64,000 nucleotides of DNA from Epithemia pelagica (taxonomy: Eukaryota; Protista; Bacillariophyta), in contig OX337228.1 of the NCBI GenBank assembly GCA_946965045.2, positions 5,022,001-5,086,000 of the forward strand, in the 5' to 3' direction. Position numbers and translations under genes: made by a program. This document shows positions 1 to 64,000 of the stretch, piece after piece; the stretch's first letter is position 1; each line of letters begins with the position of its first letter. The notes beneath the pieces are model-generated. The model was not told the DNA's origin. It did no database searches and saw nothing but the letters and a program-made list of their open reading frames with translations.

Positions 1-3000
1 TATCTGGCTTGCCCAGACTAGATTTCCTGAGTAAAAGGCCGCGTTTGCAATCCTCACAATCTTGTAGAGCTTCGAAAACGAGTTATAGACTTGATGGGTT
101 TCACGAGAGCCGCCCCGAAGTGGCGGTATGTCTCGTTTTCCCTCAATGGAGTTGATGTTCCGAACGGCTCTTAGAAGCGTAATCATTGGTCGGGTTACAT
201 GAATTGTCACCTACACCATAAAAGGAAGAAAACTTAGAGATGCCAAAGTTTCCAAACCCAATATATGGAGTCATCCTTACCTTGCACACAACAAACAAGA
301 AAACAATCGAAAGAACAAGAATTATGACTGCGTCAATAATGGCTAACCGATCAAGGTCACCATACATCGTTTCTTCGACCTCTTCGAATGACCGCCGAAT
401 ATCTCGGGCGAAGTTGACGATTGCTACCGAATACATGGTTTCTGTTCTTGTCGTGACTCCCATGTCGAGACGACTTGGGTCTAATGATGCGAGTATAGTT
501 TGGTTAACAGCAGCATATGCAGCCACCAATTCCTCCTCTTCTCCGTCCTTCGTTTGTCTGGTGAATGTTGCCAAGCCATGTTGGCCTGCCTTCATCGACG
601 CTAGGACGCCCTTCTCAAATCCATCCTTGTCCTGGGGACGATTGCCGTGATTCTCGAATAACTCATCCGTGATTTTCGAAGAATTCCATGTCTTTGATTT
701 ATTCGTTCCCACAACAACATCGCCTTCGTATATATCAATGCCAGGTGTTACAAGAAACGATATGGGAAAACTCAGAGAATGGAATGCTTCTTCAAGCAGT
801 TTGTGTGGATAGTCTAAGAGCATCACTCCCACAAAATCACCATCAATGGGGTTAACAACAGGAGTTGCGATGCTCAACCCCACTGGACCTGACGGGCCAA
901 ACAAGTATGGTGCTGTCATGTGTAACGTGCTTGATTTTCGTGTTGTACTATACCAATCACGGCAACGTGGGTCGAACCCGTATTTTCCTTCGGGACAAAG
1001 CTCCGGTGCGATCAAAAATGCTTTATTTCCTTCGTCGGAAACAAAGAAAGAAGTGGTTGAATGAACATGGGAGCAACCAGTGAACCCACTAAACATTCCA
1101 TCTGCTTCAAATCCAATGAAACTTCCAAGTATTTGCCTCTCATATCCAGCGGCATTGCGGTAATTAAAAAGAGGAAACTCAACGACAGCCAGAGCGGATG
1201 AAACCCGAAGTCGGTCGTAAGTTGTCTCGAACCCTGCGGCGTTTGCACCCTTTTCCGCCCCAGGTAGTTCAGATGCATTATAATTCCAGATCGTTTCTTC
1301 AGGTGAGGCAGGGAAACTGGTGACATTTAGACGACCCCCTGTGAGGGGATCCATATCTAGTTCCAACACTGAGTAGAATCTCGCTTGCCTACGGCGTGAT
1401 TCGTGTCGGTCAAACTCTTCGGTGCAAGACCTGATGGGCTCAAAGGTATCGTCCCAATCACATGGACATTGATACGCGTCAGATAACAAAAGGTCACACT
1501 TGTAAATATCGGACGATTTGCATTCGTCTGATGCAGTCTGGAGTTCAGTGAACGAATCGGCTCTAGGAACTGCACCAAAATGGAGCCAGGAAGCCATGCG
1601 CGCGATCCAGTACAGATCGCGCCCCGGAGAAGCTAGAATCATACCGACCAATGTTGCCTTCGACATCACAATCGATTCATAGGCTTGCATCTCAAGGTCA
1701 TACGAAACCTGGTTTAAATCGTCAACCCACGCTGGAACGGTATCGATCATTGCTTGAGTGACGATAGCTGTAATGATAGTATTTGTCACCAAGAGTGGAA
1801 TGACAATAAGCAACACAATCCAGCAAAACAGGCGAGAGCGATAGACTTCCCTCCCGCCTTCGAGATCTTTAGGTCCTTCTTCGGGTAAACTAGCAACAAC
1901 TGGCCCTACATGTTTCTTTGGAGGTGCAGGAAACACTGTGTTTGAGAATGCCTTCAAAGCCTTCTGTTCATTAACTGTGGTAGAAACAGGTTGATCAGGC
2001 TTCGCCTCTTCATCATGATTCCCTTTCTCCTCATTGGGTTCCGAGGATGGGCCACTATTACAGTCTTCGGGTTCTGTGGAAGGAGTGTTAGCAGTGATGC
2101 TTGATCGAATGGATTTGTGCACTGACGCAGTTGTATACAGCTGTTGAAAATCGCTGTGCCATGTAAGTATGTTCCGAATCTCGTTTGCTTCCGACTCAGC
2201 GACAGAGGATGCGCCTCCACCGCTAAATCCAGTGATCATGGACCGGAACTCTTCCACCAGCTCTGTGATTTCTGTTCTTGGGGAGCAACGCACTGTGGCT
2301 GTGAGCGCAACTTCGTCTTCTAGTTGAAGACCTCCAGAACGTGTATCTCCATGGTTCACTATGCGCCACGAAACCGTTTCCATCCACAGCAAAGGCTGGG
2401 TTAAGAAACGTGCTACGCACCAAAGCATCAGAAGAATGAAAAACATTCCAAACAGCGCTATTCCTGTTGCAGCAAAGGATCCCTTCAACACGTCACTATC
2501 AATGGAACTCTCGAACTGTTCAATAGGAGCGTAGGCATCCAAGCCTACAACCTGGACGGCCAATGCGTAAGGGGCGTAGTTGGGGTCGAACTGCGATGGA
2601 GGATATGGAAGAGGATAAGCAGTTGCGACACCATAGAAGCACTCGCGCGTAGTATCCTCAGCCACGGCAGCAAGAGTCTCATTCGTCCATTTTGTCCTCA
2701 GGAGGGCCTCGTAGCTGTCTCTGATGGCCGCGAACGATTGGCTTGAAATTATTCCCAAATCTGACCAGGTCACGTTAATACTATTTCCATTTGATACGTT
2801 CACGCCACTCGTTGAATGAAGTGAATCCGACAGGACACGACCATCAGCAAAACTGAGCACTCCCCATTCTGAATGGTCATAAAGCCTAGATTTAATCAGG
2901 TTTTCGTCCAGGTCGGGCATTGCAATATCAACATAAGCAACGCCAATAAGTGCCCCAGATCTAAGAAAGAGATGAAACCAATAAGACCTCGAGGAAAACA

Positions 3001-4098
3001 ACAATCAGACAGGAGGACACGCATATGAACTTACTTTCGATCAAAGATTGCTTTACAAACCGTCGTAATGGACTCGTTGAAGCCAACTTCTTTGTGAGGT
3101 CCAAACCAATACACTTCGTTGCGATGCGTTACAGCTTCTCGAAACCATTCTCGTTCCACAGGGTTGTAGTCTCTGCCACGAACAATAGAGTTTTTGGGGT
3201 GGCATCTTGCAATTTCTTCTTCTGATGCTAGTGGTTCTCCAGTGATTGTATTGTTCAAAGTTCGTAGCCATTCACATCCTTGGGACTCATATGTCAAGTT
3301 CAGCCCATTACGATAAACCCCAGGGTAGGAGACCGTCGCACCGGCTCCGGAGTTGAAAAAGTGAACTCCCATGAAAAAAATATCTATGTTTGCCTCATGC
3401 AGTGGTCTTAGTAAAATGGCAATGTCACCTGACTTTTCATGGAGACCCTTGGCCGTAGAAGTCGGTTTGACCACTCCACCAGTAGAGACATCATTGTGCG
3501 CTTCTGTACAATTTGGATAATAGGCCAACGAAATGGGTTCTCTTACGGTTGGGTCACATTGTCCTTGCATAAAGAAGGCCCCGGTGGAAAACGAGACAAA
3601 AAGCTTGGCCTGTTCAAGCCACTTGGTACTGCGCCCTGGAAAGACAAAAGCAAAATTGTCATCCGTGACATCCCTGTTTATCATCCATTCAAGCGGCGCT
3701 GGATCAACGTCGAGCGGGTATACGTTGCGCTGAGAATCAATGTCAAAGAAGGGTACGAAAAGATCGTCCTCCCAGCCGCTATCGGGGTACCCAGAGATTC
3801 GATCCATTGTGATTTCCACCACTTGTTGCACTACACCATCAAAATTTTCTTTTAACTTCGAAAAAGTTTCCGCAGTTGTTTTTGTTGTAGATATCATGCT
3901 GGAATGGATCTGATCCTTCATGACCTTACTTGAACGCTCTTTGACCAAATTTCCAGCGGCGTTCAACATGATGATTGACACAATTACAACGAGCGTCAAG
4001 GTGATAAAAGTAACCGAGCCGAAACTGGTCAATAGCTGGCGCCTCAAGGAATAGTGTTGCTTTAGGCATGTCTTTTGAAGTAGCCTACCAGGTCCCAT
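1..4098 (-). CDS. Large membrane receptor-like protein with two TM-Cache-like-TM-HAMP-like modules; 3' end runs off the window
   Basis: Exons 4098-3035, 2960-281 and 210-<1 are joined in frame by GT-AG introns 3034-2961 (74 bp) and 280-211 (70 bp), giving 1318 codons with no stop. There are four hydrophobic segments (e.g. LTSFGSVTFITLTLVVIVSIIML, LFCWIVLLIVIPLLVTNTIITAIV). Cache-like motifs are YNPVEREWF...YWFGPH and FDPRCRDWY...HMTAPY. HAMP-like segments follow the TMs (FLTQPLLWM, VTRPMITLL). Confidence 0.8.
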
Positions 4099-4194
4099 TG
4101 TGGTAGTTCCTTCTGCTATTGCGCATCTGCGTTCTGCGTAATACGCTTTGAAGACGAAAATAAAAAACCAAAAAGGTCAAGGAACAAGGAATGG

Positions 4195-5074
4195 TAGACG
4201 GTTTGGCGCACGAGTCACGCCAGAAATTCTGAGTCACGACCATGTTGACTTTTTTCAATTTTAAGCAGCGGAATCGATAGAGCTCGACGAGCTCTATCTG
4301 CTGATAATCTTTGTTTTGAAAAAGATCAACACCCGGTCGAGTTATTCAGGATTTTCTGGATTTCTGGATTCTGGCAAATATCATCTGGTCTACCTGACAC
4401 TTTGGCACCGCGATAGCCCGCGCTAATTTGGACCAAAATGTTTTATACGGGCTATCACGTGAATTGACACGTAACTTCTCACTATAACACTAATTAATCG
4501 GATTTCTCCCCTATTCATTGTCTTTCATGTCCTTCATGGCTTTCTCAATAGACAGGATCAAGTTCTTCTTGTTCATACTGCTGGTTCCCTTGGAGTCGAG
4601 ATAGATGCCAGTCCTTCTGGACAAGACACAGCGAGAATGTCAACAGTGGTTCCTGCGTGTATCATCAGGTCTGTGTGATGATAATGATACTGTTGGAGCT
4701 GAAGGTAGCATGTTGACAACAATGAAGTTGTTGGGTACACACTATGCATTCATGTTACCTTGATGGATGCTGACTTTGTCATTGTCGTTTCTTGCTAGAC
4801 TGCACCAAATCTGATCGAGACTGTGTGTGGGCAGGTAGCTGAGTTAGACTACCAATTTAAACTTTCCTTCATCCATTTGGCGCCAAAAACACATTTTGAA
4901 GTGCCCAATCGATAGATCTCGTTCTGGGCTTTTGAATGACACCTCAAATTCCAAAATTGGTTAAGTAGAAGTCAAGTTATAAATTGTCAAAGTTTTCTAC
5001 GGTGGCATCGCGGTGACCCCAGAATTCCGCCCACCAAATTTAGTCAGGCTGCCAAATTAGTCAGGTTGCTTCTA
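4195..5074 (-). mobile_element. Non-autonomous TIR DNA transposon (MITE-like), copy 1; left TIR damaged
   Basis: Reverse complement of 39733-40619, with only a few substitutions and two indels seen. The right end GTCAGGTTGCTTCTA is at 5060-5074. The left end reads TAGACGG instead of TAGAAGCAACCTGACGG (10-bp deletion). TA is present at both ends. Confidence 0.9.
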
Positions 5075-5672
5075 CTTGTAATACTGGTACGAGTAAAAGG
5101 TGAGATAGAGATCGTTTCGTTCTATTTCCACCACAGTGTTACTTTCATCAGTATAATGGAGAATGAAGTATATGAATTTGTGTACATCGAACCCAATGGA
5201 TGATTATCCTTATCCCTAATACAATATTGACTTTTCTTGGGATCGTTCTCTGCGCGTGCTGGACAGCGGACGCGGACTGGCGGAGTAGTCGTTAGAGTAC
5301 AATATCGTCTATAGTCGTACTTTGTTCCTTCAAGATCTCGCTTGGGCATAAGTTTTCGTGGATGTTGCGCACCTTTCATCCCTCTTTCGATGGCACAACG
5401 CATCGAAATTCCAAAACCAAGGACCGCAGCATTGCAAGAACAAAAAGTGGAGCCATATCCTTTTGTGTGACGAGAGAGTCTTTCGTTCGGTTGAGAGTTT
5501 GTGTGGGTTGACCCAATTGGATCATAGGTCTTGAAGGAGTCTTCCTCTTCTTATCCCTGTCTACATCGTCCTAGAGGACAGCAGACGAGGTTGGAGGGAG
5601 ACTAGTGACGCTGGTGGGTGTGACAGTTGAGCCTCATTTCTTCGGTAAAGTCGAGAAACACGATCTAGAACG

Positions 5673-8600
5673 ATGCAGCCAGTCCAATACGTTGCGAAGC
5701 ATGCATTCCAGGGAGATATTGCCCAATCACAGCTGAGTCTCACTCCTGGAGCCACTGTCTTGGCTAAGCCGAATCAAACAGGTGCTTGGTGGTGGGGAAC
5801 CTGCAACGGACGGGACGGATGGTTTCCACCCACCTACGTGGCACCTGCGCCTCCGCAGCAACCCATGCCGGCCATATCCATGCAACAGCAGATGCAACAG
5901 GCCTCGTTTGCATCTTCGGTCCAACAGCAACAACGACCGGCCGCAACTTCGGCAATACCCAATGCCCATGGTCTTCCAACGGCAGCTGGATATAGTCAGG
6001 GCATGGCTCAGCCTCATCACCAGGCTAGCGTTGCAGCCTTTCAGCCCATTTCCAGTCAGCCACCACAACAGATGTATGCACCGCAGGATCCGTTTGCTGG
6101 ATTGTCCAACATGTCCTCGCAGCCGTCTGCCTCAAGTTCACCCTTGCCTTCCATGTCGGGTGGTGTCAGTCTTCCACCTCCCGAGGAACTTTCGGCTGTT
6201 CCTTCCTCTTTGTCCGTCGCAAGTGACCTGTCGCCTCCTAATGCCTCCGCTGCTTCTACAAATGCAGGGACTGCCCCATCGCGAATCAGTCCCAATCCTT
6301 CTCCCCGTGACCACCAGATGGGACCCAAAGCGGGTTCCAAATCAGGCAGTACGAAGTCTACCTATTCCGATTCCAAGAGCTCCAGTAGCCCCAAGACTTT
6401 TTCGACTACTCCACAGTCAGTATCCTCAAAGCCCCAAGCTTCGTCGTCGAAACAAGGGACAAAAGTGGTTTCTCCGTCCTCCAGTGCCTTTGAAGATGCC
6501 GAATCACGTTTTGCTGGCTCCGCAGTAGCTTCTGCAGAGGGTAAACCTCCTCAGGCTCCAAGTACCATTTCCAAGGAAGAAGACGATGCGCGGAGACTTC
6601 GTGCTCAAGAAGAATCCCGACAAAAGGCACAGATTCGGAAAGACAAAGCGGTATCACGTCAGCCAACAGATTTCTCTGACTCCTCAAGTGGTATCGGGTC
6701 AAGTGGGGTAACAATGACTGTCGAGTCGGAAGCTGCTAACACGATGAGTGACCAAACGCAAGCTCGGTTCAACCCATATGAGTTCCTGTCAGGATCTGGA
6801 AAGCTACCCGATCGAAAGTTTTCCCCTGTTTTTCGTGTTCCACCGTTTTGGGCCATGATGAACCTGAATACCTACATTCAGCAGAAACCAGTCCCCGAAG
6901 ACAAACTCAAGGAAAGAGCGTCCATGTATGAACAGCTGGCAAGAGCTTTGAGTTTCGTTGGATATGTTTGCGCAGAGACGAATGAAGCGTCAAGGTCAGG
7001 GAGAGGCCGGTATGCCAACAAGCGCGAGAATCCCCTCGCGTATATGGCTAACAATCATATGGCCTGCGAAGCCTGCATCAAACTCATCTCGTTGCTCCCT
7101 CATTCAGCGGGTGCATCCGGTCAAGTTTTGGATGGTCTCTTTATGAACTTTCTGAATGTGTTTGTTTCTTTAATGGAAAATGTCCAACCGAATCAGCAGC
7201 TGGTTCTACCAGGAGGATGGCAGCAACCGGAATACACTTACCTCTGTTTGTACGTTATTCGAAATTGTGGAAACAATAAGTGGAGTTTCACAATCTGTAA
7301 TACGGGCCGAGATGGTCTCCAGTACCATCCAGCCAGCTTTGACAACGAAACAGGCCGCGAGTTGAAGCAGCTCGCAATGACCATTTGGGACATTCCTGGT
7401 GAGCGTCTCATGGATTCCACGTTCTGGACATTGCTTTTCCGACTTCAGGTCTATCCATCACGAAAGAACAACGCAGCCTTTGTCTATACGAAGCTTTTAC
7501 CTGCTTTGAACTCAAGACCTCTTCGTTCGAACTTGGATCAAGGCCCGGCTGAATACCTTGAAGTTCCTGGAACCATTCCGGCACAATCATACCATCCATT
7601 GGCACTGCTTGCCCTCACGTCTTCACCAGCACCGGGCTGTCGGTCATCTAAGTATTCAACGTTGCTTGTGATGAAAGCCGCCGTGGATCTTACCTTTTGT
7701 GAGATTGAGAAGGCTACTTCGTCATCCATGGACCCCGAAGACACGCGTATTCTGAAATTGACAGGAAGAAACCTGGCAAATTTTGCTTCCACAATAAATC
7801 CAAATAGCGTCGGTGACAACAGCCTGGGGGCTTCGTTGTCGGACACCTGGGATTTACTGGACAATCTCTTGAAGAAGATAAACTTCTCAGCGTCGAAACC
7901 GGTTGATCAATATAACCATGGCCTTTCGGCCAATGCGCTGACCGACGACTTTGCAAAGGGTCAGATTGTGTCGCTCGCCACAGGGCCTGGATCGGCGGCA
8001 TTTCCCCTTTTCGGTCGACTTCGACGAGATAACTATGCGCAGACGACGAAGGGTTTGATGGGTGAACCTCGACAAGACCCGATCCTTATCCCAGCTGTTC
8101 TCACCGACGCTGAGCTTCCTCCAGTTGCCACAGACTTCATGACAGCTTCGTCTTACTTACAGAGGATCGCAGATGCATGCAGTTTGCTTCTCCAACAAAG
8201 AAGGCTTATCAAAAATTCACCGGCGTTTGCTGCATCAGCAGCACAGTATGCCCTTACCACAGTTCTTCCGATGCCCAATGCGGATCCCAAATATTGCTTT
8301 TGGCGAAAGAACAAAATGAGACGTGAAACACAGCTGAACTTATTGTTTCTTATCAGACGAGTTTGTCGTATCTACTCTGCGGCAACATCTCGCGTTCAAC
8401 AGTCTCGTGGCTTGATTGCCATAAGGTCTACAGCGTTTGCGTGTGCTGCTTGCGTAGCTGATGCAATTTGTCGTGTCGTTGCGACAGACGACCCGAGCAC
8501 ATTTGCACTTCACTTTTCAGGACAGTGCGAAGGACCAACACAGCCTTTCGGTATTGACGCAGGAGCATACGACACTCTTGGTGCAAATTTGCCCATGTAT

Positions 8601-11600
8601 GACCCCAACATGTGCTCTCTCCGATTTCAATGCCTTGACTACATGAGAGGATTGTCCATGAACATGGATGGAACCCAGAAGAGCACTATTTTCAATTTTG
8701 ATAAATCCCTGTCGCCGACACCGGGTGATTTGGTGTTGATTGATCAATTGGCCATTCAATTGGCTTTACAAAGACCATTCCCTAAAACCGAGGAATCCAT
8801 GATGACCTATGCGGCCAATCTCATTTCGGGTTGCAATGGATCTATCATTGAGGTGCTTCCAGAGTTTGAGTATTTCCGTGACATCGTTTTCCATTTCAAG
8901 CATGCTGTCTCGGGAAAAGCTCAGTCTGCAGAGGTACCTGACAGCCACACTTGGTTGGCTTCCGATGCTACACTCAAATGGGACTTGAGGCGAAAATCGA
9001 AGGAAGACCCTGTTTTGGTCTACCAAGTGACGGCATTCCAGGGTCATCCACAAGACTTCGTAGAACGAATAGCCCAACAGGAAACAAAATCAAAGAACCC
9101 TTTTGCGGGTTTTGTGGCCCTTTTCTCTTCAAAGACTGTGGTGGAGAGATCGCGTTTGTCATCTGCGGATCCCAGTACGGTTGTAAATTCCTGCGGTGAG
9201 AAATTCCAGAATAAACGAGCGAAGCCTGTATCTGTTAGAAACGAAGACGATGTTCTCCACTTGGACAACAAAGAGTTGCCAACTTTTGGGAATCTGTTGA
9301 CGCCATCAGATTCGGAGAGGTTCATTCAGTTCCTCACGGTCCCATACATTCGTATTCCTCTTATCCTTGACTTTTTCGCCAATGGTGACCCAACTCGTCT
9401 TTCTGCTCTGAGGACAAAATCACTACAGCTCATTGTTGACGCTGCACTCTTCGAGCCCGGGCGATGGAAACCAGCAGATTTCTTAGATTACATTGAGGAG
9501 GTCCCCGTCGTTGACTTTGAAAGGTTGGAAGCATTACTTGCAACTCCTCATGGAACGCTGTTTAATGAAATCGCGAAATCGCCGGATGTTCTAACGAGTT
9601 GTATCGTTAAAATATTGGAGCGTGCACTTGATATGGATGTTGGGCGGTACACGAGGAAGTCCTCTTCGGGTCCTTTGATTCTCTACGCTGTGCGACTCGC
9701 CGTTCGACTTGAAGGCTACATGAAATATGCTCTGGCAAAGTGCCGTCCAGGGAAACCCAGGCCTCGTGGCCTAGAGACGTTGGATAACATTAAAGTGGAA
9801 ACGGCACTTAAAAAGATTCGTGGAATGATTGACGCACAGGCAATCCCAACGCTGGAGTATTGGATTGATCCCTCGCGAACAAAAGATGTTGACATCGCTT
9901 GTCTTACACATGCTCATCTTTTGTACCTGTTCAAGAACTATGACTATGAGGATCTGGATTTCCGAGCCGTTTCGATCATAATGTCATCACAGGTGTTTTT
10001 GACCATCAACAATAGGTTCAGCAGCAAAGTGTACGATGATCTGCAAGACAACTCCAATCCCACCCACCCTCCACCGTCTATTCAAATTGCACAATCTGAG
10101 ATTTTTGATATCATTCAAAGCCACCGGTACAATGTCCTCCGTTTTATCAGAGAGAAATCCAAGGATGGCGACCTTGCAATGGAAGCCGTGGTTCGAATTG
10201 CGACTGGAACCGGAACTCGGGAGAACTCAGATATTGAATTGAAACAACGCCATTGGCAGAGTATTGGTCATCCCACTTGCTACGGAAGGTTTGTGCCTGA
10301 TACCGAGGATGAAAAACTTCGCGATGGGTCGTACCGGAAACCTGTGGAAGGCCAAACCTATGAGGAATGGATGCTACAGGTCACAACGAAGGCAGTTGGT
10401 ATTGAAGTTAATCTTCAACTGAGTGACTTTACTTTGCAAAACCACAAGATGGCATTGCTGGATCCCCAGATAATGGAAGATGCTGACTTCGCCGAAACCA
10501 GGCGGATTGCCTTGAAGGATGCATCGGATATTGCCTGTGCAGAAGTAATGCACACAACTAATCGCTACTGGTGGCGCCTAGTTGGAAGACGATATGATGT
10601 GCTTTCGTGGAGTCCTGATCAACGGAACTTCTATGACACCAAAGGAGCACGTAACCCGAATCATTCTCGCAAGTTTCCCGGAGGACTGCGTGGCGGGGAG
10701 AAGTGGATCGTTGATATATTGAAGGACAAGTTACCACTGATACTTCCTGAGGTCGATCTCTTTATTTCATCGAATGATCATTCGGATGAAGCTTTTGCCG
10801 TCCTGTCAGGCTGGCTACCAAACAAACGTAGTGACCACTCAATGCTCACTCATACTCTAAAGGAGGTGGTAGTGTGGCAGCATCCACCAGCCCTTTCTAT
10901 TTTCAACGTTGTAGAATATGGGCGCCGTCACATCCGAGTATTGGAGTACACGTCCAATCTATCGACATGTCTACACGAAGTCAGCAGTGGTGAACCTTAC
11001 CCCGACCGTGTTGCGGGTATCCTTTCTCTCTCCGCTGGTGTTCCCATGACCACAGTGACACCTTCGTCATCTCTTCTAGTATCGAGGGCCTTGTCTGCAG
11101 ATATCGGTGTTCAAACGTTCGTGCCCCCAAGATTCCTCGAGGGGCTAATCCCGACAGCTTTGGTTGAAAATTACGTTTTCTGGCAAAACGAAGACGATGA
11201 TATTGTCGGATATGAGAAGGAAACGAAGAGTCAAGAAGATGAGGAGAGCGACGAGAAGGACATCATTGACAATGCAGGCTCTTCACCAGATGATGACAGG
11301 CCTTGTACACGGCTACGAATCAAGCTCACCAAAGAGAGTTTCGACAAAACAGGCTTTTGTAATTCCTCGGCGGAAGCTCTTGTTCAGAGGATCCCAGTCA
11401 TTGGAACTGACCAGGAAGTTGAACGCATTGACTCAAACAGGACAACTCATGTGTTGCTTAACGTTATGACAGCACCTCCATCGTCGCTGTTGAAGAGAAT
11501 AGGGATGCTACTGGCTCGTTTGGACAACTTAGCTCACGTTCTAGTTTGGAGCACGGAGACCGTCAAGACGGCACATGGTGCAGCTTCGATTGACTTGATT

Positions 11601-14600
11601 GAGCTTCCACGGATCAATCTAGCATTCAAAGCAAAAGAGGTCCAACTGATCGACGGGACTAAGGAGAGGCGTCTTTACAGCAATGATTACGATGGGCTGT
11701 ACATAGCAACTTCGACAGAAGCACGTGAGATGGCAGAACGCTTACTTGGTTCCATCTCGCATTTCATTGTCCTACAAAATGCTGATAAAGACCTGTTCGT
11801 TCTCCTGCCGAGTTGTGCCCTTCCCCGAAGACTACATGTTGATGGGTCCCACCTCTCCGTACAAGTCATTCTCGATAGGCGAAACAGGGAATGGATAGGA
11901 AACATCGGAGAAGTTCGATCATACTTGTACCCAATCCATAACTCAAGGTCCTTCTTGGTCACACCATCGTTGGCTTCCTCACTTTACCTGATGTTGATGT
12001 ATTTTATCACGGGGTCTTACTCAGACGTCTTCAAGATGGTAGAATCATGCGTCAGTGAAGAGCTGAGCCCCGAAGAGCAGCAAATTTTTAACCAGCTTGA
12101 GTTCTTAGGAAACGATTTCCATCCGGATGCTCATGCATGTCGCCTGAAGTTGTCAGTGGTAACTGTGGGACTTGGTGCCGAGTCGACAATGCGATGTCCG
12201 TGGAGTATCACTGAAGAAATGGAAGAGTATGTGAAGAAACACGGTTATGTGTCATCAGCCTGTCGTCTAACGACTGAGGAAGAGATGTTGCTGCTTCAGC
12301 TATGCCGACCAAGTGCCCAGGGACGGCTTTCATTGACCCTTCTAAACAGGAAGGCTTTTGTCGGTGCTGTGAGGAGTTTGGGCTCACTTGCGCCAGACAA
12401 AACGTTGTCTGTGAAATTAGGAAAAGAAAAGCCACCCGTGGTGGAAAACTTTGATTTTGGTGCTGATTTTACAATTATTGAGAATCCTAAGAAGACGATG
12501 GTTTCTGCGAAGCTTTTCGGCGCAGCATATAGTAGACCCGAAGACGACGACGTTGCCTATGGGGGACTCAAGGCGTTAGAATTCATCAACAACGCCGTCT
12601 CATCCGGAGTCGAGATGACTTCGTCGCGTCACGGGTTCCCCTTGTTGTACGACCTCTTGACAGAAACTGTTGCGTTCAAACTCCACCCTAGTGACAAAAC
12701 GTTCAATTGGGGTCGGATGCTGTTTCGCCTCCTACCGCCGTCAGATTTCAAAACTCTTTCCGCAGAAATGTCGATCCTACGAATCCTTGCCGAGAATAGG
12801 CCCATTGCATCACACCCAGCCATACCAAGGTTTCAGATTGAAAGTGGAATGAACAGACTGAAAGGGATGTTTCACGGAAAGGATGCCGTAAGCAAATTGA
12901 TCGAACAATCACATACATTTATGAGCCAGGAAGGGGTCAGGGCAATGATCAAAAACTCTAGCGTCTTTCAAGAGTCACTTCCAAGATCCACAATGATTCT
13001 GGGGCGTCCGGAATCTTATTCTCAACATAGACTCTGGGTGGTTCCTCGAATCTCAGATTATTCGCAGTCGAAGTTTTATCTGGATATCCAAAATTGTGCA
13101 GCAGTGAACATTCCCCTCAAGCAGCTTCAAGCGTTTGCATCCAAGCCTCTCAAGCCGATAAAACTCAGTTCCTATGTGACTTACTTGACTCGGATGGAAC
13201 TTGGACAGGGCTCTGTCTCATCAGCCCTTCCTTTTGATGTATCTGGAGATCGGGTTTCACGAACACACTGTTCTCGTGCCACGATGCAACGAGTTGCCGA
13301 CGATGTCTTTAAGTATTCCCAGAAAGCAAACACCGAGACCACCCCCACACTCATAGGCTTCGCACCAGCTGATATTGATTCTTTCCATACGAATGGAGTC
13401 ACTTTGAGTAAGGCGAACGCGCAACTGAACAAGCTTGTGAAGGCACTCAATCAAGCCATGGAATTCGATCGAAAGTCGCTGTGGAATCTGATGAATCGGG
13501 CCTTGGCCATTGCAACAAGTGATGAACGAAGCGACACTCCAGGAGCTGGTGGACCAAACGGCGAGGTGAACTTTTTGCGATTCAGGCTTGGTCAGGTTGG
13601 TGAAAGAGAGCCAGCTTCATGGTTTGAACTGCTTGTGGCGTCGACACTTTCTACTGTTGCCGAACATGACATCCGTTCGCTTAATCCTCACATGTCGGGG
13701 ATTGCATATAAAACTGTCACGAGTCTTACAGTTGTAGCGATGTTGACATCGATCCGTATCAGCCAGACTCATCGGGCTTTATCCAGTCTCTCGAAATTAC
13801 TCTTTCTTTTGAAACGAGTAAGTAATCAAAACGAATTCAAAGAACAGTCGAGGATTTGTCAAGAGATCAAGCTTCAGGCATCAAAGGTTGCTTCAGACGT
13901 TGCAAACGAACGACACTTCATGCAAGTCAGCTCGGACGGGAACTTCATTGAATTTGACCCACGATTCCTTGTTTTTGAATTCACTTACTCTTTGATGCTT
14001 CGGAAGAGCCAAGTACTCTTGGTGAACAAACTGATGAGCGCTATGAACAGCAAGCAGTCGATGTGTCATCAAATGATCATGGGTGCAGGGAAGACGACCG
14101 TTGTCACGCCGCTTCTAGCTCTCATGCTGGCTGACGGGAAGTCGCTCGTTACTCAAGTTGTGCCTCATGCCCTGCTGGACTTCTCACGTGGAGTGATGAG
14201 AGAAAAATTTGCTGCAGTTGTTCGAAAGCCAGTGTTTACTTTTGCTTTCAGTAGAGGTACAACAATCACAAAAGATCTTTACCTTAAGCTTTGCAAAGCC
14301 CGGGACAGCAGAGCAGTGATCTGCGCGACTCCGACCAGTGTCAAGTCATTCATGTTGAAGTTTGTCGAAATGATGAAGGTTCTAGAAGAGAAGAAGTTTG
14401 GTAGTGCCCGACGGAAGGTGCAAAGCGGTGGTCTATTTGGCGCCTTCTCCCTATCTGCAATTGCGAAAAGATTCCGAGATTCTGCGGAAATTATTGAGGC
14501 TGATGTCAACCCACAAGAAGTTTACTATGGAGTCGAAATTTTGAAACTTTTCAGAAACGGTGCTCTGTTGCTGGACGAAGTTGATCTCATCTTACACCCA

Positions 14601-17600
14601 CTCAAATCAGAACTGAATTGGCCAGTGGGCAACAAAGATCCGATTGACTTTTCGCGTGGGAAACTTGGTGCAGGGCTGCGATGGGACTTGTTCTGGCACT
14701 TGCTTGACGGAATATTCTTCTCCACGACTGGGAAAATGTCTGTTTCGTTCAAGGATAGCAGAGAGGCTCTTACATTACTTGACCAGATATCAAATGTGAT
14801 TCGTAATGGCATAGCTCAGAAACAAATGCAACAGACTCCGCATCTTGTTCTATTGAACAGGAAGTTCTACCATTCGGAACTAAAACCGTTAATGGCACGT
14901 TGGCAGCTGCTTTATCTTCGGAACAAGCGCTTGCCGTCGGTTGAGGACCAACATCTGGTGTCTTACATGGTAAACGGACCAATCAAGGACAAAAAGGCTG
15001 CTTCCGCTGTTCATGTTTCACTGGACGATGAGTACATGAAGATGCTGAACTTAAGCCATGACCTCTTACGTAATTTCCTTCCTCATGTTCTGAGCAAGAT
15101 CAACCGTGTTTCATTTGGTTTGCTATCCAAGACGGACCTCAAGCAAGCCCTCGAGTCAGATCCAAATGTGTCTCTTGCCCGAAGGCTGGCGGCAATTCCC
15201 TTTGTCGGAAAGGACATTCCCAGTCGTGCAAGTCAGTTCTCCCACCCGGATATTGTGATCGGTTTAACAACCATGGCGTATCGCTATGAAGGGCTCCGGT
15301 TCAGCGACTTTGAGAACGTGCTTTTTGCTCTTCGAGAGCAGCTGGATTCTGAATTCGGTCCCTACCACAAGCGACCAGCGTCATTACTTTACAAGTCTTG
15401 GGTCGAGGAAGCTGGGGGCAAAGTCAGAGGTCCTAGAGAAGGTGAAGAGTCTGGTGATAATGACTTGGAAGCATCATTCTTCAGGTCCCCGATTAACCGT
15501 CCTGGTGTCCGTGGATCCGATGACATTTGGCCTCTGCATCTGCTTGATCTCAAGGACGAGCAGCACATGAGCGTGACCTACAGCTTGCTTCGCTTGATTC
15601 CACAAGTAATCAACTACTACTTGAACAGTTTTGTTTTCCCTTTGGTAATGGAACACCATCATGAAAAGATCAGTGCTTCGGGACAGGACCTCGGAGGCGA
15701 AATGCTTTTTGGCAGACGTGTTGGTTTCTCTGGGACACCAAGCGATCTCTTGCCCGAAGAACTCGGCCAGTGTCAATACGACGAAGGTGTTGACGGTCAG
15801 ATCATTCATTATCTGACATCCACTGCGATGGTGTCTCACCGCATGCTCTCTGACAACTGGTCGGTGAAGGGGCTTTTGGATGACATCGCACACGCCGATC
15901 CACCATTTCACGTTTTGCTTGATTGTGGAGCGCTTGTCACAGGGATGAGCAACTATGACGTAGCCAAGTACCTGCTCACAAACGGCCTTCGAAAAGAGAT
16001 TGATGGGGTTGTATTCTTGGATCACAAGGATAGAAAGATGATATTGATGCGCCAAGGAATGAATGTTGTTCGCCTTAATCAGTCTGGAATTCCTCCGCAC
16101 CGACGTTTCTCGTTTTATGACCAGATTCATACCACTGGGATGGATATTCATCAGTGTATCGATGCCAGAGCTGCGCTCACCCTTGGAAAAGATATGACTT
16201 TCAGAGATTATGCACAAGGAGCGTTCCGTATGCGAGGAATCGGTAAGGGACAAACAATCGAATTGTTTGTGATCCCTGAGGTAATGAAGCTCGTGAATGA
16301 CCAGAAATCGCGGTCCTCTCCAACAGCAGTTGTTCCTCAGAATCATCCCGTCTCCCCGGCTTCTCTTGGAGGATACGGCTCAGACCTGCTGTCGATGGCC
16401 GGCACCGGCAATCCGGGTGCCTACCAAAACCAGGCCACGGGATCACCACAACAGTTGCTTGTAGATGTTGCAGCCTGGTTGACAGTGAATGGTATGAAAA
16501 GTGAGAATATGCAGTTTCGAATGCTTTGTCATCAGAGTATCGACAACGTTTCAAGAAAGAGAGCCTACAATGTATTGACCTCGAACTTCCGCGAACTCAC
16601 CCAGGTAGCGTTTGCCGGGCGGGCAAAAGAGTTTGTTCCGAAAACTCAGTCTAGATCCCACTCTGATATCGAAGGGGACCTTGACATGGACATCGGTGCG
16701 ACCGACCTGTTGTCAGATGATGCTGAGGCTATCCGTAGTGTCGTAGATGCCTCGGGAACTTCAAAATCCAGTAAAACGACTGTTGGAATTGAAGTAATTC
16801 AGAAATGCCTGGATATTCTTGCGGAACGCCTTGATTTCACAGTACCAAACAGTATTCCTGTACCCGTGCCTCTCTCAGAAACTCTACGCAACAGTATTAT
16901 GCGAAGACAGGATTTTATCCGAAACGACTATGACAAGGCAGTCGTCGATAAAATTTTGATGGTTTTGGTGAATTCAGAAGGCCCAAGTAAGCGGAAGGGT
17001 GAAGCATCTCATCCTGAAGAAGATGAAGACGTGGATGTGAATATTCAGAAGGAACAGGTTGCTGAAGAGGAGGTTCTGAAAGAACAGGTGAGTAGAATCA
17101 TTCTCTTGCATTGTGTTTCATGTGGCGGCTCTAATGGCTCATCAAATTTAGGAAGAGGAGGAGGAGGAAGAAGAAGAAGAGGAGGAAGAAGAGGAGGAAG
17201 AAGAAGTGGTAAAAGAAATTGCAAGGAACAAAAAGTACTCTAGGGATGGCGAAAACCCTAAAGCCTGGCCAGTCAAGAGTCTCTCGGTCACTCGGCGGGA
17301 TGATGACCCAGACTTTGCGAAACGCAGTAAAGAAGCTACGGAACGAGGCGAGGAAAAAGTTCTGTCATGGGAGAAGTTTTTCTATCCAGCATCGGACTTT
17401 TCAGTCAAGAATTATGTTTTTGGAAAAGGGGTGTCTCTGGAATTTCCCGATTACCTACATGTATCTAACAACTACTACGACAAAAAATGGAACATGAAGA
17501 CACACAGGCGTTTGAAGAATGTGATCGTTACGATGGACTTCTTCCCTTCCGAGTCGGCTCTTCGAGAGATTGCAGCTGTTGGAAAAGCATTTACAGCAGA

Positions 17601-19266
17601 ACAGGAACACGTCTTGAAGCGTGCGTTTGTTGGAGCCGACGGAAACCACTCGGGGAAGATATCGGTGGAAGAGCTAAGGGAAGTTCTTCGCGCCGTTGAC
17701 GTTGATGTTGAAGGAGAAGACGGGGACAAGTTCTTCGAACAGATTCCTGATATTCAGTCTCGCGCCATCACATTTGATGAGTTGAAGCATTATCTTACTC
17801 AGCGCATGTTCTACCGAGTTCAAGCAGGTCGATACTACGTGATTCTTTCGTTGTTTGAAGCCGAATGTTTGCGTGCTGTAATGCATCAACAATCTGCTCT
17901 GCCTCTTGTACCAGGAAAAGATGCAGCTGTGGCAATCAGAACAGAGAAGACAGTCCTTGATGCGACCTTTGGATACAAGCGAGCTCAGAGTTTCCAAGAT
18001 GCCACAGCTCAAGCCTGTTTCCGGTTCATAGATAGTCAGGTCAATTACCAACCGAGAGAGCTCACATTGTTGTTGCGTTCTCTTCAGAACAACCAACTCG
18101 AGAAGCGGTACAATTATTTCGTCGAAGTCAGGAGCAACCGGCGAAGAAAGCAAGTTGACCCCTCCACAGCGTCGATTTCAAAAATATTTATTACCGCTGA
18201 CGAACACCACCTTCTCAATTACAAGATTGCAGCTGGACGAATGACAGCACTGCTGAAATCAAGAGGAATGTATCCACGAGATGCTTTCGTCGCAATCGAC
18301 GGTGACAGGGATGGATTACTCAGCGTCGAAGATCTGCGTCGAGGTATGCAGTGGCTCGGACTAAACCTAGACGCATCACTTCTTGGCGGGTTCATGAAAG
18401 AGGTTGACAAAGACAACGACGGTTTCATCAACCTTGATGAGTTCAAAGGAGCCGTCGGTTTTGATGAAGGTTCTGAGAATCTTCAAGATATGGGGACATT
18501 CAATGGCGGCATGCCCTTACCTCCAATGCCGACTGCGGATCAAGAAAAACAGAAGGTTCAGATTCCTGCAGCTGTCCTTGGTTCCATTAAGGTGAAAGTA
18601 AAGAAGGTTTCACGGTTCACTTTGGTTTGGAACAGCCAAGGAAGTATGAGTCGCTACAAGACCAGTATATGGGATTCCAATGTCAGTAGTGGTATTAAGC
18701 AAAACAAGGCATCGATCTGCCTAGGTCACTTTGCTGGAAGTGGCTACGAGAACCCCAATAAGGACAGCCAGGAACGTCTCTTCCTTGAAGTAACTGATAC
18801 CTCTGGTAGTTGGATGGGTGGGAGTAGTTGGCTTCCTCACGTATTGGATCGTTTCATGCCGCATCCAGCTCGATTCCGACTTGCTTGGTCTTTGACGCAT
18901 GGGGCAAACCCTTTTTATGCCTGGGAGCCTGTCCCTCCTGGTGACGAGTTCGTTGCTCTCGGGTTTATCGGTTCGAAGGACGACAAGCAACCAAGCGTAA
19001 ACTGCATGCGCTGTATTCCAAGAAGCTGGTGCAAAGAAAGTGCGCATATTCAAAAGATATGGGATGATAGTGGTTCATCGGGACGCGCTGGAAGCATTTG
19101 GATTTTCAACTCGTTGAACCTGGTGGGTTTTGTGAGTGGAAGTGACCCTCCAAGACGCACGCCTTTCGACCTTGTTTCAAGGCGCTTTTTCATGAAAGAT
19201 TATACTGACATCAGATCAGACAAGGTTGTGGCTACACCGGGTGGATATCAAGGCCCCAAAGCATAG
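5673..19266 (+). CDS. Giant ~4509-aa protein: SH3 + low-complexity linker + DUF3638/DUF3645-type SF2 (SecA-like) ATPase + poly-Glu + EF-hands + Vps62-like repeats
   Basis: Exon 5673-17087 (3805 codons), GT-AG intron 17088-17151 (64 bp), exon 17152-19266 in frame with the 686-aa ORF. SH3: YVAKHAF...WWWGTCNGRDGWFPPTYV. ATPase motifs: QMIMGAGKTT, LLDEVD, GFSGT, TGMDI, QGAFRMRG. DUF3645-like: AIPFVGKDIPSRASQFSHPD. EF loops: DGNHSGKISVEE, DGDRDGLLSVED, DKDNDGFINLDE. Vps62-like: WEPVPPGDEFVALG, IWDDSGSSGRAGSIW. Confidence 0.88.
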
Positions 19267-19517
19267 GAACCGATTAACTTTAAGAAACATAGATTTTTAT
19301 GCTGTCGTTTTCAGGCTTTCCATTTTCCATTATAGACGAAGCAGTCCCAATTCCCAAAATCCATCGAACTGAGTTTTCTCGCGAGTCGGGGAAGCAAACG
19401 GTTGATTAACTGTCAGTAGTATATGTCTGCCAATATCATTGTAGGTATAATTGTCAGTAGACTATAAAATATACCATGCGAAATGCGAATACCTTTATCC
19501 TTTGTCGCCATTACACG

Positions 19518-22500
19518 TTATGCTTTCACTTTGGCCAGGAAAGAAAATTCTACGATCTTGAAGGCATCATTGGCATCTTTCAAGATGGCATCAGTTCCGT
19601 CAATACACACGAGAGTTCCTTCCAAACCGACTTCATTGCCACCAGTGACGAGAACGGGATCATGTTCAGCTGGAACCACCATGGATATGTCGTGGACGGC
19701 AACATTTTCAGTTGAACCGTCTTCGAGCTCCACCACAATTTTGCTCGGATGAATCTCCTTCACCGATCCCTTCTTTTCACTTGGACCCTTTAAGTTAATA
19801 CAAACGCGTTCCATCAACCAACCCGGACGCTCCTCATTATCCGGCAAATCGTGCTCCACTTCACTCGCCGTTTGTTGCTCTCGTTTGACAGAAACACCAC
19901 TGTTATGATTGTTCGTCGACGAGGAAGAAGACTCTTCTTTCACGGTCGCATTTCCTTTGGAGGAACTAGCGCCGTTGGTGTCAAAGTCCTTGGGCTCCTT
20001 TACAACAGGTTGTTCTTGCGTCGGTGGTGGAGGAGGGGCACCCCATTCTCCTTCGGCTTGATTATTTGATGACGATCCCCAATCATCATCGTCATCACCG
20101 TCTTGGTCGTTGTTGGTGGCACCCCATCCGTCATTTTCTTTCGAAGTGTCAACATTATCTTGGTCAATCGAACCTCCGGGACGCCATACCTCATCTCCAC
20201 CTCCATCTGCGTCAAGGCCACCACTCGGATGTTTGGGAGTGGCACCTCCATGCATCGGCGTTTGACCAGCTGCAACAAAGGGTGTCGTTGGAGCCATGAC
20301 CGTGGGGTTCACCGGGGCATTCGACGATGACTGATTCTCTGTAGCTCCAAATTTATCACCAACAACGTGAACACGTTCATGTGTGACTGTCACTTTCTTT
20401 AATCGAGCATGAAGCTCCACCTGGACATGTGTTCCCGTCACATCGCACACCGTGCCGATGAATCCTTTCCAGCTACCAGCCTGGATACGAACAGTCTTGC
20501 CGATAAGTCCGTCATCCCGTTTCCGTGCTGGACCTCGGCTGTTTTGGTTGGACTGTGGTGTCCATGGCGACTGCCCACCATCCGCTCCTCCAGCCCTGTT
20601 TTGAGTTCGAGAACCGGCCAGAACACAACTTCGACTCTTCACAACGAATATTCCTGCGTGCTCCAATCTTGTTTGAGAATGCAAAAACAGCTGCGAACGA
20701 TTCATACGCTTGATTGTGGCAGCCTTTCCTTTGTGACGTCCCTCCACGACATTTACAGTGTCGCCACATCGAATTTGATTTCCTTGTACATCCAATGCCA
20801 CGGCCTTGTTGGACATGGTGTTTTTCTTACCCAACAACTCTTCTGGTCGAACTTCGCGAGCAATACCATGATTGTTCACCACGGTGAAATCCTCTCGACC
20901 GACACGGACAATCACACCAACTTCATTCACCGATCCTCCGCCACTCAGGACGACTAAATCATAGAGCTCGAAACTATTTAACTTGTCTTGGCCAGAAGCA
21001 ACTTCGGCGGTCTCTCGTAGTTGCGCCAATCGTACGGTGATTTGTTTGTTGGTAACATCGGTCAACACAATGGCCGTAAAATCGTTCGACGATGAACCAC
21101 CACCTTCCATTTTATCCACGGCCACGACGACTCCTGTTTCGTTGGCATACCGGCCGTCCATAACCTTGACATGAGTGCCTTCAGGAATATGCTTCCGCAC
21201 TTGACTCATCAAAAACTCGATTTCTCCCGTGAGCGAAGCGTCGGCACTTGTGGGTTGAACTTTGACTGTGGATCCATCCAAACTCACAATCTTTCCCTGT
21301 ACTCCAATTAAGTCTCCCTCAACGACTTCAATTGTATCTCCTATCAACAATCCACCAACTTTTTGTGCTTGCTTGTCAAAGCCTGTCTTATTTTGTAGTT
21401 CCGCCAACTCGTCCAGGAGGGATGCGGCAATTTTGGAACCTTCATTTTCCGCCCCTTCGTCATTGTCACCGCCTCCTGCCTTGCGTCGTTGAAATCGTTG
21501 TAATTCATCCAGTGTAGGTGGGTCTTCGTCTGTGCAGGGTTTGACCATCGAACCAACTGTCATTTCTTTTAGCAAATACCCATCTTCATAGAAATTGCCT
21601 TCAAAAACGTAACAGTAGGCATTGAGACCAGGGAATAGTTGGCGTAAAATATTGTGTTTGCCCATGGCCTTTAGTTCTTGTGGGCTAAAAAACTTTTGGG
21701 GAGGCCGCACGGTTCGTCTTCTCATGCGTGCTTCTTCGGCTGACAAATCACCCAAGGTTAGATCAAGACGAGGCACGCATTGGACAATACATCGCAATCC
21801 GGAATCTTTCACTTCCTTCACCAAGGCCAAGTCTCCCTTGTAATGTCCCCGCGTGAGACGGACCCATTCGTTTTTCTGGACGGGTTTCTTTTTGGATGTG
21901 ACCGTCATGACCGTGGTCATGTCTCCAATAGGTACCAATCGCATCGAGTACTGAAGCAATCCTCGGACATTTTGAATGGCTTCCATGACGGCTGGTTCCG
22001 AAAAGGCCTCGACATAAATTTTTCCTTTGGACTGTGCGGCAATGGCCCCGGTGATCCCCAAGGGTCTATTCTGACGAGCAAAAGCGACCGCCTTGTTCAT
22101 GAGCTGGAGGACCATATCTTGTTCCTTGCCCGTGGCACAGGAGATCATCCAAAAAGACGGATCATTGACAGAGGGCACCAGACTTTGTTGTGCGACAGCC
22201 GTATAGGCCTCCGGTCCTCCTTCATCGTCGACCACATCGCGGTGCATTTCCATGGGAACAGGTGGTGGTGGTGCATTGGGTGCTGTGGACGCAGCCAAAG
22301 TTGCCGAAGCGGCCGAAAGGTTGCCCCGTGCGGCGGCATTACCCGTAGCAGTGGCACTTTTACCTCCACTGGTCCTGGCCGGTGGCACATGTCGTGCATC
22401 CGGTCGAATCCTTCCATGATTCATGGGTCGTCGATTTTGCATTCGATGACGTTGTTCAATATCACGTGCCATTTCGGCGGCCGTTCGTTCCAACATGGCT

Positions 22501-22961
22501 CCTCCGGCTTGAGCACGACGTCGATCTTGCAATTTAATAAGTTCTAGTGCTTCGCGATCCATGCCTTCGCCATCGTCTCCACCAGCTCGTCCACCACCAC
22601 GGCCGCGGCGTTCATGCTCTTCTTCCTCTTCTTCATCACTGGCTTCCGCTTCGAGTTCAAAAAAGGAGGATGCTTTGGGACGTTTCCGTTGTTTCTCGCT
22701 TCCACCACCACCAGCCTTTCGTTTGCTAGTATTGGGCTTCGCTTTTGCTGGAGTCTCTTCTTCCTCCTCCTCATCGTCATCGTCGTCATCATCGTCGTCG
22801 TCGGAACTCAAATTGGCCGTGTTTTTCGAAGTGCTCGTGTTGCGACCTCCAGTATTGTTCATGGTACGTCCTCCCTGTTCCTCTTCCTCCGAGTCATCTT
22901 CCTCTTCATCTTCGGAATCGACATACGAGTTGGTCGGCGGTCGAAAGAATTTCTTGGACAT
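19518..22961 (-). CDS. SPT5: Transcription elongation factor SPT5 (~1147 aa)
   Basis: Acidic N-terminus, NGN domain (FWMISCATGKEQ...KGKIYVEA), several KOW repeats (IGDTIEVVEGDLIGVQGKIV, GDTVNVVEGRHKG, GKTVRIQAGSWKGFIG). Start placed at the ATG of MSKKFF (22961). Confidence 0.96.
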   Translation of the reverse strand: MSKKFFRPPTNSYVDSEDEEEDDSEEEEQGGRTMNNTGGRNTSTSKNTANLSSDDDDDDDDDDEEEEEETPAKAKPNTSKRKAGGGGSEKQRKRPKASSFFELEAEASDEEEEEEHERRGRGGGRAGGDDGEGMDREALELIKLQDRRRAQAGGAMLERTAAEMARDIEQRHRMQNRRPMNHGRIRPDARHVPPARTSGGKSATATGNAAARGNLSAASATLAASTAPNAPPPPVPMEMHRDVVDDEGGPEAYTAVAQQSLVPSVNDPSFWMISCATGKEQDMVLQLMNKAVAFARQNRPLGITGAIAAQSKGKIYVEAFSEPAVMEAIQNVRGLLQYSMRLVPIGDMTTVMTVTSKKKPVQKNEWVRLTRGHYKGDLALVKEVKDSGLRCIVQCVPRLDLTLGDLSAEEARMRRRTVRPPQKFFSPQELKAMGKHNILRQLFPGLNAYCYVFEGNFYEDGYLLKEMTVGSMVKPCTDEDPPTLDELQRFQRRKAGGGDNDEGAENEGSKIAASLLDELAELQNKTGFDKQAQKVGGLLIGDTIEVVEGDLIGVQGKIVSLDGSTVKVQPTSADASLTGEIEFLMSQVRKHIPEGTHVKVMDGRYANETGVVVAVDKMEGGGSSSNDFTAIVLTDVTNKQITVRLAQLRETAEVASGQDKLNSFELYDLVVLSGGGSVNEVGVIVRVGREDFTVVNNHGIAREVRPEELLGKKNTMSNKAVALDVQGNQIRCGDTVNVVEGRHKGKAATIKRMNRSQLFLHSQTRLEHAGIFVVKSRSCVLAGSRTQNRAGGADGGQSPWTPQSNQNSRGPARKRDDGLIGKTVRIQAGSWKGFIGTVCDVTGTHVQVELHARLKKVTVTHERVHVVGDKFGATENQSSSNAPVNPTVMAPTTPFVAAGQTPMHGGATPKHPSGGLDADGGGDEVWRPGGSIDQDNVDTSKENDGWGATNNDQDGDDDDDWGSSSNNQAEGEWGAPPPPPTQEQPVVKEPKDFDTNGASSSKGNATVKEESSSSSTNNHNSGVSVKREQQTASEVEHDLPDNEERPGWLMERVCINLKGPSEKKGSVKEIHPSKIVVELEDGSTENVAVHDISMVVPAEHDPVLVTGGNEVGLEGTLVCIDGTDAILKDANDAFKIVEFSFLAKVKA

Positions 22962-23417
22962 GGTGGTAGAACTGGAAACACAAGTGCTTTTGGTGATTTG
23001 GTGATGCAATCCAGGTTTTGGGAATGGTGCTATGATCGTCTCCTCGCTCGGGTCTGGAAGCTATGGACGATGTTGACGAGAGTTGTTCTCGTTGTGTGTA
23101 AGGTGCAGTATGGGTTTTCATTTTTCATCCAAAAAAGGGGGTGGTGGTAGTTTTTTTGGAAATGATGCCCTTTAACTTTGAGGGGGCGTATTTGAAAAAC
23201 TCGCAAAAAAGCCAATATTCGACGAAGAAAACAAAGACGACGACGACTCGGCAGTACAGCCGCAGCGAAACCAAAAGACACCCACATTTTTGTAACGAGT
23301 TGTTGCCTCGCAGAGTCTGCAAGAGAGATAGACTGAATTGCGTCATTGGACACATTTTTGTCAATGCAATCGACTTGAAACCAACATCTCCTTTCGTGAC
23401 AAGAACCAAGATTGACC

Positions 23418-26115
23418 ATGGCGAATCCGTATCCTTCGACGAATCCCAGTGGAATGCCTCAACCAGGTGGACCCGGACAGCAAGCAGGAGTATCCAATGT
23501 TCCCGATTCCTACTTTACTGAATCGCGCAAGGGAGAGATTAATGAGTTGCGCAATCTGTTACGTGGATTTGCGACCGAACGGGATCCCCAACGCAAACGT
23601 GATATCATCAAAAAGGTCATTGCCTACATGACCCTTGGCATTGATGTCTCACGTCTCTTTTCCGAAATGATGTACGTGTCTTTTGTGTGGATCAATCGCT
23701 GGTGAATGGAATGTGTGTGAAACTCGGCTCACCAGTCTTTGTTTGGCTCACTTTTCATTTTGTTACCTTCTTGTGTTTGTTGTGTCCTCGTCACCCTTTT
23801 TTGTCCTTAGGTTGGCCATTGAAACTCGTGATTTAGTCATCAAGAAAATGGTGTATTTGTATTTGACCAACTATGCACGAACACACCCTGAATTGGCACA
23901 AATGTGTACCAACACCTTACAAAAAGATTGTGGCAATGACGATCCCATGGTGCGAGGGTTGGCCTTGAGAGCTCTGTGTGGCCTACACTTGCCGCAAATG
24001 GTCGAATACATTGCCGAGCCACTCCGACGATCCTTGCAAGATGGCCATGCCTATGTTCGAAAAACAGGAGTCATGGGCATTCTCAAACTCTACCATTTAG
24101 ATCCAGACTCACTCGAATCCTCCGGATTTGTCGATATCTTGTACGATATGCTACGAGATCCAGACGCTAGTGTTGTTTGCAATTGCATTATTGTCTTGAA
24201 CGAAGTCATGCAGAAAAGTCCCAATGGTGGTATGGCCATAAACCGAGCCATTATGTTACATTTGCTCAATCGCATCGCTGAATTCAACGAATTTGCCAAA
24301 GTTCAAGTCTTGGAACTCGTACCTCGGTACATTCCAGCCCACGAAGAAGAGGGGTTTCAAATCATGAACTTACTCGATCCAGTCTTACGATCTTCCTCAC
24401 CAGCAGCCGTCTTGGCTACTGTCAAGGCCTTTATGAGTTTGGCCGAACACGTCGTAGATATGACTTCCGACGCCGATGCGGCCAAGAATATGAAACGACA
24501 AATTGTCGAACGTGTCAAACCTTGTCTGGTGACACAAGTAAGCGCTGGGTCGTCCGAACAAATGTACACATTGTTAAAGCATGTCAAGTTGCTGGCTGAA
24601 GTTTGTCCGGGCGTCTTAGACGATGAATATCGACAATTCTATGTCCGCTACAATGAACCCACTCATGTGCAATACTTAAAGGTTGAAATCTTGCCCCAAT
24701 TGGCCAACCCCGATACAGCGCCCGACATTGTTACAGAACTCGCAGAGCTCGTGAACAATTCGACCCATTCGAATTTGGCCAAGGCGGCTGTCCGGAGTAT
24801 GGCAACCATTGCCACAGCTCACGGACGTGGTGGACCCGGTGCCGTGGAAGCCATTGCGCGACGACTGGTCGAATTGCTGGATTTGAATATGGAACACGTG
24901 TCAGCCGAAGCCGCAACCTGTTTGGCCCTCATTGTTCGAACACCAGAAGGACAAGGTCTCAAGGCCCTCATGGCACCACCACTGATCCGGGCGCTCAAGT
25001 ATACAACCGAACCAGCCGGAAAAGCCAGTATCGTCTATTTACTCGCTGAGTGTGCCAGAGACAATGATAACGTTACAACACTCATCCCAGAGGCACCCTA
25101 TGCCTTGGAAAAACTCATTGACACCTATGAGGAACAAAACTTGGTTGTCAAATCGGCCCTCTTGTCGGCGACCGTCCGTCTATTTTTTCAACAGCCTGCG
25201 CAGTGTCAACGAATGCTTGGACGGTTGCTCCAGCATGCCACGAATGACGTGAGCAGCCAAAACTTGCACGATCGTGCCTTGCTCTACTACCGCATGTTGA
25301 AAACGGGCAATCCACACGATTTGGAACGAATTATTGCCCATGGAGGTGGTGAAGCAGCTGTGGCCAAGGAACAGTTTTCCGAGGATTTGCAACCCGAAGA
25401 AATGGAACAGCTCATGTTGGAATTTGATTCCTTGACCGTTATTTACGGAAAGCCCAGTGCGAACTTTATCGAACCAGAATATCAAGTCAAGTACACGAAA
25501 ATGCCACCGGAACATCCTCTGGCGCCAGGCACGGAAGACACTGGAGGAGCCACCGCTCCTCCAGCAGCAGTTCCACAACAGCATCAACCACAAGTACCTA
25601 TGACTGCGGAGCAGCCACTGACGGCGGAAGCACCGGCGGCGCCGCCAGTGGAAGTAGACTTGCTGGGTGGGTTTGGTGATCCTGCGCCTGCCCCCGTTCC
25701 ACCTCCCTCGGCATCACCCACAGGGTTGGTCTTATCGCCAACTGTCGCCATGTCCGGAGAAGAGTACCAGAGCAAATGGGGCTCTATTGATGACGCAAAT
25801 GCCATTGTATCGGCCGTTCCTTTACCCCGTTTGCCGGAATCCACACAGGTTGTAGAACAAGCATTGGCGTCCCATGCCATTCAAACAATGGCCAGTGGAG
25901 AGTTGGCAACGGAATTCAAGTTCTTTTTGTACGCACAGCAACAAGCTCCGGGTGGAAGTGGAGCACTCTTTCTGATTCAATCCAACATTGACAAGACCAG
26001 CTCTGAACCGCTCATGATTGTCACGCTAAAGATTGTCGATGATTCCATCCTTGGCAATTCCCCGCAAGCGTTGGCGGATCAGTTGGTGGAAATTCTATCC
26101 AAGGCACTAATGTGA
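23418..26115 (+). CDS. AP4B1: Adaptor protein complex beta subunit, most like AP-4 beta (~852 aa)
   Basis: Exons 23418-23671 and 23811-26115 with GT-AG intron 23672-23810. KKVIAYMTLGIDVS, LQKDCGNDDPMVRGLALRALC and the short C-terminal appendage fit beta-4 better than beta-1/2. Confidence 0.88.
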
Positions 26116-26393
26116 GGGATTAAGTCAAATAGACTAGTTTTCGAATCATTGTAGAAATAGACCGTATACTCTAGAGGAGCAGGCCAACTACAGTTCGATC
26201 GCAAATGGCAGCTCCTTTATCACATGATACTCCTCGTAACCTTAGAACATACTCCTAAGACCTAGGCTGCTTATCCAAGCACATAGGTAGCCTCCTTTTG
26301 AGGTGATGTCATCTTATATGCGACCTATCCGCGATGGACATTTTTCGTATCGGGGTTTCTTTTCTTGACAAAAATCTTGCCCCCTACAGAACA

Positions 26394-29190
26394 ATGGCGA
26401 CGCACATCTGCGTCTTGAAGCATTTGTCGGCCTATCGTCGCCATGAACTCAAGAATGCTTCCGATGGTCACAGGTGGATCTCGATTCACCTGAATGGGCT
26501 TCAAAGATGGTTTTCTCGATCCTCATCATCCTCAGATTTCCCTCCTTTCAATGGTCATGACCATCGCCGACGCAACCATGGACCTGGCCCGAGAAGAGAA
26601 CCATGGAGACCTCGCTATCCCCCGAGAGCTGACCAGGAAAACGCACAGAATCATGAAAGGAAGCCAGTAAACTCTAGATCCGCCCAGCGCATTCGTCTGC
26701 TGGATGAACTCGACAATGTACTCTCCAAGAGAAGTCATCGCCAGAAAAAAGCACCAAGGAAGGAGTCTTCTGCCACTGTAAATATAAATCCTCGACCAAC
26801 AAGACCACCGATTTCTTTCCAGAGAGGAAACGAAATGCGAAACTTCCCGGGCCTCTCTTCAGACAGCAATCATCAAACCAGTGACCATGAAAATGTGGTT
26901 TCGTCGCCTGACAACGATTCACCTCGAGCCTCAACAACCGTGTCGAATGCAGCGAGTGCACCCCTGTCACAAGTACTACCGGTGTCTTCGGATAATGTAG
27001 CGTTGGATGACATCTTTGGTATTCCAAGCCGACCATCTGCAGATAGTCCGTCGCAAGAGAACGACGAACAATCACACTACAAAGAGTACATGGAAATATT
27101 AGATCGTTATGTGGCAACCAGTGTTAAGCTAAAGGCAATCAAGGACGACAAGCTAGCTCCTCTTCTCGCTTACCTGAAGCAACAAGGTAAGTTCCTCTTT
27201 GAAACAATGAACCAATGCCATTGGTCCATTCTCATCTTCTCTCTCTTGAGCAGACCCCGTCATTCCCACTGAGTACCCGCAGTTTGGTTCTACCATTGCC
27301 TCTTGCGGCGCTCTCTCTTCGTCGCAGATGCTAGTCAATACCGAAGACTGCGAACCACATAATATTGAGTTATCTGAGCAAGTGAACAAACAGAAAGAAG
27401 CTTTCAAGGAAAAAATGGGTTTTGACCCAAAGCAGATGAGTATTGTCGCGGGACTATTGAACTTTATGGGGGGACAGTGCGCTCGATATGCCAAAATTGG
27501 ACCGTTGAAATTAACATGGCAAAAAGTTCTTGAATCTGGTTTTGTGGATAAGAATATACTTCATCCGTTGATACACATGGCAGCCACCGTGTCAATTGAG
27601 AAAAAGAGATCTTCAGGGTCTGGAACCACGCTATCAATATTGGACGTACTCGACGGTGTTGATGTTTCAAAAGGTGAACAAACTGAGGCGAAAGAAGAAA
27701 AAACTTCGAGTGAAGGCGATGTTGAGGATGATGATGATGTGTCCAAGATACTCGACGAAATGGCTACGTTTCATGACTTATTGTATGAACCCACCGAGCA
27801 GACTGTACATGTACGTGTGCGACTGCTGGTAAGCCGTGGCGAAGGGAAAGCTGCAGAAAAGCTGTTACGCGAAAGCAAGACAACATTGCGTTTGCGAGTT
27901 TTCACTCCTGTTCTATCACTTTTGCTCCAACAAAAAGACTTTAAGTCTGCCTTTTCGCTCTACCAACGCATGCATGCTATTGATTCTGTCATACTTGATG
28001 CGGACAGCTATATAACGTTGATTTCTGGCTTGGCAGAGCATGGATGTTTCAACAATGATGCACCGGCGGTTCCAGGTGCCGCCGAGGTGGGTTATTCTGC
28101 TTCAGGTCCTTCCTTGTTTGACGAACTAGTTGGCGAAATGGCCGAAGAATTTTCTGAAATCACCATTACGTCTGCACGGCGCCTCTATAATTCACTGGCG
28201 AAAGGCTTATCGGACAACTCATCTTTGAAACCAGTCGGTACGCTGGAATCACTTGCAATCAACAACACCCATGCATTAGATGACTCTAGTGCGATCGCTG
28301 GTAGAGTCATTATTGATAGTCAGACTGGCGTTTGTCCTCGAACCGGTGTGAAGCTCCACTTGAAGCATTTGACTGATGGTCAGAAAGAATCATTGAAGAA
28401 GGGATGCAAAACTCTTGCACTAGAACGACAAGAAAGCTGGTCATACAAGGCCACCACGATGGCTGATGAGAATCTCGACAGCTTCCTCGACTGGATCGAT
28501 TCAAGGCATGGTGAACCCTTTACAGCGATTGTGGATGGCGCTAATGTGGGATACTACATGCAGAACTATGATGGTGGTCAGTTTAACTATCACCAAATTG
28601 ACTTTGTTGTTCGGTCATTGGAGATGAGGGGAGAGAATCCTCTCGTAATTCTTCCTTTCAAGTACACACGTGATGTATTCACTGGTTCCACCAACAATAG
28701 GAGACAGTTTCTCACGGACGAGGACCACCACATTCTCCAGAATCTCCGTGACGGTGGAAAGTTGTTTGTCGTCAACTCAGGACTCTTGGATGATTTCTAC
28801 TGGATCCTAGCCAGCGTGGCGAAGCAGACGACATCCTCCGGTGGACGTGATCTCACAGTTCCGTTTGACGATTCCTCACGCTGGCCTGGAATGCGACCAG
28901 TGCTCATTACGAATGACCAAGTCAGGGACCACAAACTGGGGATGCTTGAACCTATGCCATTCAAGCGTTGGAATTCCAACGTTATTGTCAATTACAACTT
29001 TGCGCCATATGCGGGCACACAGCGAATGGGCCGTGGCATTGGCTTCAGTCCAATCGCTTTCTACAGTCGTGAAATTCAGTGCAACAGAAACGAGAATGCG
29101 ACCGGTGCAAGTGTTTGGCACTTTCCGCTCTGCGACAGTACCGATGAATGGTTTTGCGTGCGACTTCCGCAGCGTGCGGATTCGAACTGA
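26394..29190 (+). CDS. PRORP: Protein-only RNase P (PRORP) paralogue A, probable mitochondrial presequence (~909 aa)
   Basis: Exons 26394-27186 and 27254-29190, intron 27187-27253 ending at a GAGCAG tandem acceptor. PPR-like helices, then NYN metallonuclease motifs IVDGANV, DDFYW, ITNDQVRDH, REIQ, WHFP. The N-terminus is Arg/Ser-rich with QRWFS. An upstream in-frame ATG exists at 26334. Confidence 0.92.
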
Positions 29191-29191
29191 G

Positions 29192-31291
29192 TTACTCGTT
29201 TGATGCAGTTGAGATGCAGAGCCGCCACGGTTCATCCCAACCAGTAACTGGAAAGTGCCACACACGGTGGCCGGCATTTTCTGGTCTATCATTCGATTGA
29301 ATCTCCCTTGAAAATGTACTTGGTGGGAACAGTGTCAAGTTGCGCCCACTCTCCCATTCGCTATGTCTATAGCTTCCTATAGAGAAATTGACAATCTGAC
29401 AGGTTGTCCATCTCCGAAAAGGCCGAGCTTCGAGAAGTGCCAACCTGTGGTCTCGCATCTGGTCATTCGTAATTATAATAGGTCTTTGTCCTGGAATCCT
29501 CTCTTCATCGGTTTTTGCCCCTGAACTGGTCAGATTTGTTACACTCGCAATCATCCAAAAATAATCATCAAAGCAGTAACGCGGTACAATGTACATCAAA
29601 CCACGCTCTTTGAGATCCTCCAAAGCTTGGATATCTTTGTCGTTAAGTTCTTGTACCATACGAATATGGCGAAGATAAAACTTTTTTGTGGTATATTTTG
29701 ATGGCATGACGACCAGTGGTTGCTCTCCCAAACGAATCAGCTCTTCCGCCATTAGCTTTACCTGGCTGTACTGTACAGTCCCGGAACCAAAGTGCGCAAC
29801 ATTGGCGCCATCCACAATCGCTGTAAATGATCGATCTTTAAGCCAGTTGGAAAAGTTTTGTAATTCGGTTCGGCAATATTCCCCTGTCGGTGGGTCTACT
29901 TTCGCGTTCTTTGTCTTGGCCGTAGCGCGGTACTCTTCTTGAGAGGAAAAGGCCATTTCGAGCAAGGTTTCCCTCACGTGCCTTTTTTGCGGTTCATCCA
30001 AGGTCAATGAGCGAAGTTTCACTCCTGTTGCATTACAGACACCGGATGTCTCGTTGATGTGGACACGGCCAAATGTGACACCCCCAGTGGTTGTTGAACA
30101 CATTGGTATCAGAGATTCTCTCTCCTCGACACCACTGGATGTGGATGAGCCTTCGTGCAAATCTCCAAAACCACTGTACAGAGTTTCAGCGGCACTTTCC
30201 GTCAACTCCAGTAAATCCGTTGCCATGAACCCAGCAATATCGTCGAAAAGCTGCGGGCCCGAAGAAAGGGATCCCACTTGTAAAGCTCCAGTGGCTTCCT
30301 TTGAAAGGTATCCTTTGGATGCCAGCGAGCTGAGCAACAGCGCATAGGTGGCAGCATCCAGATGTACGGTGTTGAGTTCGCGCATTCGCAGAAACAGACG
30401 CAACGCGGACTCCATGCTTCCAATCTCGTTACAATAGTATGAGAGAATTGGCGTGTAAGTGCGCAGTTTGGACGAGTCGTCCGTAAAAGAAAGCGATTCG
30501 ACCAACTTTTCTGCTTCCAATGGTTTTTCCTGGGATATTAAGGACTGAATGCGCAAGGTAGTTGTTCTCTCATTGGGGAGAAAAAGAAGAGTATGCATCG
30601 CAACAACGTCCCACAAGCATTCCTTGCAGATTTCGTCGTCACCCATCAAGCCTAGAACGTACATGTAAGTGCTAACACTATTCTCACGAGGTATGCTACC
30701 CATGAGTCGCCACTTGAGCCAAGCTGCAATGAGCGGTCCAACAGTCCGAGTTGAGGCACAACGATCACCAATGTAAGTCAAGCACCGATCCATGTATTGT
30801 TTTTGAGGTTTTGTCAGGTTCAATGCCCTCAAAAGGGACGTATGTCTTTCATTCATCTCAGATCGAAAGTCGTTCCTGTCACTCTCTTCGTGTTGATAGT
30901 TTTCAGCATCGAGGATCTTCTCAATAGGCAATGTTAATGTTGGATCCAACAGGAAACTTTGGACCGGTTCAACATTAGAACACTTTTTCAGAACACGAGG
31001 TTCCACCATTATCTGTGACATGATCTCAACATATTCGTTCCAGTAATGATGATCGCAAAGCGAGATGTTGCTTGTCTCTGGGCTCCATGGACTACCACTG
31101 CCCAAGGAGGAAGAATTGGGTAATGACACGCCCAAGGGAGATGGTTTCTCTATGGATACCATCCGTAATGGACCTGAACAATCATATGGTTTCGGCTCCG
31201 ATGTCTTGAATACTTTTGGAAAATGAAAGAGAAAGCCATCAATGAACTGAAGCGGAAGAACAATATAGACAAAAAGTGGTGCGTTCTTCAT
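29192..31291 (-). CDS. PRORP: Protein-only RNase P (PRORP) paralogue B, probable bipartite plastid leader (~699 aa)
   Basis: Intronless ORF with PPR-like repeats (YTPILSYYC, ATYALLLSSLA) and NYN motifs IVDGANV, DDYFW, ITNDQMRDH, REIQ, WHFP. The ORF-track start is TTG; the real ATGs are at 31309 and 31291, giving MKNAPLFVYIVLPLQFIDG-FLFH. Confidence 0.92.
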   Translation of the reverse strand: MKNAPLFVYIVLPLQFIDGFLFHFPKVFKTSEPKPYDCSGPLRMVSIEKPSPLGVSLPNSSSLGSGSPWSPETSNISLCDHHYWNEYVEIMSQIMVEPRVLKKCSNVEPVQSFLLDPTLTLPIEKILDAENYQHEESDRNDFRSEMNERHTSLLRALNLTKPQKQYMDRCLTYIGDRCASTRTVGPLIAAWLKWRLMGSIPRENSVSTYMYVLGLMGDDEICKECLWDVVAMHTLLFLPNERTTTLRIQSLISQEKPLEAEKLVESLSFTDDSSKLRTYTPILSYYCNEIGSMESALRLFLRMRELNTVHLDAATYALLLSSLASKGYLSKEATGALQVGSLSSGPQLFDDIAGFMATDLLELTESAAETLYSGFGDLHEGSSTSSGVEERESLIPMCSTTTGGVTFGRVHINETSGVCNATGVKLRSLTLDEPQKRHVRETLLEMAFSSQEEYRATAKTKNAKVDPPTGEYCRTELQNFSNWLKDRSFTAIVDGANVAHFGSGTVQYSQVKLMAEELIRLGEQPLVVMPSKYTTKKFYLRHIRMVQELNDKDIQALEDLKERGLMYIVPRYCFDDYFWMIASVTNLTSSGAKTDEERIPGQRPIIITNDQMRDHRLALLEARPFRRWTTCQIVNFSIGSYRHSEWESGRNLTLFPPSTFSREIQSNDRPENAGHRVWHFPVTGWDEPWRLCISTASNE

Positions 31292-31515
31292 GATCTCTTC
31301 ATTTTTCATGGCCACGCCATGTTCCGATCCACTACCTACAAGGAGGCCCCCAGCATCTGGGTTCTGATTCTGAGGGTGTAGTTTCTGCGGCCCCCAAAGA
31401 CTTAAGCCATAAATCTGCTCTATCAACTAGGAGTATCAACATGATGTGGAAACCCCTATTTCATTTTTATGCCTATCCGTATCCGAATAATCATTACTCC
31501 AATCCTAACCATAGA

Positions 31516-34369
31516 TCAAAGTTCGAACGTATCCAAAATCCGATCAGCTCGTTCCTCAACTGTGGTCTTGGAAGCTCCTTCTTCCCTTGAAGCTTGATCA
31601 GGAGAAGGTGTCGGCTCATTGACCTTCTCAACATTGACTTTGCTTGTTTTTTCAACCTTCGGCACTGACGAACTCGCGGGAATGCTTCCCTCTACGACCG
31701 CCTCGGCCCTTTCCGCAACGCGGTTTACGTCCACTTTTGTATCGTCTAAAGAGACCTGAGACCCAGCAGGATTGTCATTCGTTGCTTGCGATTCTACGGG
31801 ATCCTTCGCTTGCTCGGGTTCTACAACTTTTCCAACCTCGTTATTTGAACTAGGGGTTCCAGCACTCGCTTCTACGATCGCCTTTACTTCCTTATCTTCA
31901 GACTCTCCCGGAACATGCTTGATTCCGGAGCTCGGTGCATCTTTCGCTGGAGCAACAATACCTTCTTGGTTCTCTTCACCAGTTGCGGGCGGAGCGCCTG
32001 TTGTTGGATATACAGCCGTGGGTGTTGAGCTTAGGAAAGTTGAAGCATTTGGCAACAGGACACCTGCGGCAGTGCTGCCCAAGGTAACGATATCGCTTCG
32101 TAGCTTATCGCGCTCTTCGTTTGTTTTCTCTCGAAGTGCCTGTGACGTTTTTTCGGCTGCCTTTTTGTCACCTATGTCGACCCATTTGCCAGTCTTTTCG
32201 TCTTTTCTCAGAAAGCGACCAGGAGGGTCTCCATTTCGAATGGCTCGGACAATAACACGTGCCACGGATGGCTTTTGTATCTTGGGAGCTCGAACATAAT
32301 CGGCACGATGCAAGGCAACAATGTCTCGGAAACGCTTGTTCCCCTTGTGATGGTTGGTCAAGCCCCCACGGCCGCACCTGCGGCGTATTTAAAAGAAACG
32401 AAAATGAGTACTGGACAAATTAATCAAACGCGTCGATCTTGTGGGATCATTCAACTTACAGAATATCAAAGTCCGTCACCAGGATATTGCCTTCTTCATC
32501 CACAGCATTAGGTGGCAATCCTTCCGTAAAGAGCTCCACACTGCTATTGGCACGCCCACTAATTGGATTTGTCGAAGACTTCCGTCGACCAGAAGACGAA
32601 GTACCAGGTACGTCTTTCATTCCCAAAGAGAGCGGCACGGCTAACTGGGTTCCAACATAGTTGAGCAGAGAAACATTTTGATTCGAACGAGAAGCGTCAT
32701 GTTGGGTTTTTTGTTTCTTGGCAGGATTTTCTCCCGACATCTCGTTGTCTGCTTCGTTTTGCTCAGAGTCTTTGGCATCATCGTTCATATCTTGTCTTCG
32801 AATACGAAGCGCTTCTCTAAGTGCACTTCGCTGTCTTTTTTCGGCGTTGGATCGTTCGCGGAGGCCCTGTGAAGTCTTTTCTGCAGCGGTGCGATCACCG
32901 ACATCATACCATTTTCCATCGTCACCTTTCTTCAAGAACCGCCCCGAACGGCGAATGGCTTTCACAATCTTACGTGCAACCCCAGGCTTGTCCATCTTGA
33001 GGGCGCGTATGTAGTCGGGCCTATGAAGTGCAATGACATCCCTGAAGCGTCTGTTACCGGGGTGAGCATTTGTCATACCACCGCGACCAAACAAGACATC
33101 GTAGTCAAGAGGGTTTTCCACTGGGATAACTGTAGAGTGTTCCATTAAAACAGGTTCCGTGTCGTTCAGAACAAGAGAAGACTGTTGTGGAAGCTGGAGG
33201 TGGATTTCCTTTTCCAAGTACACCTCGAAGACAAAGCAAATAGCAAAGAGAGCAGCTTCGGCCGGGTTCAATATGCTCCAGAACACGGACTCATCTTCCC
33301 GAATATTTCTCAACAAGAAGCGCGCTTTACGTGCTCCGATGCCTTGTGAGCTGCTCAGAGATACAGGAGTGGGAGTCGAAGGAGCACCAACACTGTCTGG
33401 CGAGGGATCATTTTCTAAATCTAGGTTCGCTACCGCGTTTGACGCTGTTGCTGTGTCTTGGAGACCATGCAACAAGTTAAGAGCAGCCTCAACCCTTGCA
33501 TCACAGCTTGTTGTATACGTAGTGACGACTTGAGAGATAAGACTAAAGACAACTTTGTTCCCGACATGGCTTTCATACAACTTGTCGGCATTGGAAGCTC
33601 CGCGCCTTAGTAAGATTGCGTCCTTCGGATCCGGCACCAGAACTATTGCAGAATCGGCGTCCTGTCCCTTGGCATCCGCTGTGGAACGTTCCAGCCAGTC
33701 GTTCAGTTCCTTGTACGGAGATTCCCCGATAGGAATCTCCGTAGAATCCATCGTCAGCTCCTCAAACAAAAGACCTTTAATGGCTTCAAGAATTTTTTGA
33801 TCTTCCATGATGGTAAACATACCGTCATCGGATCGCATGAGGAACCGTCCCTGTGACCGTAGAAACGGCCTAGGGACATCTTTGAGACCTGCAAGCTCCA
33901 AGGGTTTCCCTTTCTGTACGACAGTCATGAACTTGACAGCAATGTCATGTAATGCCTTCGACTTTTTCGTCGGGGCGGGGAGTTTCTTCAACTTCCACAG
34001 GATGCATTCCAGGCGGACCATGTCGTGCAGTAAAGAGTTCAATACATGGCCAGTTGAGCCTGGGCCCATGATAATGTCGCGAGACGTTGGCTCCAATCTG
34101 TTCGCATCTGGTTGACCGAATACCGACGCACTACCTGCAGATACGCGTAACGTCGATTGGTCCTCTCCATCATTGCCTTGGCCTGACGCTTCTGGTTCTG
34201 CAACCTTGTTACTTGTAGCGCTTGTCACCGGAGACGACTTCGTACTCTCCTCGGTCGTTGAAGCAACAGGTTCCTTGGACTGGGATTGCTTTTGTTCGCT
34301 GTCGCCGTTCACATTTGCAACCACGGATTGGCTCGTTGCCTCGGATGCGGTTGTAGATTCTGGCATCAT
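31516..34369 (-). CDS. Multi-DUF6824 domain protein (~923 aa)
   Basis: Exons 34369-32460 and 32377-31516, intron 32459-32378 (82 bp); splicing restores DILCGRGGLTNHHKGNKRFR. A second canonical unit is DVLFGRGGMTNAHPGNRRFR. Two more degenerate units lie N-terminally. Confidence 0.85.
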
Positions 34370-34866
34370 CGACTAACCTTTGTCTCTTCCGAACAACACA
34401 AGTGACCTGAACGAAGTCGTGGATGCCCAAGTCCACAACAAAGAGGACTGGTTCTGCGGTTGTATCACGGACGCGATGGGTTTGTGCTTTGGTGCTGTGT
34501 GCGGCCCGTCTAATTTTTGAAAAAAATCCAAGGGATGTTTCCCAACGCAACGGCTGTATTGTACTGTTTTTCCTAGTGTCACCAGCTGCTTATCGCCAGC
34601 CACTACAACAAAAAAGTCGGGTATATTGTAGCTACAGACAGTCTATTGTATTTCAATCCTGCCGCGCGTACCCGCTAGCTCAAGCGGCGCGCAAAGCGCA
34701 CGAGAGCGCCCGACGAGGCCGCCGAGAAATTAGTCACATTTAAGTCGCATGACAAAAGGCCCTCATTCTCATTCATCTCCTCTTGTCGAGAGACTTTCTA
34801 TCGCTTCCGTCGCTTCCATCATTTTTCTCCATACCGCCAAGTTTCAGACCATATACGTTAGAGAAA

Positions 34867-35230
34867 ATGACGTCCTTCTTTGCACAAATTATGGAACCGG
34901 GAGGCGGCGTTAAGTTGCTTCCCTTTGTTCGTTTTGTCATTTGCATCCTTTTCATCTTGACCGTCATTGGTGCCGTCGTCGGGGTAGCCAGAGTCCATGT
35001 AAGTCCCTTCAAGTCCGCTTGTTCTGGCTGTAACGACCATGTTCTCACAGCATTTTCATTCGCAATTCATCGCTTCTATCCAGATGATTGTTTTGTCTTG
35101 TTTGTCGGCTGGTCTTTTGATGAGTTTAACCTTTTTTGAAGGAGAATACAACAAACTACGAAACTCAGCGAAAGCACAATCGGGTATTAAACCATCAACA
35201 AACACCAACGCGGATGGAAAGACAGACTAA
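34867..35230 (+). CDS. PKR1: Pkr1-like small ER membrane protein (V-ATPase assembly factor), ~92 aa
   Basis: Exons 34867-34998 and 35084-35230 give MTSFFAQIMEPGGGVKLL...ARVHMIVLSCLSAGLLMSLTFFEGE. This has two TM helices and the FF..I.EPG / H..L...L..L..F..E pattern of Pkr1. Confidence 0.75.
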
Positions 35231-35456
35231 AAGTTCACAATATTTTCGTCTTTCTGCGTTCATGTTGCTTTCTCATCGGAATGAAGATCAAGTGGGTCCG
35301 AGACTCCATATTCGGAGCCTTTGCTAGGTGATCTCAAAGATTGGCTCTGAAATCATTTCTGGTTGATTCTTTTAAGCTAGAACCGCATCGTTGATTTTCA
35401 AACTTTGTCATTATTTACGACTTGCCAGGAATCAGTCGCCGCTGGCAACAGCAAAT

Positions 35457-36873
35457 CTAATCGGTAAAGCTAACGACCAATTTCACGGGCATATCACCCA
35501 GCACTGGATCGGTCACCACAAGCTCCTCTCCATCATCAATTAAGACAGACAGAGCTCTTTTGAGGTTCGGTCGTGTAGCTTTCTCTAGAGCTTGTGGTCG
35601 CGGCATGTACAGAGTCTTGCCACTACCACTTACCAAGCTGGGTCCGCCAAGCCTCAAATTGCCATCTTTCAATCGTTGAATGAGTTCTGTCAACGTTGCC
35701 GATTTCGACATTTCGAGTTTTTGTACCGAGGAGCTACAAACTGGACAATTGGCCTCTTGTTCATAGGCAAATGTGTGAGAATGCAGTCCTTCTGTTCCCA
35801 TGTACATCATATACGAGTTCATGTTTTGAGAGCCAAACGTCAAGTATTTCACGGCCTCATTCACACATGCCGCCGCAATAATGGCATCTGAGAACAACAC
35901 ACCATTCTCTGTGGGTCAGAAGCGAGTGCAAAACCATTGAGTCGAACGACGAACACTTACTTGTACTGGCCACGGCAGGAATGATATTCTTCACCACACC
36001 CAATGTCATCATGTAGGTGACCCCATCAATGTTGAATCGATCAGCACGAGCTTTCGCCTGTTCGTAGACCCACGTCATATCCTCTGGTGAGTCTTTATCC
36101 AACTTTTTACCAGGGAACTCTTTCGGCCACTGAAGGATCGAGGCATATGCAATACAATGTTCCGGTCGACGAGGTGTTTCAGCAATGGTGCATAATGGAA
36201 ACGACGTTTGCGGGGGGAACGAACCGATTGTACATTCAAAGCAACTTGTGATGCGAGGTAAAATGAAACGTGCTTGTCCCGAAAATGCTTCAGTTCCACC
36301 GTCCATGATAGGAATGATAGTCGACGGGTCCATATCGCCATCGTCGTCAAACTCCACCAATCCAACTACGGTAGAATTAAGCCATCGACGAGCTTCCACA
36401 TTGTCGAGACCGGATATAATGCAGTTGAACGATTTGTAGAAAGAGGAGTCCTTGTCTTGGATCATTCCGTGATGGGCCGTAACATTCATCCATGGGCATC
36501 TCTCGTTGATAAACCGTGCTGCTGTTTCGGCTTTTGAGGAACCGACGTCCTTTTGTCGAAACAAGAACTGTCGATTCAAGTTGGTCACATCAATTGTATC
36601 AAGATCAATCACGTCCACTTGTCTAATCCCAGACATAGCGAGATCTTTGAGGATTTCACATCCCAAACCACCTGCACCCACCACCAAAACGCGGGATTTC
36701 GCCAGTGGCGAATCGAACATGGCCGCTGGAGTGGCCCCAAGCTTGGGAGGAGCAATAGGTTCGAATTCGCCACATGCCAGCGGCCCAGTCTCATTTGCAA
36801 ACGGTGATGGCCGACTCAACAACGTTAGTAGAGTTGCTCGAGCAGGTGGTACAGAACTAGGCTGCTTCGCCAT
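35457..36873 (-). CDS. UBA3: NEDD8-activating enzyme E1 catalytic subunit (~447 aa)
   Basis: Exons 36873-35961 and 35887-35457. Motifs: [31 protein letters not shown], catalytic [16 protein letters not shown], and [14 protein letters not shown] restored across the intron. Confidence 0.96.
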
Positions 36874-37453
36874 GTCAATCTCCTTTGTGAGATGACAGAG
36901 ACAGATGAACAAACGTGAAATGAATGTCAGGCGCCATAAGGAAAAGGAGGAGAATTTCGCGTAATCACACTACAAATCAGCTTACCATGGCTGTCGCTTG
37001 GTTTTCTACGGCTGCCATTTTGTTCAGTGAACGTTTGACCATTGCCGACCTATCAATGAATCAATCTCGACAGATTGTGGACGGAGCAGAACAGAATTGC
37101 GAGAGTTGATGCGAGAGACAAAAATGAAAGGAATGGACTGGAAAGGCGACTGCAAAATCTACCTTAGCTATGTATTGAAGGACCTCAGACTCAGACCTCC
37201 TATTTCCTCTGGCAATAGTTAGGAGTATGAGTTGAGAATTTTCGTCCTCCTCTCACTTCTTACTGAAATAATGAGTTGGTAGAGGATGGAATATTGAATC
37301 ATGCATTGACCATTGTTCTTCATATGCTCGCCCTTTCGTCAAATTCGCTGCAGAAATATAAAGGGTTCATAGCGGGGTGATGGAAGATATCAAGGAGAAA
37401 AACTAAACCGTTTTATTAATTCTACCAACCAAGCCAAACAGTCTTTAGGACAC

Positions 37454-38044
37454 TTACACACCAGGGATGATGTTAACACCAAGTTGTTCGTGGACCATCA
37501 AACCAAGGATACCCATCATAGCGGCGCGGCCGTTATTGAGCTCGACGGCACGCTTTTGGAGCTTGGTGGCTTCGTCGAAGGAGTCCCAGCCGAAGTCAAG
37601 GTAGTCGTTACGGAAGTCACCGGGGAATTCTCCACCAGTGATGTCCTTCATGACGGCAATTTCCAAGAAACCGATGAAGGCGATGATTTGAGCCAAACCA
37701 GCAGAAGGGATGGCACTAAGGGCAGCGAAACCGTTGGGGATATCAGTGAAAGGAGTTCCGGCAAGGTCGATGTCTCCTCCCCAACGCCATCCGGCTTCAC
37801 AAGAAAGGTAGCCGGCAACGGCTAGCATTGCAATACGGCCGTGCTTCACTTCGACGTAACGAAGGCGGTTGAACTTGGCCTCATCACCATCGGCAACGAG
37901 TCCGAGAGGATCATAGAAATTGAGAGGGGGCTGGGCGCCGAGTTCGTTCTCGAAAGCCTGCAAGGCGGAAGACGAAGCCTTTTGGGAGACAGGGGCAAAA
38001 GCACCAACGGTGGCAAGGAGGGTGGCAAATACGGCGGACTTCAT
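37454..38044 (-). CDS. LHCF: Fucoxanthin-chlorophyll a/c binding protein (Lhcf type), 196 aa
   Basis: Signal peptide ending VGA-FAP; motifs DPLGL, EVKHGRIAMLA, ELNNGRAAMMG. Confidence 0.97.
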   Translation of the reverse strand: MKSAVFATLLATVGAFAPVSQKASSSALQAFENELGAQPPLNFYDPLGLVADGDEAKFNRLRYVEVKHGRIAMLAVAGYLSCEAGWRWGGDIDLAGTPFTDIPNGFAALSAIPSAGLAQIIAFIGFLEIAVMKDITGGEFPGDFRNDYLDFGWDSFDEATKLQKRAVELNNGRAAMMGILGLMVHEQLGVNIIPGV

Positions 38045-38499
38045 GGTTACGGCTTTTGGAGAATTTTTCTGACGTCAAATGTGTGGAGAGAAAGCGAAAG
38101 ATACGCAACCCGGATTGCAATATCCACACGTAGGCTCTCTACAGTGTTCAACTACAGTGTTCAACTTGAAGCTACCTGGTCGCGCTTGCAGTCCCGCCAT
38201 ACGTACTATCGGCGGCTTGCTACTACGTATGCTCTATGCTAGCTAAACTCTCAATTTTCGTTTCTCTCAAATCAACTTGCCCCTTTTCCTATCTCAAATG
38301 ACGGTAAGAAGTAATCTAAAGACGCCCTGCATGGAAACCCTTGAACGTAAAAACAGCGAGAAATTCTAGACGATTAATATAAATCTCCTAGAGCAAACTG
38401 TTTGCGGTAGTAGCGAGCCAAACCCAGACCATGGCGTTTTCATATCTATGACACAACGGCAGCTACGTCTTTCCTGCAACATGCAACTGCAAAAGAAAT

Positions 38500-39253
38500 T
38501 TAGTTGTAAAGGAATGGGAAGCCAGTGATGAGTTTCTCGCCCAAGCCATCAGCTCCATCACTGAGGTCGTGACGCAACAATTCCATGAAAGCGAGCATAG
38601 CAAGACGTCCGTGCTGAAGTTCTTGAGTTCTGTATTTTCAGATTGACAACGGAAAGAAACGTTAAAATCCATTAAACAAGGTGACAAAATGATTGGCAGG
38701 GGCACCACTTGGGTGGAACTTACTGGCGCTTGATAAGAGTTTCGGGGTCAAGGTCGGGCTTGCCAACTTCGAAGTCTCCAAGATATCCCTTCTTTTCGAT
38801 GGCACCAATAACAACCAGAATTTGGGCCCATCCCAAAACAGGGACAACGGTCAACGCGTCAATACCATTGGGCACATCAGCAAATTTAAGTCCGAAGGAA
38901 AGTTCACCAGGGAAGCGGGTGGCCTCTTGGACAACGTATCCAAGGACGGCAAGCATGCACACACGTCCGTGCTTCAATTCAACGGCACGGTATCGGGCGA
39001 AAGTCGCTTCATCCTTGTTTCTGGAAAGGTTGAAGGGGTCTGAAAAAAATTCGCAGATTGTCAGCTACACATCAAAATAGACGACATCTAGGTGCGTACG
39101 ACGGTGGGACATACCGAAGAAACCAGTGGGCTGGATGACACCGATTTCTTGCTTGGCGTCAAAGGCCTTCAACGCAGACGAGGCACCCTTTTGGCCAGTG
39201 GTGGCAAAGGCAGCGGCGCTAGCGATGACCGAAGCGAAAACAGCGAACTTCAT
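38500..39253 (-). CDS. Second, divergent fucoxanthin-chlorophyll binding protein (~194 aa, two introns)
   Basis: Exons 39253-39115, 39039-38724 and 38629-38500 (585 nt in total). Leader ASAAA-FAT; motifs ELKHGRVCMLA, QELQHGRLAMLAFMELLRHD, LITGFPFLYN. Confidence 0.92.
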
Positions 39254-39732
39254 GGTTGGTCTATTTGTGCAAGAATCCGGTCTCATCGGTGTGCGCTGTA
39301 GATAACCGTACTCAACGAGGATACACTTCAACTGGTTACAGGGATAGAATTCAAAAATCAAAATCCATCAGCACAGGGCGTCTTTAATGCGACCGACTTG
39401 AAAAGTGGTGAATCAACGTCACCATATTAGTCGCAGAAAGTAAAGTCTTGGTATGCTGGTGGGGTGCCTCCTGGGTTTACGGTTAACGAAGCCGACAACC
39501 GACAACGCATAAAGCATCAACAATCAACACAGATGACAGATTCTTCATGAGCGGACATGTTTGGTGTTTGATGCTAACAGCGCACATTCATTTCATCTAA
39601 ATTTTCTCGTTGTGGCAATTCCTGACGCTCATAGAAATTGACTTGTCATAGATCATTGAAATCTCTCATGATAAGGAATGATATTCAACATTCATCTCAG
39701 ATTTGATGGGTTTGTCTTCTATTTCTACTTCC

Positions 39733-40619
39733 TAGAAGCAACCTGACTAATTTGGCAGCCTGACTAAATTTGGTGGGCGGAATTCTGGGGTCACCGCGAT
39801 GCCACCGTAGAAAACTTTGACAATTTATAACTTAACTTCTACTTAACCAATTTTGGAATTTGAGGTGTCATTCAAAAGCCCAGAACGAGATCTGTCGATT
39901 GGGCACTTCAAAATGTGTTTTTGGCGCCAAATGGATGAAGGAAAGTTTAAATTGGTAGTCTAACTCAGCTACCTGCCCACACAGAGTCTCGATCAGATTT
40001 GGTGCAGTCTAGCAAGAAACGACAATGACAAAGTCAGCATCCATCAAGGTAACATGAATGCATAGTGTGTACCCAACAACTTCATTGTTGTCAACATGCT
40101 ACCTTCAGCTCCAACAGTATCATTATCATCACACAGACCTGATGATACACGCAGGAACCACTGTTGACATTCTCGCTGTGTCTTGTCCAGAAGGACTGGC
40201 ATCTATCTCGACTCCAAGGGAACCAGCAGTATGAACAAGAAGAACTTGATCCTGTCTATTGAGAAAGCCATGAAGGACATGAAAGACAATGAATAGGGGA
40301 GAAATCCGATTAATTAGTGTTATAGTGAGAAGTTACGTGTCAATTCACGTGATAGCCCGTATAAAACATTTTGGTCCAAATTAGTACGGGCTATCGCGGT
40401 GCCAAAGTGTCAGGTAGACCAGATATTTGCCAGAATCCAGAAATCCAGAAAATCCTGAATAACTCGACCGGGTGTTGATCTTTTTCAAAACAAAGATTAT
40501 CAGCAGATAGAGCTCGTCGAGCTCTGTCGATTCCGCTGCTTAAAATTGAAAAAAGTCAACATGGTCGTGACTCAGAATTTCTGGCGTGACTCGTGCGCCA
40601 AACCGTCAGGTTGCTTCTA
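39733..40619 (+). mobile_element. Non-autonomous TIR DNA transposon (MITE-like), copy 2; both TIRs intact
   Basis: Perfect inverted termini TAGAAGCAACCTGAC (39733-39747) and GTCAGGTTGCTTCTA (40605-40619); the outer TA is the likely target-site duplication. 887 bp, no intact transposase. Confidence 0.93.
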
Positions 40620-40966
40620 CTCCTAACTTGTAGGAGTAGGGATAACCATATGCTCGGAGCTCGGAGCATCCCGCATACAATAGACAATAAATAATAGACA
40701 TAGACCACAAGAAGAAATTCGCCGCCCGGCGAAAAGACCTACCTTGCGTGGGCGTGGGGGAAAGTGGGGGTTTTCAACATTTTTGCGCAATGACGCAAGC
40801 GACCGACATACGTCGTCTCGTCGCGCAAACGAATCCCCGCGCGACATGAACGCAAATTGCATTGAATGAATTGAGACTGGAACAGGAACAAGCATCGTTC
40901 ACTGTTTGCTGTCCCCCTTCTCCTGTTCACATTATTCGTGCACACCTCTTACACAACAAAGGCAAC

Positions 40967-42104
40967 ATGAGTGAAAAGTTTGATTCCGTAAGTGGTCGAC
41001 TTTGAGATGTGGCGGTATTTGAGATGATGGGGGGTTGTCTCTTGGCTTCCCTTTTCTGACCTTTCTGTGCTTGTGATTCTGATGATTTCTGGAGTGCAGG
41101 ACGCCAAGACTTTGAGCCGTTTTGTGATGGCCAGTACGCATGATCATGACCTTGTGATCTTGCTCAATGCTATTGCTACTTCATGTAAGCTCATTACTTC
41201 TGCTGTTCAACGCGCTGGTGTCGCTAAGCTCTATGGTCTTGCTGGTGAAGTGAACAGCACTGGCGACGACCAAAAGAAGCTCGATGTATTGTCAAACGAC
41301 ATGATGATCAATGCTCTTTTGCATTCTGGAGTCTGCTCTGTTCTGGTGTCGGAGGAAAATGAAGAAGCAATCATGATCCCTGCTGGCAAGCAAGGAAAAT
41401 TCTGCGTCGCATTTGATCCGTTAGATGGTTCGTCGAACATTGACTGCAATGTCAGTGTCGGAACCATTTTCAGTGTCTACGAACGGGCTCCTGGTAGTGA
41501 TGGCGGTGTAGAAGACTTGCTTCGATCTGGGGCACATTGCATTTGTGCAGGATATGTCGCCTACAGTTCAGCTGTGGAGCTCGTCTTCACCTTCCGCGGA
41601 GGGGATGTGCACGGCTTCTGCCTTGACAGCACTATTGGAGAGTTTGTCCACACGCGGGAAAAGATGGTCTTTCCGTCGGATGGTGGCAAAAGGATCTACT
41701 CCTGTAATGAAGGTAACTCAGTCCACTGGGATGATGCTATTAAAGGTGCCGTCGAAGAATTCAAGAATGCAAAGAAACCCTACTCTGCTCGGTACGTCGG
41801 ATCAATGGTTGCTGACATTCACCGAACAATCCTTTATGGAGGAATCTACATGTACCCGGCCGATGCCAAATCACCCAAGGGAAAGCTTCGTCTACTTTAT
41901 GAAGGTATCCCAATGGCAATGATTATTGAACAAGCTGGAGGCATTGCCTCTACAGGAATGTTCGAAGGAAAGATTCAACGTGTGTTGGACCTTGTTCCAG
42001 GAGACATTCACGCAAAATGCCCTATCGTGATGGGAGGAAAGCGTGACGTCCAAGTTGTCATGGACAAGTACAAGGCCCAGGGCATTGACGTACCCACATT
42101 GTAA
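40967..42104 (+). CDS. FBP: Fructose-1,6-bisphosphatase class I, probably cytosolic (~341 aa)
   Basis: A 21-nt first exon (40967-40987), intron 40988-41099, exon 41100-42104. Motifs GDDQKKLDV, FDPLDGSSN, RYVGSMVAD, GKLRLLYE. No signal peptide. Confidence 0.96.
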
Positions 42105-42345
42105 AATGGATTGAATTGATCGAAGACATCATGGACATTCTTGGACTGAGGGTCGATAGGTCACTCCTCAGACGTTTCTCGCCTTCTTGGAGCACAGATG
42201 ATATTCCACCTTGTGAGCATACTCGTATGAATAAATAGATTGCAACATTCACACTCATCAAACAAAAAGATTTAGCATATTGCCTGAAATATGATAGTCC
42301 CATGCCCTTCACCCATATATTGACTAGAGCACTCGGCGATGATCA

Positions 42346-45300
42346 TTACTTTGATAAGGGCAGCATACCCAGTGACATGCTCTTCCAAACCTCTCCAAAC
42401 TGCGGACGTTCATCCCTTTGCTGTATTTCATCTGACGAGTTGACTTCATCTGACACCCTGCTTCGCAAACCGACCCGAGCATCTCTTACATAACGCAAGG
42501 AGTTAGATAATTCAACCATACTCCGGTTATCGTTGGCACCTCTTCCAAGAGCCAATCGCAAGACTTCATGCAATCCTGACGACTTCACTTTGCCACCTCC
42601 TGAGGACCACTTGAAAAGGGCCTGAAGCATTTCCTTCGGAGGCGACTCCTCTGCTAGAAAACGTACTAGTGCAAGGAGGTTGGACTCTGTGACTGAACTA
42701 GACGCGTGGTGAAGGAGATCTAAGATTTCGACCTGACCATGCACAACCCAGTCATCTCTTCCCGACTCACTACCATTGGCCCTTTGGAAAAGACGAAGAA
42801 GGCGTTTCAGTACAATCCTCCCAGATCTGTCATTAGAATCAAAAGACTCAACTGTGGCCCGCCCAATTTTTCTCATCGTTGCTATCATTGTTTCGAATGA
42901 GACCTGGCTTTGGTTCCGTGACAAAACATCATCAAAAATCTCATTGGCTGGGAAGAATAAAAATCCGGTGGTCCAAATTGTTAGAGTGGAACTTCATCCA
43001 ACAAGCGTTGTGCATGACACAGAAAGTCCGATCTTACCAAGATCCAGGGCAAGGAGATATTGCTTGAACTTCATCGTGATATCAAGAAAAGCTGAAAGGT
43101 CACGTTTATATCTCAGATGATCGCTAGAGGCCGTTGATACGACAGTGTTGAAATTTCTCTGTCTTTCAACAATTTTGTTCGTTTCCTGAGGCGAAGTGGT
43201 TCCTAGAAACCCTTGAGCCGAGAGGTCCACCCATTCAAGGACCAGAGTTGCTTCGTGACGAGCTCTGTCGTGGCCATCGGAGGGATGCAGTAGGTAACAC
43301 AGATATGTGTAGTAAAGTATGGCATGATGGGAACCACATTGCAAATGAACCTGCCAGGGTTGAATATCCGGATAAGCCGAAGCACAAAGCTGTATCGTCA
43401 CCAGTCTTTGGTCTTTGTCTGCCTCGTCTTTGATACCGTGAAGTCGGGCCACAACGGCAGATAAAGTTGCCTATTGTGCGCAACATGGAGCTTGTAAGAA
43501 GACAGGATACCAAAGGCCCGCGATTCTCTTACTGAAAACGTACCGGTTCGTAGAACAAGAGTGATCCTGAACGTGAAAAGCGCCGAACTGATTCTCTATG
43601 ATGGGGATCGTGTTTGGCCAAATCAAGTAAGGGAGTCATGAGTGTCTTAGCTTTCAAGGCAGCCGCATACGAAAAACAAGTGTGCAAACGCAAGTAGGCG
43701 CCATACTCATTGACAAACTGCTCTGCTGAGCGCATGAAAGACCCATCAACATCTTTCGACTCAATACGTAATTGAGAAAGGAGCTTTCGTTCAAAATAAA
43801 AGGTCACCAGAAAACATGTTTCTGACCGCGTTTCAACACTGAGTTCTTGGTTCTCAATTTGCTCTCGTAAATTTGCAGCTTTGCGTTTCATCGATGTTCG
43901 CTGAGTCCCCATACTATCGACTGTTATACTATCATCCGATCGTGTGGATCCCACAGTTGTGGACTCTGTTGAAACAGATCGCTCCAGAGGCCACAGTACT
44001 CGGCGCTGAGACCACGGAAGAGGACGGAAAGTCTTCAACCAAACTGGTAAGACGTCGTCCAACAAAAATCGACCAGCCCGGACAACATTGCTATCATCAG
44101 CTGGTGTCTTCGCCGACGCAAATGGATCAATTGATGTTCGAGCAGCAACATTCGCATTGGCGAGGTTGATTTGTTCCGGAACAGTGGCAGAGACATTCGT
44201 TGTCAAGTCAAACAGAAGAGCAGTGATTTCATCAGGTGGGAGAGCCTGAGGTTTCTTGTGAAGCATGAGAGCTTTTGTCATGCCGTCGCCAAACAGGAAA
44301 CTGCCAAGTTCAGTTGAAACTGCTGCCGACGCTGGACTGTCATGCTCCACAACACTCGAAGATTTTTCCTTGCTGGACTTGTCATCCGGCTCGTTCAATT
44401 CCTTAACAACATTCGTTAAAAACCCAACGACCTTCTCTCGCCAGTCATCATCTTGGGCCGCCAATTGAAGCAGAAGTTCTTCGTGTTCAAGCTCTTCCTC
44501 TTCATCATCAGATCCCATGCTTCCACCAACATTGTCATCTGAAGCCCCGGAGCTATTTTCGTCGTCTTCTCGTACCTGTTCAAAGTTGACCGGCATGGCT
44601 TTGCCATCTAAGACATACCGTCGTCGGGTGCTCGCTCTACTGTAGAGCGAAAGAGTCGCGGCAAAGCTGCGTGTCGACCGTTTATCGGTCCAACCTCTAT
44701 CAAGTTTTTCCAAAATAGCGCTCAGCTTTTGAGCGCCAGAAAAGGCTTGATGACCGATTTCCAATAAATCTGCGCTCGTCACCTTCTCATTTTCAAACGA
44801 AGAATCGGGATCACGCGAAGGAATCGCAACAGTTCTAATTATTTCCGGTTTCCGAAGAAGGATTGAGAAAGATTCGTTCCATGAAAAGAACTCGCTATCA
44901 CTTTCATCTCGTTCGGCGCTGCGTTCTACGGCAATCAATGATGAAATGGCTTCTTCTAGCGGAACGTATCGCTGATGAGGTGTCTGATTCAACGAGAAAG
45001 ACTTGACAGAATTGTCGAATGACTTTTCGGGCAAATCAGTCGCTTCTTCAGCTTCGGAAGGTTCTTCTTGATGGGGTATTGCCGTTTGGACTGGAGCTCC
45101 GAGAGCTTCGTCTTGTTCCATAACCATAGGCATTCCTGATAATTGATCCACCATTGTGAATAAGCCCAAGATATCAGCAGCACCATCACTGTTACTTCCA
45201 TAGGTTGTTCCAGTTGGTGATGAAGTAGCTGTTTGTGTGCGATTCTGTCGTTGTCTCAACTGATCTTCAATTTCTTTTCTCTTGAGTAAGTCCAATCCTT

Positions 45301-46240
45301 GTCCAGCCGCAAACCGCAATGTAATTTTTCGAGCGTAGGTTCCATCGGCAAGCGGAGACGAAAGCGCAGTCAGATTTGCCATAAGTTCATCAAATGGAAT
45401 ATTGACGAGCGACTTTTGATTGATCTGAAGTAAAACATCTCCTCGTTGGATGACCCCTGACAACTGTGAAGGGGAGGCACGGCCATCTTTTAAGGGAATG
45501 AGACCTTGAACAATGATTTTTCCACCAGCAGGTGCCAACTGCATTCCCAAGTTCACATCACCAAACACTTCGAAAAAGGGACCAGCATGACTCTGCCCTG
45601 CAGAAACCGTTTCCATGTTTGGTTCCGTCCAATCAGCCGTATCTGCCTTGCGAATTGCGCGCCGAACAAGCGTAGTTTCATATTGATACGGTGGTAAAGT
45701 GGCGCTCCCTTTAATACCCTCTTCTTGTCTGGAGTGCTTTCGAGGGCGTTTATTAGTGATAGTTTTCGAACTAACATCTTGAATAAGCGCCGTTCGTACC
45801 CCCCGCGTCCTTCTGCCATCGACTCTCAAACGATGCTTTGAAGCCGTGGATAGTTGTCGTCTGTCATCATTTGATGACGACTTGGTCCTTTCCTCATTTC
45901 CTGTGGCACTCCTCCTTTTTCCCGGGCCATTTTTTGTAGTAACAGGACTACGGGTGGTAGAATCAGTGAGAGAATCTGAGCCATTGTCTTCCTTTCCGGT
46001 AGGTGCCGCGGATTCTGAAGATCTTGACCGCAGAGGTGAACCATCCTCAGCACCTGCTTCCAATGAAGATTCGTCTTTTGGCGAAATCGATTCTGGAATC
46101 AAACTGGAGGATTCTTTGCCATCTCTATTTTCAGGTGGTGGCTTGACAATGACAACAGCTTCTTCTTCTCTAGACAAGGAAGTTCCACCTTCATTGACGG
46201 AAACAGAATCATGATTCGACGCTTCGATTTTTCGAGTCAT
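42346..46240 (-). CDS. Uncharacterised PDZ-domain protein (~1243 aa)
   Basis: Exons 46240-43544, 43470-43038 and 42947-42346 join in frame (3732 nt). PDZ-like segment LGMQLAPAGGKIIVQGL...SGVIQRGDVLLQINQKSL; the C-terminal part looks alpha-helical. Confidence 0.8.
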
Positions 46241-46669
46241 GACCCCTTCGACCGAAACCTCGGTTGTCAGTTATCAAAAGGTTGCACTACCTGTCAAATG
46301 GTACAAACGCATCGTCGATTTCGTAGTCAATCCGTGTTGGTTTGCTTTCGTCGCTGGTGTGGATTTTTCTCGGATGCAGATAGATGGCGAATGGCGCGTT
46401 GAAATCGTTCAAGGGGATAAAGATAAGCCCAGCGACAGGGACGACTGCCAGTACTTAGACAATTGCCTTCACGCCTGTCCGGCTAAGCATTCCGATCAAG
46501 CCGGGCCACACACCGCCACATCCATAACAAGTAAGCCTCCACTTTCTTGTTCTACACAAGTTTATTCAGCTACGACCGAAGGTAGTATCGACAAGGAGGG
46601 TTGCACGCGGTGAAACATCAAGCTCATATTGGTTTTGTCACTACAGCTGTGCGATGTAAATCTGACGAT

Positions 46670-47551
46670 CTAGGAGAATGTGTTCTGTCTACGCCGCATT
46701 TCTCGAGCTTGTTCTTTGGCTTGATCCGTAAATGGCAAATGTGGGATGGTTCGTTCCGTGACCTCAGCGTTAAACCGTCGAAGTATCACACTCCGTTGAA
46801 CGGCAAAAAGCCACATTATATCCAGAAGACGATCATCTCCTTGACTGAGTTGCCAAGCAGCCCAGAACACTGCTTCGGCGGACGACAAACAACCTGGACC
46901 CGAATTGTGCCAGCGCCAGTAATGGCTGTCAGACGGAGGATTGTCCAGGTGGACCATGGGCAGCGATAGACGATCCAGCAAGCGCGTGCAGTTCTTCCAC
47001 CGACAGTCTAGTACCACCAATCGTAAATTTTTGTGTTCTAAGCCGTTGATTGAAGATAGTGGGACCGATTTCTCTCCTGGAAATAAAGCATATGTTTCCA
47101 TAGGACTTCCTGCCTCGATGTGTTGTTCTTTGTAATTAGGAATGCCATCTTCCCCGTCTTGGTCCCATATTCTGACGACCGATTGACCATTTTGCGTTCG
47201 GATGTTTTTCAACAGAGTGGCAAGTTGTACCCCTGTGGAAGCGGCACGTCGATCATCGAGAATAATGTCCAGTTGAAAAGGCAATGCATCCCACTGGTGA
47301 TTCAGCGTTGGTGGCGGCCATTCCTTCTCCGGGATCAAAAGTCTACAACAGTCAAAGCAGTAAATGTGGCGCGAGGCGTTGCATCGTGGACAATTTTGAC
47401 GGGGCCATTCCGTCTCTCGGTAGAGAGCTTCAATTCGCTTCAAGTAATCCGTCAAAACATTCGGTCTTGTTGTCTCAGATAACAATGGAGAAGGTTCATC
47501 GTTGTTTTTTTCTCCAATGTTATGTGAACAATGAGTGGTGGACGATGACAT
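46670..47551 (-). CDS. DTW-domain protein (tRNA-uridine aminocarboxypropyltransferase family, DTWD1-like), ~293 aa
   Basis: CPRC...YCFDC zinc motif, LFPG, VVLDCRW (in place of DxTW), YWRWH...LSSAEAVFW. First ATG at 47551. Confidence 0.8.
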   Translation of the reverse strand: MSSSTTHCSHNIGEKNNDEPSPLLSETTRPNVLTDYLKRIEALYRETEWPRQNCPRCNASRHIYCFDCCRLLIPEKEWPPPTLNHQWDALPFQLDIILDDRRAASTGVQLATLLKNIRTQNGQSVVRIWDQDGEDGIPNYKEQHIEAGSPMETYALFPGEKSVPLSSINGLEHKNLRLVVLDCRWKNCTRLLDRLSLPMVHLDNPPSDSHYWRWHNSGPGCLSSAEAVFWAAWQLSQGDDRLLDIMWLFAVQRSVILRRFNAEVTERTIPHLPFTDQAKEQAREMRRRQNTFS

Positions 47552-47828
47552 TGACAATTGACAGAGATAAATGTGTGGGGCGGAAAAAATGGCCGGCTTA
47601 CGGATATGCGGTCTGTGCGCTGTCTGTCTGTGTCTGGAACACCACCGATATTTGTATCTTAGGAACAAAAATCGTCTGTGGGCTAGGTGCTAGGTGGCGA
47701 AAGAACTGGTCGCGCGCCAGCAGTCCGGTAGAGAACATGACCGCGACCTGCAAGACTAAATAGAAATCGCATTCAATACACGACGGCTAAGTAATCAGCA
47801 AGGACACGTGTGAGTCACCGGCTAGGCC

Positions 47829-48484
47829 CCTTATTAACAAATTTGATAAAAGATGTATCCTTTTGTACCAAACGGATACAGGACCAAATCTGGGGTACAT
47901 TCGGCGAAGGATGAACTATGTACCCTTTTGAACGAACTGTACCCCCTTTGTCCCCAGTTGTACCCATGTATCCATTAGATACATTTTATACATATTTTGT
48001 ATCCGTCGGATACAAAAACCAGGACACGCAGGCTCGCTCGCTAGATTTTTCTCATTGTTAAATATTCCTACAATATTTACGATAGTGTTTTGCCGGCTTG
48101 ACGAGAAGCATCCCAAAATATGAACCTGTCAGTCAACCGTTAGATCCTTATTTAACAAATATGATTAAATATGTATCCTTTTGTACCAAACGGATACAGG
48201 GGGTACATGCGGCGAAGGATGAACTATGTACCCTTTTGAACGAACTGTACCCCCTTTGTCCCTAGTTGTACCCATGTATCCATTGGATACATTTTATACA
48301 TTTTTTGTATCCGATGGATACAAAAACCACGACGCAGGCTCGCTCGCTAGATTTTTCTCCTTCTTAATTAGTCTTGTGGATGTTCGAATACATAAGCTTA
48401 GTCAAGATTACAATAACGTACATTAAACGGTTTCCCACAAAATTTACAATAGTGTTAGTGATTATGCCGGCGTGACGAGATGCG
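47829..48484. repeat. Imperfect tandem duplication (period 317 bp) rich in TGTAYCC motifs and hairpins
   Basis: Unit 1 starts CCTTATTAACAAAT at 47829 and unit 2 starts CCTTATTTAACAAAT at 48146. Long identical runs, plus a 10-bp indel and a late insertion in unit 2. Inverted repeats at 47967-47983, 47995-48017, 48275-48291 and 48303-48325. Confidence 0.92.
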
Positions 48485-48597
48485 AAACCATTTTACCCAT
48501 CGGGATTGGGGCTGACCCGAAAAATGAACCTTGGCTTCAGATATCGGTGGTGTTCCTGGGTCTGGGTTTTGGCGCCTGATCCCAAGTCGTCTTCACC

Positions 48598-48969
48598 ATG
48601 GAACACGCTAGTGACCAGAAAAATACAGATGTTCAGAATACATACCTTGCCAACTATTCTGAGTTGCTTGTCCGAGCAACGCCTCCCATCACCGATCCCC
48701 GAGAACTCGAAACTATCCTTCACTTTAGCCTACGAGGGCTATGGGGAGAGTTGGAGACGCACAGCGTCTCTCTCAGTGTTCACAGAACGAATATTGGTGC
48801 GAAAGATCAGGCACAAAATACCAACGACAAAATCCAGGAACCGATTCTCAAAGTGGTTTGCCGTCAAGACTCTGCTGAAGCTGTCAGAGCAGCCCTAACA
48901 TGGACCACTTTACCACCCTACATGGAACGAATGCAGTACAGACTGGATGTTGTGTCAGTTGAGGATTAG
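48598..48969 (+). CDS. Small protein resembling the Pop8/Rpp14/Pop5 family of RNase P/MRP subunits (123 aa)
   Basis: Pattern Y..LLV......D...L...L..SL..LWG....H...L.V...ILKVVCRQDSAEAVRAALT matches my recollection of Pop8/Rpp14; the size also fits. Confidence 0.55.
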   Translation: MEHASDQKNTDVQNTYLANYSELLVRATPPITDPRELETILHFSLRGLWGELETHSVSLSVHRTNIGAKDQAQNTNDKIQEPILKVVCRQDSAEAVRAALTWTTLPPYMERMQYRLDVVSVED

Positions 48970-49118
48970 TCCTTCATCAATTTAAGAAGCACACAAGATA
49001 ACCTATTTATCGGTTATGCGCAATCGAATTAAAGATAGCCTATGCTCTAGAGTCTGGATCGTTCCCTCCGGAACGACGCAAATTCAACGGATCGCATACA
49101 GGATGTCAAATCCAAGAT

Positions 49119-50660
49119 TCAGGAACTTGCCGAAGAATTTGACCGGAGTGACCGCCGTTGCTGACGAGATACTCGCGGAGAGCGCCGGAGCTGTCGTGGG
49201 GATGCGGAAGAAGTCTTCTTTCCCTGTTGGCTGAAATTCAAAGCGGTAGCATGATATTTGACGTGAGCTTGTGATGCTCGCATCAACTGCCATCGATGAG
49301 CCCTAGGTTTTTTTGTTGGGCGGACTTTGGTAAGTGTTAACTTGGGGTGAATTCGTTGTTCTTCTGGTGTCACGGTTTCGGTTTCAAAAGAAGATTCCGT
49401 TGTCGATCGACAACGGGGGCGACGGGATTTCGCATTTGTCGTCGAATTACTACATTCACCCGACTCTCGGATGTCTTCCTTGACAGATCTTTGGTCAGAT
49501 TCAGTGACTGCAATGTTAGCTGGTCTATCCTGATGTGGTTCAGTTTTCTGAGCAGCTTTGGATCTTCCGCTTGATGGCATTGTGTGGCTGTTACCACGTT
49601 GGCTATTCGAAAGCGGCTTTCCGTGCTTCATCTCCAGTCTTTCCAAGAGAACACCAAACCCAGTGAAACTCTTGCACGGACTGGGACCGTTTGGTGTATG
49701 TTCCTCTTGCTTCAACACGGGCATTGGCGCTGTTCCCATGTCGACAGAAGTAGTACCTGCAGGTAAATCGCTTGATACAAATTTCGTTGTTTGGGTTGCC
49801 GCATTTTGCTTTGGTCGACGAATAAGCAATTGATTCTCCGCCATTTGATCCTGCAAGTCCACTTTGGTTTGATGCAACGATTCCTCCAGGTCTCGAATTC
49901 GTGTCGTCTGAGCTCTCATTGCCTCTTCTGTTTGAGAGACAACAGAATCCAAGGATTCCGTCACCCTCTCGGATTGTTCAGGTGATTTCGATTGTTTTGA
50001 GTCATGTTGTGTTAGAAGCCTGGACAGACGAGTGCGAATTTGCTGGTGTGTGTTTTTGAGTTCAAGAATCTCTTGTTGTAGCACATTCTCCCTTTTCTCA
50101 AACTCCTCCTCTTTAGACTCCAATTGCTTTTGATACTTAGACTTCAACTCTTCCATTTGTTTGAAATGATCATTAAATAAAAGGCAAGGCTGGACTTCGC
50201 GCCCAATTCCCTCCGTATCAACCGAGCAAGGATTGGCCTGGCCGCCCACTTTCAAATCAAGGCGATGATGAAAATTTTCTTCAACTTCATCAGACATCGC
50301 ATCGCGTGACCCTTGCATTACTGTGTGAGCTGCGCCTGATTCTTCCATGCGTACTGTATCCGGTTCATCTCGAAGAAAAAATACAGGGTCCGCCGCAAAA
50401 AAGAATGATGGCGATTTTTTCTTAACAGACGACAGGCTGTGGGTTATCTTCCCTTCCGGTGGTATTTTGTTTGGCGGCGTCTTCAGTGGATCTTCAGTGC
50501 AACCAGTCTCGCTTCTATCATCAAAGAGCGAAATGTCCTTTCCAAACGGAATGAACGGAGCGGCGGCTCGTTGTTCGACCGCCCTTATTTCTTTCTCTGA
50601 TAGCCACTTTTTTCCGGCGATACCTCTCCGTTTCTTGGAAGATGGTATGATACGAGGCAT
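49119..50660 (-). CDS. Uncharacterised coiled-coil protein, basic termini (513 aa)
   Basis: Uninterrupted ORF from an ATG; central heptad-rich region (MEELKSKYQKQLESKEEEFEKRENVLQQEILELK); NLS-like KKRR. Confidence 0.75.
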   Translation of the reverse strand: MPRIIPSSKKRRGIAGKKWLSEKEIRAVEQRAAAPFIPFGKDISLFDDRSETGCTEDPLKTPPNKIPPEGKITHSLSSVKKKSPSFFFAADPVFFLRDEPDTVRMEESGAAHTVMQGSRDAMSDEVEENFHHRLDLKVGGQANPCSVDTEGIGREVQPCLLFNDHFKQMEELKSKYQKQLESKEEEFEKRENVLQQEILELKNTHQQIRTRLSRLLTQHDSKQSKSPEQSERVTESLDSVVSQTEEAMRAQTTRIRDLEESLHQTKVDLQDQMAENQLLIRRPKQNAATQTTKFVSSDLPAGTTSVDMGTAPMPVLKQEEHTPNGPSPCKSFTGFGVLLERLEMKHGKPLSNSQRGNSHTMPSSGRSKAAQKTEPHQDRPANIAVTESDQRSVKEDIRESGECSNSTTNAKSRRPRCRSTTESSFETETVTPEEQRIHPKLTLTKVRPTKKPRAHRWQLMRASQAHVKYHATALNFSQQGKKTSSASPRQLRRSPRVSRQQRRSLRSNSSASS

Positions 50661-51125
50661 GTTGGTTAATTTGAATTGTGTATTTGAGAAGGATCAGATG
50701 GCAAGCTGAAGAATGAGACTGTCGACTGTCGAGATCTGTTCAATTCGATTGTAGCGAAAGTCCCTTGGATGCATTTCTTCGACCAGCGATACGCCATTTT
50801 CAGGGTGGTAGGCGCAGGGGCAATAGTAAAATGGGGAGGGACATCCTACAAGACTGTGATTGGCTCACAGTCACGAATCGGCCTCGCTGAGAGTGAGGAG
50901 TAGGCAAGCTAGAGATCCAACAGATGCAAGTCTAGAGGTTGACTAGTGCCAGGGAAAGGAGAGCGAGACAAATACTCCTACCTTTTATATTGACAACGCC
51001 AGGGACTCTGGAAAATGTAGTTACCGAGGTGGAATGTTCTTTAACAGCGTTAATTGGGACTGCATAAATTTCATATTTGTCGAAAATGCAGATGACAACG
51101 AGGCGACTTTTGTTGATGAATCTTC

Positions 51126-51890
51126 TTACAGATTCCACTCCATCTGATACTCTTTACCCCACTCAACTACAGCCCAAACTCGTTCATAGAAAAACATGAG
51201 AGCAGTCTTAAAGACAGCATCAGTCGAGGCGATCTTTGATGCGACAGACAGATCCTTGGAAACAAACACGGCCATTGTCAATGTGTTGGCAATCGCAAAA
51301 AGACGCCAAATAAGAGCCTTCGCAAGAGATCTACCAGCATCGTCTGCTCCAGCTTTTCGTCCAGCTTGAGATCTGTTCATGAGACGTTCCCCAATGAACA
51401 TGGTCAACGCCTTGCTGAAGAAATCGGCTCCAACAACTTTCAAGGCCGTCGACAAGGAACCCGAAAAGCGAAGAGTTGTGGCAAAAGTTACAGATCCAGC
51501 AATAATCCTCCAGCAAAAGGCTTTCACCGCGCTTCGAACAGCCGTCTCTGTGAATGACGTTGGTACATCGGTGTGAACCAAATATTGAGCCTTTTGCGAC
51601 TTAAGGTCGTCCAAAGACTGCTCATACCTTTGAAGACGCTCTTTCGCCTTTTCACGTTCGCGCATCAAACTAGCTTCCTTTCTCTCCACTTGCTTCAACA
51701 GTTTTTCCTGGGGAGTTGCCCCATTATCACCATTGAGAAATGATCGAAAGGAAGTTGACGCGAACACTGGCCGAGGTTGTGACGGACGGAGAATCTTTGT
51801 CGGAATCAGGAACGGCGATGACGACGGCGCAAACGCCTGAACCACTACCGCCAACTGAAGAAGTGCCAAGGCTTTTGAAAAGGTGATCAT
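51126..51890 (-). CDS. Plastid-targeted membrane protein with two DUF2061-like repeats (~254 aa)
   Basis: Leader MITFSKALALLQLAVVVQA-FAP; repeats RSAVKAFCWRIIA...ERL and RSLAKALIWRLFA...YERVWAVVEWG. Confidence 0.8.
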   Translation of the reverse strand: MITFSKALALLQLAVVVQAFAPSSSPFLIPTKILRPSQPRPVFASTSFRSFLNGDNGATPQEKLLKQVERKEASLMREREKAKERLQRYEQSLDDLKSQKAQYLVHTDVPTSFTETAVRSAVKAFCWRIIAGSVTFATTLRFSGSLSTALKVVGADFFSKALTMFIGERLMNRSQAGRKAGADDAGRSLAKALIWRLFAIANTLTMAVFVSKDLSVASKIASTDAVFKTALMFFYERVWAVVEWGKEYQMEWNL

Positions 51891-52333
51891 GGCATTAAGT
51901 TTGCTTGACGAGAGACAGGGCTCTTTGGTTTCTCGGCAGATACGATAAGGTACCAATAGATGAACGGTTGTGAAAAGCAGGGACAGGGGGAAGTCCCAAG
52001 TATCAAATTCTGTGGTGGGAGATTTTTGGTTGGCCAGCGATTGTCCATTGTATGGCATACTTATACTAAAAGCTCCACAGTAAACATACTCACTTTTACT
52101 TTTGTCCCATCCGCACCACGCACCACCGATGAGCTCTACCGTACCTACCTAGGTAGGTAGATGGCTTCGATATTGGGAGTAGGAGCACTCCAGGTTACTC
52201 CTAGGAGTAGATGAGAAGATCTCTCATGAATCCAACTCCAACACAAAGAAAATAAAGAAGAGCAAGGCACCGCTGAGTCAAGATCTCTAGAGAGTGAGAG
52301 GTACTCTTGACTAGTGCAAAGTCATAGTCCAAT

Positions 52334-52807
52334 CTATGTAACCACGTCTGTATAGCTTGCCCATGCTTTGTGAGATTCCCACAATTTGACGCAGAGAGAT
52401 CCGCAGAAGTTACAATCTGCTTGTTTCAGTCTTTCGCATAAGTCTCTGTGGATCTGCCGACAAAGAAATTCGGTCGTCGTCATCTCTCCGTTGGCAAAAA
52501 CCTCGTCAAGGTTCTTAAAATTATATTTTGCCAAAACTTCTGCCAACATTGAACCCGCTTTCCCAATATCAATCACCCAATTAGTCTTTTCTACAAGGTC
52601 TTCTGAACAAAATTCGACGTCACAGGTATAAGTTGCACCATGCATCCCTCCCGCAGGTCCAAACGCAGGATTGCCATGAAAACTGTGAGCCACCATGAAT
52701 GAATCTCTTATTCCAAGGGAAAACCCTTTACCAACTGCCGTGCATGGCAATAACAAATAAGCAACCATTGCCATGAATTTTGGAGAAAGGAAACATTTTG
52801 CTGGCAT
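52334..52807 (-). CDS. 6-pyruvoyl-tetrahydropterin synthase / QueD-fold protein, bacterial-like
   Basis: FSLGIRDSFMVAHSF...FGPA..MHGATY...VIDIG...NFKNLDE...TTEFL...LWESH.AWASY. The exact N-terminus is uncertain. Confidence 0.85.
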   Translation of the reverse strand: MPAKCFLSPKFMAMVAYLLLPCTAVGKGFSLGIRDSFMVAHSFHGNPAFGPAGGMHGATYTCDVEFCSEDLVEKTNWVIDIGKAGSMLAEVLAKYNFKNLDEVFANGEMTTTEFLCRQIHRDLCERLKQADCNFCGSLCVKLWESHKAWASYTDVVT

Positions 52808-53734
52808 CGTGAATCTTGACCTCTACATTCCAAGACGGATTATGCACCTTCACTCTTGACTCATTCCATGTCTAAAAAATGAATCAAAAGCGGTCGAACA
52901 AAAGATACAGGAGTAAGAAATCAACTCTAGGTACTACCTCTAGAGGAGTACGAGGTAAGGACTACCAATGCTTCGGAATTCGGAATAGACGGCCGTGGTA
53001 GCTACTCAAGTAGAGTTAGGCTGGTTGTGGACGTGGGACTGGGAGGTGAGTCACCATCCATCAATACAACTACCTCTAACCTTCGAGCTCGTAAAAGCAA
53101 TTCCCATGGGAATTCGTATTGTGGATTGTGGCAAAACGGTCACTGTCGAAGCAATGCTGATCAATTGCCCCTTGACGTGCCCGTATCTTCAATGGGAAGT
53201 TGAAATTAAAGTCACCGGTTATATCACCGTTATAAGTTTGTGAAAGTTCCCCCAACCCGAGACAGATCGTCCCCCATTCTTAAATCGCCGAAGGATTCGA
53301 GAGTTCGTACTCGTACAAGTACGAGTATGAGTATCCCGTATCCCCGGACACTGGACACTTTATACTGTACTCCACTTATCGGAGAGAGTGAATGGCGTTG
53401 TACGACGGTTAAGATTTAGCGCATTTCCTAGCATCTTCTTCCTTACTATAAGGTACTATGTATCTGGTAGCTTGTCTTGACCTCTACTAGTCGTTTGAGT
53501 ATTAGCTACTCCTACTACAACGGAGTAACCGCTAAGAAAAAGATGAGAATGAGACGCTGATAAGACCTTCCATTTTTAGTCTTGTATCCCCATATACTCG
53601 GAATAATATAGCTTTATTATTTGGTGTATCTGGAAACTCCATAATACTCGTATTATACCCCGTACGAGTATGGCGTACGAGTATGGCGCGTATCAGTTCT
53701 CCGCATGACTCTCTAACTAGGAGTAGAGTGTAGA

Positions 53735-53776
53735 GAGTACGAGTACGAGTACGAGCACGAGTACGAGTACGAGTGC
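53735..53776. repeat. (GAGTAC)n hexamer microsatellite, 7 units with two variants
   Basis: gagtac gagtac gagtac gagcac gagtac gagtac gagtgc, read directly. Confidence 0.95.
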
Positions 53777-54080
53777 TCGTATTGTAGTCGTACGGACTAC
53801 GTATTTACGTATTGTGTATTGTGAGAATCAGTGAGGACAAGACAATAGTAGGAAAGTAGGTAGTGTATTGGGTAAACGACACCGGCTATGGGCATAAATC
53901 GGAGCATTGTTACAGCATGTCTTGTGGCAAGCGGTGTTTAGGGCCTCAAGTTTTTTGTCCCTTTTGGTTTTCTTACTGCAACAGACCCACGTTATCACTA
54001 TCGATGTTCATCAAAGAGCTCCAAAACTCATCAAGAAGAGGTCCGTCTTACTAATAATCAAGAAGAAGTTATCCAGAACA

Positions 54081-55009
54081 ATGCAAGACAGCAAGAACAA
54101 CAACAGAAGAAATGGCGGGGAGAATGAAGAAGAAGAGGACTCGAAGATTTTCCCGCAGAAGCTGATGGACATTCTCTCAGACGACAGCAATGCGGAAGCA
54201 ATCTGCTGGCTGCCTCATGGAAAAGCGTTCACTATCCGTAATCGAAGCCTTTTTGCAGAGAAAATAATGCCCAAGTTCTTTCCACGCAAAGCCAAGTACA
54301 GCAGCTTTACAAGGAAGCTGAACAGGTGGTAAGCATGGATGTTGTAGGTGAACAACTTCTGGTCGTGGTTTCACTCAGATGCTCACGTGTGCATGTCTCT
54401 CTCTGTAGGAACTTTGTTCGAGTGGCTAGCGGTCCTGAACTGGGAGCTTATTACCATGAGTTTTTTCTTCGTGACAAACCACAGCTTGCTGCCCAAATGT
54501 TCTGTAAAAATGCGCGAAGTAAACTGGCCATGGCCAACGAGTCAACAACACCTCAAGTTTCTCCGGAACAAACTTCTAGCTCCGTTCCTCCAACGACGAC
54601 GACTGCTGAGAAAGGCTCGGCAAATGAACCCCGAGTTCCAATGTTACCGAGCACTAGCTTCCCTCCTGCTGTATTGGCGGCGCTTCAAAAGGATGGTGAA
54701 GAAGAGGGAACAACAGGTTACAAGGCAACTTCAGCTCCTATCCTTGGACTATCAGGATTGGAACTCCTAGAACGTCAGTTCAGATTTCTGCAGCAGGAAC
54801 AGGCCCATGCTCAACGACTCTACCTTCAACAGCTGGCAGCAAAGCAACAGATGGTTGCCTGTCAACTCCAGAAACAGCAGCAGCTACAACAGCAACAACA
54901 TGTGCTGCCAGATCAACAATCTATCCTTCGCATGCGACAACTCATGGAACTTCGGGCACGCGAGCGAAAAGGGCAAGTTCCCAATAACGGGCGTGCGTCG
55001 GCGGCGTAG
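54081..55009 (+). CDS. HSF: Heat shock transcription factor family protein (~282 aa)
   Basis: Exons 54081-54328 and 54409-55009. HSF DNA-binding domain FPQKLM...ICWLPHGKAF...KYSSFTRKLNRWNF...YYHEFFLRDKP, followed by a Gln-rich tail. Confidence 0.93.
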
Positions 55010-55182
55010 TATGCATTCCATTATGCTGGGATATGTCTTGCGAAAACTTGTTAATGAATGTTTCATATTTATATATCCAATCTATGGGCCGCGGGAAAAC
55101 GCTGCCCTTTGCATGATTGCATGCATAGTCATAGGACTTTCTAGAGATTAAATTTGAGGGCTGCTAGTACTTCTTTCAATAA

Positions 55183-56796
55183 CTACTTATCGTGGCGAAC
55201 GTCCAGATCCTCCAATCTGACACTTGACACAAGTGGTTCATCTCCGTGCAACCCTTGTTGTAGATCCCACCGTAAGGGCACTCGGTCGCCCATGAGAGAA
55301 AGGAGGAAGCGAACACAGCGGTTGCGGATGGCTTCTTGGTTTTGAAATTGCTCCCAATGGACTCCACCACAAAGTAACTGTAGAATGTCAGGTTTGGCCA
55401 GAACCGTAAGCCTGCGGTCTGAGAGGCCTTTGTCCCTTAAACCCAAAAGTATTCTTGCTGCAGGAAAACACTTGCGAGAGTCCACACAAAGAGTCCTGCT
55501 AAGTTCCTGCGGATCTCCCGATCCGTCGACAATCGTTCCATTGACAGAAAGGTCAATGATCCAAGCAAGAATTGAGCTTTCTGCATCATGTCGGCTCGTC
55601 TCATAATCCAGCTTCTCCATACTCGTAGAAGGCTGAGACTGGTGCTGTGTTTTAAATTGGCCTGAATTTAGTTGCTCTCTGGACCCTATGAATGATACTT
55701 TGGTGTGAACGTTGCAAACCAGAAACATTTCTTCTGGGCCACATCCACAAGTGAATTCAGTGGACTCAAAGCATTGAATCTCGGCCGCTCTGCAGGTCTG
55801 TATTGGACCAACATGAACGGATCTTTTCAATCGCACTGCTTCTTGCAATTCCGGACCAATTCTACTGGTTGGATCGAGCAATGACATGTGATGGACTCCA
55901 TCTGATAATATTGCAAAAGTCCACGGCGTGTTTGGTCTCCTTCTTTTCCTCCACTTCTTGGAGCTACTAGTGGTTGTGGTCGTCTGTACACGGGCAACAT
56001 GGACAGCAGGAGTGTAGGCATATATGCCAGCACAAGATTGAAGCTCTTCGAGGGACCAGTGTTTACGTGGAAAGGGTGCGAGAGTATCTTGTCTGCGCAG
56101 ATTTAGAAAGTGCCTCGATTTTGTACGATTCCAAACCATCAAATGTTCAAGGAACTTTCCATCAGTCTCATGCGTACATGGTATGCAGTCAGGATCCGTT
56201 CGCACCATCTTTCCACTCGCTGGATCGAAACGACAAAGGCGAAAGAAATGTTGACCATTCTCTAGGTCCTCCCATGAATGCCCAAACCGAATCACTAATA
56301 ATGAGGAGGAAGCCTCTGTTGTTTGCTCCGTCAACGTCCTTTTGGTATGTCGGTGTCCTTCTCGAAGTGAAATCCGATTGAACCGGACAATGTCACCAAC
56401 TGAGCAAATACAATCGACGCCGACACGAGTGTGCAGAATTAAAGAAGAGCCCACTACGGCGTATTGCTTGCCCAGAAGAAAACTGTAGAATGCCATTGGT
56501 GGGCCCCCTGTGTTCTTACAAGCGAGGGATTCATCCGAAAGTTGGAGGTGAGCAACTTTATCATCGGAGAAACCTTTGCTTTCGCAAGCAATGGAAGCTA
56601 CAACCGCAACCAAGTCAATGGGGGCCGTCGAATGATTGCAACTTGCCGCGTTATCAACAACGACGTTTGATAATGCGTCGGGGTCGGGGCGAATCCGACG
56701 GTCTAACAATGCCTCGTATGCCTCAACAATGCGATACGGTATGGTACCACGAGTTCTTGCATTTCGATTGCTTCTGGATTCGTGGCTTTCCGCCAT
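55183..56796 (-). CDS. Uncharacterised protein, possibly tandem OB folds (537 aa)
   Basis: Uninterrupted ORF. IDLVAVVASI...HLQLSDES...VGDIVRFNRISL is an OB-fold-like pattern, and further beta-rich blocks follow. Confidence 0.7.
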   Translation of the reverse strand: MAESHESRSNRNARTRGTIPYRIVEAYEALLDRRIRPDPDALSNVVVDNAASCNHSTAPIDLVAVVASIACESKGFSDDKVAHLQLSDESLACKNTGGPPMAFYSFLLGKQYAVVGSSLILHTRVGVDCICSVGDIVRFNRISLREGHRHTKRTLTEQTTEASSSLLVIRFGHSWEDLENGQHFFRLCRFDPASGKMVRTDPDCIPCTHETDGKFLEHLMVWNRTKSRHFLNLRRQDTLAPFPRKHWSLEELQSCAGIYAYTPAVHVARVQTTTTTSSSKKWRKRRRPNTPWTFAILSDGVHHMSLLDPTSRIGPELQEAVRLKRSVHVGPIQTCRAAEIQCFESTEFTCGCGPEEMFLVCNVHTKVSFIGSREQLNSGQFKTQHQSQPSTSMEKLDYETSRHDAESSILAWIIDLSVNGTIVDGSGDPQELSRTLCVDSRKCFPAARILLGLRDKGLSDRRLTVLAKPDILQLLCGGVHWEQFQNQEAIRNRCVRFLLSLMGDRVPLRWDLQQGLHGDEPLVSSVRLEDLDVRHDK

Positions 56797-57010
56797 GGTT
56801 CGTCAACCGGAAATCTCGCCAAGAATGTTCGTGCCGACAGAAGTGATGCCGACGCAGGATGACGGCAAGACGTTTATCGCGACCGACCAACCGCGATGGA
56901 CAATATCAGTCGCTGATCCACCCCCTCAACAAAATCGCCAGAAGACCTTTCAATGTCGGTCGCCTCATTGTTTCTCGTTCGGTGAGTTCTAAAAGGAAAG
57001 TCCAGGATCC

Positions 57011-58864
57011 ATGGATGAGGCAAAGAAAGACCAGGCTCTGCATCAGCGTGCATCTGATTCCTTCTTGAAACGCCTTGGTTTGGCGACTGGTGGCGAGATC
57101 ACCACCTCGCAGATCCTGGACCAACTTTTAACGTCATCAAAGATATCGGAGGACGATGTAAGGCAAGCCTACAACGAAATCAAAGCTACCGACTCTTCAA
57201 CTCGCTCTTCGCTTGCTGATTTGAGAAACCCTGTGAAAGATGAACGATTTGTCAACAAAGATTCTGTATCAAAAGACGTGCCAAGTACCCAATCTGTCAA
57301 TTTGCAAAGTGACGATGAAGTCCGACGGCGACATGTGGCCCTGCATCTCTATTATGATGGCGAGAAGTACTCTGGTTTGGCCGAAAATGTTGGACGTACC
57401 GATGATCACAGCATTGAGCGGGCCCTCTTTGCTGCCTTGCGCAAAACTCATTTGATCAATTATATGGATCAAAGTGAACGAATTCGACAGTTGGTCCAAT
57501 ACTCGCGCTGTGGCCGGACTGACCGAGGAGTCAGTGCTGCAGGGCAAGTACTTGCCCTGAAACTCAAGTCTGCAGTATCGCCAAGTGCTTCTTGGGATAT
57601 GGAAGGCAATGATTTGGTCGGTGATGAACAACTTCCAAAGAATTCTGTGAATACCATTCGTGTATTCTGTCCACAACGAAAGAAACGAAACAAAAACAAT
57701 AAAAAGATGAAAGCTAAAACAGCCTCACGAAACAACATGGATGGACAAAATGAAATGAACGTCGGTGTCACCCGCTCTGAGCGCGTCCTCAGTGAGTTGG
57801 CATATGACAAGATACTCAACAACGTCTTGCCTCCAGAAATTCGTATACTGGGTTGGACGCCTGTATCCAGTGATTTCTCTGCGCGCTTTTCAGCTACTAC
57901 CCGCACGTATCGATACTTTTTTCAAAGGCATAGTACACTAGACTTGTCACGGATACAATCTGCCTTGTCCCTTTTGGAAGGTGAACATGACTTCCGAAAC
58001 TTTTGCAAAATGGATGTGGAGCACGTGTACAACTTTGTGAGGAAAATTCACTACGCACAAATTTACGTCATGCAAAACAATCGGGAAGTTCTGGTCACCG
58101 AAGGCATACTAAAGGAGGGTGGAAATGAGACATGTTTCTTTGAAATCCATGGCCAAGCATTCCTATGGCATCAAATCCGGTGCATTGTCAGCATATTGTT
58201 TCTGGTTGGACAAGGTCTGGAGGAACCATCCATTGTCTCAGACTTGCTTGATATTGAAAAATACCCAGGGAAGCCATCCTACAACTTGGCCGATGAGAGA
58301 CATTTGGTCTTGCACCATTGCGGTTTTCCCAATCTTCAGATGGGTTATTCTGTTGCAAACTTGTGGAGTCTTACCTGTCACTTTGAACAACAATGCGATC
58401 AACTGCTGTTAGCCGCTTCTCGAATCCGAAATTGCATCAATTTATTGCAAGAATCCAATGTGTTTGTCCAGGACGTGCGGAACTTTTGTCATTCACGACT
58501 CACCGATCGCCGGAAAAAATGTGCCAAGGGGGGGACGCGAAATGCTGATGCAATTGTTAACGCAGAGATGGCGTTCCAATTACCCTTGAAGAGTGAGGCA
58601 GTTTCAGTGAAATGGAAAGAAGCAATTGAATGGATGAAAACCTTTAATTTGATTCCTGGCAGCAACAGTGTCCGAGATTTTGTTCACATACCGCTACGTA
58701 AACGAGCAATGGGAACAACCTACGAAGAAAAGATTGCGTCCACCCAGCAATCATCGAAACGAAAAAGCAAGTACGAGGAAAACGTAGTGAAGAAGCGCAA
58801 GTCAAAGGAAGATGACCAAGCCTTCTACGATCATATGACCAGCCAAGGAGGATCCGCATTTTGA
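57011..58864 (+). CDS. PUS3: tRNA pseudouridine(38/39) synthase, TruA family (617 aa)
   Basis: Motifs YSRCGRTDRGVSAAGQV (catalytic Asp), FSARFS...RTYRYFF, GEHDFRNFCK, AFLWHQIRC. Confidence 0.94.
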   Translation: MDEAKKDQALHQRASDSFLKRLGLATGGEITTSQILDQLLTSSKISEDDVRQAYNEIKATDSSTRSSLADLRNPVKDERFVNKDSVSKDVPSTQSVNLQSDDEVRRRHVALHLYYDGEKYSGLAENVGRTDDHSIERALFAALRKTHLINYMDQSERIRQLVQYSRCGRTDRGVSAAGQVLALKLKSAVSPSASWDMEGNDLVGDEQLPKNSVNTIRVFCPQRKKRNKNNKKMKAKTASRNNMDGQNEMNVGVTRSERVLSELAYDKILNNVLPPEIRILGWTPVSSDFSARFSATTRTYRYFFQRHSTLDLSRIQSALSLLEGEHDFRNFCKMDVEHVYNFVRKIHYAQIYVMQNNREVLVTEGILKEGGNETCFFEIHGQAFLWHQIRCIVSILFLVGQGLEEPSIVSDLLDIEKYPGKPSYNLADERHLVLHHCGFPNLQMGYSVANLWSLTCHFEQQCDQLLLAASRIRNCINLLQESNVFVQDVRNFCHSRLTDRRKKCAKGGTRNADAIVNAEMAFQLPLKSEAVSVKWKEAIEWMKTFNLIPGSNSVRDFVHIPLRKRAMGTTYEEKIASTQQSSKRKSKYEENVVKKRKSKEDDQAFYDHMTSQGGSAF

Positions 58865-59026
58865 GGAGAAGGAACGAAGCCTGGACAGACTTTTTTGGCC
58901 ATGCATACGTTTGGCTGTACCAGGTGTTGGCGAAAACTCATTGGACGTTAAGTTGGCTTGACCTAGTAAGGACAACAGGGAAAATAAAATCAGCTATTGT
59001 GTAAAAGCGAAAACGAGCGTCAACTA

Positions 59027-61973
59027 TCATATATGGAAAGCGGGAGATGCAGCGGAGTCTGTCACTGACCCGAAGGCTTTGCGGTGTGTGTATCTGCGTA
59101 GAAGTTCCAGAACCTGTTCATTGTGTGCACGATCAGAACCGAGCTTCACATCGTAAGCTCCGTCAGGAGTAATGGGATCAATATGTACATTGCCCAACAT
59201 TTCTGGTACATGACGCTTGCCCTCTCCGATCTCCTTGCAAGCGATCATTAGATCGTACGCTATTTCGTCCGACACAACCGAATCTTTCTTATAATCTGGA
59301 TGAGATTGGACGAAGTTTCTCATCCACGTGGCAGGGGTGACAAGCTCTCCCGAAGCTCTCTTTTCAATAAATTCCAAGTATGTTGTCAACCTTGCTAGTG
59401 TGGCCTTGTCGCAATGTATGTAGTCCAAATAGGCAAAGATAAGAGGGATAAGACCAGGAAAGTAATCGCCTTTTCCGCCCATAATTTCTGCCATGGTCAT
59501 TTCTTCGAAGGAATTTTCTTCTTCGCTCCCTGTGGCATATGGAGCAGTAAGTCGTTGCATGCTGGTTCCATCCACCTCCTCGTCAAGCTTTTCCAAATTG
59601 GATGCGCTACTGCTATTTGATAAGCCACTGCTCCCGTTGGCACCGCGAGCAAACATAGACACATACTTCACTCCATAACCCACATCTCCAACTTCGAGAG
59701 GGGCCATGTGTCGTCGGAAGAAAAATTTTCCGCGATGGGCTGAATTTCGACTGTGAGCTCGTTGCATGTTGGCATCAACCCGACTCATGGGAATGTAGAG
59801 ATTCAGATCGAAAGTCAAAATTACACGAGTGAGCAAGACGATGAATACGGTAAAGGCAGCATTTTCGAAATCCGTCAACTGAATTTCCATGCTACGAAAT
59901 TCTGTCCGCCATCCAATGTGCGGATCATTGGGATCGTTGCGTGGCGGTGGGGGCTTCCAGCGAACCGTTTGCCAGTTGGTTGATTGGATCGATTCCCAGT
60001 GCTCTGTTTGCGTTTCATCATCAACTTCTTCCACTGCACCATCAAAGATAACCAATGGATCTCTAATGAAGAGATGAGCCACGTGTTGTGCCAAAGCCGG
60101 ATCAATACCTGCTTCGCGACATTGTTTGAACACTTCTTCGTCGAAGGGCACGATGAGATCATTGTATCGATTCAACAGTCGATCCGACAGCTTGTTTGGT
60201 TTTGGAGAGAGCGAGTCGTCATTTGGAGCCACTGCACCCTGATAAATGTAAGTACTAATACTGTCATAGCGACTCTTGTAAAGTCGTCGTCTTCCTTCGG
60301 CGTTGTAATCGGGGTAGGGCGCGTTGCTGTCTTTGCGCCCACGCTCTGCGGGTGTGCGGCAGTCCACTGACTCGCTAATAATTCCCCATCGAGCATCTGT
60401 ATCAGCAAGCCGACCCCGCAAGATGGGAGTGGAAGCCGTCAGAGCCAACATGATCGGTGCCATCACCGCCAGCTGATCATACATGAAACGGGATTCATCC
60501 ATATCCTTCGCCTGAAATGTAACCTGCAAACAGCAGCAACCCATACCGAAGGCCATTGCATCCATGTGAATAGCCGCACGCAAATTGTCGGCACCAGAAG
60601 ACGGTTCGGAGGCCACCGACATATCTCGATTTGCTCCATTTGCTTGTGTCTGCTCGTCCACAGCCGCACCGTTGGTCGCACCATTCGCACCGTTGACAGC
60701 CTTTTCTTCTTGGTGCTTCACATCTGTGCTGAGAAGAGATGATAGCGTTTTCTTGTCCCCTGAAACTGGATCACCAGAGCGGAAAAGAGGAGTGTTACTC
60801 CCCATTCGCTTGGATTCCGTATTTGATGTAACAGCCCGCGACGAGACTTTACGCAAAAACGGAATCTCGTTGCCATCATCACTGTAAATGGGCAAGTAGT
60901 ATCCATTCTGAAGGCGAACCCAGCCTGGCTGACGATCCAGCTCGTAGCCAACCACAATGTCTCCATTTCGAGGCCAGTCGGCATCGGCAACGATTACACC
61001 TGGAACGCGTCGATAAAACAAGCCGTCGCACCCTGCCCATTGAACGTCTACCAACCATTTCTGGAGCTCACTGTGGTTGTGGTCATCAAACTCTTCGTCA
61101 AGACTAGACTTGGAGCATCCAACCATGACATGATCGTTACCATATGTTTCGGCGCAATAATCTCCTTTGCCATACCTCCACAACTGCTGCGAATCGCTTC
61201 CACAGCATCCATCTGCAACGCCATGTGCCGGTTGAAAATTAACATACTCCGGTGTATTGACATCCCGATAGAGAGGAACACGAATGTTGACTTTACTTCC
61301 TCTTCGCTGGCGAATGTTGGTCGTTAAGGTACCGAATCTTGGATGCGGGTTGATGATATCATCGCTAATATAGTCAGATTGTGTCTTGGGACCCCCGACT
61401 TTGGTCGGCGGAACGGATCCATCATCGCCTTGGGCTCCCAGCATGGGAAAAGTGCTGACAGTCGGCGCAATTTCGTCGTCGTCCAACACGGTCAACATTC
61501 GACGTCTTCGCATGCGCATGGAGCGTTCCACCCGGAGCAAATCGGCCGTATAGCCCGTGTAGGGACGGGCAGGAGTGGCTTCGCACATCCAGGCACCGTA
61601 TTCAGGAACAAAGGCGACTTCATTCTCACTGGTATACATGGATTCTTGACGATTCAACTCCGTCATAACGTCCAATCCACGCAAACTAAGACGAACCTTT
61701 TTGTTGGCATGATCAGCTTTGAATATACCGTACTCGATTTCATCGCCCCATAACAGCTCATTTCCTCTCAAATCCTTGACTCTATTGTACGTGGAGATGA
61801 ACTGCCGAACGCCAGCTTGACGAACATACTGAAGATTCGGTTTCGATTTTTCCCACGTCTTGGGAACGCCCACCTTCAAAAGGCCTAGCCGACAAAAGAT
61901 ATCGAAATGGATTGTGAGAACATGTTTTCCTCAAACAGCTTCATGATGAAACAAAGGAATAAAACATACCCAT
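59027..61973 (-). CDS. GCLC: Glutamate-cysteine ligase catalytic subunit, animal/fungal type, with large insertion (~953 aa)
   Basis: A 4-nt first exon (ATGG, 61973-61970), intron 61969-61885 and exon 61884-59027 restore MGLLKVG. Motifs WGDEIEY, PEYGAWMCEATP, MDAMAFGMGCCCLQVTFQA, IGWRTEFRSME. Confidence 0.96.
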
Positions 61974-62561
61974 TGTCAAAGTGAGTGCAGAGCTTTGTGA
62001 AAGGCAAAGAAAGAGCAAAAAGACACGAACGGTCGTGCAATGTTTTACGGACACTCCAAAATGTGAAGATGTGGTCCAACCAGTCGTTGTTGGCATGAGC
62101 TTGTGTTGGCGTCTTGTAGAGCTCGTCAGTAGTTGCTGCTATACGAGAAACCAGCCGACCCACCAAGTCGGTCCAAGAAGGAAACGGCAACGATACGAAC
62201 TAAAGAGAATCAATGAGTACCGTCGTGATCCTATGGATCATACAACGTATCATAAAGCGACGAAAAGGGCACTCAGGAAATATGAACAAGATCGAAGGAA
62301 TCCGAGCAGCCTTCTATATAGCGTACATGAGTACGTGTTCTGCAACGAAAAGTGCGTTTTGGTTTTTTGTTTTGGGGGCCGGATCTTTTTCCCGTTAGGC
62401 GTCGGTCACACCGATTCCCGTTCCTGATTCCTGACTACCGACTACCGACTCCCATTTTCACTGGCGGCAGAGATTGCGCCCATGATCCTTGATACCGCGA
62501 CTTTGCCATTGAAGATTGAAGGAGCGATTCTCTCCTACCCACATCTTCAAAGACTTTGACC

Positions 62562-64000
62562 ATGAAATTGTTGGATGTTCGCTTGCGTCCCTCGTCAGGG
62601 GTGATACAATCATGTTTGGGATCCTTCTCGGCTCCTGGAAAAGAGGAGATTCTTCTCATCAAACCTGGAGGAACGATCGAGCTTCATGCCATCCTCACGA
62701 CCGTGTCCAACAACAACGCCGAGGAAGAGGAGGATGAGGAGGGTCCCCGTACCTATTTGAAACTCGTCACGCGAACAGAAACAAGAAGTATCTTACGGTC
62801 CTGTTCGGTCTTTCGATTTCAAGGCGAGCAACGTGACGTTGTTGTGGTAGGATGTGACAGTGGTGCCGTTTCGGTATTGGAATTCAAAGATGGTGTCTCG
62901 GCTGTTCTGCACTGCACCGAGTTTGGCAAAACCGGATGCCGAAGAGCCACGCCAGGACAATATGTGGCGAGTGATCCCAAAGGTCGTGCCATTATGATTG
63001 CTGCCGTCGAAAAACGAAAGCTAGTTTACGTTCTTAATCGAGATGCGACCGGAAAACCGACAATTGCCAGTCCGTTGGAAGCCAATCGGGGTCGGGCCAT
63101 TACACTCACAACAGCGGGAATTGACAATGGCTTTGATAATCCAATCTTTGCCTCCTTAGAAATACAGTACGATGACGAACATGAAGATTCAACACGTCCT
63201 TCTGCCAACGATGATGCACCTGAAACACAATTGGCCTACTACGAACTCGATCTCGGTTTGAATCACGTGAGTCGAAGATGGGCTAGCACCACGTTGAGGG
63301 GAGCCTGCTGTCTTGCGGCCGTGCCGGGGGTGGCAGATGGAGGTCCCGGCGGAGTCCTTGTGGGAAGTGAGGACTGGCTCGAGTATCTCCATGATACTAT
63401 GGACATGGATACCATGCATGGAGGAATTGCTGGTAGAATTTGCTGTGCACTCCCGCGCCGACGATTGCACCCCAAAGAACGCTCCATCTTGATCACCAAC
63501 GTTACGGTACATCGACAGAAAAAGTCGCGCTTCTTTGCCCTGGCTCAAACCGAACTGGGCGATCTGTACAAGATTACTGTGCAACTCGATCCTGCAGCCG
63601 AAAGTCCAACCGTACTCGGTCTGGAAGCAGCACTTTTGGATACTCTCCCTCCCGTCTGTTCCATGAATGTGAGCAAGATGGGCTACCTGTTTGCGGCAGC
63701 CGAAACAGCCGATCATCACTTGTACCAGTTTTTGCGCTTTGATTTGCCCGATGCACCGACCTGTACCTCCAAGGACTGCAAAGAAGAACTGGGGAAACTG
63801 GACAATGGCGATTCGTCCTTGACGTCTCTTCGAACGGTGGCGTCCAAAGTTGCACCCACCTTTGATCCCACGGATCTGAAAAACTTGCGAACGGTTCACC
63901 GACTGGATAACTTTTCCCCATCCACCGGTGTCATGATTGGAGAGTTGGCGGGAGACGAAGTTAGTCCCCAAATCTATCTCATGTCAGGACGCGGACCAAC
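62562..64000 (+). CDS. SF3B3: Splicing factor 3B subunit 3 (SAP130/Rse1), 5' part; absent from the ORF track because it has no stop in the window
   Basis: My translation from ATG 62562 includes FGKTGCRRATPGQYVASDPKGRAIMIAAVEKRKLVYVLNRD...SPLEAN and ends PQIYLMSGRGP at the window edge. Confidence 0.95.
   Translation, partial: MKLLDVRLRPSSGVIQSCLGSFSAPGKEEILLIKPGGTIELHAILTTVSNNNAEEEEDEEGPRTYLKLVTRTETRSILRSCSVFRFQGEQRDVVVVGCDSGAVSVLEFKDGVSAVLHCTEFGKTGCRRATPGQYVASDPKGRAIMIAAVEKRKLVYVLNRDATGKPTIASPLEANRGRAITLTTAGIDNGFDNPIFASLEIQYDDEHEDSTRPSANDDAPETQLAYYELDLGLNHVSRRWASTTLRGACCLAAVPGVADGGPGGVLVGSEDWLEYLHDTMDMDTMHGGIAGRICCALPRRRLHPKERSILITNVTVHRQKKSRFFALAQTELGDLYKITVQLDPAAESPTVLGLEAALLDTLPPVCSMNVSKMGYLFAAAETADHHLYQFLRFDLPDAPTCTSKDCKEELGKLDNGDSSLTSLRTVASKVAPTFDPTDLKNLRTVHRLDNFSPSTGVMIGELAGDEVSPQIYLMSGRGP

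Follow-up and report, generated by a model that had tools for sequence, protein, structure and literature searches.

Does the diatom DNA analyzed here (Epithemia pelagica, contig OX337228.1; the window is the whole stretch, 64,000 nucleotides long) encode one giant motor protein, and is that motor a eukaryotic counterpart of SecA? A preliminary description had proposed a single chain in which SecA-like ATPase motifs are combined with an SH3 domain, three EF-hand loops and Vps62-like repeats, and had read it as a calcium-regulated, membrane-associated translocase and a candidate undescribed system. Our analysis fixes the gene model and the family body, which comprises a protease-fold-like module, a helical scaffold, a superfamily-2 (SF2) motor with an insert and an EF-hand module, and it reduces the question to the identity of the polymer that stimulates the ATPase and to whether Ca2+ gates it.

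The locus is one spliced nuclear diatom gene of two exons and a single 64-nt intron (table 1). Exon 1 (3,805 aa) and exon 2 (704 aa) together encode 4,509 aa, or about 500 kDa. Left unspliced, the region reads as two ORFs, at 5673-17243 (3,856 codons) and 17206-19266, and these could be taken for two separate genes, one for the motor and one for an EF-hand/Vps62 protein, or for an assembly or annotation artifact. Genome ORF callers do end within the intron, as in the diatom ortholog P0001, a call of 3,819 aa that runs on into intron-like residues, and read-through would yield the 3,856-aa ORF. However, the intron is canonical (donor CAG/GTGAGT, acceptor TTTAG/G), and its removal shifts the exon 1 frame exactly to that of exon 2. 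Furthermore, an RNA contig (X3 record 11) departs from the genome at the donor, matching it to 17088 and then continuing with GAA/GAG (Glu) codons rather than intron, and P0002, a transcript protein from a related diatom, shows the spliced junction (...VLKEQ/EEEEEEEEE). Exon 1 is collinear from residue 1 with both P0001 and P0002. At least 85 among the 120 listed homologs align collinearly with exon 2 in their C-terminal parts, and other species also show the fusion in proteins derived from transcripts. One of the homologs, the transcript protein P0012 from Ditylum, is 58% identical to exon 2 over aa 24-693. RNA contigs cover exon 2 in pieces (17213-19303), in a mapping that skips the Glu repeat (17144-17212). 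Thus, the intron is spliced and the EF-hand/Vps62 part belongs to the same gene, as the preliminary description had assumed, and a two-gene or artifactual origin is barely credible. The neighboring gene is SPT5.

Table 1. Features of the gene, in coordinates of the window, with the details or evidence for each.
Feature	Position	Strand	Details or evidence
Exon 1	5673..17087	+	3,805 codons, start ATG to splice donor; uninterrupted ORF
SH3 domain, aa 8-58	5694..5846	+	Pfam SH3_2 6.3e-5, 23.0 bits (cut-off 21.8); SH3_9 0.0033
Ser/Ala/Pro/Gln-rich low-complexity linker, aa 61-460	5853..7052	+	S 18%, A 12%, P 11%, Q 8%
First family-conserved module, aa 483-743	7119..7901	+	beta-sheet lobe and helices
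Conserved region of ~1,950 aa	7902..13769	+	no Pfam family
RecA-like domain 1, aa 2745-2999	13905..14669	+	Pfam DUF3638, model, invariant residues, structural matches
Walker A, QMIMGAGKT	14070..14096		
Walker B, DEVD	14574..14585		
Inserted domain of ~330 aa, motif II/III gap	14670..15650	+	mostly helical (model secondary structure), motif spacing
Invariant DUF3645 block	15177..15269		inside inserted domain
RecA-like domain 2, aa 3327-3547	15651..16313	+	model, invariant residues, structural matches
Motif III, GFSGT	15723..15737		
Motif V, TGMDI	16134..16148		
Motif VI, QGAFRMRG	16215..16238		
Post-motor region, aa 3549-3805	16317..17087	+	conservation, pI 4.8, no Pfam match
Intron, phase 0, 64 nt, GTGAGT...TTTAG	17088..17151	+	sequence, RNA contig, transcript protein
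Exon 2	17152..19266	+	704 codons and stop codon
Run of 18 Glu codons at exon 2 start	17152..17205	+	sequence
EF-hand loop 1, DGNHSGKISVEE	17638..17673	+	Pfam EF-hand_6 and EF-hand_5, exon-2 aa 155-181; loop pattern
EF-hand pair	18298..18441	+	Pfam EF-hand_7 5.2e-17, exon-2 aa 376-434; loop pattern
EF-hand loop 2, DGDRDGLLSVED	18298..18333	+	loop pattern
EF-hand loop 3, DKDNDGFINLDE	18406..18441	+	loop pattern
Vps62-like C-terminal module	18556..19263	+	Pfam Vps62 3.5e-6; repeats in translation

Profile matches assign the protein to the DUF3638/DUF3645 family, which is catalogued in Pfam and pan-eukaryotic. DUF3638 (PF12340) scores 87.8 bits (cut-off 31; 8.7e-25) and DUF3645 (PF12359) follows downstream, in the expected order, at 45.9 bits (cut-off 25; 3.5e-12). 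A homology search returned 389 matches, with E values from 0 to 1e-200 among the 120 listed, and the sources include diatoms, Vitrella, Chromera, Prymnesium, Eutreptiella, Diplonema, Aureococcus and Amorphochlora. Orthologs in other diatoms are 91% and 86% identical, and relatives in alveolates, haptophytes, euglenozoans and rhizarians 40-50%. In most of the 120 listed homologs, BLAST coverage starts at aa ~480, reaches the end of exon 1 and includes exon 2. Conservation sets in at aa ~460-490 and continues to the end, with the family-conserved body running from aa ~480 through exon-2 aa ~430; at least 85 among those listed are collinear over exon-2 aa ~25-430. DUF3638/DUF3645 relatives in protists and fungi are collinear with the diatom protein from aa ~480 to exon-2 aa ~430, whereas three parts occur only in subsets of the family, namely the SH3 domain, the Vps62-like end and the long linker of low complexity; these are peripheral, lineage-variable additions, the linker being disordered.

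To call this an undescribed system was too strong, because it is a catalogued Pfam family with 91%-identity orthologs in public data. The family is reported to be expanded in microsporidia and present in Tetrahymena and Plasmodiophora. The accompanying statement that it has no established mechanism agrees with the literature searched, which contains passing mentions only and gives no experiment, function, mechanism, substrate or structure for any member. Prokaryotic genomes gave a single locus, on a contig of 9.9 kb in an Anaerolineaceae MAG; the contig is probably eukaryotic DNA that was binned wrongly. IMG/VR gave no match to the family peptide patterns. Both scans used two exact peptide patterns and reach fairly close relatives only. 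PADLOC returned no match. What makes the family worth attention is that a chain of about half a megadalton has been kept across stramenopiles, alveolates, haptophytes, euglenozoans and rhizarians.

Several lines of evidence indicate that the core is a tandem-RecA ATPase of SF2 (DEAD/SecA-like) with all nucleotide-binding and hydrolysis motifs intact. Motifs I, Ia, II, III, V and VI occur in order across two RecA-like domains, the first of which also carries a Q81-type Gln and the Ia/Ib-like VVP..LL.F.R and TPTS.KS. The five motifs of the preliminary description (table 1) are all present and intact, and their residues are invariant in 50 homologs that are 41-50% identical (core G105/G107/K108/T109/T110, D269/E270/D272, S654/G655/T656, T788/T789/G790/D792 and Q816/G817/R820/R822); this puts the motifs well outside what chance could produce. 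The tandem RecA fold that had been predicted is also recovered in a confident model of aa 2700-3560 (mb5f15788d73b; pLDDT 83.4, pTM 0.81). Long strands (model 282-291 and 628-636) border the inserted domain, which has a conservation of 0.58-0.68. An Atlas shape search with the core retrieved its own family first, followed by Snf2 and by R subunits of type I restriction enzymes, and sequence searches of the PDB with the single core sequence and with the core profile A1 gave nothing meaningful. Beyond the motor lies a variable stretch; a conserved block that looks helical (W-L..N....E..Q) comes next, and the tail is acidic.

In the N-terminal half, the SH3 domain that had been noted exceeds its Pfam cut-off and is also present in homologs P0021, P0027 and P0039. 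The linker that follows is unconserved beyond close diatoms, and distant homologs align only from aa ~460 on. The first family-conserved module, at aa 483-743, contains the motifs PGGW, NTG (N543), YHP (H552), D-x-x-F-W (W585) and LY..LLP, and its fold resembles, at moderate strength, the cysteine-protease-like domain of Legionella AnkH (6mca) and LegA15/AnkD (7kj6, 7xql, 7ew8), which is CE-clan-like (PMC6712400). A Gly-His at a strand start takes the place of AnkH His243, and the following strand ends in an Asn (NTG) that takes the place of AnkH Asp258. This resemblance bears on the possibility that the protein is a deubiquitinase whose N-terminal cysteine-protease module is driven or gated by the ATPase, since several homologs are automatically named 'ubiquitinyl hydrolase 1' in UniRef and 26 of 27 sequences retain Cys875, part of the motif C-F-W. 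However, the Cys nucleophile of AnkH/LegA15 is missing throughout the family, whose module holds no conserved Cys, and the His is missing from the diatom protein. No peptidase or deubiquitinase family was found by Pfam in the diatom protein or among the precomputed domains of the homologs so named, and the name lacks domain support. We consider a deubiquitinase improbable and regard aa 483-743 as a protease-fold-like module without a nucleophile. A comparison of the N-region profile A2 with the PDB revealed no sequence-level link to AnkH/LegA15, the latter of which acts as an atypical GTPase (PMC9757750). It is a remote possibility that the Legionella domain derived from the eukaryotic module.

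The conserved region of ~1,950 aa that follows is mostly alpha-helical and scaffold-like in its modeled part (to aa 1110). It holds Cys836 and Cys875, and its most conserved block is aa 1190-1345. Cys875 was considered as a papain-type nucleophile and rejected, as it sits in an all-helical region. Pfam at E<=10 found no family in the N-region pieces or the post-motor piece, and ESM Atlas feature searches with aa 470-1400 and aa 1111-2699 gave no usable match. A 19-residue Kyte-Doolittle scan of the protein detected no convincing membrane segment, and the 4,509-aa protein is predicted to be soluble and cytosolic.

The C-terminal modules also agree with the preliminary description. All three loops fit the canonical EF pattern (12 residues; D/N/S at 1, 3 and 5, Gly at 6, hydrophobic at 8, acidic at 12), with Asp at position 12 of loop 2, and EF-hand Pfam families match exon 2 at 1e-18 to 1e-7 and 67 among the 120 listed homologs. 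Exon 2 is thus predicted to carry three Ca2+-binding EF-hands, in a module that is family-wide. The terminal module matches Vps62 (PF06101) above the cut-off (26.1 versus 22.1 bits; exon-2 aa 469-641), a match that covers only profile positions 20-174 of 541, and contains three W..GS(G)...(S)IW-type repeats. Accessory domains among the 120 listed homologs include thioredoxin-like (23), Vps62 (12), Laminin_G_3 (10), PH (8), zf-RanBP (7), MIB_HERC2 (7), WWE (6), SH3, Ank and F5/8-C (3 each), RING (2), and UBA, ubiquitin, FYVE and WW (1 each).

The ubiquitin- and poly-ADP-ribose-type domains in this list (WWE, MIB_HERC2, zf-RanBP, RING, UBA and ubiquitin) raise the question of whether there is a track at all. 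The protein might instead be an ATP- and Ca2+-gated scaffold or switch, in which nucleotide toggles the conformation of a giant signaling or ubiquitin-pathway platform by a logic like that of giant ATPase-containing E3 ligases. The ATPase core (aa 2700-3560) leaves some 3,600 of the 4,509 residues to the rest of the protein, a large share of them conserved, which is consistent with such a role. However, Pfam detects no E3 or E2 catalytic domain in the diatom protein. Furthermore, the substrate-contact-type motifs Ia/Ib and the entire insert are as conserved as the ATP site, and therefore we favor a bound polymer and regard a trackless switch as unlikely.

The reading that we prefer, tentatively and with slightly less than even confidence, is that of an ATP-driven, Ca2+-tuned SF2 machine that acts on a polymeric ligand and is not a SecA. 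ATP binding would close the inter-RecA cleft around the ligand, which would most likely be RNA or another phosphate-rich polymer, as is the case for nearly all SF2 enzymes. The basic RecA1 domain (pI 9.6) and insert (pI 8.9), together with the invariant DUF3645 loop, would hold the ligand, and hydrolysis would lead to clamping, release or stepping, with the giant scaffold shifting relative to the ligand. Ca2+ on the EF-hand module just past RecA2 may tune the ATPase cycle, a coupling that we infer only from adjacency and co-conservation. The SH3 domain and the Vps62-like module may determine the location and the target of the machine, and the PH, FYVE, WW, Ank, WWE, MIB_HERC2, RanBP2 zinc-finger and thioredoxin domains of relatives could play the same targeting role. 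Against an RNA ligand, the accessory domains would rather speak for Ca2+, lipid, redox, ubiquitin and poly-ADP-ribose signaling, with no classical nucleic-acid-binding domain among the 120 listed homologs, and the best single structural match of the model is SecA, a polypeptide mover.

To our knowledge, SecA is the one SF2 motor that moves polypeptides, and the motifs had been presented as SecA signatures. They are, in fact, universal SF2 motifs. SecA_DEAD, SecA_PP_bind and SecA_SW match none of 50 family members in Pfam, as opposed to weak matches of ResIII in 32 and DEAD in 11; SecA_DEAD is absent from all 50 even at E<=10, SecA_SW does not match aa 3549-3805 or exon 2, and the NCBIfam SecA models give no match at E<=1. 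The sole notable NCBIfam match is XopAW, which is EF-hand-driven. With single sequences as templates, hhalign of core profile A1 against full-length E. coli SecA returned a probability of 0.3, and RecA1 and RecA2 sub-profiles against SecA, UvrB, RhlE and DinG stayed at noise level (probability <=10); because all SF2 comparisons lie at that level, the method cannot rank SF2 families. Thus, the protein lies outside the SecA family and is no closer to SecA specifically than to ordinary RNA helicases.

That a SecA-type motor, regulated by Ca2+ and associated with a membrane, threads polypeptides here, with the insert in the role of the preprotein-binding domain, is quite unlikely in our estimation, and polypeptide translocation and membrane association are conjecture. 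Less probable still is a broader version, a pan-eukaryotic Ca2+-gated machine with a SecA-like motor whose targets are polypeptides, or protein assemblies linked to ubiquitin or membranes, rather than nucleic acids, and with the insert as a substrate clamp. If a polypeptide-acting SecA-like motor were nevertheless correct, the family would provide the first case of a cytosolic eukaryotic protein working in the manner of SecA. The NBD1 and NBD2 of the SecA DEAD motor (PDB 5k9t, 3bxz) give the best structural match (Z 17.4-18.4, ~335 aa, rmsd 3.8-4.0, 14-15% identity), next to DEAD-box proteins (17-18), RIG-I (16.5), FANCM (16.3), Ino80 (15.9-16.7) and DinG (15.4-16.2), and both proteins have DEVD, G-x-[ST]-G-T, a G-x-D-I type motif V, an Arg-rich motif VI and a whole domain inserted between motifs II and III. 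The SecA PPXD is alpha/beta, however, whereas the diatom insert at that site is almost all helical and SecA_PP_bind does not match it in the 50 members. SecA's PPXD, helical scaffold/wing and C-terminal linker are not detectable in the diatom protein, which, unlike SecA, is eukaryotic, cytosolic, 4,509 aa long and without a translocon context. Nor is it an ordinary DEAD-box helicase, as Helicase_C is never matched in the 50 members and DEAD only weakly (best 8e-4, Pfam). Dbp5/DDX19, DbpA, eIF4A and UAP56/Sub2 have DEAD and SAT where the diatom protein has DEVD and SGT, and its motifs II and III are separated by ~380 aa, as compared with ~27 aa in RhlE.

Three independent lines of evidence, namely an RNA contig, the junction in a related protein and the collinearity of homologs, show that exons 1 and 2 of this diatom gene encode one protein. 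On the forward strand, an ORF opens with an ATG at 5673 and stays uninterrupted until a stop at 17243; another forward-strand ORF, in a different frame, spans 17206-19266. Putative intron borders lie at 17088 (CAG/GTGAGT) and 17151 (TTTAG/G), and excising these 64 nt brings the first ORF precisely into frame with the second, giving a product of 4,509 aa (~503 kDa, computed on the joined translation). First, a 287-nt RNA contig from a close relative's metatranscriptome (run X3, record 11) tracks positions 16849-17088 and then leaves the genome at the donor, with in-frame GAA/GAG codons in place of the intron, the Glu-codon repeat at 17144-17212 having been skipped in read placement and the far side of the junction being without letter-by-letter alignment. 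Second, the end of P0002, a transcript-derived homolog from a related diatom (core 86% identical), reads ...VLKEQEEEEEEEEE, which is the spliced junction; P0001, a genome ORF call (91% identical), reads ...VLKEQVSVAV..., that is, on into the intron. Third, at least 85 of 120 retrieved homologs, transcript-derived proteins among these, have C-terminal parts that align collinearly with exon 2, and P0012 of Ditylum brightwellii, also transcript-derived, is 58% identical to exon 2 over aa 24-693. The splicing of 17088-17151 anticipated in the preliminary description is thus borne out by the contig and P0002. The start codon is backed by P0001 and P0002, both aligned from residue 1.

An intron-retained product (17088-17243) would be 3,856 aa long and would lack the EF-hand and Vps62-like modules; with the poly-Glu GAR codons read in another frame, its C-terminus would be a tail rich in Arg and Gly, GRGGGGRRRRGGRRGGRR. 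In genome ORF calls from related diatom contigs (P0005, P0006 and P0015), 4-11 Glu codons follow ...KEQ/LQE before unrelated residues begin, and the donor therefore seemingly lies downstream of its position in the window, by a few GAR codons; the intron could have slid inside the Glu repeat. An oligo-dT RNA-seq contig spans the end of exon 2 (18686-19303) and stops 37 nt past the stop codon, which fits a short 3' UTR.

Features of the gene and its neighborhood (window positions)
Feature	Position	Strand	Remarks
Two long ORFs	143-4098	-	953 and 355 aa; upstream of gene
Exon 1	5673-17087	+	3,805 codons
Cys836	8178-8180	+	conserved
Cys875-Phe-Trp	8295-8303	+	conserved
His946	8508-8510	+	conserved
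Exon 2	17152-19266	+	704 codons
SPT5 transcription elongation factor	19521-23009	-	complete, NGN + KOW1-KOW7, 1,163 aa; convergent downstream neighbor

The gene and its modules, as first described, stand as a whole. All five reported ATPase motifs lie at the coordinates first given; SH3, several EF-hand families, Vps62, DUF3638 and DUF3645 are Pfam matches, each over its cut-off; the three EF-hand loops are canonical, and the Vps62-like end shows three W..GS...IW-type repeats in translation. To call it a candidate for an undescribed system goes too far, as the family to which the gene adds a member is already catalogued, if uncharacterized. With the core as query, a word-indexed search matched 389 proteins, the best 120 of which range from 91% identity (diatoms) down to 40-50% and come from Vitrella, Chromera, Prymnesium, Eutreptiella, Diplonema, Aureococcus, Amorphochlora and many marine eukaryote contigs. 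In distant homologs conservation starts at aa ~460-490 and extends across the rest of exon 1 to residue ~430 of exon 2, and therefore the EF-hand module, matched by Pfam in 67 of the best 120, belongs to the family body and is not a diatom addition. Peripheral domains vary across the best 120 of the 389 homologs: thioredoxin-like (23), Vps62 (12), Laminin_G_3 (10), PH (8), zf-RanBP and MIB_HERC2 (7 each), WWE (6), SH3, ankyrin and F5/8-C (3 each), RING (2), and UBA, ubiquitin, FYVE and WW (1 each), with no classical nucleic-acid-binding domain among those tallied. Scans with two exact peptide patterns found no family match in IMG/VR and a single one among 185,579 prokaryotic species genomes, in an Anaerolineaceae MAG (L003; PABI01000099.1, 1-9947; 44% identity; the sequence also listed as homolog P0095). 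This 9.9-kb contig holds nothing but the family gene and is probably a mis-binned eukaryotic contig.

Several homologs bear the UniRef name 'ubiquitinyl hydrolase 1', which may, we presume, stem from an automatic rule linked to a PANTHER family. Pfam finds no peptidase or DUB domain in the diatom protein or in the homologs so named, and we found no paper backing the name; the DUB label is unsupported. DUF3638 is mentioned in passing among microsporidian gene-family expansions (PMC5423893), among new Tetrahymena genes, with a mechanism that 'remains undefined' (PMC12615304), and in a candidate Plasmodiophora effector that is polymorphic (bioRxiv 10.64898/2026.10.14.759018).

Between aa 440 and 2700 no Pfam family matches at E<=10. 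A model of aa 480-1110 built with 27 sequences (pLDDT 77.5, pTM 0.51) points to a moderate match, which we treat as a lead, between the first conserved module (aa 483-743) and the Legionella effectors AnkH and LegA15; a profile search of the N-terminal region against the PDB gave no sequence-level support for this likeness. The AnkH domain adopts a CE-clan-like, cysteine-protease-like fold whose triad runs His243, Asp258, Cys324 (motifs rGHa, D/NRg and GNCSW): the His opens one strand, the Asp closes the following strand and the Cys precedes a helix (PMC6712400). LegA15 in fact works as an atypical GTPase that relies on Cys361 and Lys367 (PMC9757750). At the position of the AnkH His, about one-third of family members have Gly-His, whereas the diatom protein has EYTY; the Asp corresponds to an Asn (N543, NTG) in at least 90% of members; and the following helix is opened by the invariant Trp585, the residue two positions upstream of it varying between Thr, Ala and Ser and being Cys in no member. 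We infer that this module is a protease fold whose nucleophile, if ever present, has been lost. His552 (YHP) is invariant in the family alignment. The rest of the modelled region is helical, with weak alpha-solenoid-type matches, and contains Cys836, Cys875 (within C-F-W; retained by 26 of 27 sequences and replaced by Ser in one) and the mostly conserved His946. A papain-type site at Cys875/His946 looks unlikely, both residues being in an all-helical region; with Cys836 they could form a metal site or an unrecognized active site.

The core is a bona fide SF2 motor with DEAD/SecA-like geometry. In an alignment of 50 cores (A1), the ATP-site residues and motifs Ia/Ib, III, V and VI are invariant, and the AlphaFold2 model from this alignment is confident (pLDDT 83.4, pTM 0.81), with two alpha/beta RecA-like domains (model residues ~46-300 and ~628-848), in agreement with the tandem RecA folds expected earlier. 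DEVD (269-272) and FSGT (653-656) are separated by a mostly helical domain with long strands at its entry and exit; it contains the DUF3645 block, whose conservation is among the highest in the protein. Foldseek against solved structures returned DinG, SecA, SRCAP/SWR1, Dicer and RIG-I/MDA5 (E 4e-6 to 1e-3), and the ESM Atlas returned the family itself first, then Snf2-type proteins and type I restriction R subunits. By Pfam, ResIII matches weakly in 32 of 50 members, DEAD weakly in 11 and Helicase_C in none.

The analysis shows that the SF2 ATP site is intact, that the inserted domain is conserved and that the EF-hand module is adjacent and co-conserved; the protein is a soluble giant scaffold with variable adaptor domains, a 19-residue Kyte-Doolittle scan finding no membrane-like segment. 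We propose that the RecA cleft would close on a polymer in an ATP-dependent manner, with the inserted domain forming part of the binding surface, that Ca2+ would modulate the motor, and that targeting would occur via SH3 and the Vps62-like module, or in relatives via lipid-, ubiquitin- and PAR-binding domains. We favor a nucleic-acid-type ligand because, to our knowledge, all SF2 families other than SecA use one, and because RecA1 and the inserted domain are basic (computed pI 9.6 and 8.9). A protein substrate is kept alive as a rival by the SecA-like topology and by accessory domains that include no nucleic-acid binders. Worth retaining are the gene model as verified, the family body as defined, the SecA insertion-site parallel, the AnkH/LegA15-like module and the lack of support for the DUB label.

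The parallel to SecA drawn in the preliminary description holds in part. SecA is, by the model, the best or co-best structural neighbor of the motor, and the insertion site is shared, but the motor is not a SecA family member, given that SecA_DEAD, SecA_PP_bind and SecA_SW match 0 of 50 members by Pfam and that no NCBIfam SecA model matches; hhalign of the core profile against E. coli SecA stays at noise level, as do the UvrB, RhlE and DinG controls. Movement of polypeptides by this motor is conjecture. The long spacing between motifs II and III is the one genuine parallel: in E. coli SecA, 176 residues (PPXD) separate DEVD209 from GMTGT389, and in the DUF3638/DUF3645 family ~380 separate DEVD from GFSGT, against 27 at the matching interval of the DEAD-box protein RhlE. 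This feature is not unique to SecA, because XPD/DinG helicases carry their Arch domain at the corresponding site.

Follow-up and report, generated by a model that had tools for sequence, protein, structure and literature searches.

The 64,000-nt window of Epithemia pelagica DNA analysed here (contig OX337228.1, positions 5,022,001 to 5,086,000) contains two genes for protein-only RNase P (PRORP), PRORP-A and PRORP-B, that meet tail to tail. With a probability of about 0.8, these are two functional genes, ancient diatom paralogues that have been inherited as one convergent unit, PRORP-B acting in the plastid and PRORP-A in the mitochondrion and possibly the nucleus. In each protein, the PPR domain would hold the tRNA elbow, the central domain would serve as connector and the NYN metallonuclease would cut the pre-tRNA 5' leader. 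PRORP-B, with its bipartite signal, would process plastid tRNAs, and PRORP-A, with its basic N-terminal extension, would serve mitochondria.

Gene models and transcript cover

PRORP-A consists of two exons on the forward strand. Exon 1 (26394-27186), defined by its open reading frame and the splice donor CAAG|GTAAGT, encodes a basic, Ser/Arg-rich N-terminal extension with a presequence-like start (MATHICVLKHLSAYRRH...) and includes the LLDELDNVL motif common to A-clade orthologues. Residues 102-269 of exon 1 match an Epithemia A gene by tblastn, and a Pfam search found no domain in this exon. The intron (27187-27253) is 67 nt long with GT..AG ends; the frame is kept with this acceptor only, and the joined translation is free of stops. 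Exon 2 (27254-29190), in which the open reading frame covers 27328-29190 on the forward strand (620 aa), encodes the PPR repeats, central domain and NYN nuclease, as placed by matches to Pfam PRORP and PDB entries. The start at 26394 proposed in the first-pass annotation fits this two-exon model. The joined-exon protein was used in trees, alignments and locus comparisons, and the separate exons in database searches.

PRORP-B is a single exon on the reverse strand (29192-31309), identified by its open reading frame (31426 to 29192) and Pfam PRORP. The ATG at 31309, at which the gene was initially started, is the first of the frame, but the second, at 31291, aligns with the start of the orthologue at locus L001 and is the likelier start judging from the sequence.

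One contig of sequencing run X2 lacks precisely the 67 nt of 27187-27253, which have GT..AG ends, as expected of spliced PRORP-A. The intron bases are retained in contigs of X1 and X3, which are DNA assemblies, and of X4, whose kind is not on record. X2 has no cover in the intergenic DNA flanking the pair. The spliced contig and these holes in intergenic cover are the grounds for taking X2 as probably an RNA run, although its record does not state RNA. Its contigs begin at 26382, 12 nt ahead of the PRORP-A ATG, and a single contig of 4004 nt (27294-31297) spans both genes unbroken. PRORP-A and PRORP-B have similar contig depth in X2, as contigs that carry no strand, transcript ends or expression level. 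Both genes are thus covered by a probable RNA run, contrary to what a silent copy would predict.

The junction

The stop codon of PRORP-A is TGA at 29188-29190 and that of PRORP-B is TAA at 29194-29192, so that the G at 29191 is the entire "intergenic" space, exactly as first reported. This is read directly from the sequence: positions 29180-29200 contain ...AAC TGA g TTA CTC..., in which TTA (29192-29194) is the reverse complement of the PRORP-B TAA. Such spacing is unusually tight locally, since the four other convergent pairs of long open reading frames in the window keep 162-251 nt between stops. A search of the junction found neither a conserved element nor a hairpin nor an Rfam family; a shared terminator hairpin and a hidden ncRNA or tRNA were both rejected. 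Elsewhere in the window, open reading frames at 48506-48969 were considered as "Pop8-like" RNase P/MRP subunits and set aside, having no Pfam match.

Family membership and active site

By sequence, both proteins belong to the PRORP family, scoring 53 bits (PRORP-A) and 57.3 bits (PRORP-B) against Pfam PF16953, for which the curated cut-off is 39.1. Sequence matches of PRORP-A in the PDB include Arabidopsis AtPRORP2 (5diz, E 2.9e-15) and AtPRORP1 (4g23), and PRORP-B matches the same two proteins. An AF2 model of PRORP-B (pLDDT 75) has 5diz, 4g23 and 7onu_E as its best PDB fold matches, aligning with AtPRORP2, AtPRORP1 and human MRPP3 over approximately 560 columns at TM 0.61-0.65 by target. The N-terminal PPR domain of PRORPs is present: PPR_long and PPR_2 match at E 2e-5 to 3e-4 (under the Pfam cut-offs), PRORP-B matches designer-PPR proteins in the PDB at E 1e-14, and its model reaches TM 0.70 by target against the PRORP1 PPR domain 6lvr.

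The NYN motifs read IVDGAN in both proteins, DDFYW and DDYFW, and TNDQVRDH and TNDQMRDH in PRORP-A and PRORP-B, respectively. They stand in register with AtPRORP2 and AtPRORP1 in HMMER alignments and are conserved throughout 60 aligned family members. Alignment to the two Arabidopsis enzymes confirms the earlier claim that all NYN aspartates are kept; the equivalents of AtPRORP1 D399, D474, D475 and D493, whose catalytic roles have been described (PMC10941002), are found in both proteins. On these residues, both PRORP-A and PRORP-B are predicted to cleave pre-tRNA 5' leaders.

The zinc site differs from the canonical form. In both proteins the first Cys, the His of WHFP and the C-terminal Cys are present, while Thr takes the place of the second Cys in CxxC. 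The second Cys is missing in all diatom PRORPs aligned (Cxx[T/S]), whereas Guillardia and Arabidopsis have CxxC. Because of this missing zinc ligand, the central domain of diatom PRORPs may differ from that of the plant enzymes.

Phylogeny and divergence of the paralogues

An alignment of PRORP-A with PRORP-B gives 31% identity over 615 aa (E 5e-86), in agreement with the initial description of two clearly diverged proteins. Most of the shared blocks listed there were recovered (SGPSLFDE/SGPQLFDD, GVCxxTGVKL, PFKRW/PFRRW, SREIQ and VWHFP); the block given as FxSREIQ was slightly off, as PRORP-B reads TFSREIQ.

The phylogeny with synteny that had been proposed as a check separates two diatom-wide clades, B with SH-aLRT 97-100 and A with SH-aLRT 86, and finds convergent pairing of A and B recurring in 19 loci. 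Each clade holds pennate and centric members, so the duplication is ancient. The tree does not fix the position of its root, the branches to the outgroups being very long. A profile word search with the B-clade alignment added no new proteins, and Phaeodactylum and T. pseudonana are consequently not placed in the tree. The parsimonious reading would be an inverted duplication that took place in situ.

One short tract is nearly identical between the two genes. The 29 nt encoding FTAIVDGANV, which includes the first catalytic Asp, form an inverted repeat (28/29) between PRORP-A (28519-28547, forward strand) and PRORP-B (29799-29827, reverse strand). Within it 8 of 10 codons are identical, compared with 0-4 of 5-10 same-residue codons in the pairs of other lineages. 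Extensive gene conversion from one inverted gene to the other was rejected, as near-identity is confined to this one tract and is unseen in other lineages.

Conserved pairing across diatoms

In each of nineteen sequence-distinct diatom loci a single A-type gene is joined by a single B-type gene, always tail to tail. These loci are the window, L001, L002 (Epithemia), L004, L005 (Fistulifera), L006, L009, L012 and 11 further metagenome loci. Genes at these loci score approximately 1.1 to 5 times higher against their own type than against the other, a few divergent metagenome loci showing a narrow margin. The stop-to-stop gaps range from 1 to 102 nt with a median of 38 (1, 1, 6, 12, 17, 23, 24, 27, 38, 38, 45, 58, 59, 70, 71, 85, 101, 101 and 102 nt). 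Flanking genes vary by lineage, with adaptin/Spt5 in three loci and Gaa1/CesT, MFS/prefoldin or M13 peptidase/FBPase in others. The first-pass idea of an old inverted duplication whose copies stayed extremely close therefore stands as to age and to linkage maintained while flanks change, but the 1-nt spacing itself is not conserved.

Among genes of the pennate clades with enough flanking sequence, 14 of 15 A and 14 of 14 B genes are paired, and the pair is kept in nearly all pennates and in one non-pennate lineage. The two genes are thus linked in related genomes. Locus L030 is a loosened state of the pair, in which B and A still converge but are separated by 4.3 kb with two unrelated genes. 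No partner lies within 8 kb in Thalassiosira profunda or Mayamaea, and approximately 20 other loci have no pair within 1.5-5 kb; the linkage is therefore dispensable. Thalassiosirales and Mayamaea have lost the pairing and kept the genes. Equal-weight parsimony applied to the B tree by itself yields two gains of pairing versus three losses. Ancestral pairing is favoured because regaining the same arrangement is unlikely and because L030 preserves a loosened state.

Predicted compartments

Targeting was judged by inspection of motif and hydropathy, and several metagenome N-termini are unreliable gene calls. The N-terminus of PRORP-B, MKNAPLFVYIVLPLQFIDG|FLFHFPK..., reads as a signal peptide followed by Phe at +1. 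In B orthologues a hydrophobic N-terminus precedes AQA|F, AAA|F, IHS|F, VSA|F, VRA|F, FLA|F or IDG|F; individual sites read AQA|FNFP in Entomoneis, AAA|FLP at L012, IHS|FSP in Fistulifera, VSA|FS in Attheya, LTA|FV in Asterionellopsis and VRA|FS at L006. On inspection, PRORP-B thus appears to have the bipartite plastid presequence with ASAFAP motif (PMC4329603), which comprises a signal peptide, Phe in the +1 position and a transit peptide that is hydroxylated and low in acidic residues. The signal peptide and the ASAFAP-type site with Phe at +1 are the reason for predicting a plastid location for B orthologues.

A orthologues have N-termini rich in R, K and S that lack a hydrophobic stretch. 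The maximum 12-residue hydropathy is below 1 in 15 of the 18 A-clade N-termini listed; it is 0.9 in the PRORP-A of the window, and Attheya and one gene call at L014 reach 1.7. Among the first 30 residues of complete A models, 4-9 are basic and 0-3 acidic; K/R clusters could also be nuclear signals. These basic, presequence-like N-termini lead to the prediction that A orthologues are mitochondrial and possibly nuclear too.

PRORP-B is most likely devoted to plastid tRNA processing and PRORP-A most likely to mitochondrial service, as far as N-termini can indicate. The rnpB gene is not known from diatom plastid genomes. If diatoms lack both an RNA-based RNase P and a third PRORP, PRORP-A would serve the nucleus as well. 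In stramenopiles, RNP RNase P appears to have given way to PRORPs in every compartment (PMC10941002).

Explanations for the persistence of the pair

As the coding regions end 1-102 nt apart, the 3' UTRs must enter each other's coding sequence. One explanation, to which we give roughly even chances, is that the pair is an ancestral inverted duplicate whose overlapping 3' ends leave no harmless breakpoint, so that proximity persists with no regulatory role. The variable gap size, a junction in which no conserved element, hairpin or Rfam match was found, the lineages that lost linkage yet kept both genes, and the tolerance of two unrelated genes between A and B at L030 are all consistent with such passive linkage. 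It sits less easily with flanks that were reshuffled repeatedly while the pair held together in nearly all pennates, and with a spacing far below that of the window's other convergent pairs.

Functional coupling is considerably less probable. Here the overlapping 3' ends, through interference, antisense or dsRNA-derived small RNAs, would balance or alternate plastid and mitochondrial/nuclear RNase P, and selection would keep the arrangement. Transcripts that must overlap the partner's coding region in 19 loci, the X2 contig that traverses both genes, and the persistence of the pair amid changing flanks would fit this explanation. However, a contig over two genes does not by itself show overlapping transcripts, and the linkage was lost in Thalassiosirales and Mayamaea. 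A stronger version is slightly more doubtful: the near-zero spacing would be a selected regulatory device, a convergent overlap coupling plastid and mitochondrial/nuclear RNase P dosage and kept since before the pennate radiation, and the loss of the second zinc Cys would mark a PRORP central domain that is specific to diatoms and possibly independent of zinc.

That one copy is decaying, catalytically dead or silent is very improbable; it could appeal to the change of CxxC to CxxT in both copies, but this change is common to all diatom PRORPs, both genes have intact frames and all catalytic residues across many lineages, and X2 covers both at similar depth. Chance adjacency of unrelated PRORP genes, for which compact genomes that place genes close together offer the sole argument, or a recent lineage-specific duplication, is refuted by the same convergent arrangement in 19 distinct loci with different flanks and by 31% identity between members of separate diatom-wide clades.

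Comparison with known systems and significance

The Arabidopsis thaliana enzymes PRORP1 (organellar) and PRORP2/3 (nuclear), represented by PDB 4g23, 5diz and 5ft9, have the same PPR, central and NYN architecture as the diatom pair, the same catalytic aspartates and WHFP histidine, and paralogues likewise split by compartment. The diatom proteins differ in their approximately 18% identity to the Arabidopsis enzymes by structural alignment, in an independent, diatom-specific duplication, in Thr/Ser at the second Cys of CxxC, and in the secondary-plastid bipartite signal of the predicted plastid copy. Plant PRORP paralogues are not known to be physically paired. Trypanosoma brucei similarly has two single-polypeptide PRORPs in different compartments, PRORP1 (nuclear) and PRORP2 (mitochondrial), which provide all RNase P activity; it differs in having no plastid and a separate duplication, and no tail-to-tail arrangement is reported (PMC10941002). 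Human MRPP3 (PRORP; 7onu chain E) matches the fold of the PRORP-B model over approximately 540 columns (TM 0.63 by target) and shares the NYN active site, but requires the partners MRPP1/2. Convergent overlapping pairs and natural antisense 3' overlaps in compact eukaryotic genomes also combine overlapping 3' ends with microsynteny kept while neighbours move; the diatom partners differ in being paralogues of one essential enzyme, predicted for different organelles.

Our literature search found no paper on a tail-to-tail pair of such organelle-split paralogues. Work found on stramenopile PRORPs covers their presence and the apparent replacement of the RNA enzyme, and none was found on diatom paralogues, their targeting or their arrangement.

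PRORP is the classic example of a ribozyme supplanted by a protein, and the red-algal ancestor of the diatom plastid used RNA-based RNase P. The pair offers a directly testable division of labour, in which the plastid-type copy would serve a plastid derived from a red alga. It is also a rare gene pair, in which paralogues of an essential enzyme have been coupled at their 3' ends over a large part of diatom evolution, and a natural setting in which to ask whether convergent overlap serves a function or is simply difficult to undo. The family-wide change in the zinc site, in turn, bears on what the PRORP central domain requires.

Gene models and the junction

The plus-strand gene PRORP-A and the minus-strand gene PRORP-B (A and B below, names also used for two diatom-wide clades) both encode protein-only RNase P and are arranged tail to tail. 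The window reads GAT TCG AAC TGA g TTA CTC GTT at 29179-29200. TGA at 29188-29190 is the stop of A, a lone G occupies 29191, and TTA at 29192-29194 is the TAA stop of B read in reverse complement, which bears out the spacing of one base between stop codons reported in the first-pass annotation. Four other convergent pairs of long ORFs occur in the window, with 162-251 nt from stop to stop.

The ORF that ends at the A stop (27328..29190, plus strand) has 620 aa, and the protein extends beyond it into an upstream ORF that opens at 26334 and in which the first-pass annotation had placed the ATG at 26394. Exon 1 ends at a consensus donor, CAAG/GTAAGT, at 27186/27187; the acceptor at 27253/27254 is the only one preserving the frame, and the joined translation is stop-free over 909 residues. 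Four public sequencing runs (X1-X4) contain window DNA. X1 and X3, with longest contigs above 400 kb and the intron in place, look like DNA assemblies; the X4 contig at the site also retains the intron. An X2 contig lacks exactly 67 nt with GT..AG ends, the spliced form of A. Cover in X2 is absent from both flanking intergenic stretches (26200-26376 and 31298-31441), and a single contig of 4004 nt (27294-31297) spans both genes. Given the spliced contig and the intergenic holes, X2 is probably an RNA run; its cover begins at 26382, 12 nt ahead of the proposed ATG of A, which fits that start. If X2 is RNA, A and B are both transcribed, with unbroken cover over the junction in contigs that carry neither strand nor transcript ends. 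The B ORF runs on the minus strand from 31426 down to 29192 with its first ATG at 31309. The second ATG (31291) is the likelier start, since in alignment it coincides with the point where the closest orthologue, the B gene of diatom locus L001, begins (MKCAPFYLVF...), and it falls just within the end of the X2 contig.

At the start of A exon 2, loose contig ends in X1, X3 and X4 flank the stretch 27284-27323, and many short contigs fall at 26500-27300. The breakage is probably due to a second, divergent haplotype that carries an indel in the low-complexity part of the N-terminus.

Protein family and active site

Both translations match the Pfam PRORP family PF16953 (A 53 bits, B 57.3 bits, curated cut-off 39.1) and, more weakly, the PPR and Zc3h12a-NYN families. 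BLASTP aligns A with B at 31% identity over 615 residues (E 5e-86); all the shared blocks listed in the first-pass annotation are in this alignment, and the two proteins are as clearly diverged as it stated. In HMMER searches of PDB sequences, both match Arabidopsis thaliana PRORP2 (5diz, 5ft9) and PRORP1 (4g23). The Asp of IVDGAN, the DD of DD(F/Y)(Y/F)W, the Asp and His of TNDQ(V/M)RDH and the WHFP histidine are in register with the Arabidopsis proteins in A and B alike; the metal ligands of AtPRORP1 are D399, D475 and D493 (PMC10941002). The catalytic motifs, including the NYN aspartates that had been called intact in both proteins, are kept in all complete rows of a 62-row family alignment, a few rows having single substitutions beside the aspartates. 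An AlphaFold2 model of B, built from an input alignment of 15 sequences, has a mean pLDDT of 75 and a disordered N-terminal stretch of 81 residues; in the PDB the model is closest to AtPRORP2, AtPRORP1 and human MRPP3 (540-570 columns, TM 0.61-0.65 by target). From the HMMER register, the family alignment and the fold matches of B, A and B are full-length PRORPs with a complete set of catalytic residues.

Elsewhere in the window, the ORF at 46670-47668 (minus strand) encodes a DTW-domain protein at 33.8 bits against a Pfam cut-off of 33.7. "Pop8-like" ORFs near 48506-48969 (plus strand), considered as RNase P/MRP subunits, have no Pfam match and thus give no evidence for such a subunit.

The zinc-domain CxxC motif is Cxx(T/S) in every diatom PRORP sampled in the family alignment, whether A, B or basal centric type; it lies at 28432-28443 (plus strand) in A and at 29939-29950 (minus strand) in B. 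The motif is intact in Arabidopsis PRORP1 and PRORP2 (CLSC in AtPRORP2) and in Guillardia (CSVC). The C-terminal Cys ligand is Val in some centric A proteins (Thalassiosirales, locus L012 and the single protein P0039). In diatom PRORPs, zinc binding by the central domain may be altered or lacking altogether.

Conservation of the pair across diatoms

Word-based protein searches returned relatives from diatoms only, except that the cryptophyte Guillardia and one short protein matched distantly. At 56-59% identity, the closest relatives come from one ENA assembly and from Epithemia clementina. When the encoding contigs were inspected, a convergent second PRORP was found in the window contig, L001, Epithemia (locus tags ACA910_017001 and ACA910_017002), L004, Fistulifera solaris, L006/7, L009/10 and L012-14. 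A degenerate-pattern scan of JGI metagenome contigs added 80 loci, making 94 in all; every PRORP gene in these was assigned to a type by tblastn with panels of 16 A and 16 B proteins, and the stop codons were located. After removal of near-identical duplicates there are 19 paired loci, always one A and one B, tail to tail; they include close relatives and represent fewer independent lineages, perhaps about 14. The stop-to-stop gaps are 1, 1, 6, 12, 17, 23, 24, 27, 38, 38, 45, 58, 59, 70, 71, 85, 101, 101 and 102 nt (median 38). Adaptin-beta and Spt5 flank the pair in the three closest genomes; elsewhere the flanks vary (Gaa1/CesT, MFS/prefoldin, PIG-P, M13 peptidase/FBPase). A ThiF/E2_bind gene (NEDD8-activating type) lies a few kb from the pair at L012:15519-16901 and at about 35857-38044 in the window (L003 1446-2862), on opposite sides of the pair in the two distant lineages, which may be what is left of a broader ancestral synteny, with an inversion.

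Two trees were built by quick searches with SH-aLRT support only, one of 59 rows (LG+C20 PMSF) and one of 94 rows (LG+G4). The B clade is recovered in both (97 for the core in the 59-row tree, 100 in the 94-row tree) and holds every B partner together with Attheya, Asterionellopsis and Entomoneis transcripts. Among the A sequences are a pennate clade (support 96), Thalassiosirales, Attheya, Striatella and others. The 59-row tree unites the A sequences in one clade (support 86); the 94-row tree does not, and its outgroup root lies within them. Between A and B come Coscinodiscus, Proboscia and a few further sequences. The root is unreliable because the outgroups, Guillardia and one more, sit on very long branches. 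The usual diatom species tree is rooted with radial centrics, and if that root holds here, a single duplication in the common ancestor of pennates and polar centrics gave rise to A and B.

In their supported parts the A and B subtrees match each other (window+L001+L002, L004+L006 and L026+L064+L062 in both), as predicted by inheritance as a unit. Where pennate clades have enough flank, 14/15 A genes and 14/14 B genes are paired; Mayamaea, which has no PRORP within 8 kb, is the exception. The pair is also present, with a 38-nt gap, in one non-pennate lineage (L012-14, L035), whose A groups with P0039/L076 and whose B groups with L066. No partner is present in the available flank of Thalassiosirales A genes (8 kb each side in T. 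profunda) or of several centric-type B genes. In L030 (JGI Ga0213868_10003706, 4433-11517), a centric-type locus related to the group of protein P0054, B and A are convergent and 4.3 kb apart, separated by a Tudor/Agenet gene and a Tgs1-like cap guanine-N2 methyltransferase, which looks like a loosened, intermediate form of the pair. Parsimony gives five changes in pairing on the whole tree, and for the B clade alone two gains are cheaper than three losses. An ancestral pair that was repeatedly lost is favoured, since the same A/B arrangement arising twice within 40 nt is far less likely than breakage, and L030 resembles an intermediate. The phylogeny with synteny finds the pair linked in related genomes and supports the proposed old inverted duplication kept in proximity, with separate A and B clades and 19 tail-to-tail loci while the flanks vary.

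Maintenance of linkage

With only 1-102 nt between stops, the 3' UTR of each transcript must reach into the coding region of its partner. Once the ends overlapped, no intervening breakpoint would have been neutral, and the pair could have stayed linked passively. We give this reading a probability of about 0.5; the gap size is variable, no conserved junction element was found, and pairing has been lost repeatedly. That convergent overlap couples or balances A and B expression is a more doubtful proposal, drawn from the unusually tight spacing and from the retention of the pair through flank turnover.

A 29-nt inverted repeat (28/29 identical) joins 28519-28547 in A and 29799-29827 in B, both coding for FTAIVDGANV. 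In the window, A and B use the same codon at 8/10 positions of this peptide; pairs from ten other lineages do so at 0-4 of 5-10. The repeat may be a short gene-conversion tract between inverted copies, or chance.

Predicted compartments

When N-termini were compared, those B orthologues whose starts are credible showed a signal-peptide core of hydrophobic residues and, after it, a small-x-small site with Phe at +1: AQA/FNFP in Entomoneis, AAA/FLP in L012, IHS/FSP in Fistulifera, VSA/FS in Attheya, LTA/FV in Asterionellopsis, VSA/FVP in the single protein P0015, VRA/FS in L006, FLA/FEP in L001 and IDG/FLF in the window. An ASAFAP-type bipartite signal marks diatom stromal plastid proteins, and the +1 Phe is its critical residue (PMC4329603). 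At the level of motifs, B appears to carry such a signal and is predicted to be in the plastid stroma. A orthologues mostly lack a hydrophobic stretch (maximum 12-residue hydropathy below 1 in 15/18 listed; window A 0.9) and start with R/K/S-rich sequence containing few acidic residues. These N-termini resemble mitochondrial presequences, and A is predicted, again from motifs, to be mitochondrial. An N-terminal extension with an acidic motif (SFFDEVDE in centrics, LLDELDNVL in window A) is common to A-type and radial-centric PRORPs and is not in B; this motif of A exon 1 (26394-27186) has no Pfam match. In stramenopiles, PRORPs seem to have taken the place of the RNP RNase P in all compartments (PMC10941002). 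The searches made found two PRORP types only per diatom, and in Epithemia just the two adjacent genes. If the RNP enzyme has been replaced and there is no third PRORP, A would serve both nucleus and mitochondria.

Relation to known systems

In Arabidopsis, Physcomitrium and Trypanosoma, PRORP paralogues are known to be divided between compartments (PMC10941002). Compared with these, the diatom pair, whose split is here predicted from sequence, arrives at the same solution independently. It differs in that the plastid copy carries a predicted secondary-plastid signal, the zinc motif is altered family-wide, and the paralogues are physically joined at their 3' ends over much of diatom diversity. 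No publication on the secondary-plastid signal, zinc-motif change or 3' coupling of diatom PRORPs was found in a literature search that covered few subscription journals. These enzymes are additions to a known family and not a new kind of system; the conserved tail-to-tail coupling together with the altered zinc motif makes them a variant that deserves follow-up at the bench.
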